This document shows, in pieces, positions 1 through 64,000 of a stretch of DNA of 64,000 nucleotides; the stretch's first letter is position 1, and the number at the start of each line of letters is the position of its first letter. The DNA is from a virus. The notes under the pieces are model-generated. The model saw only the letters and a list, made by a program, of their open reading frames with translations, searched no databases and had not been told where the DNA came from. The position numbers and the translations under genes are program-made. The stretch lies in the IMG/VR virus record IMGVR_UViG_3300034060_000588, positions 1 through 64,000 of that record, one strand, 5' to 3'.

Positions 1-187
1 CTTTGTTTTTTTCTAACCATTTTTTTGTTGTTATCCTTCTTTTTTCTGGATTATTTTTATTATACAATTTGTGTCTTTTATTTTCACATTCTTTACAATA
101 AATTGAAATTCCGTCTTTTCTGTTTTTGTTTTTACCAAAATCAGAAATTGGTTTAAGTTCTAAACATCTTTTACAATTTTTTTCCAT
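1..187 (-). CDS. Partial (runs off window) zinc-finger/HNH-type homing endonuclease-like protein; not in ORF track
   Basis: Hand translation from ATG 187: MEKNCKRCLELKPISDFGKNKNRKDGISIYCKECENKRHK..., the same CxxC...KDG...CKEC N-terminus as ORF 5690-6415; TATTTAT motif upstream. Confidence 0.7.
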   Translation of the reverse strand, partial: MEKNCKRCLELKPISDFGKNKNRKDGISIYCKECENKRHKLYNKNNPEKRRITTKKWLEKNK

Positions 188-243
188 AATATTTATTTTT
201 ATTGATAAATATTACTTAAATGTGTTTTATGTACATAGACAAA

Positions 244-882
244 TCATATTATATCGTTTAAATTTGAACCCCGCAAAAATACAGCACTTTTTCCAGTTTT
301 ACTAATATTTTCAAGGTCATTGTTTATTTTTATTAATTCTTTTATTTTTTCATTTTTTTCTGTGAGTTCTTTTCTCAATTTTTGTAAGGTTTCTTGTAAC
401 ATTTTCTCATTACTATTGTCTAACTTTTGGTCTAAAGAATGTCTAACATCATCTAACTCTATATTCTTTTTAGACATTTCATTTTCCAAGTATTTGATTT
501 TTTCAAATAGTTCGTTTTCACCACTTTTATCACTAATATATTCTACTTTTGTGACAACTTTTTCTACTGGAACTTCTTTTATAATCTCCTTTTCAATAAT
601 AACTTCCTTAATTACTTCTACCTCCTTGATAACCTCAACCGGTACTTCCACCCGTATTTCACGGATTACCTCAATTTCTACCTGTTTTTCAACAACAATA
701 CCCGTTTTTAAGTCTTTTTCATCACCATTAAGTGTTTTTCCTAAAAGTCCGTACTTCTCAATGTTAAACCCAGTGTCAAAACATTTCTTAATAAAACCAT
801 CAACATCTTCAATATTATTGATCTTACAATATGTTGATACTACCTGAATAACACTTTTACTAAAGATCTGTTTCATTTTCAA
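244..882 (-). CDS. Hypothetical protein with (V/I)E(V/I)IKE repeats and coiled-coil C-terminus
   Basis: 212 aa ORF; VEVIKEVEVIKEVIIEKEIIKEVPVEKVV low-complexity repeat. Confidence 0.75.
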   Translation of the reverse strand: MKMKQIFSKSVIQVVSTYCKINNIEDVDGFIKKCFDTGFNIEKYGLLGKTLNGDEKDLKTGIVVEKQVEIEVIREIRVEVPVEVIKEVEVIKEVIIEKEIIKEVPVEKVVTKVEYISDKSGENELFEKIKYLENEMSKKNIELDDVRHSLDQKLDNSNEKMLQETLQKLRKELTEKNEKIKELIKINNDLENISKTGKSAVFLRGSNLNDII

Positions 883-1363
883 TTAAGTCTTTATCTGAAA
901 TGGTTATTAACTCTTTATCAAAATTAGGTTCTATTGTTTTTATTTTATCTTCAATTTGTGTGAACTTAGTCCATATAATATTACCTTCGGAGGGTTGGTT
1001 ATATGTGTTATCTACTAAATACTGAACAATAGTGTTGCCCTCTAAAGTAATAAATCCGTGAGCATATCCTTTAGGTATGTAAATCTCATCTCCTGAAGCC
1101 ATTTCAAAAAATTCAATTTCAGAGTTGTTTTCAGTCCTCATATCAAAAACAAAATCTAATATTTTGCCACTAATAACTTTAATTAATTTTGATTGTTCAT
1201 ACTCGCCTCTTTGGTAGTGTAAACCTCTAATTGTCCATTTCTTTAAACTAAAACTGACGTTACTTTGTAACCAATTTTTATCTAAAGCTTTTAATGATAG
1301 TGGACTAAACGACCCTCTATGGTCAAAAAATATATTGTTTTTAAGTCTAATCGTTGTTTCCAT
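860..1363 (-). CDS. rmlC: dTDP-4-dehydrorhamnose 3,5-epimerase family (cupin)
   Basis: FFDHRGSF, QSNVSFS, TIRGLHYQ, QSKLIKVISGKILD, YIPKGYAHGF motifs. Confidence 0.92.
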   Translation of the reverse strand: METTIRLKNNIFFDHRGSFSPLSLKALDKNWLQSNVSFSLKKWTIRGLHYQRGEYEQSKLIKVISGKILDFVFDMRTENNSEIEFFEMASGDEIYIPKGYAHGFITLEGNTIVQYLVDNTYNQPSEGNIIWTKFTQIEDKIKTIEPNFDKELITISDKDLIENETDL

Positions 1364-1366
1364 ATG

Positions 1367-2146
1367 TTAAAAATTTTTGAGTACTTCGGTTCCATTTTCA
1401 ATATCTTCAAAAGATTTTATTGAGAACTTTAAAAACGGTTTTGGGTTTTCAAGATCTGTATAGGTATATTCTTTAGTTCCGAAATCATAAGTTCCGAAAC
1501 CGTGGTTTCGGATGCTCTCCCCAATGTTCTGTTGAATTGGTGATCCGATCATATATCCCTTACCTGTTTTAAACTTAAATTCTTGTCTTTTGTGAATATC
1601 ACCACATAACACAATGTCTAGTCCGTTAAACTTCTCTACGTCATATGCTTCTTCACCAAAGTCAAACCCCAAATCTGTTTTCATTCCCTGGATTGGTCCG
1701 TGAAATAAACCAACTTTAATTCCGGTTGCGACATTCAAATCTGGTGGAATATTTCCCTGGTATTGTGAATAAACACACCAACTAACATTATCATCTTCAT
1801 AAACACCTCGGTCCTTATAGTAAACAATATTTTTGTTATCTAACGAATCAATAATCGGAGATAAAGCGTCTAACCTATCAGTATTGTTGGTTAAAAAGTC
1901 GTGGTTACCAGGAATGATAATTGTTTTTGCAATATAGGAACATTCCCTTAAAATCCAACTTACCATCTCAATAAGTTCTGGTGTTATCTGATTTTTTGAA
2001 TGGACGAGATCTCCAGTGAATACGATTCTATCTGGTTTAATTTCTTTCCATTGGTTAATGGCGTTAGTCATAATTGACCTATAAAGGTCGTGGTCTTTAA
2101 ATAATCTGATGTGTAAATCAGAAAAGTGTACAAGTTTTTTTATCAT
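1367..2146 (-). CDS. Calcineurin-like metallophosphoesterase, SbcD/Mre11/T4 gp47-like nuclease
   Basis: HFSDLH, FTGDLVH, PGNHD, FHG, CGDIH, GSPIQQ motifs. Confidence 0.85.
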   Translation of the reverse strand: MIKKLVHFSDLHIRLFKDHDLYRSIMTNAINQWKEIKPDRIVFTGDLVHSKNQITPELIEMVSWILRECSYIAKTIIIPGNHDFLTNNTDRLDALSPIIDSLDNKNIVYYKDRGVYEDDNVSWCVYSQYQGNIPPDLNVATGIKVGLFHGPIQGMKTDLGFDFGEEAYDVEKFNGLDIVLCGDIHKRQEFKFKTGKGYMIGSPIQQNIGESIRNHGFGTYDFGTKEYTYTDLENPKPFLKFSIKSFEDIENGTEVLKNF

Positions 2147-2379
2147 TACATTACAATTTTTGGTGGTGTTCCTAGGTCATCGTATCCATCATCTTTAAAT
2201 GGATTATTTGGTTTTGGTATTTGAATCGGTACTACGGTTCTTTGGTGTGGGAAGAATGGGTCAACATCTTTTACGTCTCCCATTTTTTCAATAATAGGTT
2301 TAATGTCAACAATATGTTTATCTTCAAGTTTACTGGCTAAATAACCTTCTAGCCAAATATAAAATTCTTTATGTGTCAT
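2146..2379 (-). CDS. Hypothetical protein
   Basis: 77 aa ORF abutting next gene; MTHKEFYIWLEGYL N-terminus. Confidence 0.7.
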   Translation of the reverse strand: MTHKEFYIWLEGYLASKLEDKHIVDIKPIIEKMGDVKDVDPFFPHQRTVVPIQIPKPNNPFKDDGYDDLGTPPKIVM

Positions 2380-2381
2380 AT

Positions 2382-2582
2382 TTAATCCTCCTCTATACTA
2401 AAATCATATTCATCTTCGTCTTGGATTTTATCCCACTCCAATTCTTGATTTCCTCTAAAATCAACTTCTTCATAAAACTTTTCCTCATTTTCTTCAAAAA
2501 GTTTTGCTTCTTCATCTGTTAACTCGGTAGAATACTTACAAGTTGTTAAGTAAGATTCAAACCATACTAATTTTTTACCCAT
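2382..2582 (-). CDS. Small acidic hypothetical protein
   Basis: 66 aa, very E/D-rich, fills operon. Confidence 0.7.
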   Translation of the reverse strand: MGKKLVWFESYLTTCKYSTELTDEEAKLFEENEEKFYEEVDFRGNQELEWDKIQDEDEYDFSIEED

Positions 2583-2587
2583 TTTAT

Positions 2588-2734
2588 TTAATTTAATTCT
2601 CTGTTATATAAGTTCACTAATATTATTCTAGCAAACTTAAAATCTTCTGCGTTATTTAATTTTAAACCATAAGTGTTTGCTATGGTTTTTAAATGAGGAT
2701 ACACCTCACTAATTGTCATTTTTCCTACTTCCAT
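2588..2734 (-). CDS. Small hypothetical protein (48 aa), not in ORF track
   Basis: MEVGKMTISEVYPHLKTIANTYGLKLNNAEDFKFARIILVNLYNRELN*; fills the gap between co-oriented genes with 5-nt spacing on each side. Confidence 0.65.
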   Translation of the reverse strand: MEVGKMTISEVYPHLKTIANTYGLKLNNAEDFKFARIILVNLYNRELN

Positions 2735-2739
2735 AATAT

Positions 2740-2952
2740 TTAATCAAATAGTTCAAAATCTTTGTTTACGTGTCCACAGTCATCACATCTGTACGTTGGA
2801 AACGGTACTAATGTATCTTCAGGGCTGCCTGTTAGTAATTTAGACACTTTTTTAATTAGTACAACTTCTCTAAAAAAGTTAGACTCACATTTTTCACAAG
2901 AAATTGTTTCTTGTTGTTTTAGATCAATTCTAGGTTTAATTATATCATCCAT
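2740..2952 (-). CDS. Small zinc-ribbon protein
   Basis: CEKC ... CDDCGH pair in 70 aa. Confidence 0.75.
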   Translation of the reverse strand: MDDIIKPRIDLKQQETISCEKCESNFFREVVLIKKVSKLLTGSPEDTLVPFPTYRCDDCGHVNKDFELFD

Positions 2953-2953
2953 A

Positions 2954-3811
2954 TTATTTGTTTTTTAATTTTGATTTTATGTCCATTTGTAATATAGTAT
3001 CAATTGTTTGTTTTTCAACTCTGTATTCAATAAATTCTCTCTCATCACTTAACCTAACAATTATACACCCAAGTAATTTTATATCTTCGTATTTGGATCC
3101 TTGTAACATTTTAATTAACAATTTTCCATACAAAGGAAGTTGTGTTTTGTAGTGACCTAACGCATTGTCTGGTAAAGATTTAAATGGCGATTTCATTTGT
3201 TTTGTATAACCTTTAACCAAAAAGTTTTTTTCTTGGTTGGTTTTCCAGTCTGTTATTAACAACCCAAGTTCACCCTTTGTACTTAAAATTAACCAAACTT
3301 TATCTGGTTGACCAGTATAACCTAATTCTGGATCACCAAGAACCATTTCGGTATCTAATAAAACACAACCTCTTTCTTGTAATAATTCAACATATCGTTT
3401 GCCCGCAACAATCATTGTGTCACCAATAACAATCTGTTGTGCATCACAATCAAATATTGGTTGTCTTACTTGTTTGTCCTGGTTAAAAACCTTTAATACG
3501 TGTTCTTCTAAAAAAAAGTGTACCCTTGACCCTAGGTTAGTTGATTTCCTACCTTTTTCATCCCACTCGTTTATTAGTCTTTCCGCTTCATCTGGGTTAC
3601 CTCCAGACATATCTAATGCTTTTTGTTCTTTTGGAAACTCGTCGTAAAAAAGTTTCATAACTTTTGATACTGATGGAAAATCTGATCTTAATTCTCCATT
3701 CACATCTAACATTGTGTATTTGTGATTATCTTCTTCAAAAGACAATTGTAATTCTTTTTGTCTTTTGGATATGATGTCTCTTATTTCCTGTGCTACTTTT
3801 TCTAAATTCAT
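2954..3811 (-). CDS. PD-(D/E)XK nuclease (lambda-exo/Cas4-like superfamily exonuclease)
   Basis: PSVSKV, GSRVH, E-x(n)-GYTGQPD, ITDWKT, HYKTQLPLY motifs. Confidence 0.8.
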   Translation of the reverse strand: MNLEKVAQEIRDIISKRQKELQLSFEEDNHKYTMLDVNGELRSDFPSVSKVMKLFYDEFPKEQKALDMSGGNPDEAERLINEWDEKGRKSTNLGSRVHFFLEEHVLKVFNQDKQVRQPIFDCDAQQIVIGDTMIVAGKRYVELLQERGCVLLDTEMVLGDPELGYTGQPDKVWLILSTKGELGLLITDWKTNQEKNFLVKGYTKQMKSPFKSLPDNALGHYKTQLPLYGKLLIKMLQGSKYEDIKLLGCIIVRLSDEREFIEYRVEKQTIDTILQMDIKSKLKNK

Positions 3812-4086
3812 AAAGTTTTTGTTAAGTTTTTGTATATTAAATAACCTTCTATATCTCTAATCATTTGATCAACGACTGGATATGATCTGTTGTTTCTTAC
3901 AACACATTTTGATGATAGGTATTTCATCCCATTGGGTAATGTTTTTATTGAGACAATTACATTATTTGAATAATATATTCTCTTTTCGGTTCTTTTTAAG
4001 ACCTCTACTTTATTTCCACCGGAAAGGTAAAAATCGCCGACTTTTGCCTCATATATAAATAAGTTCGCTTCTAAATTTAAATTCAT
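3808..4086 (-). CDS. Hypothetical protein
   Basis: 92 aa ORF with ATGA overlaps on both sides. Confidence 0.7.
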   Translation of the reverse strand: MNLNLEANLFIYEAKVGDFYLSGGNKVEVLKRTEKRIYYSNNVIVSIKTLPNGMKYLSSKCVVRNNRSYPVVDQMIRDIEGYLIYKNLTKTL

Positions 4087-4397
4087 CCTACTTGAGTGGT
4101 TTGAGTTCTAAAAACACTATTATATTCCATAACAACCCACTTTGGTTTGTTTTGTCCCATTGCTTTAAAATAATGTCCCCACTTTTTCCAATCTTCGTTA
4201 TATGAATTTTGTTGGACTTTTTTATATGTTTCAGCTTCGTTTCGTGTATTAAACATTAAGACCCTATGATCTAAATTAATTCCATTTTTAATGTTTATAA
4301 CACTATACCAAATATCATTAGGACTAGTTGTGTCTTTGTTTACAACTTCAAGATAGTCTGGTTTACGACTTCTTTCAATTACAACATACTTTTTCAT
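4083..4397 (-). CDS. Hypothetical protein, paralog of 4404-4718
   Basis: MKKYVVIERSRKPDYLEVVNKDT...FNTRNEAETY...W...KWVVMEY. Confidence 0.75.
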   Translation of the reverse strand: MKKYVVIERSRKPDYLEVVNKDTTSPNDIWYSVINIKNGINLDHRVLMFNTRNEAETYKKVQQNSYNEDWKKWGHYFKAMGQNKPKWVVMEYNSVFRTQTTQVG

Positions 4398-4403
4398 AAC
4401 AGA

Positions 4404-4718
4404 TTAATTTTTTTGTGAAAAAAAAGTGTTTTCATCATAACTTTCAACTCGCCACTTCCCTTTTTTTAACCCTTCTCTACGAAGATATGTTGACCATCTA
4501 TCCCATTCTCCATCGAAAAATTCGTCTTGAGCTATTCTGTATTCGTTCGCTTCACTCCATGTGTTGAAGATAAGTGGTTTTACCTTTTTTTCATTTAGCT
4601 TTCTATCGTTGGTTGGGTGTTCCTTATAAAATATGTCCTCCAAACTTTTTGTTTGTTTGTTTACAATTTCAAAATAACCAGGTATTCTAGTTCTATTAAT
4701 AACTACATACTTTTTCAT
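4404..4718 (-). CDS. Hypothetical protein, paralog of 4083-4397 (start revised to ATG 4718)
   Basis: MKKYVVINRTRIPGYFEIVNKQT...FNTWSEANEY...KWRVESY; track start 4745 lies inside the promoter. Confidence 0.75.
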   Translation of the reverse strand: MKKYVVINRTRIPGYFEIVNKQTKSLEDIFYKEHPTNDRKLNEKKVKPLIFNTWSEANEYRIAQDEFFDGEWDRWSTYLRREGLKKGKWRVESYDENTFFSQKN

Positions 4719-4742
4719 AACATTTAAATTAAAGATTAGATG

Positions 4743-4773
4743 CAAAGATATATCTTTTTTTGATTAATCCAAA
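4743..4773 (-). promoter_or_regulatory. Bacteroidota housekeeping-sigma promoter (-33/-7)
   Basis: Minus strand TTTG(4773-4770)-N19-TATCTTTG(4750-4743) matches the TTTG-N19-21-TAnnTTTG consensus. Confidence 0.8.
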
Positions 4774-5666
4774 ATTTTTACAAAAAAATCTTCAATTTGA
4801 CCTTTTAAATCGCAAACATCCCTGTCTAACGGTACTTTTACAATTTTAATTCTTCCCCATAACTCACCACCATTTAATTCGTGATATAGTTTTACAGCAT
4901 TTGTCCAAGCGTCACCGTCAAGACATATTATTACGTCCGCCTTTGCATTATTATAGATAGTCTCAAAAAGAAGTTCAGACATATGTTTTCCAAGCATCAC
5001 AACTGGATTGTCTAGAAACATTCCATCAAACGCGCCCTCAACAAGGTAAATGTCTTTGTTCCAATCAATAAGATTTTCCCAAAATATAATTTGGTCTTTT
5101 TCAGCTTCTGGGTTACGATATTTGGCTCTACTATTAACATCCCAACTTCTACCAACATAATAGTTTAGTTCTCCTTTTTTATTATATGATGGTATTACAA
5201 TACGACCCATATGACTTCCTTTATCACAGAAACCAATACCAAATCTTTCAATTGTTTCATCGTTAATACCACGGCTTTTAAGGTAGTTATACGCTTGTTT
5301 TCTTACTGGATATACTGGGTGTGAATCTTTGAACAAAGTGAAATTGTCTGGTAGTACCACTTTGGGTTTTTTCTTTTTTACAACTTTTTCAGTTTCGTCT
5401 GGTCTTAAAATATTATAAAGTTTTTTTAACTTTCTATTACCAAACTTATCAAAAAGTTTTCCTACAGTTCCGTGTGTCCCTTCGGTTTCACCACAACTCC
5501 AACAGTGGTAAACTGACTTTTCCACATTGACTTCTAAATTTCCTTTATTTCTACCATCATCACAAACTGGACAATCCCATAAAATTTGTGATCTATTTTC
5601 ATAAACTTTTTTTGGTTCACCAAGAAATTCTGACATTATCTCAACGACATCTTCAAATGTATCCAT
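4764..5666 (-). CDS. DNA primase (Zn finger + TOPRIM)
   Basis: CPVC...HCWSC; YLKSRGI, IVIP, YYVGRS, KYRNP, LVEGAFDG, CLDGDA. Confidence 0.92.
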   Translation of the reverse strand: MDTFEDVVEIMSEFLGEPKKVYENRSQILWDCPVCDDGRNKGNLEVNVEKSVYHCWSCGETEGTHGTVGKLFDKFGNRKLKKLYNILRPDETEKVVKKKKPKVVLPDNFTLFKDSHPVYPVRKQAYNYLKSRGINDETIERFGIGFCDKGSHMGRIVIPSYNKKGELNYYVGRSWDVNSRAKYRNPEAEKDQIIFWENLIDWNKDIYLVEGAFDGMFLDNPVVMLGKHMSELLFETIYNNAKADVIICLDGDAWTNAVKLYHELNGGELWGRIKIVKVPLDRDVCDLKGQIEDFFVKILD

Positions 5667-5672
5667 ATGATG

Positions 5673-5701
5673 AGTATAAGTTTAAATTATTAAAAAATCA
5701 A
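5673..5701 (-). promoter_or_regulatory. sigma70-like promoter upstream of primase
   Basis: TTGATT-N17-TATACT. Confidence 0.6.
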
Positions 5702-6415
5702 TTTTGAACCTTTTTTTAAATTTTCTTTTGCTGATAGTGGTCTTAAATTTTTGTAATGCCAAAGTTCATATATATCGTATTCATTTGTCGCAGAATTGAG
5801 TGGTATTATATGATCGATATGCCAAGTATTATGTGCCCAATTATCCCAACTCATCCAGGGTTCAAACATATTTTCAATATAAATTTTAAATTCATCGAAT
5901 GAAACACCAAGTATTTCTTCCAATCTTTTATTTTTTTTATTTCTTTTGAGTGAAATATAAATATCTGTCCTAAATTTTCTTTTAATCTTAAAAATTATAT
6001 CTTCTATTTTTCTTTCTTTAATTCTTTTATTTTTACTCTCATAACATTTATCAATATTTTTTTTACACCATTCAGAACTCCTTTTAATTATTTTTTCTTT
6101 ATTCTTTAAATAATAATTTTTTTGATATTCTTTGACTTTTTCAAGGTTTCTAATTCTATAATCTTGACTTTTTTTTCTGTGTTCTGTTTTTTGTTCTTCT
6201 GTTTTTTCTCTACCTTTAATCAAGTTTTGTTCGTGATTCTTATAATAAATTTCTTTTCTTGTTTTTTTGATTTTTTCATTATTTTCCTCAAAATACTTTT
6301 TACTTATTGGTTTTCGACATTCTTTACATATTGTGTTATAACCATCTTTCTGGTATTTATGTTTATGAAATTCTGAAAATTCCTTTTCAATTAAACATTT
6401 ATTACATTTTTTCAT
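5690..6415 (-). CDS. HNH homing endonuclease-like protein with N-terminal zinc finger
   Basis: CNKC...CKEC, basic helical middle, WMSWDN...WHIDHIIPL...HYKNLRPLSAKENLKKG. Confidence 0.88.
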   Translation of the reverse strand: MKKCNKCLIEKEFSEFHKHKYQKDGYNTICKECRKPISKKYFEENNEKIKKTRKEIYYKNHEQNLIKGREKTEEQKTEHRKKSQDYRIRNLEKVKEYQKNYYLKNKEKIIKRSSEWCKKNIDKCYESKNKRIKERKIEDIIFKIKRKFRTDIYISLKRNKKNKRLEEILGVSFDEFKIYIENMFEPWMSWDNWAHNTWHIDHIIPLNSATNEYDIYELWHYKNLRPLSAKENLKKGSKLIF

Positions 6416-6557
6416 TATAAAAAAATTCCTTCAAAAGTTTATTTGTTAATGATGATAAATTTATATGTTTATTTTTTACCATTTTTTCAAGATCAGGTTC
6501 AATTGTTATTGATACTCTAACTTTCTTTTCTTCTGTTTTTATTTTTTTTCTACCCAT
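6402..6557 (-). CDS. Ribbon-helix-helix DNA-binding protein, CcdA/CopG-like (51 aa), not in ORF track
   Basis: MGRKKIKTEEKKVRVSITIEPDLEKMVKNKHINLSSLTNKLLKEFFYNEKM*; alternating beta strand plus INLS helix-cap motif; overlaps HNH start by 14 nt; TATTTAT motif at 6563-6569. Confidence 0.75.
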   Translation of the reverse strand: MGRKKIKTEEKKVRVSITIEPDLEKMVKNKHINLSSLTNKLLKEFFYNEKM

Positions 6558-6663
6558 ATTATATAAATATCATATTTAGTGTAAAAATATTATTTTTTTT
6601 AAAAAAAAATAAATAAACATATCAACTACACAAGTTTCTCCCTTCTTTTATATTTATTATATT

Positions 6664-6885
6664 ATGCCAACAGAAATAACAATCAACGGAATAACTGGTG
6701 CGTCACCATTTGACGTTTATGTTTGTGATCCAACAAATACCGTATGTGTTTATATAAACGAGTATAAGTCATTTGAACTTCCTGTCACATTTGAGATACC
6801 GGAGGTTTTAAGTTCGTTAAACACGTTTAATGTTAAAACTGTTGATGATAATGAGTGTGAAACAAATAATTTATTAGTAGTGTAG
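6664..6885 (+). CDS. Small beta-rich putative virion protein, paralog of 8256-8561
   Basis: ITINGITGASPFDVYVCD...CVYI vs ITINSIIGVTPPYNVYACN...CVLL; TATTTAT upstream. Confidence 0.7.
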   Translation: MPTEITINGITGASPFDVYVCDPTNTVCVYINEYKSFELPVTFEIPEVLSSLNTFNVKTVDDNECETNNLLVV

Positions 6886-6886
6886 T

Positions 6887-8254
6887 ATGCCGTGTAGTAG
6901 TGATTATTGTATTAGTGGGACAAGTTTAGTTTATGATGATACCTATGGTATTTCAGGGACATATAGTGGTTATGATTATTTTACCGGATCAACAAATGGA
7001 TATTTTATATTTTATTCCGGAACAGAAGATAGATGGTGTGTTGCACCAAATTTAGGCGATCCTTGTGAATTGTTTGGTCCTAGTCCAATTACAGACACTT
7101 GTCCGGACTTGTATGATGAATTTTTTAATTCTGGTACTTGTGTGACAACTTCAACAACAACATCACCTTGTATTGGTTTTGATTTTGATGCGGTTTTTGA
7201 TTGTGGTATTCCGCCAACACCAACCCCTTCTGTTACTGTTACACCAACGGTTACGCCAACACCGACGGTTACACCTAGTAATCCTTGTCCTGTTGCTGCA
7301 AGTATTTCGGCTATTAAAACACCGTCACAACCAACGCCAACACCTAGTTTAACACCTACTTTAACACCAGAAATAACAAGACCTTGTAATTTTAGTGGTA
7401 CGGTTCAGTACAATATTGTTGAGGGTTATATTAGATGTGCTAATTCTTCTAAATTTGAAGACTGTTTTACTGGTGAGTATTATTTTACGACTGATATTAT
7501 TTTTGATCAGAATGGTCAGGGTTTAATTGAGAACTATGTTTATGGTGGTTTTGTTGATGGTGTCTCATCTTGTTTTATATTTAGAGGTTTTGTTGAATAT
7601 ATCTCTGGTCCTAGTACGGTGAGTATTACGGCTATATATGGTTCGGCGAATGAGGGTAAATGTATTGATTGTTCTATTATACCATCACAAACACCAACAA
7701 AAACACCGACACCAACGCCAACGCCAACTCAAACATTACCTAAAAATAATTGTTTCTATTATGAAATTAATAATTATTCCGAATTATTTCAAGAATATAA
7801 TTATGTTAATTGTGATGGTATTACAGTTTCACCACAACCTTTACCACAAAAACAAGCAATAAGAATTTGTGCAAGTGCATTACCAACAGTATTTTCACCA
7901 TCTATGGTTATTACTAATTTAGGTCCTTGTCCAACACCGACACCAACACCAACAAAAACACCAACACCTACCCCATCGACATCACAACCAGTAATTTATA
8001 CTTGGTTCTATACTTTAGTGCCAAGCACAAACAGTACTTTAGCTTGTTTATCAACCGTAAGTGGATTTGTTTTATATACAGATATACCTTCATTGGTAAT
8101 TGGTGATATTTTATATACCGATCCGGCCTTAACAATACCATTTACAGGTGTTGGGTTGTGGTATAAAGTAGAACGTGATTGTATTTCTTGTTCTGATAAT
8201 TATGCAGTTCAGGTTGATGGTACTGGAAATATTTTAGATATAGTGAGTTGTTAA
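6887..8254 (+). CDS. Cys-rich putative virion surface protein with Pro/Thr-rich linkers
   Basis: Four PTPTP/TPTKTPTP tracts between Cys-containing modules; C-terminal GDILYTDPALTIPFTG...VQVDGTGNI module. Confidence 0.75.
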   Translation: MPCSSDYCISGTSLVYDDTYGISGTYSGYDYFTGSTNGYFIFYSGTEDRWCVAPNLGDPCELFGPSPITDTCPDLYDEFFNSGTCVTTSTTTSPCIGFDFDAVFDCGIPPTPTPSVTVTPTVTPTPTVTPSNPCPVAASISAIKTPSQPTPTPSLTPTLTPEITRPCNFSGTVQYNIVEGYIRCANSSKFEDCFTGEYYFTTDIIFDQNGQGLIENYVYGGFVDGVSSCFIFRGFVEYISGPSTVSITAIYGSANEGKCIDCSIIPSQTPTKTPTPTPTPTQTLPKNNCFYYEINNYSELFQEYNYVNCDGITVSPQPLPQKQAIRICASALPTVFSPSMVITNLGPCPTPTPTPTKTPTPTPSTSQPVIYTWFYTLVPSTNSTLACLSTVSGFVLYTDIPSLVIGDILYTDPALTIPFTGVGLWYKVERDCISCSDNYAVQVDGTGNILDIVSC

Positions 8255-8255
8255 T

Positions 8256-8561
8256 ATGCAAACAATAACAATAAATTCAATTATAGGGGTAACACCACCA
8301 TATAATGTATATGCTTGTAATGTCTATGGTAATCTATGTGTGTTATTGGCAACAATTATAAGTCCGGTACCACCACAAATTATACTTAATATTCCACCAC
8401 CATATGAAACGGCACCAGCTTTAGGTATAAAAATTGTTTCATCTGTCGACGATTGTGAAGATTTACATATATTATATTGTGAATCTTTAAGTGATTTTAA
8501 ATTATTTCAAGACACATTTCAATTTTATTTTCAAGATGGTTTTATTTATGAATTTCAGTAA
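8256..8561 (+). CDS. Small putative virion protein, paralog of 6664-6885
   Basis: Shared N-terminal pattern; C-terminal FQD..FYFQDG motif. Confidence 0.7.
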   Translation: MQTITINSIIGVTPPYNVYACNVYGNLCVLLATIISPVPPQIILNIPPPYETAPALGIKIVSSVDDCEDLHILYCESLSDFKLFQDTFQFYFQDGFIYEFQ

Positions 8562-8580
8562 TATTTATTAAAAAAAAGAA

Positions 8581-9615
8581 ATGGCGTTATTAACAGATAG
8601 AGTATTAGCAACTGGTGTTACGTTAAGTGATTACATTCACGTTGTAATACCGTCGGATATTTCACAAAATCCGGCTGGATCCTCATATAAAGCAACCGTT
8701 AGCCAAGTAGCTGATGTTTTTTCAAATTTATTTGTTAATCAAAGTGGTGATACAATGACAGGACCATTAATTGTTCCAACAATATCAGCAACAACCTATC
8801 AAAATTTACCTATTGGTCCAGACACATATGTTACTGGTTACACCTATAGTAGTAATACCTTTACAATAAAACAAAATAATGGTCAACCAAATTTAACAAC
8901 AACAATAAACATTGTAACAGGATGGACGGTTAATGGTAATTTAACAGTAACAGGTAATACTTCATTACAATCAACAACGGCCTCAACCTTAAACTTATCA
9001 TCAGTACCAACAACAGACGTACAATTGGTTGCACAATATTTAACAAGGGATTCGGCAACAGGGGAGGTTAAAACTAAAATAATTTCTGGTCCGGCGGCGT
9101 ATGGTTTATTTGCTCAAACGGGTGATAGTGCGGTGGTGTCAGCAACCACAACACCAACAACAATAATAGATGGTGGTGTTGGGACATTAACAGTTCCAGC
9201 AAATGGATTTACTGCGGGTGATAGTTTTCTAGCAAAACTTGGGGGTGTATTATCATCAAAGGCAAATGATGATTTAACAATTATTGTTTCTAGTAATGGA
9301 GTAACTTTAGTTAGTAGTGGTCCTATTAATATGCCGAATATTACAGTGCTTAATCCTAGTGTTTGGTTAATGGAAGTAACTTTTACGATTAGAAAGATTG
9401 GTGGTACGGGTATTGGTTCTATAGTATCTTTGGGTAATTTTACTTGGGGTAACACCACTTCGGGAGCCCAAGAAGGTTTTGGGTTTAATGATGTGAATAG
9501 TACCACCTTTAATACTACGATTTCAAATGTGTTAGATATAAAAGTACAATGGAATACTACGGATCCTCAAAACAGAATATATTCTGATGTATTCGTATTA
9601 ACTAAAACATTTTAA
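8581..9615 (+). CDS. Putative tail fibre/virion decoration protein
   Basis: FVNQSGDTMTGPL fibre-type motif, ISATTY, VTGYTYSSNTFTI, Thr/Gly-rich beta composition. Confidence 0.65.
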   Translation: MALLTDRVLATGVTLSDYIHVVIPSDISQNPAGSSYKATVSQVADVFSNLFVNQSGDTMTGPLIVPTISATTYQNLPIGPDTYVTGYTYSSNTFTIKQNNGQPNLTTTINIVTGWTVNGNLTVTGNTSLQSTTASTLNLSSVPTTDVQLVAQYLTRDSATGEVKTKIISGPAAYGLFAQTGDSAVVSATTTPTTIIDGGVGTLTVPANGFTAGDSFLAKLGGVLSSKANDDLTIIVSSNGVTLVSSGPINMPNITVLNPSVWLMEVTFTIRKIGGTGIGSIVSLGNFTWGNTTSGAQEGFGFNDVNSTTFNTTISNVLDIKVQWNTTDPQNRIYSDVFVLTKTF

Positions 9616-9650
9616 ATTCACTTTAAAGATTTTAACAATATATTTTCAAT

Positions 9651-10628
9651 ATGAAAGATATTGTATTTGTAACCGCACAACCAGATGTTCCTTACTTTCA
9701 TTGGCAAATTAAACTTTATGTTCATAATTTCATAGAAAAAGGAATTAAACCAAAACAGATACACGTTTTATTAGCACTTGTTCACGGAAAAACCGAACCA
9801 ACTTCTGGTGCAACGGAATTATTAAATATGGGTATTAATGTTCATTTCTACCAAGATTTAAGAAGTATAAAATCATATATACCAAGTATAAAACCATATC
9901 TTATTTCTAAATGGTTAGAAGAATTTCCTCAATATGGAAAATGTTTTTTTCTTCACGATGCTGACATAATCTTTAGAGAGTTACCAGATTTTAATAATTT
10001 AATGAACGATGATATTTGTTATTTATCAGACACAATTGGTTACATTGGTTATAACTACATAATAGATTGTTGTAGGAGATACGAGAAAAACCACCCAAAT
10101 TCTGAAAAAAACCAACTTTTAAATGAAATGGCCTCTGTTATTGGTATTGATCCGATCACAATAAAAATAAACCAGAAAAATTCTGGTGGTGGTCAATACA
10201 TAATTAAAAATACAGATAATAAACTTTGGGAAAAAATTTATGAAGATTGTTCACCATTATACAAACAAATGTTGACCTATCAAAGAAGGTTTCCAATCAA
10301 TCCTGGTCAAATTCAATTCTGGACAGCGGAAATGTGGTCGTTAATATGGAATTTGTGGTTATTCAATTTTGAAACTAGGATTACACCTGAATTAGATTTT
10401 TCTTGGGCTACGGATAATTTAGACAAATATAACACAAAACCAATATTACATATGGCTGGTGTTACTGAAGATTTAAAAGATAAAAAATTTTTCAAGGGTG
10501 GATATATTAATACCGACCCAATTCAATCTTTAAGAGATAACCCAAGTCACTTTGACTACGTTGAAGAAAATAGTTCTACAATCAAATACATAGAAGTTAT
10601 GAAATCTTTTATAAAAAATGAAAAATGA
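9651..10628 (+). CDS. GT-A fold glycosyltransferase resembling peptidyl-serine galactosyltransferase/hydroxyproline arabinosyltransferase (GT96/GT95-like)
   Basis: PYFHWQ, YIPSIKPY..SKWL, FLHDADIIFR (DxD), GGGQYII, WTAEMWS, ILHMAG motifs. Confidence 0.72.
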   Translation: MKDIVFVTAQPDVPYFHWQIKLYVHNFIEKGIKPKQIHVLLALVHGKTEPTSGATELLNMGINVHFYQDLRSIKSYIPSIKPYLISKWLEEFPQYGKCFFLHDADIIFRELPDFNNLMNDDICYLSDTIGYIGYNYIIDCCRRYEKNHPNSEKNQLLNEMASVIGIDPITIKINQKNSGGGQYIIKNTDNKLWEKIYEDCSPLYKQMLTYQRRFPINPGQIQFWTAEMWSLIWNLWLFNFETRITPELDFSWATDNLDKYNTKPILHMAGVTEDLKDKKFFKGGYINTDPIQSLRDNPSHFDYVEENSSTIKYIEVMKSFIKNEK

Positions 10629-10658
10629 ATTATTTATTAAATATAATATCAAATATTA

Positions 10659-12938
10659 ATGAGCACTTGTTATACTAATTGTAGTATTGTTTTAATTACC
10701 AACACAGGTGAAACCCAATCTGTTGTAAATTTTATTGATTGTAGTGGTTCCACAATTGAGGTCTATGTTGACCCTAACGATTCCTATTATATAAATTATT
10801 GTGGTGATTTTCCTTTTAGTGGTGAAAATATTGATTTTCAAACAGAGAGTACTTCATTTGATATTTATGTTTTTGAAGATTGTTGTTCCAAACCAAACGT
10901 CTTTTACACGTTTTTAAATTCGGATATTGGTAGTGGTTTAACAGTTGGTGATGTAGTATATTTTAGTGAAGTAATACCTTCGGATAATACAATTGAGCCT
11001 AAATCTGGTTGTTTTAAAGTTGCTAACATTGAGGCTGATATTAGTCTAGTGACTGGGTTTACACAACCTTATTTTTCTGTTTTACATATTGATACATATT
11101 ATACCTCTATATTTCCATGTCAAAATTGTCTTACAACACATCCTTGTCCAACAGATTGTTATAGCCTATATAGTTGTACTGGATCTTTTACAAATGTCAT
11201 AAGTAAATTACCAGATTTGTCTGGTTATACAAATGGTTTTGTTAGTTTAGACGTTTTAACACCTTCTGTTTCTGGTAATAATATCTGTTTTTATGTTACA
11301 TATCTTGGTGTTCAAAGCTGTGTTGAGACTTATGATCTAGAATTAAGTGAAGCCCCAGAATGTGATTGTAATTGTCTTTGTTATCAATTCAATACAAATA
11401 ATTATCAATTAGAAACAACATATGTTGATTGTAATAACGAATTTAATATTGTTAATTTTGATACATATAGTAATGTTAGAATTTGTAGTAAAATAAGACC
11501 TTATTTTAACACACAGTTACCAATTGGTTATAAACTGGGTGGTTATTGTGTTAATAATAATTGTCCTGAAGTAATAGTACCAAACATCCAACCAGTAAAT
11601 GAATGTGACGTTTTAACGTTATTTCCGTTATATGTTGAGTGTGTTAATGAGCTTCCTAGTGATAGATTTTCATTTGACGGCTCGGTTTCTTTAATAATAA
11701 CCGGTGGTACGCCACCATATGTTATAACTTGGGATACTGGTAGTGTTTCACAATCTATAAACGACCTAGATTTTGGGTCTTATACCGCAACAGTCGTTGA
11801 TTATTATGGTGATTTTAGTGCAACAACAACTTGTGTTTTAAGTTCAACAACGACAACAACGTCAACAACAACATTACCACCACAACCGGAACAATATACT
11901 AATTTATGTTTCTATATTGATTTTACAAACCCACAAATACCGGATAGATATATTGATTTTTCTTTTGCTGGTTATTATAACGATAAACCTTATTGGCAAA
12001 GTCAATTTCCTTTAGATTTTCAAATTGTTTGGGATGATACATTTTCTTTCTGGTTTATTTCCGGACTTACATATGGTCAAATAACAACTTTAAACCCTAG
12101 TTCACCACCACTTACTGGTTGGCAAACTTTTGGGTTTTTACCACCATTTACAACAAATGGTGTTTATGCTTATACCGGATCTTGTAGTCAGATTCCAATT
12201 ACAGATTTACAAATTTTAAAGGGTGATCCCACTTGTGGTTGTGATGGATCAATTACACTTATACCAAGTAATGGTATTCCGCCATATCAATATTCAGTTA
12301 ATGGTGGTAATTCATATACTTCAATACCAATTTTTAACAATTTATGTTCTGGGTTATATCCGGTTCAAGTTTTAGACGCTTCTGGTAATACAATAACATC
12401 ACAAATTACATTACCTCTAACACCTAGTACAAAAACATATACAATATCATTAGTTGTTGATGCAATCACACAAACTTTTGAGGTTTTAGTAAGTCCGGTA
12501 CTTCCCGCTGGTGTTACAATAGACTTTAAATTAGTCCATAACCGATTGTTTCGTAGAGGACCAAATCAAAACAGTGCAACATATACCAATACTTTAACCG
12601 TTTATGTTGGTCCGCCAATTATTTTACCAACACCTTTTGATTCTGATAGTTATATTTATTTGCAGGAAAATTTACCATACCCTTGTGAAGTATACAATAG
12701 GTACACAACTGAAAGTTATTTTGAATGGGATTTAACTATGAGCAGTTTTAATACTGTAACTGGTGGATACTCAAATTCATTTGCTTTTACTTCACCATCA
12801 AGTTGTAATAACGGTAATGGTGATTTTGGGATTTACATAGATCAAGCAAGTATAGTTGGTTGTGAGTGTTGTGAAGTAATCACAATAAACCCTAAATTTA
12901 GAATTTCATCATCTGATGACATAATTTTCGTAGACTAA
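10659..12938 (+). CDS. Cys-rich putative virion protein with SprB-like repeats
   Basis: DGSVSLIITGGTPPYVITW...DLDFGSYTATVVD; DGSITLIPSNGIPPYQYSVNGG...NNLCSGLYPVQVLDASG; poly-Thr tract. Confidence 0.72.
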   Translation: MSTCYTNCSIVLITNTGETQSVVNFIDCSGSTIEVYVDPNDSYYINYCGDFPFSGENIDFQTESTSFDIYVFEDCCSKPNVFYTFLNSDIGSGLTVGDVVYFSEVIPSDNTIEPKSGCFKVANIEADISLVTGFTQPYFSVLHIDTYYTSIFPCQNCLTTHPCPTDCYSLYSCTGSFTNVISKLPDLSGYTNGFVSLDVLTPSVSGNNICFYVTYLGVQSCVETYDLELSEAPECDCNCLCYQFNTNNYQLETTYVDCNNEFNIVNFDTYSNVRICSKIRPYFNTQLPIGYKLGGYCVNNNCPEVIVPNIQPVNECDVLTLFPLYVECVNELPSDRFSFDGSVSLIITGGTPPYVITWDTGSVSQSINDLDFGSYTATVVDYYGDFSATTTCVLSSTTTTTSTTTLPPQPEQYTNLCFYIDFTNPQIPDRYIDFSFAGYYNDKPYWQSQFPLDFQIVWDDTFSFWFISGLTYGQITTLNPSSPPLTGWQTFGFLPPFTTNGVYAYTGSCSQIPITDLQILKGDPTCGCDGSITLIPSNGIPPYQYSVNGGNSYTSIPIFNNLCSGLYPVQVLDASGNTITSQITLPLTPSTKTYTISLVVDAITQTFEVLVSPVLPAGVTIDFKLVHNRLFRRGPNQNSATYTNTLTVYVGPPIILPTPFDSDSYIYLQENLPYPCEVYNRYTTESYFEWDLTMSSFNTVTGGYSNSFAFTSPSSCNNGNGDFGIYIDQASIVGCECCEVITINPKFRISSSDDIIFVD

Positions 12939-12951
12939 TATTTATCATTAA

Positions 12952-15567
12952 ATGGCATATATAATAAAAAATACCGCTGGTTTAGTAAACTCAAGAGTTA
13001 CTGATACTGGGAGACAAAAATTATCACAAGGTAATTTCAATATTTCATATTTTCAAATTGGGGATAGTGAGGTATCATATGATAAATTACCTAGTTTTTA
13101 TAACCAGTCAAATAGTTACGTATTAGAACCTTCGTTTAACCAACAAAATAGTTTTGGTGTACCACAGTCTAACAAACAAAGTGTAAAATACCCTTATTTT
13201 GTTGATGGGATAACTGGAAATACATATGGAATACCCTTTAACGATTCAACAGCTGATCCTGTTTTTAATAGAGCACCACTACGTGGGTTTTTTACCGGAA
13301 ATACGACGGCTAGTACAGTAAATTGGAGTGCGTTAACAAACGATAGTTATGTTATAACGTCAAACTATGTTGTGGATTTAATGTTTATGACTGGATCTAC
13401 TGATGTTGAATTAATTTATATGAGTTGTAACCCAACTAATTATAGAAAGCCTTCGGTTGGTGATATTATTACCTTCTATTACGATGGTTACGCAAAATCT
13501 AACTGTGGGTGTTCAAACTTACCAACACCTACACCAACAAGTTCTCAATTTGCCCCACCAACACCAACTCCTACACCAAGTGCTAGTATACCACAGTATC
13601 CTTGTTTAACTGCATCGCCTACACCGACACCAACGTCAACACCTTGTGTAACGCCGTCATCTAGTGCTGCGTGTCCTGCGCCGCCACCACCTAATTGTAG
13701 TATGTCTATGTTTAGTTGTTTCCCAATTTTAACATACAGAATTGTTGCAGTTTGTGGTGATATAATCACACTTGATAGACCAACCCCAGATTTTAGTTGT
13801 TATATGTTAGATTGTTTTGCTAGAGTATTAATCTACCCTTCTAATATGACACAATTGTATGATAGTTTTACACCAAGACCGCATTGGTGTGATGACGTTA
13901 TAAATTTTGAATCCGTTTGTGATATTGACGAATTTGACGTAAAAATATGGAATATGAACATTCCGTGGACCGAAAGTCCAGCTGGGTTATTTTCAACATT
14001 TTATAAAGATTACACACAATTTGGTTCAATAAATTATATTGGTAGTAAAGAATATTTTGGTTATAATTCAAGTTCTGGTCAGACAGACAGTAGTAGTGTT
14101 TATTATTATAATTCATTTGATCAGAAAATAACTGTAACACCAGAAGAACAAAAGGCGGTTGCAATTATTCACTACACCAACCAAACAATTGATTTCTTTT
14201 ATGGTGAGAAGTTTGCGTTAGAACCTTACGACCCAACAAACCCAAATAATACATCTGGACAAGCTAGAAATTTTAAACTTCATATTCCTTGGATTATGTG
14301 GCATAAAAATCCAGAGTGTTGTTTTGGTGATACTTTTTATGTTGATCCTCCAGGTTTTGATGGGTTAAATTTGTTTACAGTTCACTATCTAACGTCAACT
14401 AAAAATGAAGATATGAATAACCCTGGGATTAGGTATTATCATTTATGGGATACACACCCTAATGATGATGGTTACCCAAGTAGAATTGGTAAAGTCTTCC
14501 CTGATAGTAAAGTTGTTATAATTGACGACGAAGAAATTATCGCGGCAATGTCATATAAGTCAAATAGAAACTGGACTTTAGCAGCACCTCAAGTTTCACT
14601 TACAACACCAAACGTGTGTGACACACAAACGTCACCAATTGGTATTTTGACCGGTTCAAATCAAACTATGTTTGTTACATATAGATTAAGTAATGATTTT
14701 TGTTTTACAAATTCATTACATTGTAATTACTATCAAAATATATCATATAACGAATGTTTTACTGGTGATTCAAAAAATGTTGCTGTAAGATTCGGAAGTG
14801 AGTTTAATTGTTTAGTACAACCATTTGGTTATCCGGTGAGTACTACGACTACATTTCCTCAAAATACGTGTTTTATTCTTACAGAAGATACTTTAGAATT
14901 ATTAGCTGAAAATCTAGATAATTTAATTTGGTGTGAGAATCCAAATTTACTTATGACACCAGAAATTAACTCTTTCTATCAAACTGCTGGTTATTATAGT
15001 GTTGGTTTAACTTCTACCTCAACAACATATTGTCCAACTTGTGATATTTTTAATGGTTTTGTTGCGACAAAATTTGAAGTGTTGGCTCAAGTTGTTGAAA
15101 CTGGTCAAAGACCAGATCCGTCTCAATGGAGGATAATTGATTTTACATCACAAATTGAGAATCAGTTTATAAATGGTTATGTTACCCAAAATTCTTTAAC
15201 GGGATCCACATTTAGTGTAACACCAGATAACTACAATTCAGCACCTATTTACGATTTAAACGATTACATATCACTTACGCCTATTAATTATTCTGGATCA
15301 CAACTAAATTTCGGTGATGAATACTATTTTTACGGATCTTTAGAGACTGATATTCAAGCAACAATATATGAAATGAAATATAAGATAAATCTTAGCGTTA
15401 ATGAATTTAAAACCACATCAAATCCTGGTTGGGTTTCGGGTGCTAAGTCATATATTACGGAAATTGCTTTACTTGATAGTGATAAAGATGTCCTTGTGAT
15501 CTCTAAATTACAGTCACCAGTATTAAGACAGGGTATTCAACAGTTTGTAGTTAAGTTAGATTTTTAA
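12952..15567 (+). CDS. Putative tail-fibre attachment/baseplate-peripheral protein with PT-rich insert
   Basis: N-terminal VTDTGRQKLSQGNFNISYFQIGDSEV and C-terminal YITEIALLD...VISKLQSPV resemble tail-collar fibre (DUF3751-like) ends; PTPTP/PPPP tract. Confidence 0.65.
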   Translation: MAYIIKNTAGLVNSRVTDTGRQKLSQGNFNISYFQIGDSEVSYDKLPSFYNQSNSYVLEPSFNQQNSFGVPQSNKQSVKYPYFVDGITGNTYGIPFNDSTADPVFNRAPLRGFFTGNTTASTVNWSALTNDSYVITSNYVVDLMFMTGSTDVELIYMSCNPTNYRKPSVGDIITFYYDGYAKSNCGCSNLPTPTPTSSQFAPPTPTPTPSASIPQYPCLTASPTPTPTSTPCVTPSSSAACPAPPPPNCSMSMFSCFPILTYRIVAVCGDIITLDRPTPDFSCYMLDCFARVLIYPSNMTQLYDSFTPRPHWCDDVINFESVCDIDEFDVKIWNMNIPWTESPAGLFSTFYKDYTQFGSINYIGSKEYFGYNSSSGQTDSSSVYYYNSFDQKITVTPEEQKAVAIIHYTNQTIDFFYGEKFALEPYDPTNPNNTSGQARNFKLHIPWIMWHKNPECCFGDTFYVDPPGFDGLNLFTVHYLTSTKNEDMNNPGIRYYHLWDTHPNDDGYPSRIGKVFPDSKVVIIDDEEIIAAMSYKSNRNWTLAAPQVSLTTPNVCDTQTSPIGILTGSNQTMFVTYRLSNDFCFTNSLHCNYYQNISYNECFTGDSKNVAVRFGSEFNCLVQPFGYPVSTTTTFPQNTCFILTEDTLELLAENLDNLIWCENPNLLMTPEINSFYQTAGYYSVGLTSTSTTYCPTCDIFNGFVATKFEVLAQVVETGQRPDPSQWRIIDFTSQIENQFINGYVTQNSLTGSTFSVTPDNYNSAPIYDLNDYISLTPINYSGSQLNFGDEYYFYGSLETDIQATIYEMKYKINLSVNEFKTTSNPGWVSGAKSYITEIALLDSDKDVLVISKLQSPVLRQGIQQFVVKLDF

Positions 15568-15611
15568 TGTTCATTTTTAGATTAATGGGTTTATATTATT
15601 AAAAAAAGTTT

Positions 15612-16220
15612 ATGACAAAGACTATAAAAAACACACCAAAAGTTTTAGGTTTAGATGTTTCTACAAAAACAATTGGTTGGGCTTTATTTGATGTTAACAA
15701 TCAAGAATTACTAGAGTTAGCACATATTTCACCTAGACCAAAAACGGTTGACGTTGGTGATTGTAAAATGAAGGAGTTGATTTTGAAAAGTGAAATTTTC
15801 AAAACAAAACTTTTACAATATAAAAATTTAGGTGTTATAAAAGTAATCATAGAAGAACCCTTATTAAATTCAAACAACGTATATACGGTACAGACTTTAT
15901 TACGGTTTAATACTCTTATATGTAAAGAAGTTTACGATATTTTAGGAATTATCCCAGATTTTATATCAACTTATAATTCAAGAAAATTTGCTTGGCCAGA
16001 TCTTGTTCAATTAAATGATAAAGGTAAACACGTATTGTTTGGTGGTCTTCCAAAAGATATTGATAAAAAAGTATTAGTTTGGGAAAGGGTTGCTAAAAGA
16101 GAGCCCCAAATTACTTGGCATTATACAAGAAACAATACATTAAAAAAAGAAAATTTTGACCAGACGGATGCTTACACTTGTGTGTTAGGATATATGAATC
16201 AACACGAAATCTGGAAATAA
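15612..16220 (+). CDS. ruvC: RuvC-like Holliday junction resolvase
   Basis: VLGLDVSTKTIGWALFD, VIIEEP, DKK, DQTDAY acidic catalytic motifs. Confidence 0.8.
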   Translation: MTKTIKNTPKVLGLDVSTKTIGWALFDVNNQELLELAHISPRPKTVDVGDCKMKELILKSEIFKTKLLQYKNLGVIKVIIEEPLLNSNNVYTVQTLLRFNTLICKEVYDILGIIPDFISTYNSRKFAWPDLVQLNDKGKHVLFGGLPKDIDKKVLVWERVAKREPQITWHYTRNNTLKKENFDQTDAYTCVLGYMNQHEIWK

Positions 16221-16246
16221 TATCATCTAAAATAGTGATAATCTGA

Positions 16247-16277
16247 AATATCGTCTTTTTAGACGATATTTTTTTTA
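16247..16277. terminator. Intrinsic terminator between convergent genes
   Basis: AAATATCGTCT-TTTT-AGACGATATTT perfect stem followed by T run. Confidence 0.8.
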
Positions 16278-19223
16278 TACACCTCCAGCGTCAGTTATTA
16301 CCCAACCTTTAGTTGTTACAAGATAGTTTCTCGCTGTTGCTCCAGCACTTGGTGCAATACTATAGTTTGTTGTTTGAGCGTCAAATGTAACACCAGATTG
16401 TAATGAAACACCTAAAGAAGCCCAACCTTGTAATAAACTGTTATAGTTACCGGTTGTTAGTGTTGTACCACCACCTAAAAATTCGGACATAGAGGTTATA
16501 TTTGAGATAGCCCAACTTCCAACATTGTTTATCAATGTAAGGCTTGTACACCCAAATAAGAAAAAATCTAAATTTGTCATTGCTGTAATATTTGGAGTAC
16601 CAATTACAGTGTTTAAATTTAAACTTATGCATTGATAGAAATTATCGGTATCAATAAACCCAATTTGTCCCCAACTTGTAATAGACGTTATTTTTTTCCT
16701 ATCTATAGAATTTGGGTTGCCCGGTCCAAAATTCCAACCGCTAAGTGATCCGCCAGTATTTACACTAATTGTAATTGTGTAAATACCAGGTGTTATGTAT
16801 GTATGTTGTCTATTCGCATAAGACAACGGGCTTGTATTTCCGTCACCCCAATTAATCGTACCATTAGAATATGCGCCAGTTGATGTAAATGGTAATCTTA
16901 CATTATATATGTCTGTTGTTCCAAAACCAGTTAAGTTTGTATTCCAAACCATAACAAATGGTATTGGTATACCAGGTGTTTGAGACGGTGTTGGGGTCAT
17001 TGTTGGGGTCATTGTTGGTGTTAGGGTTGGTGTCATTGTTGGTGTTGGTGGTATATCACACTCAACACAAGAAATATCATAACTTATTAACAAATTGACA
17101 ATAACAGATGAATTAGTTAACTCGTTATACACTTGTGGTTCACAACCTTCTGTTTGTTGACAAAAATTGTAAATTGTCATCATATTATTTTCAATATCAA
17201 AAACAACCTCACCAATCTGACTGTATTCACTAAATAAACTTCTTAAAACATCAATCCAATCTTGTGTTGTTGGGTAATCCCCAATATTTGTTGAGGTGTA
17301 AAAAACATCTTGTTTTGTTACACCATCAACTATAGTTTCAGCCACAAATACGGCGTTATTTAATACACAATTAAAATCGTCTGTTGTTAAAGAATAAAAC
17401 CCTTCATTATATAACTGACTTACAGATCTTTCACCTATAGTTCCATTACTTTCAAAATTTCCTTCACAAACATTATAAATTTGGTAACTAGCGACTTGTT
17501 TAGTTCCGGTTAATTTAACTGTTTTTGTTTTAGAACAAAAAGTACTATCAACAACTTCAATAACATAAGTACCAGCTGTAAGACCAGTAACTTGTGCACC
17601 GACTTGTCCGTTAACATTAGCACTCCAAATATAACCAAATGGTGGCGTACCATCAGTTGGGAAAACTTTTATAACACCATCATTACCCAAACTAGGTTGT
17701 TGTGTGTATGGTATAAAATCAACACCACTTGATTGTGTTATAACAAAATTTTGACTTTGTGAACAACCATCAGCATCTGTTACAATAGCGGTATAAAAAC
17801 CAGCACATAAATTATTATATGTTGTAACTGGTGATGTTGGGAATCCGTCAATTTGATATGAATATGGTAATGTACCACCGGTTGATACAGTAATTTGTAC
17901 TGCACCATTACATAAACCACAAGTTGTACCTGTTGTTGTTACACCGGTAATTGTAAATTTATTAGTATTAGATACCGTTGTTGTTCCCGTATAAGCACAG
18001 CCGCTTCCATTATCAATAGTAAATGTGTAATTTCCTGAAGGTACGTTACTAAATGTTGTGTTTGTTGAATTAACAATACTCTGTTCTGTATTTCCAGACG
18101 CATCAATAAGTGTATATGTGTAAACACCGATTGGTTGACCTCCGTTTACTATAATTTCAATAGTTCCATCTGAACCATTACAATTTGAATTTGTCGTTGT
18201 TACACTACCAAAACTAAATGAGTTTGGTGTTACTAATAAGACGGTGTCTGTTGTTGTACAAAGTCCTGCGTCTGTAACTAAATAGTTAAACAGACCGGAT
18301 GGTAACCCGCTAAACGTATATGTGTCTGAAAAAGAAATTTCAACCGTCCCATTGGATCCTGAATAATAAAATGGTGCCGTACCTCCAGTTACAATAAGTG
18401 TTATTTCACCATCGCTTGTAAAACAACTAGGTGGTTTTGTATTAATACTTACAACACCAATAGGTAATACATAATCAACATCAACAGTTTTTGATAGTGA
18501 GCAACCATCTGAATCGGTGACGGTAACCCCATAACTTCCTGCTGTAAGTCCGGTAATATTATCTGTGGTTGCACTATTGCTCCATAAATAAGTGTATGGT
18601 GGCGTACCAGTTGTTCCGGTAATAAATATTTTTCCAGCCCCAGTGCCTACAACACAACTTGCGTCATTCACAACGTAAAAACCATAATCTAAAGTATTTG
18701 AACTAAAAACAAAAACACTAGCACTCGTACCTGTACATCCCCCACCATCATCTCCGATAAAATAATATCTACCAGGTGTTAAAGGACTTACTGTGTTTAT
18801 TGCGTTTACTGTTTGTCCACTTGAGATGTAACCTAATGTTGTTTCATAGAGTTCATAATATCCACTACCATAAAATGGGTTAAACTCAAACTCAATAATT
18901 CCATTATCTTCACCACAAGTTGTGTGGGTTACATCATTAATCTGTATTGTACTACCAGAAGAAATCGGTATGTTTAAATAGGTTACTGTGGGTGCTGGTG
19001 ATACACAACTATCTTGTATTTCTAATACATATGTACCAGCGGTAAGACCACTAAAATAATATGTTGTTGTTGCTGCCGATGTTGGTAAAAGGCCAGATGA
19101 TGATGTTTCTGATACCGTATATGGTGCTGTACCACCGGTAATTTCAATATATATTTCACCAACCCCAGTACTTGTACAGTCACCGGTTATAAAAAGATCA
19201 TATGTTATAAATCCACATCCCAT
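16275..19223 (-). CDS. Putative virion adhesin: SprB-like repeats, PT linker, PKD and BspA/DUF285-like C-terminus
   Basis: Multiple GTPPYTYLWSN...TGLTAGSY.VTVTDSDGC repeats; TPTMTPTLTPTM; INWGDG...HTY..PGIYTI; FYQCISL...WAISNITSM...NYNSLLQGW...WVITDAG. Confidence 0.78.
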   Translation of the reverse strand: MGCGFITYDLFITGDCTSTGVGEIYIEITGGTAPYTVSETSSSGLLPTSAATTTYYFSGLTAGTYVLEIQDSCVSPAPTVTYLNIPISSGSTIQINDVTHTTCGEDNGIIEFEFNPFYGSGYYELYETTLGYISSGQTVNAINTVSPLTPGRYYFIGDDGGGCTGTSASVFVFSSNTLDYGFYVVNDASCVVGTGAGKIFITGTTGTPPYTYLWSNSATTDNITGLTAGSYGVTVTDSDGCSLSKTVDVDYVLPIGVVSINTKPPSCFTSDGEITLIVTGGTAPFYYSGSNGTVEISFSDTYTFSGLPSGLFNYLVTDAGLCTTTDTVLLVTPNSFSFGSVTTTNSNCNGSDGTIEIIVNGGQPIGVYTYTLIDASGNTEQSIVNSTNTTFSNVPSGNYTFTIDNGSGCAYTGTTTVSNTNKFTITGVTTTGTTCGLCNGAVQITVSTGGTLPYSYQIDGFPTSPVTTYNNLCAGFYTAIVTDADGCSQSQNFVITQSSGVDFIPYTQQPSLGNDGVIKVFPTDGTPPFGYIWSANVNGQVGAQVTGLTAGTYVIEVVDSTFCSKTKTVKLTGTKQVASYQIYNVCEGNFESNGTIGERSVSQLYNEGFYSLTTDDFNCVLNNAVFVAETIVDGVTKQDVFYTSTNIGDYPTTQDWIDVLRSLFSEYSQIGEVVFDIENNMMTIYNFCQQTEGCEPQVYNELTNSSVIVNLLISYDISCVECDIPPTPTMTPTLTPTMTPTMTPTPSQTPGIPIPFVMVWNTNLTGFGTTDIYNVRLPFTSTGAYSNGTINWGDGNTSPLSYANRQHTYITPGIYTITISVNTGGSLSGWNFGPGNPNSIDRKKITSITSWGQIGFIDTDNFYQCISLNLNTVIGTPNITAMTNLDFFLFGCTSLTLINNVGSWAISNITSMSEFLGGGTTLTTGNYNSLLQGWASLGVSLQSGVTFDAQTTNYSIAPSAGATARNYLVTTKGWVITDAGGV
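16985..17052. repeat. 12-nt coding tandem repeat (TPTM/TPTL)
   Basis: GTTGGGGTCATT x2, GTTGGTGTTAGG, GTTGGTGTCATT. Confidence 0.8.
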
Positions 19224-22200
19224 TATGCATTGTCTATATCTTGTGCGGCACAGAGAATATCAAAGTCTATACCTATGTTTAGTTCAAAAAGTTGTGTAAT
19301 ATCAATCGGTATACAATTATTATTGTAAACATATACTTTATCACCAATAATATTATAAGAAATTCCATATGTAAGTAAACTAGCTAAAGCACCATTTACC
19401 GAGTTTCTCCAAAGGTCTTCACTTGGTATACTAAAAATTGGGTTTGAGTACCCATATCCGTTGAAAAACTCGTATGAAACTACATTAGTCCCATCTATTC
19501 TAATATCCACGTACCAACTTGTTACTAGTGTGTTATAATCACAACTACTTACATTTTCTAAAGTGTCTAAATATTCGTTCAGTAACGTTGTTAATACATC
19601 ACCAAAAGTTTTAATTTGTGGGTCGTTATCCCAAGGAAATAAATTACATTCAACAACTTGTACTGGGCAGTCAAATGGAAAAATTGATGTCGTTAAAGAA
19701 CAAGGTTTACAAGGTATTGGTATAATTTGACAACCACATTGTCTACGCCAAACAAATTTTTGTCTATGAAATATTGAGTTTTCATATCTTACACCGGTGT
19801 TCCATATTGTTGTTGCCGGTACCATTTGTTCTATTAGTCTAATCCAATAATCACCAAGACCATTCACATAATCAATCATTTTTTGATATGTAAAATCATC
19901 ATTTGGTATATTAACATAAGAATCGGATTCTAAATATTTCCAAAATATGGATTGTAATGTTGGGTATCCACCAGTTTTTCCGTCCGTAATGAATTGTCTA
20001 TTTCTAACATTGATCATATTATGCCAGAAAGTTTGTGCAAACTCAAAAAAGGATTTTTCTCTTGGTTTAGGTATTGATTCTGTCCAGTCTATACCACCTC
20101 TTTGTGGATACGGTGTATATGGGAATGGGTTACATTTTGTTGGTGGTACGTAATTTAAACCTTGTTCTGGTATAGGAAAATTGTATGTTCTAGACATAGA
20201 CCAAACGTCATACAAAAGACCTTGTCCTGGATTCAAGAAAATGTCCACATTTTTAACATTTAGTATTAATTTGTCTTCCTCTGCTCTATAATATGCGGTG
20301 AAACCACCATCACTAGAGTTTCTTATACCAGTATTATTACTATTCCAACTTTTTTTATTATCAAGTGTTTTTCTTATTTTGAACCCCATATTTAAGTATG
20401 GGAAATTTCTATATCTATTCAAATATTCTTCCCCATAATTAAATGGTTGTAATTTTGTTTGATATGTTGGGTTATCACCAGTAAAAACACTTACAGTTGG
20501 GTCAAATTCCGCTGGCATTCTGTGTTGGGGTGTTGATTCAAACCAACCACCACCAATCTGGAAAAAGTAATCTTCGGTTACTCTTGGCATACTAGGATAA
20601 CCAAATCTATCTATTGGGTAGTCAACTCTAAGCGTTGTAATATCTTCTATAATTGGCGATGTTGTAAATCCTGTATATGGAACACCAAAAATTGTATAGA
20701 CATCTGTTGGGTCAATAACTGACACTTCATCAACATATGTTCCTGCTGATATTTTTGTAAATCTTGACTCAAATTGATTTATATTAATTTTTTGGTCGGC
20801 AACATAAACATATTCGTTAAACTCAACTAGAGCTTCCGGAGCACCAACAAGTCGTAATAATATCTCAATTGATTTTCTAGTACCTTTTGATTTAAATAAA
20901 AAGGCGGAGTTCATTATTAAATTTCTATAAAACTGGAAGTTCAACTCATCTGGTGTTTGTCCGACTGGTAATCCTTCAAATTCATTTGTCCCTTGTTGAA
21001 AAAGGGATGTTAGTAGTTGTTCGTCACTTATTGGTGATATATTAGTATTCCACCCTAAAGTTTGTGCTAAATTTTTAAGTAGTTGTGATGGAACGTCATT
21101 ACCCACATTATAATTAACCGAGTTCATATTAGCTAAAGAAATGATAAACTTTCTTGTTTCATCAAAACTTCTACCATATATTTGTAATACTTTTTCTATT
21201 TTTTGATCCGGTGTGTCAAATTCTTTTAAAGCACCGGTCGTTAAAAACCTAGATATTAAATTTGTTCTATACTCATCTAAACTAGCACCAATATCATTTA
21301 GTTTATTAAGATAATTGGTAAAATATTGTGTCTTAATGTCTAAATTCCACTGATTTGTCGTAGGAAATGTTGCAAACTCTTTAGTAAACACAAAATTTCC
21401 TAATTCATCTTCAATTGTTTTGTTAAAAAATGCTGTATATTTTGGTACAATGTTTCTATTTAATAAAAATCTTTCAACCTCATCAAGGTCGTTTGAAAAG
21501 ACTTCATTTACGTGTAACTCTTGTGGTCTAATTAGTAAGTTGTCGGTAGATATTGTGTTGTACCCAAATGGTCTTCCTGTAACATAAAGACTCATAACAG
21601 TATCAGTGTCCTCAACACCAGAAAAAAACGTGATTGGGTACTCAACACCATTAATAAACAAAGAATAATTTTTATATTCTACGGTAAAGTTTCTTAACCT
21701 AGAGGTCTCAATTTCTTTTAATTCAATGTTCCTAGTTGAGTTTGTACTATAATCAATGTCAAAAGGGTTTACAATAGAACTCAAATTAACTTCAAAATAC
21801 GTTTCATCGTTAACCTGATTATAAAAAATGTTTTTTGCTGTTTCTTGTGATATAAAATTTGGTAAAACATTATTTATTTCTAACCCAGCTGGAAAAAAAT
21901 TAATTATTCGTGTAACTGAAGCTGACAATCTTTTACTCAATGACCCAAATAATGCAAAATTTGTAATTTCACTTAAATCAAAATTTGGGTAAACTTTTAA
22001 ATTTTTTGCACTATCTATTCTAGACTGTAATAAAGTGTCAATACTCATAGAGTCTAAACTAATCGGTTCTGAAAATGTACCAATATTAAATGTCCTATTA
22101 GTTTTTTCAGTAATAGATGTTGTAAACTGAAAATTTCCTTGGGTAAAACCTCCCCCATCAACTATTTGGAAACCAACTAGATTGTCTGAAAAAGAGCCTT

Positions 22201-22243
22201 GGCCGCTGGCTTGTGGTGGACACGTATATTTAGTTATTGCCAT
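19223..22243 (-). CDS. Baseplate wedge-like protein (gp7/tail protein I-like region)
   Basis: VPSQLLKNLAQTLGW...FLFKSKGTRKSIEILLRLVG motif; context. Confidence 0.6.
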   Translation of the reverse strand: MAITKYTCPPQASGQGSFSDNLVGFQIVDGGGFTQGNFQFTTSITEKTNRTFNIGTFSEPISLDSMSIDTLLQSRIDSAKNLKVYPNFDLSEITNFALFGSLSKRLSASVTRIINFFPAGLEINNVLPNFISQETAKNIFYNQVNDETYFEVNLSSIVNPFDIDYSTNSTRNIELKEIETSRLRNFTVEYKNYSLFINGVEYPITFFSGVEDTDTVMSLYVTGRPFGYNTISTDNLLIRPQELHVNEVFSNDLDEVERFLLNRNIVPKYTAFFNKTIEDELGNFVFTKEFATFPTTNQWNLDIKTQYFTNYLNKLNDIGASLDEYRTNLISRFLTTGALKEFDTPDQKIEKVLQIYGRSFDETRKFIISLANMNSVNYNVGNDVPSQLLKNLAQTLGWNTNISPISDEQLLTSLFQQGTNEFEGLPVGQTPDELNFQFYRNLIMNSAFLFKSKGTRKSIEILLRLVGAPEALVEFNEYVYVADQKININQFESRFTKISAGTYVDEVSVIDPTDVYTIFGVPYTGFTTSPIIEDITTLRVDYPIDRFGYPSMPRVTEDYFFQIGGGWFESTPQHRMPAEFDPTVSVFTGDNPTYQTKLQPFNYGEEYLNRYRNFPYLNMGFKIRKTLDNKKSWNSNNTGIRNSSDGGFTAYYRAEEDKLILNVKNVDIFLNPGQGLLYDVWSMSRTYNFPIPEQGLNYVPPTKCNPFPYTPYPQRGGIDWTESIPKPREKSFFEFAQTFWHNMINVRNRQFITDGKTGGYPTLQSIFWKYLESDSYVNIPNDDFTYQKMIDYVNGLGDYWIRLIEQMVPATTIWNTGVRYENSIFHRQKFVWRRQCGCQIIPIPCKPCSLTTSIFPFDCPVQVVECNLFPWDNDPQIKTFGDVLTTLLNEYLDTLENVSSCDYNTLVTSWYVDIRIDGTNVVSYEFFNGYGYSNPIFSIPSEDLWRNSVNGALASLLTYGISYNIIGDKVYVYNNNCIPIDITQLFELNIGIDFDILCAAQDIDNA

Positions 22244-23151
22244 TATCCGGTTATATTTGTAAAGTTTTTACTAAAGTCTATATTGTTACCTCTATCTTGT
22301 CTTACTTCATATAATAAGTCATTAAATTGATCTTTAATTTCATATAAGTTGTATTGTTTGTAGATATTGTTATCAGAATCGTAAATTGTGTAAATACCAT
22401 CATCAATTGACTTGGTTTGATTACCGTAAAGAGCAATGGCAAGGGTTGAGATGTCGTGTTCAGCAATTTCAATTTCTGTTGTAATCGGATTAAAAAATGT
22501 GTTTGTAATTATTATATTTTGATTTGGTTGACCAATAAATGGTGTTGCGTTTGCTTTATTTGTTGGTGACGAAGATGGTGAAAGGGTACAAAACATCAAA
22601 TTAGTTTGAGTTTCAACATATCTATATCTTATATTCTGTTGAATGCTATTTGTTACGTTCGTTGTTACTGGTTCACAGTAAAACGATGAGGTGACAATTC
22701 TAAAGAAATTTGGTATCTTTGTTCCGTCTGAATTTAAATATTCCACTCTAAACCCAACAAGACCTTGGTTTGTAAATTTATTTAAAAATTGTGTTGGTAC
22801 ATTATTTAAATCAATAACAATACCTTTTACATTTGGTAATGATAATAAAACACCACAATCAGTGATTGATGTTCTAATTTCTGCCGGTCTAATATATAAT
22901 GTGTATATACCTAATTTATTAAATTGATCTACTGGTAGTCTCAAGTTATAAAGACCCCCAAGTATTTCAACACCACTATTGCCACCAGTTTCATTATTAT
23001 GAAAATATGGTCTCAAAACCGTACTTGCGTCCAGTTTTGTTAATACAAAGCTAGTTGTTTCGTCTCTTGATGGGGTATAATTTAATATTATTTCCACATC
23101 ATCTGGACTAACATCTGAAGGTCGTATCGTTCCGTAATTACCTATTGCCAC
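22243..23151 (-). CDS. Putative virion structural protein
   Basis: 302 aa, in baseplate operon, TATTTAT motif upstream. Confidence 0.6.
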   Translation of the reverse strand: MAIGNYGTIRPSDVSPDDVEIILNYTPSRDETTSFVLTKLDASTVLRPYFHNNETGGNSGVEILGGLYNLRLPVDQFNKLGIYTLYIRPAEIRTSITDCGVLLSLPNVKGIVIDLNNVPTQFLNKFTNQGLVGFRVEYLNSDGTKIPNFFRIVTSSFYCEPVTTNVTNSIQQNIRYRYVETQTNLMFCTLSPSSSPTNKANATPFIGQPNQNIIITNTFFNPITTEIEIAEHDISTLAIALYGNQTKSIDDGIYTIYDSDNNIYKQYNLYEIKDQFNDLLYEVRQDRGNNIDFSKNFTNITG

Positions 23152-23188
23152 AAATTAATATTTAACAATTTTATTTTATTATAAATAG

Positions 23189-24364
23189 TTAAAGGTCGCT
23201 TTTTTCAACCTTGAAAAACTTATATCCGTATTTTTCTAAATCACCTAAATTATCTACTTCCCCAATTCTTTCAAATGTTTCAAGTACTGATGTTTTACCA
23301 CGTTCAACAAACACATTACTCAATATTTGTGGTTGATCTATGATATTCATAAGTGCCTCATTTTTTGTAATAGCAGTCATTATCAAATTATCACTGGTAA
23401 AACCAGATGAATATGTGAGATAGATTGTTGTACCGTCTTCATAATCATAGTAATCAATATTATTAATTGTATAGGCAGTGTAGTCAAGTGTTGGGTCTGG
23501 TGTATAAACAATACCTACACATCCAGAAGATCCGGTAACGGGTATTCCGGGTTTAAATTTACCACCTAAAAGTGAGTATTTAGGTCCATATTGTTCCAAA
23601 TCATTTATTGCTGATTGAGTATAACCAGAAATAGCATAAGGAACTGTTGTGTACCCTGACGAGAAAAAATCATTTAGATTTGTATTTGAGTCTCCAGTAA
23701 AAATGTAGTCGTAACTTACTGGTGTTGCACTCCAACTACCAATATTTGGTGTAAAAAACGCAGTTCCTTCTGGGTTAAAAATCGTAACGTTTGTAAATGG
23801 TACTGTTACGGTCTTTGTTATTGTTGATACACCCCAAGGTGAGTTAGCATAAAACGTAATTTCGTATTGTCCAGGTGAAAGTGGGTATGTGTGTGTTGTC
23901 GACGATGTTGTTAATGTTTGTAATGGTGATCCGTCGCCCCAATCTATTTTATATGTTGTTAAACTTAAAAATTTTAAATATTCAGTTTCAGATGTGTTAT
24001 AAAATATATATGTATATGGTGTTGAGGTGTCAGCACTAAATAAAAAGTTTTTCATTAGTGAAGACTGGAGTACCGCACCGTCAAAAACAGAATAATAACC
24101 AATATCAATCGCTGTTTGTGTAAATAAAATCGGTATTGTAAGACCGGTTAATAAAGATGTACCACCAGTTCCACCGCTAAGTATATCTGTTAAACCAGAA
24201 TAATACCCTGTTGTGCCGGTTATTGTTTCTATTGTTGTTGCAGTTATTGGGCAACACTCATCAATATCATAATACGTATTTGTCCCAGCCGTGTATGGTA
24301 CACGAACAATATCAGAAAGTAAATTTCCTGGTGATACTTTAAAGTAATATCTTTGTTCTTCCAT
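23189..24364 (-). CDS. Putative virion protein with PKD domain
   Basis: YKIDWGDGSP...HTYP..PGQYEITF. Confidence 0.68.
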   Translation of the reverse strand: MEEQRYYFKVSPGNLLSDIVRVPYTAGTNTYYDIDECCPITATTIETITGTTGYYSGLTDILSGGTGGTSLLTGLTIPILFTQTAIDIGYYSVFDGAVLQSSLMKNFLFSADTSTPYTYIFYNTSETEYLKFLSLTTYKIDWGDGSPLQTLTTSSTTHTYPLSPGQYEITFYANSPWGVSTITKTVTVPFTNVTIFNPEGTAFFTPNIGSWSATPVSYDYIFTGDSNTNLNDFFSSGYTTVPYAISGYTQSAINDLEQYGPKYSLLGGKFKPGIPVTGSSGCVGIVYTPDPTLDYTAYTINNIDYYDYEDGTTIYLTYSSGFTSDNLIMTAITKNEALMNIIDQPQILSNVFVERGKTSVLETFERIGEVDNLGDLEKYGYKFFKVEKSDL

Positions 24365-24365
24365 T

Positions 24366-25193
24366 TTATGGGTTTACGTATTCATACCAAACAATCGGTG
24401 TTCCATTAACACCAACTACTTGAGTAGGGTTTATTGTGCTAAAAGTCTGATAAGTTTTTGTGTTATAATCTAATTTTACTCTATAATAGAAATAATCGTC
24501 AGAATTAAATGTAAACAAACTTGGTGTGAATGGTGTTATTTGAGGTCTATTCATCATTCTTATAAAATTACCCGTTCTTCCATTAAAAAATTTGGCGCTC
24601 ATATAAAATTCATCAATATCAATATAGTTTCTATCTCTTAACCAATATATAAAAAACCCTTCTTTATCACCCAAATAATCTAAACTAAATTTAGGTTTTC
24701 TTATATTAACATTTGTTACAATCGCAGATAAATTTACGTTTTGAAATTCCCCTTGTTGTACCGGCAATATTATTGAGAAATATATGTTTTGTGTTACATC
24801 GTTGGGCGTGTCATAAAAGTCTAGTTTGAAGAAGGATTTTGTAAAAGGTTTTCTAAAATAGTAGATTTCTGGTGTTGTAAACCCTAAATTAAGGTATGTA
24901 TCGTCCCAATTTGATGTTGTTACCGTTGCGGCAGTTATTGGTAGTGAATAATTATAAAAATTAAATTCATAGTTTATGTTTGTTTTTGTTCTTAAATTTA
25001 CATCAAGATATTCTTGGTGTGCAAATCTACAAATTTCAAAATCATTTGCGATTCCAATAATTTCTTCTAAAATAGTTTTTTGGTATTCATCAATACTATC
25101 GTCTTTACCTGTAAAATCCCATTTCATTTCAATTGGGATGTTAAGATATTTTTCGTTATTATTTGGTACTATTCTGTATTTATTCACACTCAT
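24366..25193 (-). CDS. Putative virion structural protein
   Basis: 275 aa, aromatic/beta-rich, coupled to neighbours. Confidence 0.6.
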   Translation of the reverse strand: MSVNKYRIVPNNNEKYLNIPIEMKWDFTGKDDSIDEYQKTILEEIIGIANDFEICRFAHQEYLDVNLRTKTNINYEFNFYNYSLPITAATVTTSNWDDTYLNLGFTTPEIYYFRKPFTKSFFKLDFYDTPNDVTQNIYFSIILPVQQGEFQNVNLSAIVTNVNIRKPKFSLDYLGDKEGFFIYWLRDRNYIDIDEFYMSAKFFNGRTGNFIRMMNRPQITPFTPSLFTFNSDDYFYYRVKLDYNTKTYQTFSTINPTQVVGVNGTPIVWYEYVNP

Positions 25194-26922
25194 CTACTGT
25201 AGGTTCTGCTATTGTTGTTATATTAGGATTATTAATGTTTGATCCTTCTGGTATAATTCTAAATGTGTAATTTTCATATGGGTAATGTGCATCATTTAAA
25301 AAAGGATAATCAACCCCTCTACCTAAATCGTCTATAAAACCATAATCATAAATATCTCTCCATAAAAATCCATTGGATAGGTTTGAATAAAAAGAATATG
25401 CTGGTATGTTATATAGTCCATCCGGAATTAAGGTTTCAATATAATCTGAAAATATCTTAATTGTTAATGGTTGGTGTGGGTAATAAAAATAACCGAGATT
25501 ATTGGTTAAATTTGTTTTCAGATCAAACCAAGTTGGGTTAAATGTTATTTTATGGTTATATCTAGATACAACCCGTTCTAATTGTTCATAACTGTTCCAC
25601 TCACAAAAATCACCATCCATTGTATTCCCAGAAACAAAATTATTTGTATAAACAAATGGTCCTTGAGTTGGTGTAACGTTACTAAAATATGATGTTGTAG
25701 GATATGTTGTATTTGACAATGAGTTGCCCCACCAAGGATTTGGGTTACCTAAATATAATGGTTGATTAAATTCCCAACCTTGTTTTAGTGGGTTTGTCCA
25801 ACCAAAATAACCCTTCCAAATTACAGTAAAATAAAGTGACGATACTGGTCTTTTTTGATTATCTATGAGGTTTGAAATATCAATGTCGGTATTAAAACTC
25901 AAATTATACGCCCTTGTTATGTCTTTTAAAGACATTCTTTCCTTATTGTTTGGTGTTAAGACGGCTAGTTCTTTTTTATATTTTGTTTTATATATAATTT
26001 CTTCAAACCCAGTTTTGTTTACAACCGCGTCTTCAAGGTTAGTTAATAACTTATGTCTTCTAACATAATATTCCGACACAGTTTCGGGATTTTTTGGATT
26101 AACAATTCTTTTAAACGTTCCTTGTTGGTTTGTTAAAAATGTTGTTCCGGTATAACCAAAATTTGTAAGATTAAAAACATATTCTTCACTATCAAAACCA
26201 CTATTACCTAAACTTGTGACTTGAAAGTATGTATCTCCGTTATAATTTGTTGACAATTCTACCCAGTCGTATAGATTAAGTCCGTGTTTAACTGGACATC
26301 TAAACTGGATCACGTTTTGATTTTGTTCACTACCAATATCAATAATATGTGGTATGCCGTCTAGGGCTGTCCAATACCAAGAAGCATTTGTGACCTCATC
26401 AATTATAAACAAATCTTTGTTGTAATCATTTTCAAATGGGTATGACATATAATATGTCCAATTATACGTTGTAGCACTCTTATTTACGAAATATAGGTGT
26501 GGTGATGTCGCACCTATGTTGGTTGTGTAACCACCAATATTATTATCTTCTCTAATAAAATCAAATTCCCATGCTTGTGGGTTGCCGTCCCAAGCAATTG
26601 TTGTTGGTGTTGCGGCGGTAATTTGGTTTATTTGATTTTGTATTGCATTTGTGTAATACAAATTATTTTTAAATGGTAAGTAATTTGTGGATCCAGTATA
26701 AGAATTTTCAAAAACAATACTAAATTTTGCCGAAGGTCTAAAAATCGTTGATTTTTGTCTTTCGTTGTTATATACAACGGCTAAATCAACGTCAGCGCTC
26801 CTATCAAGTTCATATAGGTCTTTACCTTGTTGTTCTAATGAAACATCAATGGTCGTATCCGTATCAATGCTCACCGCATTTTTTTCAGAACCTAAAATTA
26901 TTGTTGTTTGATCTATCTTCAT
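25180..26922 (-). CDS. Putative virion structural protein
   Basis: 580 aa in baseplate operon. Confidence 0.6.
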   Translation of the reverse strand: MKIDQTTIILGSEKNAVSIDTDTTIDVSLEQQGKDLYELDRSADVDLAVVYNNERQKSTIFRPSAKFSIVFENSYTGSTNYLPFKNNLYYTNAIQNQINQITAATPTTIAWDGNPQAWEFDFIREDNNIGGYTTNIGATSPHLYFVNKSATTYNWTYYMSYPFENDYNKDLFIIDEVTNASWYWTALDGIPHIIDIGSEQNQNVIQFRCPVKHGLNLYDWVELSTNYNGDTYFQVTSLGNSGFDSEEYVFNLTNFGYTGTTFLTNQQGTFKRIVNPKNPETVSEYYVRRHKLLTNLEDAVVNKTGFEEIIYKTKYKKELAVLTPNNKERMSLKDITRAYNLSFNTDIDISNLIDNQKRPVSSLYFTVIWKGYFGWTNPLKQGWEFNQPLYLGNPNPWWGNSLSNTTYPTTSYFSNVTPTQGPFVYTNNFVSGNTMDGDFCEWNSYEQLERVVSRYNHKITFNPTWFDLKTNLTNNLGYFYYPHQPLTIKIFSDYIETLIPDGLYNIPAYSFYSNLSNGFLWRDIYDYGFIDDLGRGVDYPFLNDAHYPYENYTFRIIPEGSNINNPNITTIAEPTVDECE

Positions 26923-26923
26923 C

Positions 26924-29900
26924 TTACTCTAGGTTAAGGTAAATTTGTATGTATCTATTTATTGCTGTTTTTCCGGCTTTAAGACCAAAATAAAAATGGT
27001 ATGGTGCTCCCACAATGTTATGTGATAAATCACCAACGACTGGACCAGAAGATGGTGGTAGTCCTGGTGATACACCAAAATTAGAATCAACAGGAACTCC
27101 GGCAGCGTTAAATTTGGTTATGTAACCAACATTAGTTCCACCAAGTATTTTAAAATATGGGTCTGTTAGATAATTTAAATCTTGATATCCTTTAGCATAA
27201 AACCCATTAAATTGATCTGGTGTTGTATTCCAGTTATTGTCTTCAGTACCAAAAATAACGTTTGAATTTGATTTTAATTTCCATCTATAATGTGGTACAT
27301 TTTGTGTGTTTGGGTATCCGTAGTTATACTGAATGAGTGGTGATTGATTAAACGTTTCGCTACCTGGACTATATCTTCTTCTGTATTTAACATCCTCGGT
27401 TGATGATGAGTAAAAAATACCGAACAGTCCTCTACCAAAAGGCGTGTTGTTGTCTTCACCCACATATATAAAATTATTAGGATATGTGTCTGTAGCAAAA
27501 GAAATTACTTTAAATTCCGAATTAATAGATAATGCTTGAGCAAAATCACCGTCAATTCTATATCCACCTCTTGTACTATTAAAAAACTGATTTATTCCAA
27601 CACCTTCGGAAAAAGTACCTGAAGACGAAAAATTACCAAACATTTGTTCAATAAAATTGGCATTAACTAATCTTGATAAAAACCCCAATTTAACAATGTC
27701 AGATGTGTCGCTATAACTTGTTGATTTTACTTGATCAATGAAGTAACCTTGTAAGTTATTATCACCACAAATTTCATTTATAAACTTATCCCTAGGGCCT
27801 AAATCCATAATTGTTGTTGGGAATTGGATTTGTTTATCGTTAAATCCACCAGAACCAATAAAGACACCACCAAAAGTACTACCATTTGGTCTTTCGGCTC
27901 CAATAAATAAATTAAAAGTACTGTCCCAAGGTGAACTCCTATAATAAAAATTATCACTTATCTCGTTGTAGATGACATTATGGTCACAAAAATCAAAAGC
28001 CGAATCTTTTAATGGGTTTAAAAAATACCGATTTCCTTTTTTTATTGGGAACATATATAAATTACCGTTAATCCAGTTGTTTTGGAATGTTTGAGAAAAA
28101 ATCCCTCTACAAGCGGCATATAAAACAGTAAATCTTGTTTTCCACTCTAAAAAATATTCAATATCATCCGGAATACCTAAAATATAAATTCCGGCTTTTT
28201 TTGTTGGGAAACAATAACACCCCTTAACAAATCTTTTTTTATTGTCATCAACACAATCTTGATCAATACCCAAGTTTAATCCTGTTCCTTGGTAACATCT
28301 TAACGGCACCATATTGTCACATTCTAATGATTGTGTTATACCTGTTAACATTTCATCTTCATCAGCACTTTCACCAGTAATTTCTTGTGGTCCAGTACTT
28401 AACGGTATGTTCACAGCTAGTCCGATGTTTACGTAAATCACAAAATTATCGTTTTGATGTAGTGCAAATCCCGTACCTAATTCAGATTCTTGTGTTTTAT
28501 CTGATGTTGGGAGTCTGTCACTTCTCATAACCAATCTAGATGAATTGTTAAAATCAACACCAACCAATGGGTTAGTTGTACTTGCAGTATATCTATAATA
28601 TGCTGGTGAATATACAGAATAAATGTCTTGTGCTGGGTCTAGTTCTTCTGGATAACCATAAACAGAAGGATTACCAACTCTATCTATAAAATATGGATCT
28701 GCAAACGTTGCCCAATTTGTAATATTTAAGTTATTAAATTTTGAAGCAATGAATGATGTTCCACCAACATAAGAAGTACTATAATTTGGTAATGTTCTGT
28801 CACTAGAAATTAAGTTTGTAGTATTAGACAATATTGATAATATAGGTAAATTTACATTAGGTCTATAGTTCGCACCACCAGGTCCTGGTAAACCACCACC
28901 AGTACTGTTTAACGTTGTATCATCCGTTGATAAGTAGTAATAAGGGTTAAACGATGTGAAGGCCGTGTATGGACTTGTTACAGTAAACGTATAGGATGGG
29001 TAATATAACCTATTATCTGAATTATCAATTGTATTATGTGATTTGGGTTTCGGTGAGTTAGTTCCTCTAATTGGGATATTTAAATATTTTAAACCAGTAA
29101 ACGTGACACTGTCTGGTGTTGTAAAACCAAATATTCTAGATAAATCGTACTTAATTTCTTGTTTATCTGTATATGGGTCAACACCTCTTGTTAAAAATAA
29201 TATTTCATACGTATTGAAATTTGTCAAAGACGATAACGAATCATAATTACCAATTTGTCTTGTATGTGAAACAAGGTCTGGGTCTGTATAAAAGAAAGTT
29301 TCAGCACTAGGTCCGGTAGTAAACGGATAATTACTTGTATTGTTTGATGAAACTTCAAGGGCTCTTGCAATAACATAATTAATCTTGTGTCTTAAATATT
29401 CTTGGTGAAATAGTTGTGGATTATTAGTTCCGTTTGATTGTGTCAAAAATTGTGAAACTGTCAAACCGGTTATTACCTGGAAATATTCTATGTCGTTTGG
29501 ATATTTAAATTCACCGTTATTTGTTGTTTGGTTAATTTTAATTTGTGCCGTTAACTCTAAAACACCAGAGGGGTCTGTAGGATTGGCATAATTTACAAAT
29601 TTTACTAATGGTGTTGTCCCTGTTGTTGTTGTCCCTGTTATGGAATTTGTTAAAAACTGATTTTCTGTTGCTCCGGTTATATTAACATAAGCGGGTGATG
29701 TTAGTGGGTTTTGGAAACTAACTAATTGGTTTACTAGTTGTCCTGTTGTTCCTGGTTTAACTAAAATAACTAAAATTTGGTCATCAAAAGAATCACTACC
29801 TAATGATGGGTTTACCGTAGTGGTTATTCTATTTAAACTACCTAATGGTGAGGCATTGTTAAAGTATTTATCTCTAGAATTAAACTCGTTTAATTTTTGT

Positions 29901-32476
29901 GAGTATGTAACGTCTGTTGGAAACCCAAACCATCTTTCATCATTACCAAGACTTTTATCTGCGGCAAACAAAAATGGTTGTGGTGCGTGGAGTTTTTGGA
30001 TTGATGAACCAACAATAAGGTCACTTCCAGTAAATAATCTTCTAAAATCAACTGTTGCTCTAACCACATTGGTTGTGTCTAACTCATTGTCATTTACAGA
30101 ATAAGTTAGTGATTTATATTGACCACCATTATAAAACCAACCACCATTTGCATCTGTTGGTGAAAACCCTGGTCTTTGTGAAAAATTTGGGTGTTCCGGT
30201 ACGTAATTTGACGCTTGGTTTATTGGTGCTAAAAGTGAATTTGATATTGATGTTACATCAGTAGATCCAATACCGGGTATAACAATTTGGTTATCTGCAT
30301 ATGAATTTGTTATAAATTGTTCAATATCACTTTGTGTTATCTCGTCAACTTCTGGTTCGGTGCATGAACATTCACAGTTTGTACATTCTGGGTATGACAA
30401 TAGTGGTAATGAGATCGGAACACGTTTTAATGGTACAATATATCTAAAAAACAAATATGTCATATAACCAAGTAACCCTAAAAGAGCTAAAAGACCAGTA
30501 TAAACAAGACCAATTACTATAACACCCCAAATACTCAAAGAAGGAACTAATGAACTGACGTATGAAATTGCATCACCAAGATTCATAGCGTATTGGACAA
30601 TAAAATAACCAGTAATGATGATTGCAAAAAGTATAAGTGCTTTTACTAATGGCCATAGTGTGTAAACAAGGTGTGTTGCTACAATAAGAGCCATTATTGG
30701 GAATGTTAAAATGTTTAATAAAAACGTAAGTAACTGAAACCATAAATCTTGATTTCTTATTATATCATTAACAGGGTAAATATTATTTTCTGTCCTACAA
30801 GTTCTATCATCAATTTCTTTAATACCCAAATGTGTCCATCTGGCAGCACCAAATTTATAACGGTCAAGAAACATTGCTGTTGTATAAACCTTATTATAAT
30901 TAAATTGATAAAAAGTGTCGTCACAATTTATGGCTTCAACTGGGTTTACGTAATCGTCCCACTCAAGACTAAACGCATAAGATTTTAATAAGTCAAAATA
31001 ATCTTGTGGGTAAAATTGGAATTTTATAATAACGTTTTGTGTTGTATCAATTGGCGTAAATGCCCATTGGAATATGTCACCAATATTAACGTTTAAACTC
31101 TCAAGTGTCCCGACATAGGGTATACTGTTTATTGTTAATGAAAGGTTTTCTGCGTTTATTAATTCAAGTAAACTTAAACCACCATTAAATGTCATAGTTT
31201 CACTATAGGTTGTCAAACCGGCTGTAATACTGCCACCTACACCAACATAAAACACTTGGAATTGTGGGTACCCATACGGGTCGTTATTTGATGCCGACCA
31301 CCCGTATTCTTTTACATTGGGTACTAAAAAATTTGCCCTAATAATATCATTACTATTACCGTTTTCATTTTGCCATTTTATTTTAAACCGGTATTTTCCT
31401 TTTGTTGGTATACCCACATTTGGGTTTGAGGATAAAACTTGTTCACCAAATTCATTTGTTGTAACATAATCTAGGTTCATCGGTACATCAACGACAAACG
31501 CTCCGTTTTCATCTATAACCCTACCTTCGTTTATTAGTTTGTATTCTTCAAGAATTGGTAATCCTTGATTATCTAAATTTATTGTTTGTCGTATTGATAA
31601 AATTTGTCCTGGTCCGGCAATTAACTCACAAAATTTTCCAGTATCTTTTTGTGGTTTACAATTTATTTTTTGTGCGTTCTCATCCGTATTTGACATTATC
31701 GATCCGAGAAATACGGAAACCGGATTGATCTTTATATTATATTCTTTTGTTAAATCAAAATCAACTCTATTAATCCCTAATTGACAAATGTTTGTATCAC
31801 CCCACAATGGTGAAACATCAATAATTCTATTAAAGTTAATAATTTGTGGTAATTCATCTAAATTTGAACTCGTTTTAAAATTACTACCATTAAAGTCATT
31901 TTCAACAGCATTTCCAGTTCTTATCAAGTCTTGTGGTGTTAAAGAAAAACAACCGATGTCTGATAGGTCAACATCCATAACAAGTGTTTGTGATCCGGTT
32001 GGTACACCAAAAATCATATAATCCCCACTATCATTTGTTTTTACTGTAAATTTATAATATTTGTCGTACACCTCAACCCAAGATTGGTTTAATAAAACCT
32101 CATCTTTATCTGGGAAACTACCTGTTGCCGAATGATTTGTGTATGATGGTGACTTTGGTAATAAATTATACCTATATCCTTGTTCGTTCCTATCTGTTAG
32201 TGTTTGATATGGGTATAACTCACTTATGATTGGGTTTTGGTTGTCTTCGTCTGATAAAGGAATAAATACAGATACTTTAGCGTTTGGTAAACCAAATCCA
32301 TTGTTAACTGAAACTCGGCCAACGATTACACCATAGTCAGAACAAACCCTAGTGTATATTTCGCTTTGTAATATCTTTAGTGATAAAATTTCAAGAAATT
32401 CAAAGTCTTGTTCTAATTTAATGTCAATGTGTTTATCAACACCGGGTGTGGCTTTTATTCTATATGATTTGGGCAT
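26924..32476 (-). CDS. Very large putative virion/baseplate protein with internal hydrophobic segments
   Basis: 1850 aa; N-terminal GVIVGRV..NNGFGLPNAKVSVF...TVKTNDSGDYMIFGVPTG (carboxypeptidase-regulatory-like); about 100 aa hydrophobic stretch. Confidence 0.7.
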   Translation of the reverse strand: MPKSYRIKATPGVDKHIDIKLEQDFEFLEILSLKILQSEIYTRVCSDYGVIVGRVSVNNGFGLPNAKVSVFIPLSDEDNQNPIISELYPYQTLTDRNEQGYRYNLLPKSPSYTNHSATGSFPDKDEVLLNQSWVEVYDKYYKFTVKTNDSGDYMIFGVPTGSQTLVMDVDLSDIGCFSLTPQDLIRTGNAVENDFNGSNFKTSSNLDELPQIINFNRIIDVSPLWGDTNICQLGINRVDFDLTKEYNIKINPVSVFLGSIMSNTDENAQKINCKPQKDTGKFCELIAGPGQILSIRQTINLDNQGLPILEEYKLINEGRVIDENGAFVVDVPMNLDYVTTNEFGEQVLSSNPNVGIPTKGKYRFKIKWQNENGNSNDIIRANFLVPNVKEYGWSASNNDPYGYPQFQVFYVGVGGSITAGLTTYSETMTFNGGLSLLELINAENLSLTINSIPYVGTLESLNVNIGDIFQWAFTPIDTTQNVIIKFQFYPQDYFDLLKSYAFSLEWDDYVNPVEAINCDDTFYQFNYNKVYTTAMFLDRYKFGAARWTHLGIKEIDDRTCRTENNIYPVNDIIRNQDLWFQLLTFLLNILTFPIMALIVATHLVYTLWPLVKALILFAIIITGYFIVQYAMNLGDAISYVSSLVPSLSIWGVIVIGLVYTGLLALLGLLGYMTYLFFRYIVPLKRVPISLPLLSYPECTNCECSCTEPEVDEITQSDIEQFITNSYADNQIVIPGIGSTDVTSISNSLLAPINQASNYVPEHPNFSQRPGFSPTDANGGWFYNGGQYKSLTYSVNDNELDTTNVVRATVDFRRLFTGSDLIVGSSIQKLHAPQPFLFAADKSLGNDERWFGFPTDVTYSQKLNEFNSRDKYFNNASPLGSLNRITTTVNPSLGSDSFDDQILVILVKPGTTGQLVNQLVSFQNPLTSPAYVNITGATENQFLTNSITGTTTTGTTPLVKFVNYANPTDPSGVLELTAQIKINQTTNNGEFKYPNDIEYFQVITGLTVSQFLTQSNGTNNPQLFHQEYLRHKINYVIARALEVSSNNTSNYPFTTGPSAETFFYTDPDLVSHTRQIGNYDSLSSLTNFNTYEILFLTRGVDPYTDKQEIKYDLSRIFGFTTPDSVTFTGLKYLNIPIRGTNSPKPKSHNTIDNSDNRLYYPSYTFTVTSPYTAFTSFNPYYYLSTDDTTLNSTGGGLPGPGGANYRPNVNLPILSILSNTTNLISSDRTLPNYSTSYVGGTSFIASKFNNLNITNWATFADPYFIDRVGNPSVYGYPEELDPAQDIYSVYSPAYYRYTASTTNPLVGVDFNNSSRLVMRSDRLPTSDKTQESELGTGFALHQNDNFVIYVNIGLAVNIPLSTGPQEITGESADEDEMLTGITQSLECDNMVPLRCYQGTGLNLGIDQDCVDDNKKRFVKGCYCFPTKKAGIYILGIPDDIEYFLEWKTRFTVLYAACRGIFSQTFQNNWINGNLYMFPIKKGNRYFLNPLKDSAFDFCDHNVIYNEISDNFYYRSSPWDSTFNLFIGAERPNGSTFGGVFIGSGGFNDKQIQFPTTIMDLGPRDKFINEICGDNNLQGYFIDQVKSTSYSDTSDIVKLGFLSRLVNANFIEQMFGNFSSSGTFSEGVGINQFFNSTRGGYRIDGDFAQALSINSEFKVISFATDTYPNNFIYVGEDNNTPFGRGLFGIFYSSSTEDVKYRRRYSPGSETFNQSPLIQYNYGYPNTQNVPHYRWKLKSNSNVIFGTEDNNWNTTPDQFNGFYAKGYQDLNYLTDPYFKILGGTNVGYITKFNAAGVPVDSNFGVSPGLPPSSGPVVGDLSHNIVGAPYHFYFGLKAGKTAINRYIQIYLNLE

Positions 32477-32550
32477 TAAATTTCCTTTTTTTGATAAATA
32501 GTTTATTTCCTATTTTCAAAAAATAATCTTTTTATTCAAAAAATAAATTA

Positions 32551-34389
32551 TCAAGAGATATTAACGGTCTTATAATTTAAAACCGAAACTGTAATGTCCT
32601 TATTTTGGAATCTAATTTGGTAGATTTGGTTAGGTTCTGCAAATATTGTTTCATTAACAAGTTTAATTAATTTTGTACTTGGGTCTTCGTATTCTTGTGA
32701 CGTTTGGGATGATGAGTACTCACCACCAACTCTATTAAACACAAAAATACCTGATGTTGAGATCACGCCGTTTTCGCTTTGAATTAGTCTTTTAAGTTCC
32801 GAAATGTAAACGTTTTGTCCTAATTCCCTATTTAATGGGCTAAAGAATGAACTTGTAATGTTGATTATATTTGTAACAACTTGTCCTTGACTTTGTGTAC
32901 TGTCTAAAATGACATCAATTTCTATTGCTAGATCTATAACATTTGCTGTTTCAACCGAAATGTAATCATTAATCATTCTATAATTTGATAAATAATTTGC
33001 GACATTATTTTTTAATGTATTTGACACAACTTCTGTGAGGTTACCACTATTGTCATATGAAAGCATTTTAATTTTAATCTTATTATCTTCTTCCATAATT
33101 GATACTTTACCTGGCGCTCCGAATTGAGAAGGCATTGTTCTAATAATTGATTCATAATCATTAATAGTAACGGCTCTATTTTGTGCTGCAAAGTTAAAAG
33201 ATACATACTGTCTTACTTCTTCTGTTGTTGGTGGATTAGATCCACCTATAGCGGCAGTAACGTTATTACAACTCAATGAGTTTACAACACTATTGTTGGT
33301 TGTTTGAGATGGGCCATTTACATAAAACGAAACAGTACCAATTTGGTTAATAACATTTATACCAACATTACTAACTTGACCACCACCAATTCTATATTGT
33401 ATGAATATTGTGGAGTTGGACTTTAAAGTACTACCTAGCGCAAAATTATTCATATATTTATTCAAATCCATCGCATAACCATTACGAGCAAATTCCCTCA
33501 ACTGGTCTTCCGCAGATGTGTTACCACCACCAAATGTCATTTTAAAGAATCCTTCTGGTGTAAATTCAGTTATAAATTTAGTATTAGTTGTAAGATATCT
33601 ACCTACTTTAATTCCGGGTTGATCTGATGGTTTTGTCGGGTCCTCAACAAACACTCTATCTTCAGCCAAGGCTTTTACTTCATACCAACGATTTTCTAAA
33701 CCTAAAAATTCTTGTGGTTCTGGTATTGTTGTATACTGTGTTCCATCTTTTAATAAAACACTTGTTATACCTAAAACATTTTTTTCTGGTAAAAATAATT
33801 CTAAAAATGGTCTAACATCATTTGCATTAATTACTTTTTTGAAGACTTTTGTTGTTCCGTTTACAACAACTTCCCGTTTTGTAATTGTGTAGTTTATTAG
33901 TCTATTGTTTGAATTAAAATTTGGTATTTTAAGTCTATTTGGGAATCCCTCGGCATTTACTGGTGATGAAAAATCAATATCATAAACAGTTTCAAACGGT
34001 TGTCCAGCACCAGAGACTTGAGCCCCTCTTCGTAATATACCGCAATACCTTAAATCTTCTTTATCACCATTTGCATCAACAACAATGGAGAAATCAACAA
34101 GTGTTACTGATGGTCTAGACCCTGGTATTTTTAAACCATAAGTTCTTGCTAGGTTATAAATAGATGTTTTTTGTTGTGCAAATTGTAAGACAGTTTCCTG
34201 AACACTTCTATCTATTTGATATTGTAAATTATCATTAACCGCAGCATTTAAATCTAACAAAACAGAAAAGACACCAGCGTCGTTAAAATTTTGTACTACG
34301 TCTGGGTAATATTCTTTTGTGAAATTAATTAATTCCGTTCTTATCCCTTGAAAGTCCCTAGTCGTGTATGATATTTTTTTATTTGCCAT
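32551..34389 (-). CDS. Baseplate wedge subunit (T4 gp6/baseplate J-like)
   Basis: YTTRDFQGIRTELINF, AQQKTSIYNLARTYG, AAIGGSNP, FAAQNRAVTINDY. Confidence 0.88.
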   Translation of the reverse strand: MANKKISYTTRDFQGIRTELINFTKEYYPDVVQNFNDAGVFSVLLDLNAAVNDNLQYQIDRSVQETVLQFAQQKTSIYNLARTYGLKIPGSRPSVTLVDFSIVVDANGDKEDLRYCGILRRGAQVSGAGQPFETVYDIDFSSPVNAEGFPNRLKIPNFNSNNRLINYTITKREVVVNGTTKVFKKVINANDVRPFLELFLPEKNVLGITSVLLKDGTQYTTIPEPQEFLGLENRWYEVKALAEDRVFVEDPTKPSDQPGIKVGRYLTTNTKFITEFTPEGFFKMTFGGGNTSAEDQLREFARNGYAMDLNKYMNNFALGSTLKSNSTIFIQYRIGGGQVSNVGINVINQIGTVSFYVNGPSQTTNNSVVNSLSCNNVTAAIGGSNPPTTEEVRQYVSFNFAAQNRAVTINDYESIIRTMPSQFGAPGKVSIMEEDNKIKIKMLSYDNSGNLTEVVSNTLKNNVANYLSNYRMINDYISVETANVIDLAIEIDVILDSTQSQGQVVTNIINITSSFFSPLNRELGQNVYISELKRLIQSENGVISTSGIFVFNRVGGEYSSSQTSQEYEDPSTKLIKLVNETIFAEPNQIYQIRFQNKDITVSVLNYKTVNIS

Positions 34390-35054
34390 TTGTATGTTTT
34401 TATAAAGTTGTATATCTTAATTTGAGACCTAATATAAATAACTTTGTGTCATTTTGAAAGGTGGTTATTGAAAAATTGTCGTTTGTTGTTACAGCTGAAA
34501 AAACCGGTAAAACGTCTAATTGTGTGAACGTATCAATTGTATACGAATATGTTATTGCTGTGGAAATAAGGTTTCCACCAAACAAATCCCCATTTTGACC
34601 ATAAACCAAGTCAATGTCGGTTACTACATTACCACTAAACTCTGGTATCGTAATAATGTCAGAACTAATTATACTACCAAAATCATTAGGTATACTACCA
34701 CTTATCGCAACAGGATCTGTACCGCCGTCACAAAATGGTTCATAAAAAAACCCCTTAAACTCCAAATTTAACCCGGCTGATTTATAAAAAACTTCTTTTG
34801 TTATTGGTAAACCTGTTATTGTAAATGTACCACCAGTTGTATTTTCAATTGTTATTGTTCCTGCGGAATACGTACCACCAGTTGCAAAAACATCTGTAAG
34901 ACCACTTAAAATGTATGTTTGTACATCCTTTAATGGTGTACTGTTTGTAACACCAATAGGGTTTTGGTAATTTACAATTGCAATAATATCGTTTGGTGTA
35001 TAGTCTGAAAAACCAACGAAAGGTAACTGGGATATTTTTTTATTTGCCATTTGT
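34370..35054. repeat. 24-nt exact direct repeat flanking gene 34400-35050
   Basis: GATATTTTTTTATTTGCCATTTGT at 34370-34393 and 35031-35054 (both cover the MANKKIS start). Confidence 0.85.
34400..35050 (-). CDS. Putative virion accessory protein
   Basis: MANKKISQLP N-terminus, DVFATGGTYSAGTITI...FTITGL motif also seen in 8581-9615. Confidence 0.65.
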   Translation of the reverse strand: MANKKISQLPFVGFSDYTPNDIIAIVNYQNPIGVTNSTPLKDVQTYILSGLTDVFATGGTYSAGTITIENTTGGTFTITGLPITKEVFYKSAGLNLEFKGFFYEPFCDGGTDPVAISGSIPNDFGSIISSDIITIPEFSGNVVTDIDLVYGQNGDLFGGNLISTAITYSYTIDTFTQLDVLPVFSAVTTNDNFSITTFQNDTKLFILGLKLRYTTL

Positions 35055-35056
35055 CT

Positions 35057-35518
35057 TTAAATATTTAAAATTACAAAATCACTTGAGTTAAAAGCTCCGT
35101 TTGTATTTCTATAATCAATTTTTATTTTTGCTGTGTGCTCCTCTGTTGCAATGTTTGGTGTTTTAAATTCTCTTTGACCACCTTCACTAATGTATGTTGT
35201 GTCTTGACTGTTAACTTGTTGTGCGGCGTCTGTTATTGATATATTTGTAATTAAAATTCCAGGCATATAGTTCTCAACAGATTCTCTTATTTCACTTTCA
35301 ATTTCAGAAAATGTTGGTCCGTCTAACGGTTCAAAAATATATTCATATAATCTTGTACCAAAATCTGGAAGAAAATATCTTGACCCTTTTCTTGTTAATA
35401 GTAAGTGAATTAAATTACTTCTAACCTCTTCCTCTCCAGTATCTGAAGCGTCTAAATATTTTCCAACGTATGAATCTACAAAAGGAAAATTAATACCATA
35501 AGTTATACCATCTGCCAT
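35057..35518 (-). CDS. Baseplate wedge protein, gp25/GPW family
   Basis: VRSNLIHLLLTRKGSRYFLPDFGTRLYEYIFEP. Confidence 0.92.
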   Translation of the reverse strand: MADGITYGINFPFVDSYVGKYLDASDTGEEEVRSNLIHLLLTRKGSRYFLPDFGTRLYEYIFEPLDGPTFSEIESEIRESVENYMPGILITNISITDAAQQVNSQDTTYISEGGQREFKTPNIATEEHTAKIKIDYRNTNGAFNSSDFVILNI

Positions 35519-35554
35519 ATCTAATAAATATAGTATTGGGATATTTTATATAAA

Positions 35555-35588
35555 TAAAAAAAATCACTGATTTTTCAGTGATTCTTTT
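35555..35588. terminator. Intrinsic terminator, probably bidirectional
   Basis: AATCACTGA-TTTT-TCAGTGATT with A run on left and T-rich right. Confidence 0.75.
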
Positions 35589-35794
35589 AAGTTTGTATTA
35601 CCTTTTTCGTAAAGTGGTTCGTAGGGGCAATGCCTACAATTGTTTCCACAACATTTACCTCGTTTCATATGGAAAGATTCTGTCATAACAATATTTCCAG
35701 AATCATCCTTATAAAAGTCAGGTTCAGGAGATTTTTTAGTTGTCTCCTGAACATATAACTGTTGTATCCAATCTTTTGATGAGTTTACTGTCAT
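35564..35794 (-). CDS. DUF5522-like Cys-rich small protein
   Basis: FY....G.IVMTESFHMKRGKCCGNNCRHCPY. Confidence 0.8.
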   Translation of the reverse strand: MTVNSSKDWIQQLYVQETTKKSPEPDFYKDDSGNIVMTESFHMKRGKCCGNNCRHCPYEPLYEKGNTNLKESLKNQ

Positions 35795-35795
35795 T

Positions 35796-35876
35796 TTAGT
35801 TAGTTTTTCTTTGGTTATAAAACGCTAACAAAACTTGGTATGTTAGCGTTACATTATTTCCCCAACTTGCTTTCAT
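35796..35876 (-). CDS. Possible 26-aa micro-ORF, not in ORF track
   Basis: MKASWGNNVTLTYQVLLAFYNQRKTN*; starts 3 nt after nrdJ stop and ends 1 nt before next ATG. Confidence 0.4.
   Translation of the reverse strand: MKASWGNNVTLTYQVLLAFYNQRKTN
35817..35850 (-). terminator. Stem-loop downstream of nrdJ
   Basis: AACGCTAACA-N10-TGTTAGCGTT perfect 10-bp stem (35821-35850). Confidence 0.6.
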
Positions 35877-35879
35877 ATC

Positions 35880-37739
35880 TTATACAATTTCACACGCACC
35901 ACCAGCACAAGCGGCTTCACCACGAAGATCGGTGTTATCTTGTAACTCAATAACTTTTGTAAGATCTACATCTTTTAATGTTGCGGATAATCTTTCAAAG
36001 TCTTCTTTTTTACAATCTTCAAAAGGTGCCTGGGTATAAGTTCCTCCGTTGTAGGGCAAAACAGATAGTCCATTATAGAATTTTCTGTTTTTCCACATCC
36101 AGTCACCTACTAAGTCCCACTCGTCTTCTTTAATTGAGACTGTCGCAGATACATTGTGTGTGTTTTGTCCTGTTCTATGTCCATTTCTGATCCACTCTTG
36201 AGATACTTTTTTTACTCTTTCCAGCATTTGAAATACTGATTCATATCGTAGAATTGATCCTTCTGGTGACATTTGTGGTATTGTAATTACCGCAGTATCG
36301 TGTGGTCGGAAGTACTCATCTTCAACTAATTCTGGGTGATTAATCGCAAGGTATGAATATATTGCCTCATTTTTTCCAACACGGATTCTTCTTAAATAAT
36401 AGTCATTATGCCAAGCGTGAATACCAGATGCTGTGCCTAAAACCAATGATGATGTACCAGATGGTTTTACAGTTGTTGTACGGGCGGCTTTGTTAATACC
36501 AATTAAATTTGCAACTCTTTCGTTTTCTTCTTTAACGGCTTGAGCGGCTGCTTTCATATCATAACCCAATACAACACCAGAACCAATGCCTGTCATTCCA
36601 ACACCAATAAGTGCGTCTTTTTCTGTTGTTCTTTTCCAAACATCTCTCAAGTAATGAAAATCTGTGTAACCCGCTTGTAGTGTTCCGATGAACGCAGCAC
36701 CTTTAACTCGTTTTTCAAAGTCTTCTTGTGAATCAATATCTGAAGAATTAACTTCACATAGATTACAGAATTGGTATGGTCGTAAACCGATTTCACAACA
36801 AGGATTTGTTCCCCAATCTTTATCGTTTGATAAATAAATTCCTGGTTCACCAGCACCTGATAGTTCAATTCTTTTCCAAAGACCCATAAAATATTCTTGT
36901 GTTACTTTATGTCTTAATAAAACCGCTGAATTGTTTGCTCTACCTCTTTGTGGGTTTGATTCCCACCAATTTCCGGATTTACAAGAAATCATTTCATCAT
37001 CATCAGCTGAAAATAATGAGATAAGTGCTGCACGTCTGATTCCACCAGCCAATACTGCATCAGCAATATGACATACAATGTCGTGAGTTTCAATTGGTGT
37101 TAATTTATCACCATCGTTTTTGTTTTCCAACACCTTTGTAATGTGGTGAATACAATCTTTTAATGGTTGAGGGCCTGGTGCTTTTCCACCAGACGTTACA
37201 AGGTTTGCCCCTTTTTGTCTAATATCTGAAAAATCAAATATTGGTGTTGATGCTTTGTACCCAAAATAAGATTCCATCAATACTTTAATTGCGTCAGCCC
37301 ACCCTTCAATAGAATCTCCAATTAAGTATCTTCTTGTTCTTGTTGGGTTTGGTTTTTTAATTTCCTGTAGTTTATCTACGTGATGTTTTTGAACTGAAAA
37401 CCCTACACCTGTTCCACCTAATAACAAAAACATTGTTTCTGAAAATGCGTCTGTGTGGTCTATCGGTAAATAAGCACAGTTATAAACTCTGTTTGGTGAA
37501 ATCTCAATTGGTTTACCACCAAATTGTAATGATCTCATAGATGGAAGAATTTTTTTATCGTATACCATTTTGTACACTTCTTCTATCTCGTCTTTAATTT
37601 TTGGGTATTTTTTCTGATGCATTTCTTTATTTCTTGTCACCAGTTCTTCCCAAGTTTCCCTTCTGTTTAATTCAGGTACAAATTTAGCGTATTTCATATG
37701 TACCGTAATATCGCTCAATATTTTTTGTGAAATATTCAT
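35880..37739 (-). CDS. nrdJ: Class II (adenosylcobalamin-dependent) ribonucleotide reductase
   Basis: RRETWEE, LPSMRSLQ, YNCA, GGTGVGFS, GGIRRAALI, GTNPCCEI, TTVKPSGT, C-terminal ACAGGACEI; no beta subunit nearby. Confidence 0.93.
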   Translation of the reverse strand: MNISQKILSDITVHMKYAKFVPELNRRETWEELVTRNKEMHQKKYPKIKDEIEEVYKMVYDKKILPSMRSLQFGGKPIEISPNRVYNCAYLPIDHTDAFSETMFLLLGGTGVGFSVQKHHVDKLQEIKKPNPTRTRRYLIGDSIEGWADAIKVLMESYFGYKASTPIFDFSDIRQKGANLVTSGGKAPGPQPLKDCIHHITKVLENKNDGDKLTPIETHDIVCHIADAVLAGGIRRAALISLFSADDDEMISCKSGNWWESNPQRGRANNSAVLLRHKVTQEYFMGLWKRIELSGAGEPGIYLSNDKDWGTNPCCEIGLRPYQFCNLCEVNSSDIDSQEDFEKRVKGAAFIGTLQAGYTDFHYLRDVWKRTTEKDALIGVGMTGIGSGVVLGYDMKAAAQAVKEENERVANLIGINKAARTTTVKPSGTSSLVLGTASGIHAWHNDYYLRRIRVGKNEAIYSYLAINHPELVEDEYFRPHDTAVITIPQMSPEGSILRYESVFQMLERVKKVSQEWIRNGHRTGQNTHNVSATVSIKEDEWDLVGDWMWKNRKFYNGLSVLPYNGGTYTQAPFEDCKKEDFERLSATLKDVDLTKVIELQDNTDLRGEAACAGGACEIV

Positions 37740-37764
37740 TTTTTATTAGTTTAATTATTTTATT

Positions 37765-39150
37765 TTATGATTTTTTTTCTTGTTCTCTTTGTTGTCTTTT
37801 CTCCAACAATTCCTTAACTCGTAGTCTTTGTCTTTCTTCTTTTTGTTCCTCAATACCTAAAAATGTAGTTGTGGATTCAGTATCAATTTCAATCATCGCA
37901 TTATCAAATTTACAATTTTCAAACACCACACCGTCATCTCCAATACGAGACTTGGTAATTGCAATTGTGGCTAACTTCATTTCTTTTTGTTGTAATGTCT
38001 TTGCTATTGAAATAATAACGTGTCCTACTTGTGCTTTCTTAATTGATCCACCCATTTGGTCTGTTGTAACAACCTCTGATGAAATAGAAGCTCTATTTCC
38101 TTGTGTTGCAGTCCAACCAACTAGGTCTAATTCGTGACACATAGCTTCAAATCCTCTCATTACGGATCCTTCACTTTTCCATTCATCCCCTAGGTTTTTA
38201 TCCGGAACAACACAATCAATGTAATCTAAAACAACCATATCTATTTTAATACCATCTGCAATCATCTTTCTAATTTCATTTTTGATTTGCAACATAGTTT
38301 TTGTGTCAGATGGTAATTTCTTTAAGATTAACTCATTTGTCATTGTTTCCTTGATTTCTGTTACTTTGGCCATCACCTCTTCCTTTTTTTCTGACAATTC
38401 GTCAGGGTGAATCTTTGTCCAGAGAATAAAATGTTTTCTCTGTATCACTTTTGGGTTGTCTTCAAAAAATACTTGAAGAACGTTAAATCCTAGGTTAAAT
38501 GCGTGGTTTGAGATCTTTGTAAGAATGGTTGATTTACCTACACCGGTAGGTGCTAAAATAACACCTATTTCCCCTTTTGCTAATCCTCCTTTCAACAACC
38601 TATCAATACCTGGTATTCCCATTGGTATTGGGTGTCTATAGTCTTCATCTAGGACTTGGTCTAGGTTTGAAAAAACGTCTAACATTGAGGTGTCCTTTGA
38701 TCCAACAAGTAATGCGTCTCTTACCAATTCTTCTAGTGTGTCATAGTTTTCAAACTCACCTCCGTCGATAATCTTTTGTGCCTTTTTCATCACTTTCTGT
38801 AATTCTTGTTGTTTACAGAATTTAAGTGCCTTTTCCTGTACAAAATCCGCTCCGTCAATAGGTGCAGACTTGATTTTCTTAACTGTATCAAGTACAACTT
38901 TAATGGCGGTTTCTTGTTGTAATTCGGATTTTGCGACTTGTTCTAGGGTATCAAATGATGGTGTATGTTCATACTTTGTATAGTACTCTTTTATCATTTG
39001 AATGATTATTTTAAAATACTTGTTTTCAAAATAATTGTTTTCAATTACCTCAATAATTGAGTGTGAAAAGTCTTTGTCTACAATGATTTGGTTAAGTAGT
39101 TGTATTTGAAAATTGTTACCAAGATATTCAAAGTTTTTGTTCGTCGCCAT
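37765..39150 (-). CDS. dnaB: Replicative DnaB-like (T4 gp41-like) helicase
   Basis: GGLAKGE, Walker A APTGVGKS, VVLDYID, WTATQGNR, KSRIG. Confidence 0.92.
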   Translation of the reverse strand: MATNKNFEYLGNNFQIQLLNQIIVDKDFSHSIIEVIENNYFENKYFKIIIQMIKEYYTKYEHTPSFDTLEQVAKSELQQETAIKVVLDTVKKIKSAPIDGADFVQEKALKFCKQQELQKVMKKAQKIIDGGEFENYDTLEELVRDALLVGSKDTSMLDVFSNLDQVLDEDYRHPIPMGIPGIDRLLKGGLAKGEIGVILAPTGVGKSTILTKISNHAFNLGFNVLQVFFEDNPKVIQRKHFILWTKIHPDELSEKKEEVMAKVTEIKETMTNELILKKLPSDTKTMLQIKNEIRKMIADGIKIDMVVLDYIDCVVPDKNLGDEWKSEGSVMRGFEAMCHELDLVGWTATQGNRASISSEVVTTDQMGGSIKKAQVGHVIISIAKTLQQKEMKLATIAITKSRIGDDGVVFENCKFDNAMIEIDTESTTTFLGIEEQKEERQRLRVKELLEKRQQREQEKKS

Positions 39151-39183
39151 ATAATTTCCTTCTGTTAGTAAAGATAAATACTA

Positions 39184-39633
39184 TTACTTTTGAATAAATT
39201 GTGGATAAAAATAATTAAATTTTCTACCTGAAAAAATGTCAGTAAGTTCTGATAATATGTTTTTCAGTCTTGGGCGTAGGTCTACGGTGTATCTGACCTT
39301 TGGGGGGTATACTTTTGCATCAAACGACCTCTGACAAATTGTCACATTTTCTACCTTAATATAAAGGTTAAAAATTTCTTGACCCTCTGTTATAGATGTG
39401 TTTAACACTTCTGGGTTCTCCATAATTTCATATTGGTTTTCCAACATATAAATTACGGATCTCATTTTTAAATCATATTGTAACCCATTACAAAATGATT
39501 TAATGTAATCATAAAATTCTTCTGATTTGTGTGCGCTTTTGTTAAATCCTTTAACGTTAAAGAATCGTTGTACAACAATGTTGTCATTACACGTTAATAA
39601 AAATTCTACTTTTGTTACGTCTTGCTCTCTCAT
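39184..39633 (-). CDS. Hypothetical protein in replication operon
   Basis: 149 aa ORF, co-oriented. Confidence 0.7.
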   Translation of the reverse strand: MREQDVTKVEFLLTCNDNIVVQRFFNVKGFNKSAHKSEEFYDYIKSFCNGLQYDLKMRSVIYMLENQYEIMENPEVLNTSITEGQEIFNLYIKVENVTICQRSFDAKVYPPKVRYTVDLRPRLKNILSELTDIFSGRKFNYFYPQFIQK

Positions 39634-39643
39634 TTTTACTTTT

Positions 39644-40660
39644 TTACTTTTTTTGTTTGTTTCTAAAATTTGTTTTCTCTTTTCTTGATAGTTTTAAAAA
39701 TGGCTTTAAAAAATTCACCCAGGCATCGTCCCCCTTTGGGAGAAATTTAAAGAATCCGTCGTCCATCATCATTCTTATTAGATTTCTATGTCCTCTTCCG
39801 TTTGGATCCAACGACTCTGAATAATATAATCTAACTAAATCTTTTCCTTCATCTGAAATTAATGGGTTTGCAAGATCCACTAATTTTTCGTTGATTGTGA
39901 AGAACTCCTCTCCAAATATTCCCTCTTTGGTTTTCCCGCTTAGGAGATTTTGTAAGGCCACATTTCCTTTTTGTTCCGAAAGTAAACTCTCTGCCTTTGT
40001 TAAAATATCGGTATATTTTAATTCAGTATCAAGTATTTCAGGAAATAATTTAAGAAATGTTTTTTCACCCAAATAAAAAATACCATCAATATTATCTGAA
40101 CTATCACCAGTTAATATTTTGTAAGTTTTGATATTGTAATGTGGTATCTCTGATGTGTCCATTTTAATACCATCACCATTTTTATAATATCGTTTTTGTT
40201 GGGGTGAATATATAGTTACCATTTCAGAAATTAATTGTGTTAAATCTCTATCGGATGAAAATATTGTTTTATCCTCATCTTCAGAAATTTGACAATAATA
40301 AGCGATTAAATCGTCAGCCTCCGATTTTTCAACTTCTAATTGTCTAACAAACATTTCTTCTAGGTATTGTTTTACTCTATTTTTTTGAGTAGTAAAAGAT
40401 TGTTCTCTAAAATCTTCTTCGTCTTTTTGTTTTCGGTTAAGTTTGTATTTGGGATAGATAAGTCTTCTTTGTGAGGAACTAGTTTCACTATCCCAAAATA
40501 CCACAACTTTATTGTAATTACTTTCCTCTAAAAATCGTCTTAAAGTGTTTAAAAAGTGCCAAGTACCACCGACGTGTTCTCCTTTATTAAAAAAGTCTTT
40601 AACGCCGTGAAAACCAATTTTTAATAGATTATTTCCGTCAACTAATAAAGATTTAGTCAT
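39644..40660 (-). CDS. 5'-3' exonuclease/flap endonuclease (PolA N-terminal, T4 RNase H-like)
   Basis: LLVDGNNL, VVFWD, YPKYKLNR, EADDLIA, SSDRDLTQL, LTGDSSDNIDGI..LGEKT. Confidence 0.92.
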   Translation of the reverse strand: MTKSLLVDGNNLLKIGFHGVKDFFNKGEHVGGTWHFLNTLRRFLEESNYNKVVVFWDSETSSSQRRLIYPKYKLNRKQKDEEDFREQSFTTQKNRVKQYLEEMFVRQLEVEKSEADDLIAYYCQISEDEDKTIFSSDRDLTQLISEMVTIYSPQQKRYYKNGDGIKMDTSEIPHYNIKTYKILTGDSSDNIDGIFYLGEKTFLKLFPEILDTELKYTDILTKAESLLSEQKGNVALQNLLSGKTKEGIFGEEFFTINEKLVDLANPLISDEGKDLVRLYYSESLDPNGRGHRNLIRMMMDDGFFKFLPKGDDAWVNFLKPFLKLSRKEKTNFRNKQKK

Positions 40661-41675
40661 TAGAAATTTCGTTTATTGGGTTTGACAATACTGGTTCTTT
40701 TTCCTGGATATAGTTAGAGAAAAACTCTGTAAATATGGCTTCCATTACTGGTACACAAATTGAGTTTCCGGCTAAAGATACGTGACCTTTTGTTGATAAC
40801 GATGTTGCTAATAATAAATCAATATCTTCATCACGAACACCCATAAATCTATAACCCTCTCTTGCGGTAATTGTTCTTACTCTACCGTCTCTTGTCATAA
40901 TCTGTGGGGATCCACTGGTTGTTAGACAAGGTGAACATCCTTCAATAGAATAGATCCTTCTTGCTTGGTCGTAACTAATATCGTCTCGTCTAGCAATTAA
41001 CCTACAAATTGTGTGATGTTTTGGTTGATGTAAAGTGTATGGACAATCAATAAATAACGATTGATCTTCGGTATCCTCAATAAATGTGTCCATAGGTATC
41101 CTAGTTTTTTTGTGACTGTCAACATTCATCATTTTTTGTTTTACATCATCTTTGTCACCATTTAAAACAGAAATCATAAAAACTCTTTCTCTATTTTGGG
41201 GACAACCGAAATCAGCACCATTTAAAATTTTCCAATATGACGTATAACCTAATCCACGAAGAAAATAAATGTGTTTTTTAAAATTTTCATAATGATTTTT
41301 AGACACAAGATTTTTAACGTTTTCCATCAACAAATATTGTGGTCTATTAACGGATAATAATCTTTCAACATCAAATAGTAACCCACTTCTTGTACCTTCT
41401 TTAATTCCTCGTTGAACACCTGAAATTGAGATGTCCTGACAAGGGAATGAATATGTTAATAAGTCACAATCTGGAAAGTTATTTTCATCAACTTTTGTTA
41501 TGTCTCCTAAATTTCCACTTGTTGTTGTATGTAAAGCATCGTAACATTCGTTTGCTTGTTTGAAGTTGTCACAGTTTGCAACATTTTCATAATTAACACC
41601 AATGTATTTAAGTGCCAACTCTTGTGTTCCGTAACCGGAAAATAATGATACTACTTTTAATTTATTATTATTCAT
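40653..41675 (-). CDS. DNA (cytosine-5) methyltransferase
   Basis: SLFSGYG (motif I), GDI, YSFPCQDIS (IV), MENVKNL (VI), PQNRERVF (VIII), AGNSI (X); no cognate REase adjacent. Confidence 0.93.
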   Translation of the reverse strand: MNNNKLKVVSLFSGYGTQELALKYIGVNYENVANCDNFKQANECYDALHTTTSGNLGDITKVDENNFPDCDLLTYSFPCQDISISGVQRGIKEGTRSGLLFDVERLLSVNRPQYLLMENVKNLVSKNHYENFKKHIYFLRGLGYTSYWKILNGADFGCPQNRERVFMISVLNGDKDDVKQKMMNVDSHKKTRIPMDTFIEDTEDQSLFIDCPYTLHQPKHHTICRLIARRDDISYDQARRIYSIEGCSPCLTTSGSPQIMTRDGRVRTITAREGYRFMGVRDEDIDLLLATSLSTKGHVSLAGNSICVPVMEAIFTEFFSNYIQEKEPVLSNPINEISND

Positions 41676-42672
41676 ATACCTTTTCTTCTTTTAAATCAAA
41701 TTCACCATCTACACCAATAATATTTTTCCAATATTCGGCATGTTCACTTTTGTAGGTCTCAATAGACTTCTTTTCTTCTGTCGCATCTTTTCCAGGTAAA
41801 AAACCGTGGGGTGTTACAATAATTTTACCATCTTCAAAACCAAGGCCATTTATATGGTTTTTCATAACCGATACTTTTGTTCTTGACGCAAATTTAACAG
41901 TTCTTTTATCTTTTGTTGCCGTAATTTTTGTTGTTCCAGCACCTTTTTGGTTTCCGTATAAAAATACCAAAGATGAGTTTAACCAAATTGCTTCACCACC
42001 TTTTGCTTTGATTTTTGGTTGACCAAATGGATTGTCTGGTAATTCAACCCAAGGTTGGTTAACGATAATTAACGTATTTTCGTATTTTGTATCTGCTTTT
42101 CTTGATCCAGAAATACGTTGGTTAATTCCCATACCGATCTTATCCGCTAAAACACTTGCGTTGTGTTGTTTACCACCTTTACCTTCGTAAGTCATTTTAC
42201 AAGGAACTGAACCAACTGAATCCCACATAATACATAAAGAATAATCAAGTTCACCTTTTTCTTGTGCGTCTAATAACTCATTAATATATTCGGTAATTTG
42301 TTCAATATAACTAAAATTATTATTAAACAAGAAGAAACCATCCCAAGTTAACTCGCCGGTTTCTTCATCTACAACCTCTTCACATTCAAAACCCATAAGT
42401 CTTGAGTGTTCAAAAGACCATTTTTGTTCTGTAATGATAAAAACAGGTAGTATCTCTTTTTTCTGTGCGTCAACGGCTGTTTTTACAAGTGCTGTTGTTT
42501 TACCAGTATCAGAGTGTCCTAAAAACATATTAATATGTCCCATCGCTGGACCTGGTAAGCCTACCGCATCTAAAAATGCTGGTCCTAAATCAAAATATCT
42601 TTGTGGTTTGTATTTTGCGTCCGATGAGAATTTTTTCTTTATCGAACTAAAGTCTGTTTTTTTAATTGCCAT
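41668..42672 (-). CDS. recA: RecA/UvsX-like recombinase
   Basis: GHSDTGKT Walker A, MWDSVG, IIVNQ, KGGEA, KNHI. Confidence 0.88.
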   Translation of the reverse strand: MAIKKTDFSSIKKKFSSDAKYKPQRYFDLGPAFLDAVGLPGPAMGHINMFLGHSDTGKTTALVKTAVDAQKKEILPVFIITEQKWSFEHSRLMGFECEEVVDEETGELTWDGFFLFNNNFSYIEQITEYINELLDAQEKGELDYSLCIMWDSVGSVPCKMTYEGKGGKQHNASVLADKIGMGINQRISGSRKADTKYENTLIIVNQPWVELPDNPFGQPKIKAKGGEAIWLNSSLVFLYGNQKGAGTTKITATKDKRTVKFASRTKVSVMKNHINGLGFEDGKIIVTPHGFLPGKDATEEKKSIETYKSEHAEYWKNIIGVDGEFDLKEEKVYE

Positions 42673-42686
42673 AAGTTTTTTTTAAA

Positions 42687-42715
42687 AAGATAAGTAAAAA
42701 TGGGTACATTGTCTA
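42687..42715 (-). promoter_or_regulatory. sigma70-like promoter for recA operon overlapping a stem-loop after ssb
   Basis: TAGACA-N17-TATCTT; inverted repeat AATGGGTA...TACCCATT (42699-42729). Confidence 0.55.
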
Positions 42716-42742
42716 CTAATATACCCATTAATTTAAATAAAA

Positions 42743-43609
42743 TTAGAATGGTAACTCTTCGTCAATTTCGTCATTTACTTGTGGATCCACAGTTTTTGGT
42801 TCTGGTTTAGAATTTCCACCACCCATAGTAATTTCAGCTTCTGTTGTATTACTATAAGCATATTTTCCAGCGTCTGAATCCCATCTTGGTGTTTCACCTC
42901 TAGCAATCGCTTCAAGATATTCGGCAGGTTTTTTAGAATAAACACCATCCCAAGTAAGTTCGTCTTCAACCCAACTTTTCATTGTGTCGTCGTCTTCGTG
43001 AACTGGTGTTGGGTCATCATACATAACCGTTTGGATTACCGTATAGAACGCACCTTTAGGTGTTTTTGCTTTTGTTAGTTCAAGAATTAAATCTCTACCT
43101 TTGTCAGCATCTGCAACATCACCTTTTGCTTTGTAGATTGGGATAATTTTATCAAAAATTCCTTCCTGTTTGTAATTGTGTTTGAATCTCCAAAATTTAG
43201 GTCCGTCTTGTTCGTTGTCACGGTCAATAACTTTAACAATATAAAACTTACGAGGTTTGTATTGTTTTGCCAATTCTTTGTCGGATTCTTTACCAGTTGA
43301 CATTAATTCCTCATAAACCTCACTTAACGGTGAACGCTCATTGTCATTTTTTCCTGGATCGTAGAATTTTTGCCATTTACCATCAACATTGATTTCGTGA
43401 AACCAAACCTCCTTAAAGGGTGAGGATCCGTCGGGTGTTGGTAGGATACGAATCTTTTTTTGTGCTTGCTTTTCGTTGTCTTTAAGTATTGCAGCAAAAT
43501 ACTTTTTCATTCTCTCTTCTTGTGACATTTTTGAAGTGGAAGAAGAACCACTTTGTTTTGCATTCTCGTACTGAGCCAAAACCGCATCTAGAACATTGCT
43601 TGTCGCCAT
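42743..43609 (-). CDS. Single-stranded DNA-binding protein, T4 gp32-like
   Basis: IRILP...PFKEVWFH, VKVIDRD, GPKFWRF, GRDLIL, acidic tail ending DEELPF. Confidence 0.85.
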   Translation of the reverse strand: MATSNVLDAVLAQYENAKQSGSSSTSKMSQEERMKKYFAAILKDNEKQAQKKIRILPTPDGSSPFKEVWFHEINVDGKWQKFYDPGKNDNERSPLSEVYEELMSTGKESDKELAKQYKPRKFYIVKVIDRDNEQDGPKFWRFKHNYKQEGIFDKIIPIYKAKGDVADADKGRDLILELTKAKTPKGAFYTVIQTVMYDDPTPVHEDDDTMKSWVEDELTWDGVYSKKPAEYLEAIARGETPRWDSDAGKYAYSNTTEAEITMGGGNSKPEPKTVDPQVNDEIDEELPF

Positions 43610-43640
43610 ATATATATTTGTTTAAAAGTTTACAATAGAA

Positions 43641-43669
43641 AATATAAGTTAAATAAAAATAGTAGTCAA
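43641..43669 (-). promoter_or_regulatory. sigma70-like promoter for ssb
   Basis: TTGACT-N17-TATATT. Confidence 0.7.
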
Positions 43670-43679
43670 TATGCTTAAT

Positions 43680-43716
43680 AAAAAAAAGTTTAAGGTCGTA
43701 ATTTGCGACCTTAAAC
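43680..43716 (-). terminator. Intrinsic terminator
   Basis: GTTTAAGGTCG...CGACCTTAAAC stem followed on minus strand by T run. Confidence 0.85.
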
Positions 43717-43717
43717 A

Positions 43718-44410
43718 TTACATTGTATCGTTTTCGTCATTAAAGTCATTAAAGGTATCTCTAACTGCTTTAGGTGACATTTCTTCAACTTGGTCTGTGG
43801 TTAAAACGTACTCATTCTTTCCGCTTTGTTCCATTTCACCTTGTTTGTCTTCAAAAAAATCTGATAGTTTCTGGTTGAATGGCCCAGAATCAAGACTTCT
43901 CAATTCCAATTTTTCAACCGGTGTTTTTGGTCTAAATTTATCAAATTTAGCTTCTAGGTCATTAATTTTGTTAACAAGATTATCCATTTCTCCTAATTTA
44001 CTTTCCAAGTTTTGTAGTTGGCCAAATAAATTATTAAAATATTCTTCTTGTTTATCCGACATAGATTTTTGTGTATCAACAAGATCGGTAATATCAAGTT
44101 CTTCAACATCACCACTATCGTCCATACTTTCTTCATCACCTTTAACTTCTTCAACATCTGGATCATTAGCAATATCAACAGTTGTTCCTGTTGTTGCGCC
44201 AGTAGCCCCTAAATCACCTCCCGGAGGTGGTGGTGGTGTTCCTAAATCAGTAGGTTCTGCCGTTGGTGGTGGTGGAATCTCTCCAGGTATTTCTTCTCCT
44301 TCAATTGGCGCTCCCAAATCAATTGGTTCTTCAGCCGCTTGTTCAACAATATAGTTGTTGATACTATTAAATCTTCTAATTTCTTCAAGTATTTTTTTGT
44401 CTACTTTCAT
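43718..44410 (-). CDS. Acidic Pro-rich/coiled-coil hypothetical protein, possibly internal virion
   Basis: 230 aa; ILEEIRRF...IVEQ N-terminus, PPPP tracts, coiled coil. Confidence 0.7.
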   Translation of the reverse strand: MKVDKKILEEIRRFNSINNYIVEQAAEEPIDLGAPIEGEEIPGEIPPPPTAEPTDLGTPPPPPGGDLGATGATTGTTVDIANDPDVEEVKGDEESMDDSGDVEELDITDLVDTQKSMSDKQEEYFNNLFGQLQNLESKLGEMDNLVNKINDLEAKFDKFRPKTPVEKLELRSLDSGPFNQKLSDFFEDKQGEMEQSGKNEYVLTTDQVEEMSPKAVRDTFNDFNDENDTM

Positions 44411-44411
44411 T

Positions 44412-44639
44412 TTAACCGTTTAATAATGTTTTTATTCCAGATTTGGTTTCAACGTGGATTTTTTTAAATTGTCTCATTGTGTTGTCAACTCTTTCAATAA
44501 GACCATCCTTCATTCTAAGTGTATAACAATCTCCAGTATCTAAATCACAAACTTGTTTTGTGCCGTCACCCATATCTTTTTCCGACATTCTTGTATTTTT
44601 ACCAAGATAATTGTCTAATATTAATTTAGTGTTGTTCAT
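44412..44639 (-). CDS. Hypothetical protein
   Basis: 75 aa; VCDLDTGDC; TATTTAT upstream. Confidence 0.7.
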   Translation of the reverse strand: MNNTKLILDNYLGKNTRMSEKDMGDGTKQVCDLDTGDCYTLRMKDGLIERVDNTMRQFKKIHVETKSGIKTLLNG

Positions 44640-44677
44640 ACAATTTTTTATTTATAAATATCTAGTAATTTCAAATA

Positions 44678-47600
44678 TTATAAAGATTCTAATAAATTAT
44701 AAGATTTGGTTATTTTTTCTTTGATTTTTTCTTTATCAGACTCAATCATTTCATCGTACACTTTTGTTGATTTGTTTTTTGGGAAATCAATTATATATGT
44801 TTTAGTGACAGCATTTATTATTGTCGTTTTTATTTGAGCATCTGTTGTTGCTGTTTTATCTAAATAAGATTCAATAGATCCCAATTTTCCGGTATATTTA
44901 TTTATCATAAAATCAAGGAATTTTTCCAAGTTAGAAAATTTTGCCATTGGTACTTTTAAGTTTGTCCCTTGATCAACACAAAAATATTCTGAATCAAAAT
45001 ATGTTGCTGATCCACCCCAATCTATATTAAGTGGTATTGCCGCATAATTGTTTTCAACACTTTTAAAGTTTTGAGAATTAAAACTTCCAATGTATATTGT
45101 ACTAAAAATAAAAGCTCTTAAAAGTCCTGATCTTTCACTATCCAAACCTTGACTCTTAATTTTTTGGGTTAATAAATCATATAAATTTTTAAACGTTGTT
45201 GTCATTTCTGTTGGTGTGATATTTACATAATCTTGGTATGATCTAATTAAATTGGCTGAACAACTCTGTGTTGATACGGTACCAATACCGGATGTTGCAT
45301 AACTTACAGAACTATTTACTTCTGTTTTAACATTTTCTGGTGTTTCACTTAATCGGTTATCCTCTTCTTGAATTTTTTGTCTTAATGATGTTAAAATTTT
45401 AGTACTTAATGACTGTAAATATTTATCAAGAGCTGGAATACTATAAAAGGGTTGTCTCTGGCCTTCAAATGTTGTATCAAAACCAGAATCATTAATTTTA
45501 TGGGTTACTTTTGTAATCATATATGGACCGCTAAACATTGGTACGTATCTCAAGTTAAAATACATCATTGGTTGTATCATAGCGTTACCTAACATATCAA
45601 CACTACATTTATAACTTCTATTTCTATATACGTTATATAAGGAAGCACTTTGTGATGCGCCAGCTCTATTTCTATTTAAGTTAGCCATTTGGTTTAACAT
45701 TTCTAAAGATTCTGTTGTTGGGTCTCCGGGTTCTTGTGAAACATCAAATCTTTTAAATATCTGTTGATTTTGTGGTCCCATATCAACGTTAAAACCAACA
45801 ACTTTGTTTGATCTATCCCAATCTTGTTTTCCGTCTTGATCTTCAACTAACGGACAATCGCTGGCTCTTCGTAAATCAAAAGCGTCGTCTCTAAATCTAT
45901 AATCAACGTTTTCATTAAGTGCTAAATGTTCACTAGGTTTACTGGCGTATAAACACAAAAATTTTGAACTAGTTTCTCTATAGTCTAATGTTGCAAATGT
46001 CCCAAACAATGTATTTGCAAACTCTAACGACCCTTCTGGTGCTGGGGTTGGGTTTTTACTAGCATCTTGTACGTTATAAAAATTGGCGTAAGCTGGTAAT
46101 GTAAAAAATGTAAAATTATTTTCAGTTATTATTGTTGAAACGATGTCTATCATTTTATTTTTATACGAACCATAATCAATTGTGTCTTTTGCTTTAAACA
46201 CATCAACATAAATTTTTTGTCCAACGTCCCTACTTGCTCTATCAAATAATAATACGTCTTCAAATAGAGTTTTTGTTTTATAGTCACCTCCGGCAATCCA
46301 GGTATCGTTTAGTCCCTTGAACATATCATATAGTTCATACCTTGTTTGTTCCCCATCTAAATCCGCTTTTACCTTTTTTGATTCTTTTTTTATTGTTACA
46401 GATTTTAAATTTTTTCTAACAGTTGTCAACTCTAAACCCAATACTGTGTTAATATATGTTTCACTTTTAGTGATATAATTAGACATAAGAGTAAAAAACT
46501 TTGTCCTATTCAGTGATGGGTCTTGTAATTTTTGTGTAGCATATATCTTTATTATTGGTGCAAAATTTATCACGTTTTGTTCTGAAAATTCCACATTTAT
46601 ATCAATAAAAAAATCTGTTATATATGAACCCGAATCAGAATACCTTAACAAAGTTATTTCAGAAAAACCAACATAGGTTTCTAATGTCTTCCAGGTATTT
46701 GGGTATTGTAATTTTGAGTTTGCTAATGTTATTGTGTTTGATGACGATGGTAAAGCGTTTGGTGAATTTGTTTTATAGTAGTTATATGAATATGGATCTT
46801 GTATAAAATCGTTTGAGAATGTATAAAAGAGTCTTTTGTTAAAATTAGACGGGTTTCCGTATTTTAACACAACTTGATATTCCATAAAGTTTTTAAAGTT
46901 GCTTTGAAAATTTGTTATCTGATTTTCTTGAACTTCCTGAATTATCTCACTAGCAGTTGTTTTTGTTGGTTTTGGTATTTTCATCAACAACCTCATAAGT
47001 GCTTGAAAGTTTTTAAAGTCTTTTTGTGATTGTAGTTCTTCGTTTTTTGGTGATAATGTTGTTTCGTAGTCATAAACCGATTTAGAAAATAATAAAAATT
47101 CTTTCTCTAATGTATCTAAAACATCTTTATCAAATGCACTAAACATATCGTCTATCTTTGAATAATTTGATGACTTCCCGTTTATTGAAAAGTTTTCTTG
47201 TGTTGGTAATTCGGATAAGACGTTTTTTAAATATGCATCCGGTGATGGTATGCTAACCTTTTGGTCATCAAAATAACCGTAGTTAGGTGCTTTCCAAAAA
47301 CTACGTATACTACCGTTAAATAATGCTGGATTGTTTTTTAATTCTGTTTTTAAATTTCCAATATTGTTAAAACATTCCTGACCAACTTGGTTTGTTGGTG
47401 CGCCAAAAGACGGTAGTGGAAATATAAACTCTTCGTCTTGGACTGGTGCATAACAACTCCAAGATTTCAACATTAAAGATCTATTACTACTCAAAGGGTC
47501 AAATCCGTTTAATTTTGTTAAAACGGTATTGTTGTCAAAATTTAAATATAATGATCCGTCATTTATTGCAGCTTGTATGTCTCCACTTGAGTAGTCTATA

Positions 47601-50600
47601 TTTTCTACATTTGCCAATTTAAAATCTGTCAATGATAAACCAGTTGGGTATGTTTCAGAGATTAAATACTTTCCAGCACCCCCCGTTGTTCCAGAAATTT
47701 GAGAAAGAATTGTTGTGCCTAAAATAATGTTAGGTCCGGATAATATACTCCCAGTAATTAAATCTGGTGATGTAATACTCACAATTTCTAAAATATTTGT
47801 TGTTGCCGAAACTTTACAAGTACCGGAAACTTCATATGTCGAATCAAAAACTCTTGTCCCTTGATAAAAAACGTTAAAATCGTCTAATGTTTTTGGGTAA
47901 AACCCCGTGTTCATAACCGTTTTACTAAGTGGACCAACAGTTAAATCTTCTTGTAGTACAAATTTGTAAGGTGATCCGTCAATAATTAGATCATAATTTT
48001 TAGTTACAGCACTTGTGATTGGGTCGTAATTTCCTTCGTAGTTAAAATCTCCCCAAATGTCTTGTAAAAAATCAACACCGGTTTCTATCCAGGTTTTATA
48101 CCTATGCCAAACACCACCATATTTTAAGATCCAAGAATATGGTAATTTATGTATTGCCCCATATTTTTTTAATGTTGCTAACACATAGTCTAATTCTTTT
48201 ATAACACCGTTATCGTAAGTTTTATATCTCTCAACTGTAGTTGTTAATGGTAAACTACTTAAAAAAAGATAAGCAGCTTCTTTATATGGATATTGGTTAA
48301 AAGAATTGTACCTAAATTCATAAACACCTTTTTGTATTGCATTAACAAAATAAGGTGTGTTTAATATTGATGTTGTTTGTGCGGCAGTAAGGTTATTTGT
48401 GTAATTAATATAATTTAAATTACCTTCAGTTATATATTGTTTATTAAAACTTCTACTTTCATAGAATGTTTTTAAATTCGTCAAATTTAATGTCTGGGAG
48501 AAGGTTGTCGGTTCATAATTAAAATTTGATATTGGTAATTTTAATACTGCCGATCCTTGTTCAAAGTTTGTAACAGATTTATAAACTTCATTATAATTTA
48601 AAACATTTGCCGTTATAAATGTGTCAATAGGAAAATTAATAACACTTCCGCCGGCCATATAATTTTGTATCCAACCTATATTGGTTAATGGGTATATGTC
48701 CGGAAAATCAAAATTTTCAACAACAACATTTTTACTAAAGTATTTTGTGATTAGATCGCTATTATCAACAGACAAACTTGGTTTACTTTCGTTGTTGTCT
48801 AAAATCTCAACATTAAAAATCTCAAATGTTTTTTTAGTGTCATTTTTTATATATGGTGTATTAAACTCACCTCTTATATAGTTTTGCCAAGATGGTCCTT
48901 GTCCCTGATTTGAGATGTCTCTTAAAAAAGATAGAAAATCAGATAAATCATATTCTTTTAACTTATTAGATAAATAAGGGTTGTCATCACCTAGAGCTTC
49001 CACAATATTTAATCTTTCCATTTCGGCAACATAGAAAGGTATGTTATATTGATAAACACCATCTCTATTCATTCTTTCATAAAATGAATTAATAAGTAAC
49101 CTTTCATACATTTCGTAGAAAAACTTAACTTCTTCAGTGTTGGCAAAAACGTCATTCCCAATAGGAAACTCTATAGAGTTAAGACTTAATCTTTTTGGGT
49201 TTACCAATGAGTTTGAAATTGTTTCGGGTTCAGGTATTTGTGTTTCTCTTGTTGAGTATCCACTTATAAATTCCTCAATGAACTCAACCTCTGGCCAAAT
49301 TTCTGGGTTAAACGCATTCAAGGACGTTGCAACAGCATCATCCCCAGGATAAACTAGTTCATATTTCTCACCATCTTTTTTGGTATCGTTTTTATTTATA
49401 ATTTGCGGCCAAGGGTATACCGGTGTTTGTGATTCCGGTAAATCTTTTACATCAACACTTGACGCAGTACTGTTGTTAAAAATTGCTCCCTTCCTAAACC
49501 TATCTTCTCTTACATTCCAAGCTTTAGTGTGTACATCGTCCATAAGTCTCAATAGTGCTTCGCCTTGGGCGAAAAAGACGGCCAAAACATTTCTAATTGT
49601 TGGTTCAAACCCTATACCACCATCGGCAACACTACCCGAAATTCTATTAGACAAATCTTTTGTTAGTTCGTCTTCTATTGTTTTTTTCTGTTTTAAAAAA
49701 TCTTCTTTAATTTTGTTAATTTTCTCAATAAATGAGTCTTTACCTTCATAAAAATATAAATCTTTACCATTAATTTCTTTCCCTATTTGTACTTCAAATC
49801 CACTAGTTATTTGTTGATTACCTATTGGGTATTCATTACCTGTTCTCTGAAAATAAGTTTTTTTTAAATCTAAATCAGACGTTGATTTTACACTACTAAT
49901 AAAAATACAAAAACTTGTTGAGTTACATACAATATCAATTGGTACACTATTTTTAGTGTTTTTACCTAATGTTTTGTTATTTTCAAGAAGTTTGTTGTAT
50001 TTTAAAACAAGCGCTTTAAGTCTTACGTCCGCATCAAAAATATTTATTAGTTCTTTTTTATATAAGTAATTTAATCGACCTAAAGTGTCTGTATAAGGGT
50101 TTTTTTCGTCTAAAAAAGTTTTAACCCAAGAGTCTGTATATGTCACAACTTCAGATCTATACAACTCCAAGTTTTTTTCAAAATCATCAATATCGTTTAG
50201 AATATTCATATTTGTTTTCTTAAAACTTTCATAAATTGTTTTTAAGAAAATATTTAACCTTCTTTGTAATTGTTGAATTGTTAGCTCTGGGAAATTTTCA
50301 TCAATTAACCCTTTAGACTTATATTCAGAATAAAGTTCTTTCATTTTTTGGTAACCACCGCTAGAAAATGACCTATCTAATGTTACGGAAGAAGTTTGGT
50401 TTGTTTGAGTCTCGTTCTTTGTTTCAATAACTGACCTATACATAAATGGAACAGCTAGCATCCCACCCCACGGAATGTAGGATAATATAGAATATTTGTA
50501 TGAATAAAATTTTAACTGTACTCTGAAATTACCACTGCTTGAATCATAACTACTTGTAAACGTGTATAACATTAACGGTATTCTCACCGCTTTACCTAAA

Positions 50601-51196
50601 TAACCTTTAATTGTTAGATAAAAAATTGGGTATGGTAGTTGGAAAAAGGCCGCGTAAGGTGAGTTATTTCCACCTTCAAAAAGTGCCCTACCTTTAACGT
50701 CTTCTAGTGTTACATCAATAACTGGTAAAAAATCTGTACCATATGTTATTGATATATCTGTTATACCTAATAGTCCGTTGTCAACCGCACCTGGTTGTCC
50801 GTCTGAAGTTAGTGTTTGTTGAACGTAGTAGTTATCGCTTTTATTTGGTGCGTATTTTACATTTGAGTTCACTTGGTTTACACCTCTGCCTTGTAGGGTG
50901 TTTTTTCCTGTTATTTCATCGGTGTATGCATCATCAAGAAACGTCTTAAATCCGGGGTTTAAAAAATTTATCTTACCAACGGAAATTGTTTTAAGGGATT
51001 CGTCAAGTGGTACACCAACGGCTAATTTTGTCCTAGGGACAACATTACACTCAAGATTAGCGTACATAATCAAATCTTCGTGATTGATTAATCGTTCACT
51101 TACTTTTCCGTTATTATCAACTAACTTATTTGGGTCTATAACGGTAATGTTTTGATAATCAAATTCAACTAAAATATTTTCGCCGTTATTTACCAT
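44678..51196 (-). CDS. Very large baseplate hub-like protein (gp27/GPD-like fold with big insertions)
   Basis: 2172 aa; GITDISI...VTLEDVKG N-region; C-region SYKCSVDMLGNAMIQPMMYFNL..PMFSGPYMITKVTHKI...FDTTFEG. Confidence 0.7.
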   Translation of the reverse strand: MVNNGENILVEFDYQNITVIDPNKLVDNNGKVSERLINHEDLIMYANLECNVVPRTKLAVGVPLDESLKTISVGKINFLNPGFKTFLDDAYTDEITGKNTLQGRGVNQVNSNVKYAPNKSDNYYVQQTLTSDGQPGAVDNGLLGITDISITYGTDFLPVIDVTLEDVKGRALFEGGNNSPYAAFFQLPYPIFYLTIKGYLGKAVRIPLMLYTFTSSYDSSSGNFRVQLKFYSYKYSILSYIPWGGMLAVPFMYRSVIETKNETQTNQTSSVTLDRSFSSGGYQKMKELYSEYKSKGLIDENFPELTIQQLQRRLNIFLKTIYESFKKTNMNILNDIDDFEKNLELYRSEVVTYTDSWVKTFLDEKNPYTDTLGRLNYLYKKELINIFDADVRLKALVLKYNKLLENNKTLGKNTKNSVPIDIVCNSTSFCIFISSVKSTSDLDLKKTYFQRTGNEYPIGNQQITSGFEVQIGKEINGKDLYFYEGKDSFIEKINKIKEDFLKQKKTIEDELTKDLSNRISGSVADGGIGFEPTIRNVLAVFFAQGEALLRLMDDVHTKAWNVREDRFRKGAIFNNSTASSVDVKDLPESQTPVYPWPQIINKNDTKKDGEKYELVYPGDDAVATSLNAFNPEIWPEVEFIEEFISGYSTRETQIPEPETISNSLVNPKRLSLNSIEFPIGNDVFANTEEVKFFYEMYERLLINSFYERMNRDGVYQYNIPFYVAEMERLNIVEALGDDNPYLSNKLKEYDLSDFLSFLRDISNQGQGPSWQNYIRGEFNTPYIKNDTKKTFEIFNVEILDNNESKPSLSVDNSDLITKYFSKNVVVENFDFPDIYPLTNIGWIQNYMAGGSVINFPIDTFITANVLNYNEVYKSVTNFEQGSAVLKLPISNFNYEPTTFSQTLNLTNLKTFYESRSFNKQYITEGNLNYINYTNNLTAAQTTSILNTPYFVNAIQKGVYEFRYNSFNQYPYKEAAYLFLSSLPLTTTVERYKTYDNGVIKELDYVLATLKKYGAIHKLPYSWILKYGGVWHRYKTWIETGVDFLQDIWGDFNYEGNYDPITSAVTKNYDLIIDGSPYKFVLQEDLTVGPLSKTVMNTGFYPKTLDDFNVFYQGTRVFDSTYEVSGTCKVSATTNILEIVSITSPDLITGSILSGPNIILGTTILSQISGTTGGAGKYLISETYPTGLSLTDFKLANVENIDYSSGDIQAAINDGSLYLNFDNNTVLTKLNGFDPLSSNRSLMLKSWSCYAPVQDEEFIFPLPSFGAPTNQVGQECFNNIGNLKTELKNNPALFNGSIRSFWKAPNYGYFDDQKVSIPSPDAYLKNVLSELPTQENFSINGKSSNYSKIDDMFSAFDKDVLDTLEKEFLLFSKSVYDYETTLSPKNEELQSQKDFKNFQALMRLLMKIPKPTKTTASEIIQEVQENQITNFQSNFKNFMEYQVVLKYGNPSNFNKRLFYTFSNDFIQDPYSYNYYKTNSPNALPSSSNTITLANSKLQYPNTWKTLETYVGFSEITLLRYSDSGSYITDFFIDINVEFSEQNVINFAPIIKIYATQKLQDPSLNRTKFFTLMSNYITKSETYINTVLGLELTTVRKNLKSVTIKKESKKVKADLDGEQTRYELYDMFKGLNDTWIAGGDYKTKTLFEDVLLFDRASRDVGQKIYVDVFKAKDTIDYGSYKNKMIDIVSTIITENNFTFFTLPAYANFYNVQDASKNPTPAPEGSLEFANTLFGTFATLDYRETSSKFLCLYASKPSEHLALNENVDYRFRDDAFDLRRASDCPLVEDQDGKQDWDRSNKVVGFNVDMGPQNQQIFKRFDVSQEPGDPTTESLEMLNQMANLNRNRAGASQSASLYNVYRNRSYKCSVDMLGNAMIQPMMYFNLRYVPMFSGPYMITKVTHKINDSGFDTTFEGQRQPFYSIPALDKYLQSLSTKILTSLRQKIQEEDNRLSETPENVKTEVNSSVSYATSGIGTVSTQSCSANLIRSYQDYVNITPTEMTTTFKNLYDLLTQKIKSQGLDSERSGLLRAFIFSTIYIGSFNSQNFKSVENNYAAIPLNIDWGGSATYFDSEYFCVDQGTNLKVPMAKFSNLEKFLDFMINKYTGKLGSIESYLDKTATTDAQIKTTIINAVTKTYIIDFPKNKSTKVYDEMIESDKEKIKEKITKSYNLLESL

Positions 51197-51509
51197 AATA
51201 GAATCTATAATTATCTAAAGTAGATTTATACTCTTGTAATGAAGTTACTAAAGGATATGGTATTGTCAATACTGATCCGTCTGGAATGTTAAATTCAAAA
51301 CCAGTAAATTCAGGATTTGCTTGTAAGATCAACCAACCAAAAAATGGTGAATTATAATATTGTTGGGAAATTTTATCTAATCTAGATTGACCAACTCTAT
51401 AGATATATTTTTTATCACTACTTTTAGGTTGTAATGTTAAGTAAGGAACAACAGTTTGTTCTCCGTTTACTAAAAAATTACTATATCTATTGTAGTATTG
51501 TAATGCCAT
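51186..51509 (-). CDS. LysM-like baseplate protein (tail X/gp53-like)
   Basis: SRLDKISQQYYNSPFFGWLILQANP...IPDGSVLTIP. Confidence 0.85.
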   Translation of the reverse strand: MALQYYNRYSNFLVNGEQTVVPYLTLQPKSSDKKYIYRVGQSRLDKISQQYYNSPFFGWLILQANPEFTGFEFNIPDGSVLTIPYPLVTSLQEYKSTLDNYRFYYGK

Positions 51510-51511
51510 AA

Positions 51512-54500
51512 TTAATTAAATGTTGTTTTGCCGTTGAACGTCTCTTTATTTTCATTCAAGTTTTTATTGTTATATAAGTCTTTTATTTTTTTCTTTTTCT
51601 GTCCGCTATTACCAATCTCCTCTGTTGTGTAACCAATTTTTTTATCTTTAAAAAAGTTTATGGTTTGTGATGCTCCTTCAAGTGTAAACTTAATTTCATA
51701 TTTTGAGAACTCTTGAAATTCTACATCCTTGTCCAAAGTTTCAAAATATTTAATTTCTGCTACGTGATCATCATAACACCTATTTTTGAATCCAGTACAT
51801 ATTTCTTTAATTTGTAATTCTAAACCATTTATTTTTTTCACTTCACTATCAATTAATGAATTTACAAAAGCATCAAATTTATTGTTGTTTAATAGTATAT
51901 TTGACATCCCCATATAATATCTTTTATCCGGTATTGTTGTAATTTTTAAATCTCCTGAATTAGATGTGTAAATCGTATTTTCTTCGTCATAAAAACTTTC
52001 GGATAAGATTATTTTTGTTTTGAGTAGATTTAAAAAATAAATTAGATCTCTTTGAGTTGATTGTTGGTAAGCGTCGGTTATTTCTGTTATTAGTTGATTG
52101 GTTGATTCAGCAGATAAACTATAAACCTTAATATCACCAGTTTTTAATTTTACACCATCTAAATTGTCGCAAACAACATCTGTCTTTCTTAATGAATAAT
52201 TTAGTGTTTCTTCTGTTGCAACAATACTATTAACTTGTTGTTGTACCAATAAATTTAATTCAATTTCGTTAGTTTTAAGAGTCTTTTTCAAAGTTTCTTT
52301 AATATTTCTAAAGATATTACTTGGTATGTTTTTAATGTTATTCATACCAACAATTATTGGGTTTGTGTCGTCGTTAACATCTTTTACACAATTATCAATT
52401 AATTTACCAAATCTTTTTGATATGTTATCTGGTTTTCCATATAAAACCGTTTCTTTTTTTAATGTTAGGTCTAAAATATTTCCTTTTGTGTAGTTACTTT
52501 TTTTATACACTAATTGAGAAATACCCCAATTTGTTACTTCAGTTATTGACTTATTTTGATTAACAACAGTATTAAAATAATTTTTTGTATTTTCTTGTAA
52601 TTCACCCATAAGATTGTAATAACTAATTTCACCAGTTTCAATACCCGTTGTTGTGTCTAAATTAGTTGTTACAATATTACCAATCGGTGTTAACCCTTTT
52701 TGTGATATCTGATTTTCAACATCTTTAGATTTAACTGGGGGTCCTGCGTTACCAACTATTAATTTTGCTAGTTGTAAGTCTCTATCACTTATTTCTTTTT
52801 TATCCGTAGATATTGATCTTTCGTCATAAATTTCAGTATTACCATAGTAATTGAATGAGAGCGCATTTTGAAGTTGTTTGATTGGTCCGGCCAAACCTTG
52901 TCCGCCTATAAAATCAAAACTTAATGTAATTTTTGCAATCATTGGTTGTACACCAATACCTTCTGGGTTTATATCGTAAACTAATGGGTCAAATGTAATA
53001 CCTAAACTATTTGGGATAATTTTAGTGTGGTAAAAATCTCCAATCCTTAACACTAATACTGGTGGTGTTCCAAACGAAGTATTTAATGCGTCGTTATATT
53101 TCAATTGATTATCATTTCCTACAACTGGTATTGTTTGTCCCGGTCTCATACATTGGTTTAAGAATGTCAAACGAGAGTTTAATCCTTCTGGTGTTGTTGA
53201 ATGGAATGCCGGGCTAAAATATTTTATTTTTTCTTTTATGGATTCATATACCATTGGGTTTGTTTCCTTAATGGCTTCAAAATAATCACACTCTGAAAAC
53301 AAATTTCTCAATATTTTTTTTGATATTCCTTCTTTTAATTTTTGTACTGGGTCTGGTTTTTTTACTGGTTTTTTTGGTGGTGTTATAATTACAGTGTTAT
53401 CCGGATTTGGGTCTGGATCTGGGTTTGGTTCAATAACTGGGTCTACTGGTGCCGCTTTTGTTGTATAACTTTGTAATATAACACTTCTACAAGCCATAGC
53501 CGGAACGTTAAATTCACCCTTCGTTTCATTACAATTGATCGTATTTCCGTTGTATGAAACAATGGACTGAAATGCAAGAGCTTCGGGTTCCGCTAAAATT
53601 AATTTTCCGTCGGTATAATAATCTTTAAAGGTTTTAGTATCACTTACCTTTTTTTGAAAAAGATACTGTAGTACTGAATCGTACCTTCTTTTAGCTAAAA
53701 ATCTATTGTATACGTCTGCAGTTTGATTACAAGCACTCCCACCACCAACAGTATTTGTCGCCCCAACAAAAGTCATATTTACTTCACCGCCATCACCTAA
53801 AATATTCCCAATTTTATCTAAAAATTCATCAACAACTGAAACACTTTTTTCTATTTCCTTATTAAAAAAGTCAATAACAGAGTCTGCCGGATATTCAACA
53901 CCATTATTTTTTGCCGCTTCTTTGTTTGCAACATAATTACCATTATTACCAACTTTTGTTGTTTTTTGAGTTAATAAATTTTTATAGTAAGTACTATAAT
54001 CGTCATCACTTGTTATTTGTTCACACTTACCACCAGAAATTCTGGGTTGTCCTTGAGCAAAATAGATCATATAATTAGGAGTTAATTCTTCTTCAATAAT
54101 AACTTTTTTACGGGAATTATCAGTACCTGTACCATCGGTTGTTTGATTACCAGAGTTAGCCCCACCACTTTTTTCTTCTTTTATTTTACTTATTTCACTT
54201 AAAACAGTATTAACTTCTTCTGGTGTTGTTCTCGCATCATTTAATATTTCTTGATACGTATATAATTCACTAATTGGTATTTGATTAAATTTTGCCGCCA
54301 AATCATATAAATCGTATTTTACGCAACCAGCAAAAAACGAATCCACAATTGAGTTAACTTCTTGATCTGTTTTTTTTGCTAATTGTTTTTCAATAATTGT
54401 ATTTAAAGAGGATGGGTTATCAACAACAATTTTCCAAGAAATTGTTCCGGATCTTGACGAATTTTGATATGTATAAATTGGTTCTGGTCTACCCAAGAAT

Positions 54501-56563
54501 TTAGTTGGGTTCCATTGTGCTTTTGAATCTTCACTAAATGATAAGTCGTATGGTGGAAACCACATAATTCTTCCACCGTTTGGTCCTCTTTCACACGTTG
54601 GTAAGTCTTGTATCGTAAACCCAGGTTTGTCTGATGTTCTCCACGCTAAATTTTCTAATGAAAACATATATTTTTTTACTCTACCGTCTCTAATATTTGT
54701 AGAACCTTCACCTCTCATTGGTGCTATATTCAAATTAAATGTGTTGTCTAAAACAGAATTATGAAATTTACGACCAGATGTTGTTATACCATCTGTTTTT
54801 TGTAAATCACCATATGTATAATACGGGGTGTCTTTTTGAAAAACTCTACAATACTCTCTACCAACTTCATTACCGTTAATACCGATTGTTTCCCCACCAC
54901 TTACAGAATCATAATACGCAATAACTTGGGATCCTTTTGTTAGTTCTTTATATCCATCATTAAAAACTTTTGATACTTGATTAATCGCGTTTCCTACGTG
55001 TTTTAATCTTGCTTTACCAGTTAGTTTGTCTGCCGCGTCAATAATCCTTTGTGTGTCGTCAAGTATTGATCCAGATTTTAAATCAAAATCAACTGACTTA
55101 TCTCTACTAAACTGACTTGATACCGAATTAAAATCGTTACCTCGTCTTGGTGTGTCAGTGTTAAAATCAGGATCTGGTTTTACCGGATCACCACCTCTTC
55201 CAACTTTAAATCCAGCATTTGCTTGGTATTTTGGTGATGTCCATATAAACTCACCCATAATACCACCACCATCGGTAATAGACTTACCTTTTAAACCAAA
55301 ATTTAATTTTTGTTCATTACCTTCATATAAAATCCCTAGTTCTGATGGACCATAAACAATTGTGTTTTGTTGTTTACCAAAACTATTTACAGCAACTTGA
55401 TTGGGTGGTGATTCAATTAGTGAGGGTTCTGAAAACGCACTACCAACATAATATTTCCCAGTAATCTGTGGGTCATTATCTAAAAAGTTAGTTACCGCAT
55501 TTTGTAAGTTCGCACTTACACTTCCTCTGTTGTAGGACGGTCTATATGTGTTATAATCTAAACTATTAAATAAAACTGACTGTTGTGCTTTACCTGTGTT
55601 TGAAATGAATGTCTCCGATGGATTTCTCATTAAACTCAAGATTGGTCCTACATTTCCAGTAATATTATTAATATTTTCTAGTGCCGTCTCAACAACTGGT
55701 GCTTGTATAGGTGAAAAAGTATCAAAATAATCACCAGGTATTGGGGATGCAGGATAATAGTTTTCTTGTATTCTATTGGTAAATTGTTGGTTGTTTGATT
55801 GTGTATCAGCACCAACCGTAATTTTCCAGTCTTTATTTGATAAAGGTTGGTTATTAAAGTTTGTAAATAAATTAGAAAAAGGACTATTTAATGTGTTTAA
55901 ATTTCCAAAACCAAGTGGTATTGATGGTCCTTGTGCATTTAAAAATGTTACTTCATAAGCAATTCTTTCTTCAAATGCAGATTTAAGACTTGATGCTGCA
56001 ATTTTTGCAAGATAGGTATCTTGAGATAATAACCCACTAGTCCCATTTGGGTTTTGACTAGTTAATATCTGATATGGTTTGTACAGAGATGTAACAAACG
56101 GCTCGTTATATGACTGAAAGTATTGTTCTGATAGTTGTATGTCGGTAATCGTAAATAAATCGTTAAAACCACCTTCTGGTCCATACTTATTTTGAATGTA
56201 TGCTGCGTCAATAAAAAATTCATTTATTAAATCTATTGACTGAAACTCTGGGTCATTTGGGTTATAGGGTCCTTGGTTTGAATCTACCGGTAGTGGTTGT
56301 CCTGGTACACTATATTTACCACTAAAACCACCATCTGGTCCGTATTCATTTAAAGGATATAGTCCATTTGCAAACTGATTTGTACCAATATAGTTGTCTG
56401 GTGAATCTATTACAGAAGAATCTTGTAGTGGTGAAACCTCATAAGTCACATTACCGGCTGGTGGACTATATGTTCCTTGTACATTATATGGTGCTAGATT
56501 TCTAGCAATTAAAGAATTTCTAAAAGAAGATGAAGAAACAAATGATAATGTACTTTCAGACAT
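51512..56563 (-). CDS. Large baseplate/tail-tube initiator-like protein with OmpA-like insertion
   Basis: 1683 aa; FSEDSKAQWNPTKFLGRPEPIYTYQNSSRSG and PPVLVLRIGDFY...QPMIAKITLSF tube-initiator-like motifs. Confidence 0.68.
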   Translation of the reverse strand: MSESTLSFVSSSSFRNSLIARNLAPYNVQGTYSPPAGNVTYEVSPLQDSSVIDSPDNYIGTNQFANGLYPLNEYGPDGGFSGKYSVPGQPLPVDSNQGPYNPNDPEFQSIDLINEFFIDAAYIQNKYGPEGGFNDLFTITDIQLSEQYFQSYNEPFVTSLYKPYQILTSQNPNGTSGLLSQDTYLAKIAASSLKSAFEERIAYEVTFLNAQGPSIPLGFGNLNTLNSPFSNLFTNFNNQPLSNKDWKITVGADTQSNNQQFTNRIQENYYPASPIPGDYFDTFSPIQAPVVETALENINNITGNVGPILSLMRNPSETFISNTGKAQQSVLFNSLDYNTYRPSYNRGSVSANLQNAVTNFLDNDPQITGKYYVGSAFSEPSLIESPPNQVAVNSFGKQQNTIVYGPSELGILYEGNEQKLNFGLKGKSITDGGGIMGEFIWTSPKYQANAGFKVGRGGDPVKPDPDFNTDTPRRGNDFNSVSSQFSRDKSVDFDLKSGSILDDTQRIIDAADKLTGKARLKHVGNAINQVSKVFNDGYKELTKGSQVIAYYDSVSGGETIGINGNEVGREYCRVFQKDTPYYTYGDLQKTDGITTSGRKFHNSVLDNTFNLNIAPMRGEGSTNIRDGRVKKYMFSLENLAWRTSDKPGFTIQDLPTCERGPNGGRIMWFPPYDLSFSEDSKAQWNPTKFLGRPEPIYTYQNSSRSGTISWKIVVDNPSSLNTIIEKQLAKKTDQEVNSIVDSFFAGCVKYDLYDLAAKFNQIPISELYTYQEILNDARTTPEEVNTVLSEISKIKEEKSGGANSGNQTTDGTGTDNSRKKVIIEEELTPNYMIYFAQGQPRISGGKCEQITSDDDYSTYYKNLLTQKTTKVGNNGNYVANKEAAKNNGVEYPADSVIDFFNKEIEKSVSVVDEFLDKIGNILGDGGEVNMTFVGATNTVGGGSACNQTADVYNRFLAKRRYDSVLQYLFQKKVSDTKTFKDYYTDGKLILAEPEALAFQSIVSYNGNTINCNETKGEFNVPAMACRSVILQSYTTKAAPVDPVIEPNPDPDPNPDNTVIITPPKKPVKKPDPVQKLKEGISKKILRNLFSECDYFEAIKETNPMVYESIKEKIKYFSPAFHSTTPEGLNSRLTFLNQCMRPGQTIPVVGNDNQLKYNDALNTSFGTPPVLVLRIGDFYHTKIIPNSLGITFDPLVYDINPEGIGVQPMIAKITLSFDFIGGQGLAGPIKQLQNALSFNYYGNTEIYDERSISTDKKEISDRDLQLAKLIVGNAGPPVKSKDVENQISQKGLTPIGNIVTTNLDTTTGIETGEISYYNLMGELQENTKNYFNTVVNQNKSITEVTNWGISQLVYKKSNYTKGNILDLTLKKETVLYGKPDNISKRFGKLIDNCVKDVNDDTNPIIVGMNNIKNIPSNIFRNIKETLKKTLKTNEIELNLLVQQQVNSIVATEETLNYSLRKTDVVCDNLDGVKLKTGDIKVYSLSAESTNQLITEITDAYQQSTQRDLIYFLNLLKTKIILSESFYDEENTIYTSNSGDLKITTIPDKRYYMGMSNILLNNNKFDAFVNSLIDSEVKKINGLELQIKEICTGFKNRCYDDHVAEIKYFETLDKDVEFQEFSKYEIKFTLEGASQTINFFKDKKIGYTTEEIGNSGQKKKKIKDLYNNKNLNENKETFNGKTTFN

Positions 56564-56594
56564 ACTAATTTTTATTTATTATATAAATAACTTG

Positions 56595-58460
56595 TTAGGG
56601 TGTTTTTTTAATAATAGTGGGTTGATTGTTCCCATTAAAAACTTTGTTTTTTGCGTCCATCATTAAATTTTGAATTTCTGTTTCGGTTAAACCTTTAGAC
56701 CATAAATCTATTATTAATTGTTGCATTTGTGTTGGTAATTTAGATATGTCACTCAATTTAAAGTCGTGAGTGAAAGTATAGTTAATGTTTCCAGAATGAT
56801 TAACTTTTTTTTCCATATTTGAATTAGTATAAAAATCATTAAAGTTTTTAACAAAATCAACATCATTAGCCGGTGTTGTATAAATCTTTGTTACCCCGTC
56901 CACAATACTTTGAAATTGATTTTTCAAGTCGGTAGTAGTAAGTTTTATACCATTATTAAAAATTTTTGTTCCTATATCAAATAGTTTATCACCAGTCATA
57001 TTCATAATATCTTTGATTGAGTTATTACCCATAAGTCCAATATTATCTCTGTATGTTTTTGAAGTTGTTGCAGGTTCGGATCCAAATTTAGAGTCTTCAA
57101 ACCCTTTGGTTGCCATTCTCAATGAACTAACATACGCACCAGAAAAAAGATTACTAGAAGCTAAACCGTATCGTTGAGCCATAACAAATTTATTTATATT
57201 TGTATTAAGTTTTCTTAATTCGTCTAACTGATCTTTAGCGATATCAGGCATACTATCTTGTTGAGAAAGTTGTTGTTGTTCAACAAGTTTTATTTGTTGT
57301 TCGGTTAAATTTTGAACAGCTACAGGATCGTATTCTCCGGTAAAATTTCCTTGATTGTCGGTTCTCGCAACCCTAATCTCAGCAATACCTTCTTTATTTA
57401 TCTGTGCCATTGTGGCAATCAAATTTTTGGTATCTTCATTGATTGGGAGATTTGGCATTCTGATTTGTTTGAGTTTATAATCAAAATTTCCCGCGTTTAT
57501 TGCCATTTTTTGTAGCTCACCATTATTGTAACCCAATTCTTTCCCAATCTCATTAAGTCTTCTTTTAGCACCAGGTAATATTTCAAATTGGTTAGTTTCT
57601 TTGTTGAATCTTGTAAATTCTTTTGTCATATTTACAATCTGGTTCTGTAGTTCGGCTGGGTCGTTTTGTGCCAAATCCATTAGTCTTAACGGATCTAATA
57701 AATCACTTGTTGTAACACCTAATCTTTGTAGTGATGCTGCTAAATTAATTGCACCTTCAGGATTAAACACTTTATCAACAATACCAAAAACACCTTCCAT
57801 TGACATTCCCAACTTACTCGCTTGTGCGGCCATTTTTGCTAAACCTTTAATTCCCCCATCAAAATTATACATATTCATTTTGTCAAGGTTACTAACTACT
57901 GAATCTGAAACAGATTTTACTGAAACACCTGCTTGTTGGGCGATTTTGGTTACTTCCATCATTTTATCACCAATACTGGCGATACCAACACCAACGTCTC
58001 TAAAATTTACAGCTAAAGTTTTTTGTTCAACACCAGTAACTTTTGATGTTGCGGCAAAATCCACCAACACGTCCTTACCTATTGTTAAATTTGTGTTTAA
58101 AGATTCAAATAGAGTTGACATAGCAAGACCGGCGTCGGCAACCTCAAGTCCAATTCCAACAAATTCTGGTATTGCGTCAGCAACGGCAACGGTTAGTTCT
58201 CTAGTTCTTTGACTAGAAACACCCAATGTTCTTGCTAGTCTAAAAGCTTCTTCGTTTAAAGATTTTGTTGCTTCAATATATTTGGATGGAGCAAAAGCTT
58301 CTTTTAATGTGTTTGTTAAAACACTTAAAACACTTTTTGGGTCTTTAATAAGTTCTTCTAGTTTTCCACCAATATCAATTGTTGCGTCTTGAATACCGGT
58401 TTTTACTTCTTCTTTTTTTTCCGTTAAACTAGTTTTAGGTGCTGGGTCAAGAATTAACAT
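56595..58460 (-). CDS. Tape measure protein (or first of several TMP-like genes)
   Basis: Helical Ala/Gly/Met-rich; GLAKMAAQASKLGMSM, EGAINLAASLQRLG; follows tube and chaperone. Confidence 0.75.
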   Translation of the reverse strand: MLILDPAPKTSLTEKKEEVKTGIQDATIDIGGKLEELIKDPKSVLSVLTNTLKEAFAPSKYIEATKSLNEEAFRLARTLGVSSQRTRELTVAVADAIPEFVGIGLEVADAGLAMSTLFESLNTNLTIGKDVLVDFAATSKVTGVEQKTLAVNFRDVGVGIASIGDKMMEVTKIAQQAGVSVKSVSDSVVSNLDKMNMYNFDGGIKGLAKMAAQASKLGMSMEGVFGIVDKVFNPEGAINLAASLQRLGVTTSDLLDPLRLMDLAQNDPAELQNQIVNMTKEFTRFNKETNQFEILPGAKRRLNEIGKELGYNNGELQKMAINAGNFDYKLKQIRMPNLPINEDTKNLIATMAQINKEGIAEIRVARTDNQGNFTGEYDPVAVQNLTEQQIKLVEQQQLSQQDSMPDIAKDQLDELRKLNTNINKFVMAQRYGLASSNLFSGAYVSSLRMATKGFEDSKFGSEPATTSKTYRDNIGLMGNNSIKDIMNMTGDKLFDIGTKIFNNGIKLTTTDLKNQFQSIVDGVTKIYTTPANDVDFVKNFNDFYTNSNMEKKVNHSGNINYTFTHDFKLSDISKLPTQMQQLIIDLWSKGLTETEIQNLMMDAKNKVFNGNNQPTIIKKTP

Positions 58461-58492
58461 AATTGATTTGTCTTTAATTGATAAATATTAAT

Positions 58493-58648
58493 TTATTGTT
58501 TTTTATTGTCTTCAATAATTTTATCAATTAAAAACCTTCTAACATATGTTGGTATTTTTAAAAATTCACTATATTGTGTTCTTAAAATTTTGGCTAGAAT
58601 ATAATATTCGGTAAGTAAATGGGCTTGGTAATCAGAAGAAAGGCCGAA
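58493..58648 (-). CDS. Predicted frameshift extension of tail assembly chaperone (gpGT/T4 gp51-like C-terminus)
   Basis: +1-frame ORF FGLSSDYQAHLLTEYYILAKILRTQYSEFLKIPTYVRRFLIDKIIEDNKKQ*, no ATG, overlaps end of 58632-59396 at TTT TTT CGG. Confidence 0.7.
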   Translation of the reverse strand, partial: FGLSSDYQAHLLTEYYILAKILRTQYSEFLKIPTYVRRFLIDKIIEDNKKQ

Positions 58649-59396
58649 AAAACTCCACCCCAAAAGCGATACCTACGTTCACTTTTTCTCCTGATGGGGC
58701 GATAACTTCTTTTTTTAGGTCTAATCTTGGTTCGTTTTCGTTCAAGTAATTTTTAATATGTTTTGAGTCCATAATCGGCATACTCTCAATAAATTTTGCA
58801 ATCTCCCCTTGGTCTCTACTACCATTTAATTCTATAATATTTTTTTGTAACCGTAAAGTGGCTGATGGTGCCATACGACCTTGTGGGTAATTTGCAATAA
58901 TACTATCAATTTCAATATAATCTTTTAATGTTAAAATTTTTAATTTGACTTGTGCCCCACTTCTAGGTAACTGTGTTTCAAATAAACCTTCTTCATTTGG
59001 TTCAAATGGTGTCTGAACAATATTTAATTCGTCTAATAATATTGTTGCTTGAAATGTCTTCTCTGTTTTTGGATCGGTTAACTCAACTGCGTACTCTGGG
59101 CCAAACGATGTGTTTCTTAAAAAGATTAATAAGGCTTCCAAATCACCATCTAATAATTCTTCTGGCCGAAGGTCTGGTTCATATAATTTATTTTTTAATA
59201 AAGGTAATACAATAGATTCTTTTACAGATTTACTAAAATTTAAATTAGCTAAAATGTTTTCATCTGACGCGGTTAAATAACCAACTTTAACACTTTTCTT
59301 TTTTGATTTATAAAACTTACCTCTAGAGGGTAACATAACCACATCGTGAGGTAAATTAAAATTCATTTGACCAATTTCATTCGTATTTGCATCCAT
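58632..59396 (-). CDS. Tail assembly chaperone/baseplate hub assembly protein (T4 gp26/gp51-like)
   Basis: V.LPSRGKFY, YLTASDENIL, GD..ALLIFLRNTSFGPEY, QLPRSG, C-terminal FFRPFF; between tube and TMP. Confidence 0.8.
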   Translation of the reverse strand: MDANTNEIGQMNFNLPHDVVMLPSRGKFYKSKKKSVKVGYLTASDENILANLNFSKSVKESIVLPLLKNKLYEPDLRPEELLDGDLEALLIFLRNTSFGPEYAVELTDPKTEKTFQATILLDELNIVQTPFEPNEEGLFETQLPRSGAQVKLKILTLKDYIEIDSIIANYPQGRMAPSATLRLQKNIIELNGSRDQGEIAKFIESMPIMDSKHIKNYLNENEPRLDLKKEVIAPSGEKVNVGIAFGVEFFRPFF

Positions 59397-59448
59397 AGTA
59401 TTTCTTTTATTATAAAAATACTTTACTTATGTTTTTTGTAAATATAAA

Positions 59449-59480
59449 TAAAAAAAATCCCCATACAGAAGTTGGGGATC
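59449..59480 (-). terminator. Intrinsic terminator after tail tube
   Basis: ATCCCCA-N9-TGGGGAT stem then T run on minus strand. Confidence 0.75.
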
Positions 59481-59509
59481 TGAAATAAAATATTTTCGTT
59501 GAAGTATTT

Positions 59510-59998
59510 TTAGTATACGAGAATACAACGATCCATTCTAAGCGATGCTGTAATGTCAGCTAAAGCGTCTTGGTTATAAGCCAATGAACCAAAGTTTACA
59601 GAAGTTAAAAAACAACCTTCTAAAATCCATTTTTCAACAACAACTCCGGTAGGATCCAACATTTCTAAATCTACGTTCTTTTTATAACCCGCAGCATAAC
59701 CCATACGACCAGTTACCGACTCAGCACATAGACGTACCCACTCCATAAGAGCTTGAGAGGCGGAAGGTCCGATTGGGTCTCTAAATTTAACAGAGATTTC
59801 TTCCCAGTTAAAACGACCAGCAACATAAGTAGAGGTGTTTAAAAATTGAATTTCAGTAGAACCAACTTTAATAGACGGTCTTGCTGCACTTTCAACAAAC
59901 CATTCGTTTATCCCTAAACTAGATGGAAATCTTACGATAAACCTATTCTGTCTTTTCGGTTCATACGGGATAGGCATTTTCATTAGTAAATCAGCCAT
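59510..59998 (-). CDS. Tail tube protein (T4 gp19-like)
   Basis: EPKRQNRF, YVAGRFNWEEISVKFRD, YKKNVDLEMLDPTGVVVEKWILEGCF..SVNFGSLAY. Confidence 0.9.
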   Translation of the reverse strand: MADLLMKMPIPYEPKRQNRFIVRFPSSLGINEWFVESAARPSIKVGSTEIQFLNTSTYVAGRFNWEEISVKFRDPIGPSASQALMEWVRLCAESVTGRMGYAAGYKKNVDLEMLDPTGVVVEKWILEGCFLTSVNFGSLAYNQDALADITASLRMDRCILVY

Positions 59999-59999
59999 A

Positions 60000-60188
60000 A
60001 TTATTAATTAAATTTTTTGTTTATTTAATTATAAATATAGACCTAACAAAAATTTTTCTATTTACTTTTATTTTTTTAAAATTATATATTATATATAACT
60101 TACTTAATTAATAATATTTAACTTTATTTTACTATTAATAATAACTAATTTTTAATTCTATTTAAATATTAATAATAAATAATAGTTT
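60000..60188. other. Extremely AT-rich non-coding region
   Basis: About 190 nt with very few G/C and repeated TAATAA/TATATA units; longest non-coding gap in the window. Confidence 0.6.
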
Positions 60189-61100
60189 TTAATTCTTTTT
60201 ACTTATAACAATTTTTTTAGTTTCATTGTCTGATGTATCATATACAACAAAATGAATTTCTGGGTATTGGAAACTTAATTCAGTTCTAATAAAATCTTCT
60301 GCGGCTTTTACGTTTCTTACGTCATCATCGGAAAAACCAAAGGAAATTGATTTATGACCACTATTAATCCAGTAGTCTATATCGTTCCAGATAGCTCTAA
60401 CAAAATTTCCAATAGCTACTTTTTTCGCGTGTTCTGGATTTGCTGCACTCCCTTTTACATCTAACCCAAACTTTTTACCAAATTCTTCCGATGATACTGG
60501 ATAATAATCCCCTTTTTCATCTAAATATAATTCTATAATTTGGTTATAATCTAATTCATTTAATTTTGAAATAAAATAGTTATTAAATCTTTTTTCATCT
60601 ATAAAGGAATTAATAATATTTTTAATCATTCCCTTTTTTTGTGTCTTGGTAAATGTCATATCAATAAACAACATTACACCTTTTTTTAAATCACTTGGTT
60701 TGTGTCCTCGTGCGGTGTTTATTGCAAACGGATTTGCATAATAAAGTACCTCTTTAAATTTTTTAGCACTTGGTGCAAATCTTTTTCTTTGTACTGCCCA
60801 TTTAATATCTCTAAAGAATGGTTCGGATTCTTTGAAATCTCTAAACGCTTCCTCTGGGTTATTATCTCTTAATCTATACTTGGGGTGGTTTCTAAGCCGT
60901 GCAAAATCCTCTGTTGATAGATCAACCGGTATCCAACTACCATCATCGTTATAATCCATTTTAATTTTGGTCGGCATAAATAATATATTATCATCCCAAT
61001 CTTTCATATAAACACGAAGATTCTTTTCAACCGGTTGTTTAATTTTTTGTTCAACTAACATCTCATCAATAATCCCTTTTACAATTTTTTTATGTAACAT
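60189..61100 (-). CDS. HAD-superfamily hydrolase-like protein (start revised to ATG 61100)
   Basis: DWDDNIL (motif I), INTARGH (II), HAKK (III), GFSDDDVRNV (IV); track start 61148 overlaps promoter. Confidence 0.72.
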   Translation of the reverse strand: MLHKKIVKGIIDEMLVEQKIKQPVEKNLRVYMKDWDDNILFMPTKIKMDYNDDGSWIPVDLSTEDFARLRNHPKYRLRDNNPEEAFRDFKESEPFFRDIKWAVQRKRFAPSAKKFKEVLYYANPFAINTARGHKPSDLKKGVMLFIDMTFTKTQKKGMIKNIINSFIDEKRFNNYFISKLNELDYNQIIELYLDEKGDYYPVSSEEFGKKFGLDVKGSAANPEHAKKVAIGNFVRAIWNDIDYWINSGHKSISFGFSDDDVRNVKAAEDFIRTELSFQYPEIHFVVYDTSDNETKKIVISKKN

Positions 61101-61118
61101 AACCTTATTTAATATGTA

Positions 61119-61149
61119 CAAAGTTAAAAATAAATTCCGTATAAACAAA
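61119..61149 (-). promoter_or_regulatory. Bacteroidota housekeeping-sigma promoter (-33/-7)
   Basis: TTTG(61149-61146)-N19-TAACTTTG(61126-61119). Confidence 0.8.
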
Positions 61150-61175
61150 AAAACCTCACAAAAAAATTCGTGAGG
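61147..61175 (-). terminator. Intrinsic terminator after fibre gene array
   Basis: CCTCAC...GTGAGG stem followed by T run on minus strand. Confidence 0.65.
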
Positions 61176-61200
61176 CTCTTGATTATGATTAATTTTTTTA

Positions 61201-62421
61201 TTAAGGTACGATTTCTAAAACAGTACCATTTCTCCAAACTGTTCCTGGTGCAAGACCTGCTGAACTTGTTGGTATATTACTAATGTGTAAACAGTTTACG
61301 TGTGTTGTGTTTGCAGCTGTACTTGTAATATCATTACCAATAATAAATGAACAATCGTTAACAATTTTATTATTACAACCACCAAGTATACCACCAAATT
61401 GATTATTTATAGTATTACCAGATCCACTACCTATTATTGTAAAACATCCATTTGATATTTTATTACCATAACCACCACTAATTGTTGACATATTAAAGAA
61501 TGCGGTATTAAAACGGCCACCAGTTACAGATGAAGAAGGACAAAATGCTGTATTGTCCGTACCACCACCAACAAATGTTGCCAAAGCAAGTGCTGAATTA
61601 TTAACACCACCACCAACAAAAGCACAACCACCAGAACCAGCTCTATTATTAAGACCACCACCAACAAATGAGTAACCACCTGTTGCTTTATTTGTTGCAC
61701 CGCCAACAACTGTTGACCAAGATGTTGATGCGGTATTTTGACAACCACCACCTACAAATGAAAAACAGTTGTTTGCTGTATGATTAAAACCACCAACAAC
61801 TGTTGAATAATCGTTATTTGTTATACTGCCGCAGCCGCCAATAATAGTTGAATAACAACCGACTGATAAATTACATCTACCACCACCAATAAATGAACCG
61901 TAACAATTTGTTGCATTACGTACACCACCAACTATAGTTGAATATAAACTTGTTGTAGTATTTAAGGATCCACCCAAAATTACCGAACTAGTACTTGACG
62001 TGTTTGACTGTCCACCACCAATTACTGAATGAGAACCACTTGATGTGTTATAATATCCACCACCAACAAATGAACTATAACCACTTGATGTGTTACACCA
62101 TCCACCCACAATAGATGAAGCATAACCGTTTGTTCTATTATTTAAACCACTACCAACAAACGAAAAACAGTCATTAGTTGTATTACCAGACCCACCACCT
62201 ATAACCGAACAATTACCTAATGATTTATTATTAATACCACCACTAACTAAAGAATAGCTAGCATTTGCTGTATTGTTAGTACCAACTCTAACAGTAGAGC
62301 AAGTTCCAGTTCCCGCTGAATAAATTGTTGGTCCACCAACTCCGGAAAGACCACTACCATCACCATAAAATGTTGTACCACTTATTGTTATTGCTGATAT
62401 ACTATCACTTATAAATCCCAT
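61201..62421 (-). CDS. Gly/Ser/Asn-rich repeat fibre-like protein
   Basis: About 20 x 14-aa S-x-(V/I)-GGG-x-x-N-T repeats; ISGTTFYGDGSGLSG N-terminus; IPTSSAGL..GTVWRNGTVLEIVP C-terminus. Confidence 0.75.
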   Translation of the reverse strand: MGFISDSISAITISGTTFYGDGSGLSGVGGPTIYSAGTGTCSTVRVGTNNTANASYSLVSGGINNKSLGNCSVIGGGSGNTTNDCFSFVGSGLNNRTNGYASSIVGGWCNTSSGYSSFVGGGYYNTSSGSHSVIGGGQSNTSSTSSVILGGSLNTTTSLYSTIVGGVRNATNCYGSFIGGGRCNLSVGCYSTIIGGCGSITNNDYSTVVGGFNHTANNCFSFVGGGCQNTASTSWSTVVGGATNKATGGYSFVGGGLNNRAGSGGCAFVGGGVNNSALALATFVGGGTDNTAFCPSSSVTGGRFNTAFFNMSTISGGYGNKISNGCFTIIGSGSGNTINNQFGGILGGCNNKIVNDCSFIIGNDITSTAANTTHVNCLHISNIPTSSAGLAPGTVWRNGTVLEIVP

Positions 62422-62441
62422 ATTTTATTTTTTTTAATTTT

Positions 62442-63155
62442 TTATACAAATGTTCCTGATGTTACCCAAGAACCACCAACTCTTTTTTCTATTATAAATG
62501 TTGCCCCAGATATTCTCATTCTCCAAGACCCATTTGTGTTCACATCTCCAAAATAAATATATCCGGATGACTGGATATTGGCATTTGGCATATAAACCAT
62601 ATCATTTTCTGTTGCAATAATACTTTGTCCACCTACAACAGCACTTCTTGTACCAATAGATTTATTTGCATAACCACCAAGTATCATTGAGCAATCACCT
62701 ACCGTTGTGTTTGACCATCCACCACCAATAAATGAATAACAACCACTTGATGTGTTTTGATAACCACCACTTACAATTGAAGCACTTCCACTTGATGTGT
62801 TTTGTATTCCACCACTTACGGTTGAGCAATTAGCTGAAGCTGTATTGTCAGTACCACCATTTACTGTTGAAAAATATGAACTGGCCGTGTTTCTTCTTCC
62901 ACCACTTACAGTTGAGGTTGAGCCAATTGCTTTATTTTGTATTCCACCACTAACAGTTGAGGAATTGTTATTTGCGGTATTTTGTTGTCCTCCCGTTACA
63001 ATTGAGTAGTCACCAATTGCTGAGTTATTATTCCCAATTCTTTGTGTTGAGTCTATTCCAGAACCCACTTCATACAGTGAAGAACCACCTGGTGTAATTT
63101 CCGTTCCACAAACAAATAGTTTTATTGTTTCTATTTTGTCTACATTTAAAGGCAT
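62442..63155 (-). CDS. Gly/Ser/Asn-rich repeat fibre-like protein
   Basis: STVSGG..NT repeats; N-terminus shared with 63180-63989; distinct YFGD.NTNGSWRM...IEKRVGGSWV C-terminus. Confidence 0.75.
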   Translation of the reverse strand: MPLNVDKIETIKLFVCGTEITPGGSSLYEVGSGIDSTQRIGNNNSAIGDYSIVTGGQQNTANNNSSTVSGGIQNKAIGSTSTVSGGRRNTASSYFSTVNGGTDNTASANCSTVSGGIQNTSSGSASIVSGGYQNTSSGCYSFIGGGWSNTTVGDCSMILGGYANKSIGTRSAVVGGQSIIATENDMVYMPNANIQSSGYIYFGDVNTNGSWRMRISGATFIIEKRVGGSWVTSGTFV

Positions 63156-63179
63156 AATTTTTTGTTTTTAATTTTTTTA

Positions 63180-63989
63180 TTAAGGTACGATTTCTAAAAC
63201 AGTACCATTTCTCCAAACAGAGCCAGATGGTAATCCAGCAGATGATGTTGGTATATTTTTAATAGACAAATTATTAACAAAAGTTGCACAAACTCTATCG
63301 GTAGAAATATTTGCACCAACAATAAATGAACAATCGTGTTGTGCTGTATTACATTGTCCACCAAGTATTGCCGAACGACCATTTATTGATGTGTTACAAT
63401 AACCACCACTTACGGTTGAATAAGACCCACTTGATGTGTTACGATATCCACCACTTACGGTTGAATTATAACCACTTGATGTGTTAAGATAACCACCACC
63501 TACGGTTGCGTAATCCCCACTTGATGTGTTACTTCGTCCACCACCTACGGTTGAATTATAATCTCCACTTGATGTGTTATTATAACCACCACCTACGGTT
63601 GCGTAATCCCCACTTGTTGTGTTATATGATCCTCCACCAATTGTTTGTCCATTATAATATGATGAAACAGTTACATTACCAGTTCCACCAGCAATTGTAT
63701 TACCATAACTTTCATAACAAGCGCTATAAGATGATATTGTATTACAAGAACCTCCACCAATTGTTGACCCATATATTGGAGCATTATAATATGATGAAAA
63801 TGTACCTATTGTGTTTCTTTCACCACCACTAATTACCGAACAATCACCATTTGCTTCGTTATTAACACCGATTCTTTGTGTTGAACATAGGCCAGAACCA
63901 GTCTCATAAAGTGAAGAGCCGCCCGGTAATATTTCCGTTCCACAAACAAATAATTTTATTGTTTCTATTTTATCTACATTTAAAGGCAT
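63180..63989 (-). CDS. Gly/Ser/Asn-rich repeat fibre-like protein
   Basis: SGDYATVGGGY.NTS repeats; N-terminus shared with 62442-63155, C-terminus shared with 61201-62421. Confidence 0.75.
   Translation of the reverse strand: MPLNVDKIETIKLFVCGTEILPGGSSLYETGSGLCSTQRIGVNNEANGDCSVISGGERNTIGTFSSYYNAPIYGSTIGGGSCNTISSYSACYESYGNTIAGGTGNVTVSSYYNGQTIGGGSYNTTSGDYATVGGGYNNTSSGDYNSTVGGGRSNTSSGDYATVGGGYLNTSSGYNSTVSGGYRNTSSGSYSTVSGGYCNTSINGRSAILGGQCNTAQHDCSFIVGANISTDRVCATFVNNLSIKNIPTSSAGLPSGSVWRNGTVLEIVP
63385..63622. repeat. Near-identical 42-45 nt coding tandem repeats
   Basis: Recurrent CCACTTGATGTGTTA...CCACCAC(C/T)TACGGTTG units. Confidence 0.8.
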
Positions 63990-64000
63990 AATTTTTTGTT

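What the first reader, a model, noticed from the sequence alone, without database searches (positions are those of the whole stretch)
6664..19223. Candidate phage protein O-glycosylation system: SERGT1/HPAT-like glycosyltransferase among mucin-like virion proteins
Seen: ORF 9651-10628 is the only transferase-like gene inside a block of putative virion genes, and has a DxD motif (HDAD) plus PYFHWQ, YIPSIKPY..SKWL and WTAEMWS. Its neighbours (6887-8254, 10659-12938, 12952-15567, 16275-19223) all carry PTPTP, TPTM or poly-Thr/Ser tracts between Cys-rich modules. Knowledge, recalled: plant peptidyl-serine alpha-galactosyltransferase (GT96) and hydroxyproline arabinosyltransferase (GT95) show similar YFDWQ / YPAINKP..HWL / LDADM / WISEMY motifs and glycosylate Pro/Ser-rich extensins; virion glycosylation by phage-encoded GTs is known in some mycobacteriophages. 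Inference: this phage O-glycosylates the PT/S linkers of its surface proteins to stiffen or shield them or to aid adhesion, and rmlC at 860-1363 may feed the sugar supply.
Basis: partly seen in the sequence, partly recalled or inferred. Interest (0 to 1): 0.85.

Follow-up and report, generated by a model that had tools for sequence, protein, structure and literature searches.

The report
Phage sugar-transferase beside threonine-rich virion proteins
A large uncultured phage encodes, among its fibre-like genes, an unnamed sugar-adding enzyme that in many unrelated phages sits next to head and tail proteins carrying threonine runs, so these phages probably sugar-coat their own particles, although no sugar has been measured.

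Summary
ORF 9651-10628 (325 aa) has the stated motifs, and 5 of the 65 ORFs of the 83-kb record carry Pro/Thr tracts, all of them beside it.

The ORF has no Pfam family but matches phrog_4417, "unknown function". Its AlphaFold model (pLDDT 97) is a GT-A glycosyltransferase. It is closest to the GT8-like group: glycogenin, Skp1 GlaT1, UGGT, GlyE, LgtC, WbbM. A conserved DxD and an invariant His are present.

Independent support comes from other phages:
- In 8 of 8 phage loci with a homolog, the gene lies in the structural module, and capsid, tail-tube or neighbouring proteins carry poly-Thr runs.
- None of 7 relatives without the gene has such runs.
- In bacterial genomes, 28 of 36 short forms but only 3 of 43 long fused forms have Thr-run neighbours.

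The most likely role is cytoplasmic O-glycosylation of Thr/Pro-Thr tracts on virion proteins. This is inferred; no glycan has been shown.

The rmlC link is speculative.

This scan has noted the same family and the same idea before, on other DNA. I found no paper describing it.

The parts
9651..10628 (+). 325-aa soluble GT-A glycosyltransferase with no signal peptide or TM segment visible in the sequence. DxD at D103/D105, invariant H267. Member of phrog_4417.
   Evidence: E=4.3e-69; pLDDT 97.3; glycogenin Z 14.8, Skp1 GlaT1 Z 14.5, UGGT 14.3, GlyE 13.7.
6887..8254 (+). 455-aa Cys-rich protein (5.1% Cys, 35% P+T+S) with four Pro/Thr linkers (nt 7208-7291, 7313-7372, 7679-7744, 7919-7996) and a TTSTTTS run. 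Candidate acceptor. Virion role inferred.
   Evidence: No Pfam family; weak PHROG hits of unknown function.
8581..9615 (+). 344-aa T/S-rich (30%) protein directly upstream of the enzyme gene, without a dense tract. Function unknown.
   Evidence: no family, no solved relative.
10659..12938 (+). 759-aa SprB-repeat protein directly downstream of the enzyme gene, with an S/T run followed by a Pro-rich stretch (aa 395-411, nt 11841-11891). Candidate acceptor.
   Evidence: PF13573 SprB, E=9.5e-8.
12952..15567 (+). 871-aa core protein of the lineage with a 52-aa Pro/Thr region bounded by Cys (aa 187-238, nt 13510-13665) and a second Thr-run region (aa about 622-700). In relatives, both regions vary in length and swap Pro-Thr tracts for pure Thr tracts at the same positions.
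   Evidence: (2692 relatives at E<=0.001 among 8000 scored candidates, all unnamed). Fold not obtained (pLDDT 47).
16275..19223 (-). 982-aa SprB/PKD-repeat protein with a 28-aa Pro/Thr(Met) linker (aa 724-751, nt 16971-17054). It is the last gene of the minus-strand run of ORFs that holds the baseplate wedge gene. Probable distal fibre or adhesin.
   Evidence: SprB, E=4.9e-24; weak PKD_4 and DUF285.
32551..34389 (-). Baseplate wedge subunit. Context that marks the neighbouring minus-strand ORFs as tail genes.
   Evidence: phrog_219, E=9.8e-18.
860..1363 (-). dTDP-4-dehydrorhamnose 3,5-epimerase-like (RmlC) gene. A possible sugar-nucleotide function, with no shown link to the enzyme.
   Evidence: PF00908, E=2.3e-29.

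Best explanation
ORF 9651-10628 encodes a soluble, metal-dependent (DxD) GT-A glycosyltransferase of an unnamed phage family (phrog_4417). It is made late in the infected cell's cytoplasm, together with fibre and tail genes. There it transfers a sugar from a nucleotide-sugar onto Thr (or Ser) hydroxyls in the Thr runs and Pro-Thr linkers of the phage's own surface proteins.

Candidate acceptors here are the four neighbouring tract-bearing ORFs, and possibly the tail sheath. The result would be mucin-like, stiff, protease-resistant and hydrophilic stalks on the particle.

What is shown:
- the fold, the conserved catalytic-type residues, and family membership;
- the gene's position among tract-bearing genes;
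- the co-occurrence of the short phage form with Thr tracts on capsid, tail-tube and fibre proteins in many unrelated phages, and the absence of such tracts in relatives that lack the gene.

What is inferred:
- that the tracts are the acceptor;
- that this enzyme starts the glycan (it is the only recognisable transferase in four complete small phage genomes);
- the retaining (alpha) chemistry suggested by the GT8-like fold, the sugar, and the biological benefit.
For: Enzyme:
- The AF2 model has pLDDT 97.3 and pTM 0.94.
- VIA-align against 48,161 chains gives glycogenin-1 Z 14.8 (rmsd 3.8, 227 aligned), Skp1 alpha-galactosyltransferase 6mw8 Z 14.5, UGGT 14.3, WbbM 14.1, GlyE 13.7, LgtC 13.4 and PBCV-1 capsid-glycosylating A64R 11.1. 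Foldseek agrees.
- In 54 aligned relatives, D105 and H267 are invariant and D103 is at least 90% conserved.
- Long relatives are fused to other sugar-transferase domains: PF11397/GT60 in 3 and O-FucT in 1 of 10; Glyco_transf_7C in 7 of 72, plus GT2, GT29 and GT25; GT1, GT2, GT6 and GT32 types among 16.

Link to virion Thr tracts in cultured phages:
- The homolog lies directly after the major tail protein in phiFL1A, 1706 and phiCTP1, and after it with one small poly-Thr ORF between in SA2 and TPWB06. It lies after the capsid gene and one small poly-Thr ORF in iLp84, and between the head genes and the head-tail connectors in VPE25.
- 8 of 8 such loci hold 2-3 ORFs with Thr runs (18 of 157 ORFs). 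These are mostly C-terminal tails of capsid and tail-tube proteins.
- 7 whole genomes that share the phiFL1A-type tail-tube protein but lack the gene have 0 of 424 ORFs with such runs.

Link in bacterial genomes (79 loci):
- Thr-run ORFs make up 42 of 435 ORFs within 2 kb of the gene, 15 of 359 at 2-5 kb, and 4 of 663 at 5-10 kb.
- 28 of 36 short forms (up to 365 aa) have a Thr-run ORF within 5 kb.

Reverse test: of 58 viral stretches with an in-frame run of at least 8 Thr, 5 have the gene directly adjacent. None of 22 stretches without an in-frame run has it.

Sole transferase: no PF00535, PF00534 or PF01501 gene occurs in this record or in VPE25, phiFL1A, 1706 or phiCTP1.

This window and lineage. 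Pro-Thr and pure Thr tracts interchange at the same loop positions of the conserved 871-aa protein.
Against: - No glycan, mass shift or glycostain exists for any phage carrying this family. I found no paper on it.
- The structural neighbours with tied Z include LPS/O-antigen enzymes (WbbM, LgtC), so the fold does not fix the acceptor.
- In bacterial genomes, 40 of 43 long fused forms (Chitinophaga, Pedobacter, Sphingobacterium, Acidimicrobiia MAGs) have no Thr-run ORF within 5 kb. The family as a whole is therefore not tied to Thr tracts.
- 8 of 36 short forms also lack Thr-run neighbours (four of those contigs are under 7.5 kb).
- Most poly-Thr ORFs in viral contigs (53 of 58) have no family member in the short stretch fetched.
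- In this window the tracts are internal Pro-Thr linkers, which are common plain spacers, rather than the C-terminal pure-Thr tails seen in siphophages.
- Virion status of the tract ORFs is inferred. The model of 12952-15567 failed.
- The control genomes are few and related: four are one genus (Coetzeevirus), two are streptococcal prophages, and one is SPP1.
Confidence: 0.62

Rival explanations
1. The enzyme glycosylates a non-protein acceptor of the host envelope (LPS/O-antigen, capsule, teichoic acid) or a small molecule. The Pro-Thr and Thr tracts are plain flexible linkers that merely share the late operon.
For: WbbM (Z 14.1) and LgtC (Z 13.4) tie with the protein-acting hits. Long fused bacterial forms mostly lack Thr-run neighbours (3 of 43 have one within 5 kb) and look like polysaccharide-synthesis enzymes with several transferase domains. 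Pro-Thr linkers are common spacers (general knowledge).
Against: - The gene sits inside late structural modules of virulent phages (VPE25, 1706, SA2), not in lysogeny or early regions.
- Thr runs appear in 8 of 8 carriers and in 0 of 7 non-carrier relatives.
- There is a steep distance decay of Thr-run ORFs around the gene.
- The protein has no membrane segment.
Confidence: 0.17
2. The enzyme does glycosylate virion proteins, but as an elongating step on a sugar first attached by a host enzyme. It is not the peptide-initiating transferase.
For: Several of the closest folds (GlyE, Skp1 GlaT1, XXYLT1, UGGT) extend an existing protein-linked glycan (their functions are from entry titles and general knowledge). 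Many relatives are fused to a second transferase domain.
Against: Four complete carrier genomes have no other GT2, GT4-type or GT8 gene. Carriers span Bacillota, Bacteroidota and Actinomycetota hosts, so a common host initiating enzyme for cytoplasmic poly-Thr is unlikely. Glycogenin, the top hit, does initiate on protein.
Confidence: 0.12
3. The enzyme modifies phage DNA (base glycosylation) to evade restriction.
For: Phage transferases often do this, according to a passage of PMC12619734. The record also has a C5 cytosine methylase.
Against: - The gene lies in late structural operons, not among early or nucleotide-metabolism genes.
- None of the ORFs I scanned matched a hydroxymethylase. These scans did not cover every ORF of the record.
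- The link to Thr tracts would be unexplained.
Confidence: 0.03
4. The protein is a non-catalytic structural or assembly factor that merely keeps a transferase fold.
For: It lies between tail-tube and chaperone genes. One record annotates a homolog as 'major tail protein' (phiFL2B).
Against: DxD, His and other pocket-type residues are invariant or nearly so across relatives of 30-80% identity. The annotation of phage 1706 lists orf14 as 'unknown', while its neighbours are 'structural protein'.
Confidence: 0.03

Closest known systems
Virion glycosylation of mycobacteriophages (Che8, Corndog, Myrna; Freeman et al. 2023, Cell Host Microbe). The paper is not held; I know it only from passages that cite it in PMC12619734, PMC12894461 and PMC13313380, and from recall.
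   Same: Phage-encoded transferases modify the phage's own particle. Glycans sit at the C-termini of capsid and tail-tube subunits (passage of PMC12619734). This matches where the poly-Thr tails lie in siphophages that carry this family. A methyltransferase accompanies the transferase there; this record also has a CmcI-like methyltransferase.
   Different: The hosts differ (here Bacteroidota-type jumbo phage, Bacillota phages and others). In this window the tracts are internal linkers of fibre-like proteins. Whether the transferase families are homologous was not tested, because no Che8 sequence was at hand. Nothing has been measured here.
GT8-like retaining GT-A enzymes that act on proteins: glycogenin, GlyE of the pneumococcal serine-rich-repeat adhesin pathway, Skp1 alpha-galactosyltransferase GlaT1, UGGT, XXYLT1.
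   Same: Best structural matches (Z 13.7-14.8). Soluble enzymes with DxD. GlyE-type enzymes decorate long Ser/Thr-rich repeats of surface adhesins in the cytoplasm (general knowledge), which is the closest working analogy.
   Different: No sequence-level membership: Pfam GT8 (PF01501) does not match, and identity to these chains is 8-12%. Z values are tied with the LPS enzymes LgtC and WbbM.
Chlorovirus PBCV-1 A64R, a virus-encoded cytoplasmic transferase for the major capsid protein.
   Same: A virus-encoded soluble GT-A enzyme that glycosylates the virus's own structural protein. Structural match Z 11.1.
   Different: Eukaryotic virus, a different acceptor type (recalled) and a much weaker structural match.
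Plant/algal hydroxyproline O-arabinosyltransferases (HPAT, GT95, PF23452) and peptidyl-serine alpha-galactosyltransferase (SERGT1/SGT1, GT96).
   Same: Both would glycosylate Pro/Ser/Thr-rich extended tracts of surface proteins. A language-model neighbour cluster has PF23452 on 10% of its members.
   Different: PF23452 is not matched by this protein, by 54 + 72 relatives, or by 8 phage homologs. GT96 could not be tested.

Membership tests
GT-A fold nucleotide-sugar glycosyltransferases | Single Rossmann-like alpha/beta/alpha domain superposable on solved GT-A enzymes | tested here: met
   Model pLDDT 97.3. 107 chains at Z>=8; the top 25 rows listed are all glycosyltransferases. 358 Foldseek matches at E<=0.001.
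GT-A fold nucleotide-sugar glycosyltransferases | DxD metal/nucleotide-binding motif | tested here: met
   H-D103-A-D105 in the window protein. D105 invariant and D103 at least 90% conserved in 54 relatives. Both at least 90% conserved in 150 and invariant in 72.
GT-A fold nucleotide-sugar glycosyltransferases | C-terminal His completing the metal site | tested here: inconclusive
   H267 is invariant, but I had no residue-level superposition to show that it matches the metal-binding His of GT8 enzymes.
phrog_4417 (phage protein family, unknown function) | Full-length HMM match | tested here: met
   E=4.3e-69, residues 6-319 on profile positions 3-290 of 293.
CAZy GT8 / Pfam PF01501 | Sequence match to the family model | tested here: not met
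   No Pfam hit at E<=0.1. PF01501 finds nothing in the record, although it rings in 5 control genomes. Only the fold is alike.
GT95 HPAT / Pfam PF23452 | Sequence match to the family model above its cut-off | tested here: not met
   0 of 54 at E<0.1 (one at 0.38); 0 of 72 at E<=0.01; 0 of 8 phage homologs at E<=0.1. Six-frame searches found nothing, but their controls rang nowhere, so they say nothing. Profile-profile comparison was not possible, because no HPAT sequences were at hand.
GT96 SERGT1/SGT1 | Homology to peptidyl-serine alpha-galactosyltransferase | not testable with these tools
No model or tool-supplied sequence of this family was available.
Phage virion glycosylation systems (mycobacteriophage type) | Phage-encoded transferase within or beside virion structural genes | tested here: met
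   Here: between fibre-like genes, with the baseplate genes adjacent. In 8 of 8 cultured-phage loci: inside the head-tail module.
Phage virion glycosylation systems (mycobacteriophage type) | Glycan demonstrated on virion proteins | not testable with these tools
   Needs mass spectrometry or glycostain. No report was found.
Phage virion glycosylation systems (mycobacteriophage type) | Acceptor tags at the C-termini of capsid and tail-tube subunits | tested here: inconclusive
   C-terminal Thr tails are present in relatives. In this window the tracts are internal linkers, and no capsid or tail-tube gene was identified among the ORFs scanned; the record is 28% complete.

The most novel reading that the evidence does not exclude
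A widespread, still unnamed phage GT-A family together with poly-Thr or Pro-Thr 'glyco-tags' forms a portable mucin-type self-glycosylation module. It has been grafted many times onto capsids, tail tubes, sheaths and fibres of phages infecting Bacillota, Bacteroidota and Actinomycetota, including abundant freshwater jumbo phages. Under this reading many phage particles, among them well-studied Enterococcus, Lactococcus, Staphylococcus and Lactobacillus phages, are glycoproteins.
Probability: 0.5. Interest if true: 0.85.

Novelty: new variant of a known kind. Interest (0 to 1): 0.7.

Why it matters
Virion glycosylation by phage-encoded enzymes is so far established mainly for some actinobacteriophages, where it affects antibody recognition. 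If this family does the same, particle glycosylation would be common. It would then occur in therapeutic and dairy-relevant phages (Enterococcus VPE25-like, Staphylococcus 6ec-like, Lactococcus 1706, Lacticaseibacillus phages) and in abundant aquatic jumbo phages.

The consequences would touch phage stability, adsorption, mucus adherence, immune clearance, and the mass-spectrometric identification of virion proteins.

The idea is directly testable in culturable phages, with one gene and one short tag. The pair could also serve as a compact tool for cytoplasmic O-glycosylation.

Tried and rejected
- Sequence search of the enzyme and of its profile against solved structures gave only chance hits: ATP synthase gamma at E about 0.7, and TAL repeats at E=0.01 on one low-complexity stretch.
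- Megablast of 6000-26000 against 50,697 phage records found no match.
- The HPAT kinship was tested by HMMER only and not found. The six-frame PF23452 searches are void, because the control rang nowhere.
- I tried to establish what the tract proteins are. Sequence searches against solved structures for 12952-15567, 8581-9615 and 16275-19223 gave nothing usable. An AlphaFold run on 12952-15567 with a 30-row alignment gave pLDDT 47, so I ran no fold search on it.
- DNA glycosylation and seroconversion were considered and set low, because of the gene's position in late structural operons of virulent phages.
- Eight literature searches found no paper on this family or on poly-Thr tails of phage proteins. 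This covers only the held library.
- Freeman et al. 2023 is not held. Supplementary files were not opened. The orthogroup tables of the 'moraphage' paper (PMC12619734) might show whether this gene is one of its four core transferase groups. I did not test whether this record belongs to that lineage.
- Complex prediction, the look-up of sequencing runs, read laying and the RNA tools were not used.


Full report
**What the window is.** The window is the first 64 kb of an 82,961-base IMG/VR virus record, which CheckV rates 28% complete. GC content is about 31%. The record carries:
- a baseplate wedge gene, 32551-34389;
- a baseplate hub gene and a 1109-aa tail sheath gene;
- replication genes: RNR, DnaB, primase, gp32-like, family B polymerase.

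It is therefore a piece of a large contractile-tailed phage. SprB repeats point to a Bacteroidota host. So do relatives in a Chryseobacterium phage and in Flavobacteriales, Chitinophaga, Pedobacter and Sphingobacterium genomes. This host assignment is inferred.

**The observation.** A simple window test finds dense Pro/Thr/Ser tracts in 5 of the 65 ORFs of the record. All five lie within 6887-19223, around the enzyme gene.

The arrangement is conserved. All 60 distinct related IMG/VR loci with enough downstream sequence have a tract ORF within 3.5 kb. Tract ORFs make up 227 of 521 ORFs within 6 kb, against 41 of 428 farther away. These loci are kin, so this shows conservation, not independent recurrence.

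The tract-bearing partners vary greatly in length. The enzyme and the 871-aa ORF 12952-15567 are conserved. Within that 871-aa protein, two loop regions change length from 13 to 128 residues and swap Pro-Thr tracts for pure Thr tracts at the same positions.

**What the ORF is.**
- It has no Pfam family at E<=0.1. It matches phrog_4417, "unknown function", end to end at E=4.3e-69.
- The family is large: 1229 relatives at E<=0.001 in the word-indexed search, and 832 cluster representatives in the exhaustive one. None of the listed relatives is named.
- An AlphaFold model built on 54 diverse relatives is very confident (pLDDT 97.3).
- It is a GT-A transferase. The nearest solved chains are human glycogenin-1 (Z 14.8), Skp1 alpha-galactosyltransferase (14.5), UGGT (14.3), WbbM (14.1), GlyE (13.7), an Anaerococcus GT8 protein (13.6), LARGE1 (13.6) and LgtC (13.4). 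PBCV-1 A64R scores 11.1. Foldseek gives the same set.
- Rows within one Z unit are tied. The fold therefore says "GT8-like GT-A", not which acceptor.
- D105 and H267 are invariant and D103 is nearly so.
- Long relatives carry extra transferase domains (GT60-like PF11397, O-FucT, Glyco_transf_7C, GT2, GT29, GT25, GT6, GT32, GT1), a sulfotransferase, or radical SAM/SPASM domains. This fits a role in building glycans.

**Evidence on the acceptor from unrelated phages.** tblastn finds homologs in 77 phage records, all below 60% identity. Most are siphophages of Lactobacillus, Enterococcus, Staphylococcus, Lactococcus and Clostridium.

I inspected eight loci. In every one the gene is inside the head-tail module:
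- directly after the major tail protein in phiFL1A, 1706 and phiCTP1, and after it with one small poly-Thr ORF between in SA2 and TPWB06;
- after the capsid gene and one small poly-Thr ORF in iLp84;
- between the head genes and the head-tail connectors in VPE25;
- among unannotated genes in Chryseobacterium phage MA9V-3.

In all eight, 2-3 ORFs carry Thr runs (18 of 157 ORFs). Typically these are the last 8-25 residues of the capsid and tail-tube proteins. They also occur in the protease or scaffold protein and in small proteins made almost wholly of Thr.

The annotation of phage 1706 calls the homolog "unknown", while its neighbours are "structural protein". This fits an enzyme rather than a particle component.

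As a control I searched for phages that share the phiFL1A-type tail-tube protein. I fetched seven whole genomes from genera absent from the enzyme's hit list, or of unknown status. They were two streptococcal prophages, Pediococcus cIP1, Lactobacillus phiJL-1, ATCC8014 and phiLpTT2, and SPP1. None has the gene, and none of their 424 ORFs has a Thr run. In the six annotated records the tail-tube gene is followed directly by the chaperone gene (17.5 in SPP1, so named from recall); phiLpTT2 carries no gene annotation. Four of these controls belong to one genus, so the number of independent contrasts is about three or four.

**Bacterial genomes give a second, wider test.** Of 185,579 species genomes, 131 stretches encode a relative. 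I analysed the best 80, of which 79 had a callable ORF.
- Thr-run ORFs fall off steeply with distance from the gene: 42 of 435 within 2 kb, 15 of 359 at 2-5 kb, and 4 of 663 at 5-10 kb.
- The link belongs to the short, phage-type form. 28 of 36 loci with an enzyme of up to 365 aa have a Thr-run ORF within 5 kb. Only 3 of 43 loci with longer, fused enzymes do.
- The window's enzyme is a short form.

The long bacterial forms probably serve other acceptors. This limits any claim about the whole family.

**Reverse test.** Among the 80 listed of 118 viral stretches containing nine ACN codons, 58 have an in-frame run of at least 8 Thr. Five of these have the enzyme gene directly adjacent. None of the other 22 has it. 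Poly-Thr tracts are thus much commoner than this enzyme.

**Sole transferase.** No GT2, GT4-type or GT8 Pfam gene is present in this record or in the complete genomes of VPE25, phiFL1A, 1706 and phiCTP1, while the control genomes rang for each family. If the tails are glycosylated by phage functions, this enzyme must start the glycan.

The incomplete record does hold three other sugar-related genes, none of which I could link to the enzyme:
- an RmlC-like epimerase, 860-1363;
- an HtrL/YibB-like protein;
- a CmcI / rhamnosyl-O-methyltransferase-like protein, near 80-83 kb.

**Mechanism proposed.** A soluble late enzyme uses a nucleotide-sugar and a divalent metal (DxD) to O-glycosylate Thr/Ser in extended tracts of the phage's surface proteins before or during assembly. 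The tracts become stiff, hydrophilic, protease-resistant stalks or a glycan fringe.

The closest working analogies are two:
- cytoplasmic decoration of serine-rich-repeat adhesins by GT8-type enzymes such as GlyE;
- the glycosylated C-termini of mycobacteriophage capsid and tail-tube subunits.

The mycobacteriophage case I know from passages citing Freeman et al. 2023 in PMC12619734, PMC12894461 and PMC13313380. The paper itself is not held.

The fold, the conserved residues, the synteny and the co-occurrence are shown. The acceptor, the sugar, the stereochemistry and the benefit are inferred.

The proposed kinship with plant GT95/GT96 enzymes is not supported by what I could test.
- PF23452 (HPAT) matches none of 54 + 72 relatives or 8 phage homologs at the thresholds used.
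- The only hint is a language-model neighbour cluster with PF23452 on 10% of its members, and another with DUF7164.
- No profile-profile test was possible, and GT96 could not be tested at all.

Failing this membership test does not weaken the functional analogy with enzymes that glycosylate Pro/Ser/Thr-rich extended proteins.

**Earlier notes of this scan.** After I had found the poly-Thr link, a look-up showed that the scan has flagged the same family with the same reading in at least eight other windows of other genomes. Those notes are unchecked AI notes. They gave me the PF23452 lead, which I tested with a negative result at HMMER level. My own tests reproduce their claim that the enzyme comes and goes with Thr runs.

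**Novelty and limits.** In the held library I found no paper on this family, on phrog_4417, or on poly-Thr tails of phage structural proteins. Subscription papers and supplements were not visible.

The kind of system, phage self-glycosylation, is known. New here would be the enzyme family, the Thr/Pro-Thr tag and the breadth of hosts. Everything rests on sequence, predicted structure and comparative genomics; no chemistry has been observed.

Noticed in passing
L094:16350-18644 (G000:C1:80350-82644, beyond the window): Adjacent minus-strand genes: a 553-aa HtrL/YibB-like protein (PF09612, E=3.8e-23) and a 209-aa CmcI / rhamnosyl O-methyltransferase-like protein (PF04989, E=5.5e-7). With the RmlC-like gene at 860-1363, they hint at a methylated deoxy-sugar pathway in this phage.
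   Followed up: partly
L094:122-3451 (G000:C1:64122-67451): The 1109-aa tail sheath protein (phrog_23, E=2.5e-52) carries an S/T run of 14 at aa 290 and TTTTT at aa 314, ahead of the conserved sheath domains. A definite virion protein of this phage therefore also has Thr-rich tracts.
   Followed up: partly
L087:11652-11924, overlapping the major tail gene L087:11111-11707 (Staphylococcus phage SA2); the same layout occurs in L089: A 90-aa ORF made largely of Thr runs overlaps the 3' end of the tail-tube gene, just before the transferase gene. It may be a frameshift extension of the tail-tube protein, as in SPP1 gp17.1*. That would give a minority of subunits a long Thr stalk.
   Followed up: no
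L229, L236, L240, L221, L227 and others (bacterial genomes): Long forms of the family (450-1400 aa) occur in Chitinophaga, Pedobacter, Mucilaginibacter, Sphingobacterium and Acidimicrobiia MAGs. They mostly lack Thr-run neighbours (3 of 43 have one within 5 kb), so they probably act on another acceptor.
   Followed up: partly
P0271-P0274: Four relatives of about 660 aa fuse the transferase domain to radical SAM plus SPASM domains. This is an unusual pairing that suggests coupled peptide or sugar modification.
   Followed up: no
L094:7603-8685 (G000:C1:71603-72685): A 360-aa phage protein with a complete Fe/Mn superoxide dismutase (PF00081 + PF02777) behind an N-terminal extension of about 160 aa with no family.
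   Followed up: no
window 26924-32476, 44678-51196, 51512-56563 (minus strand): Three very large ORFs (1850, 2172 and 1683 aa) with almost no family match. The only one is a weak tail-protein PHROG hit on the 2172-aa ORF.
   Followed up: no
window 12952-15567 and alignment A4: The conserved 871-aa protein has two hypervariable loops. Small Cys-bounded modules are inserted between the Thr/Pro-Thr tracts in some relatives, so the loops range from 13 to 128 residues. This looks like a display scaffold.
   Followed up: partly
window 40653-41675 (minus strand): A C5 cytosine DNA methyltransferase (PF00145, E=5.5e-60) lies among the replication genes.
   Followed up: no
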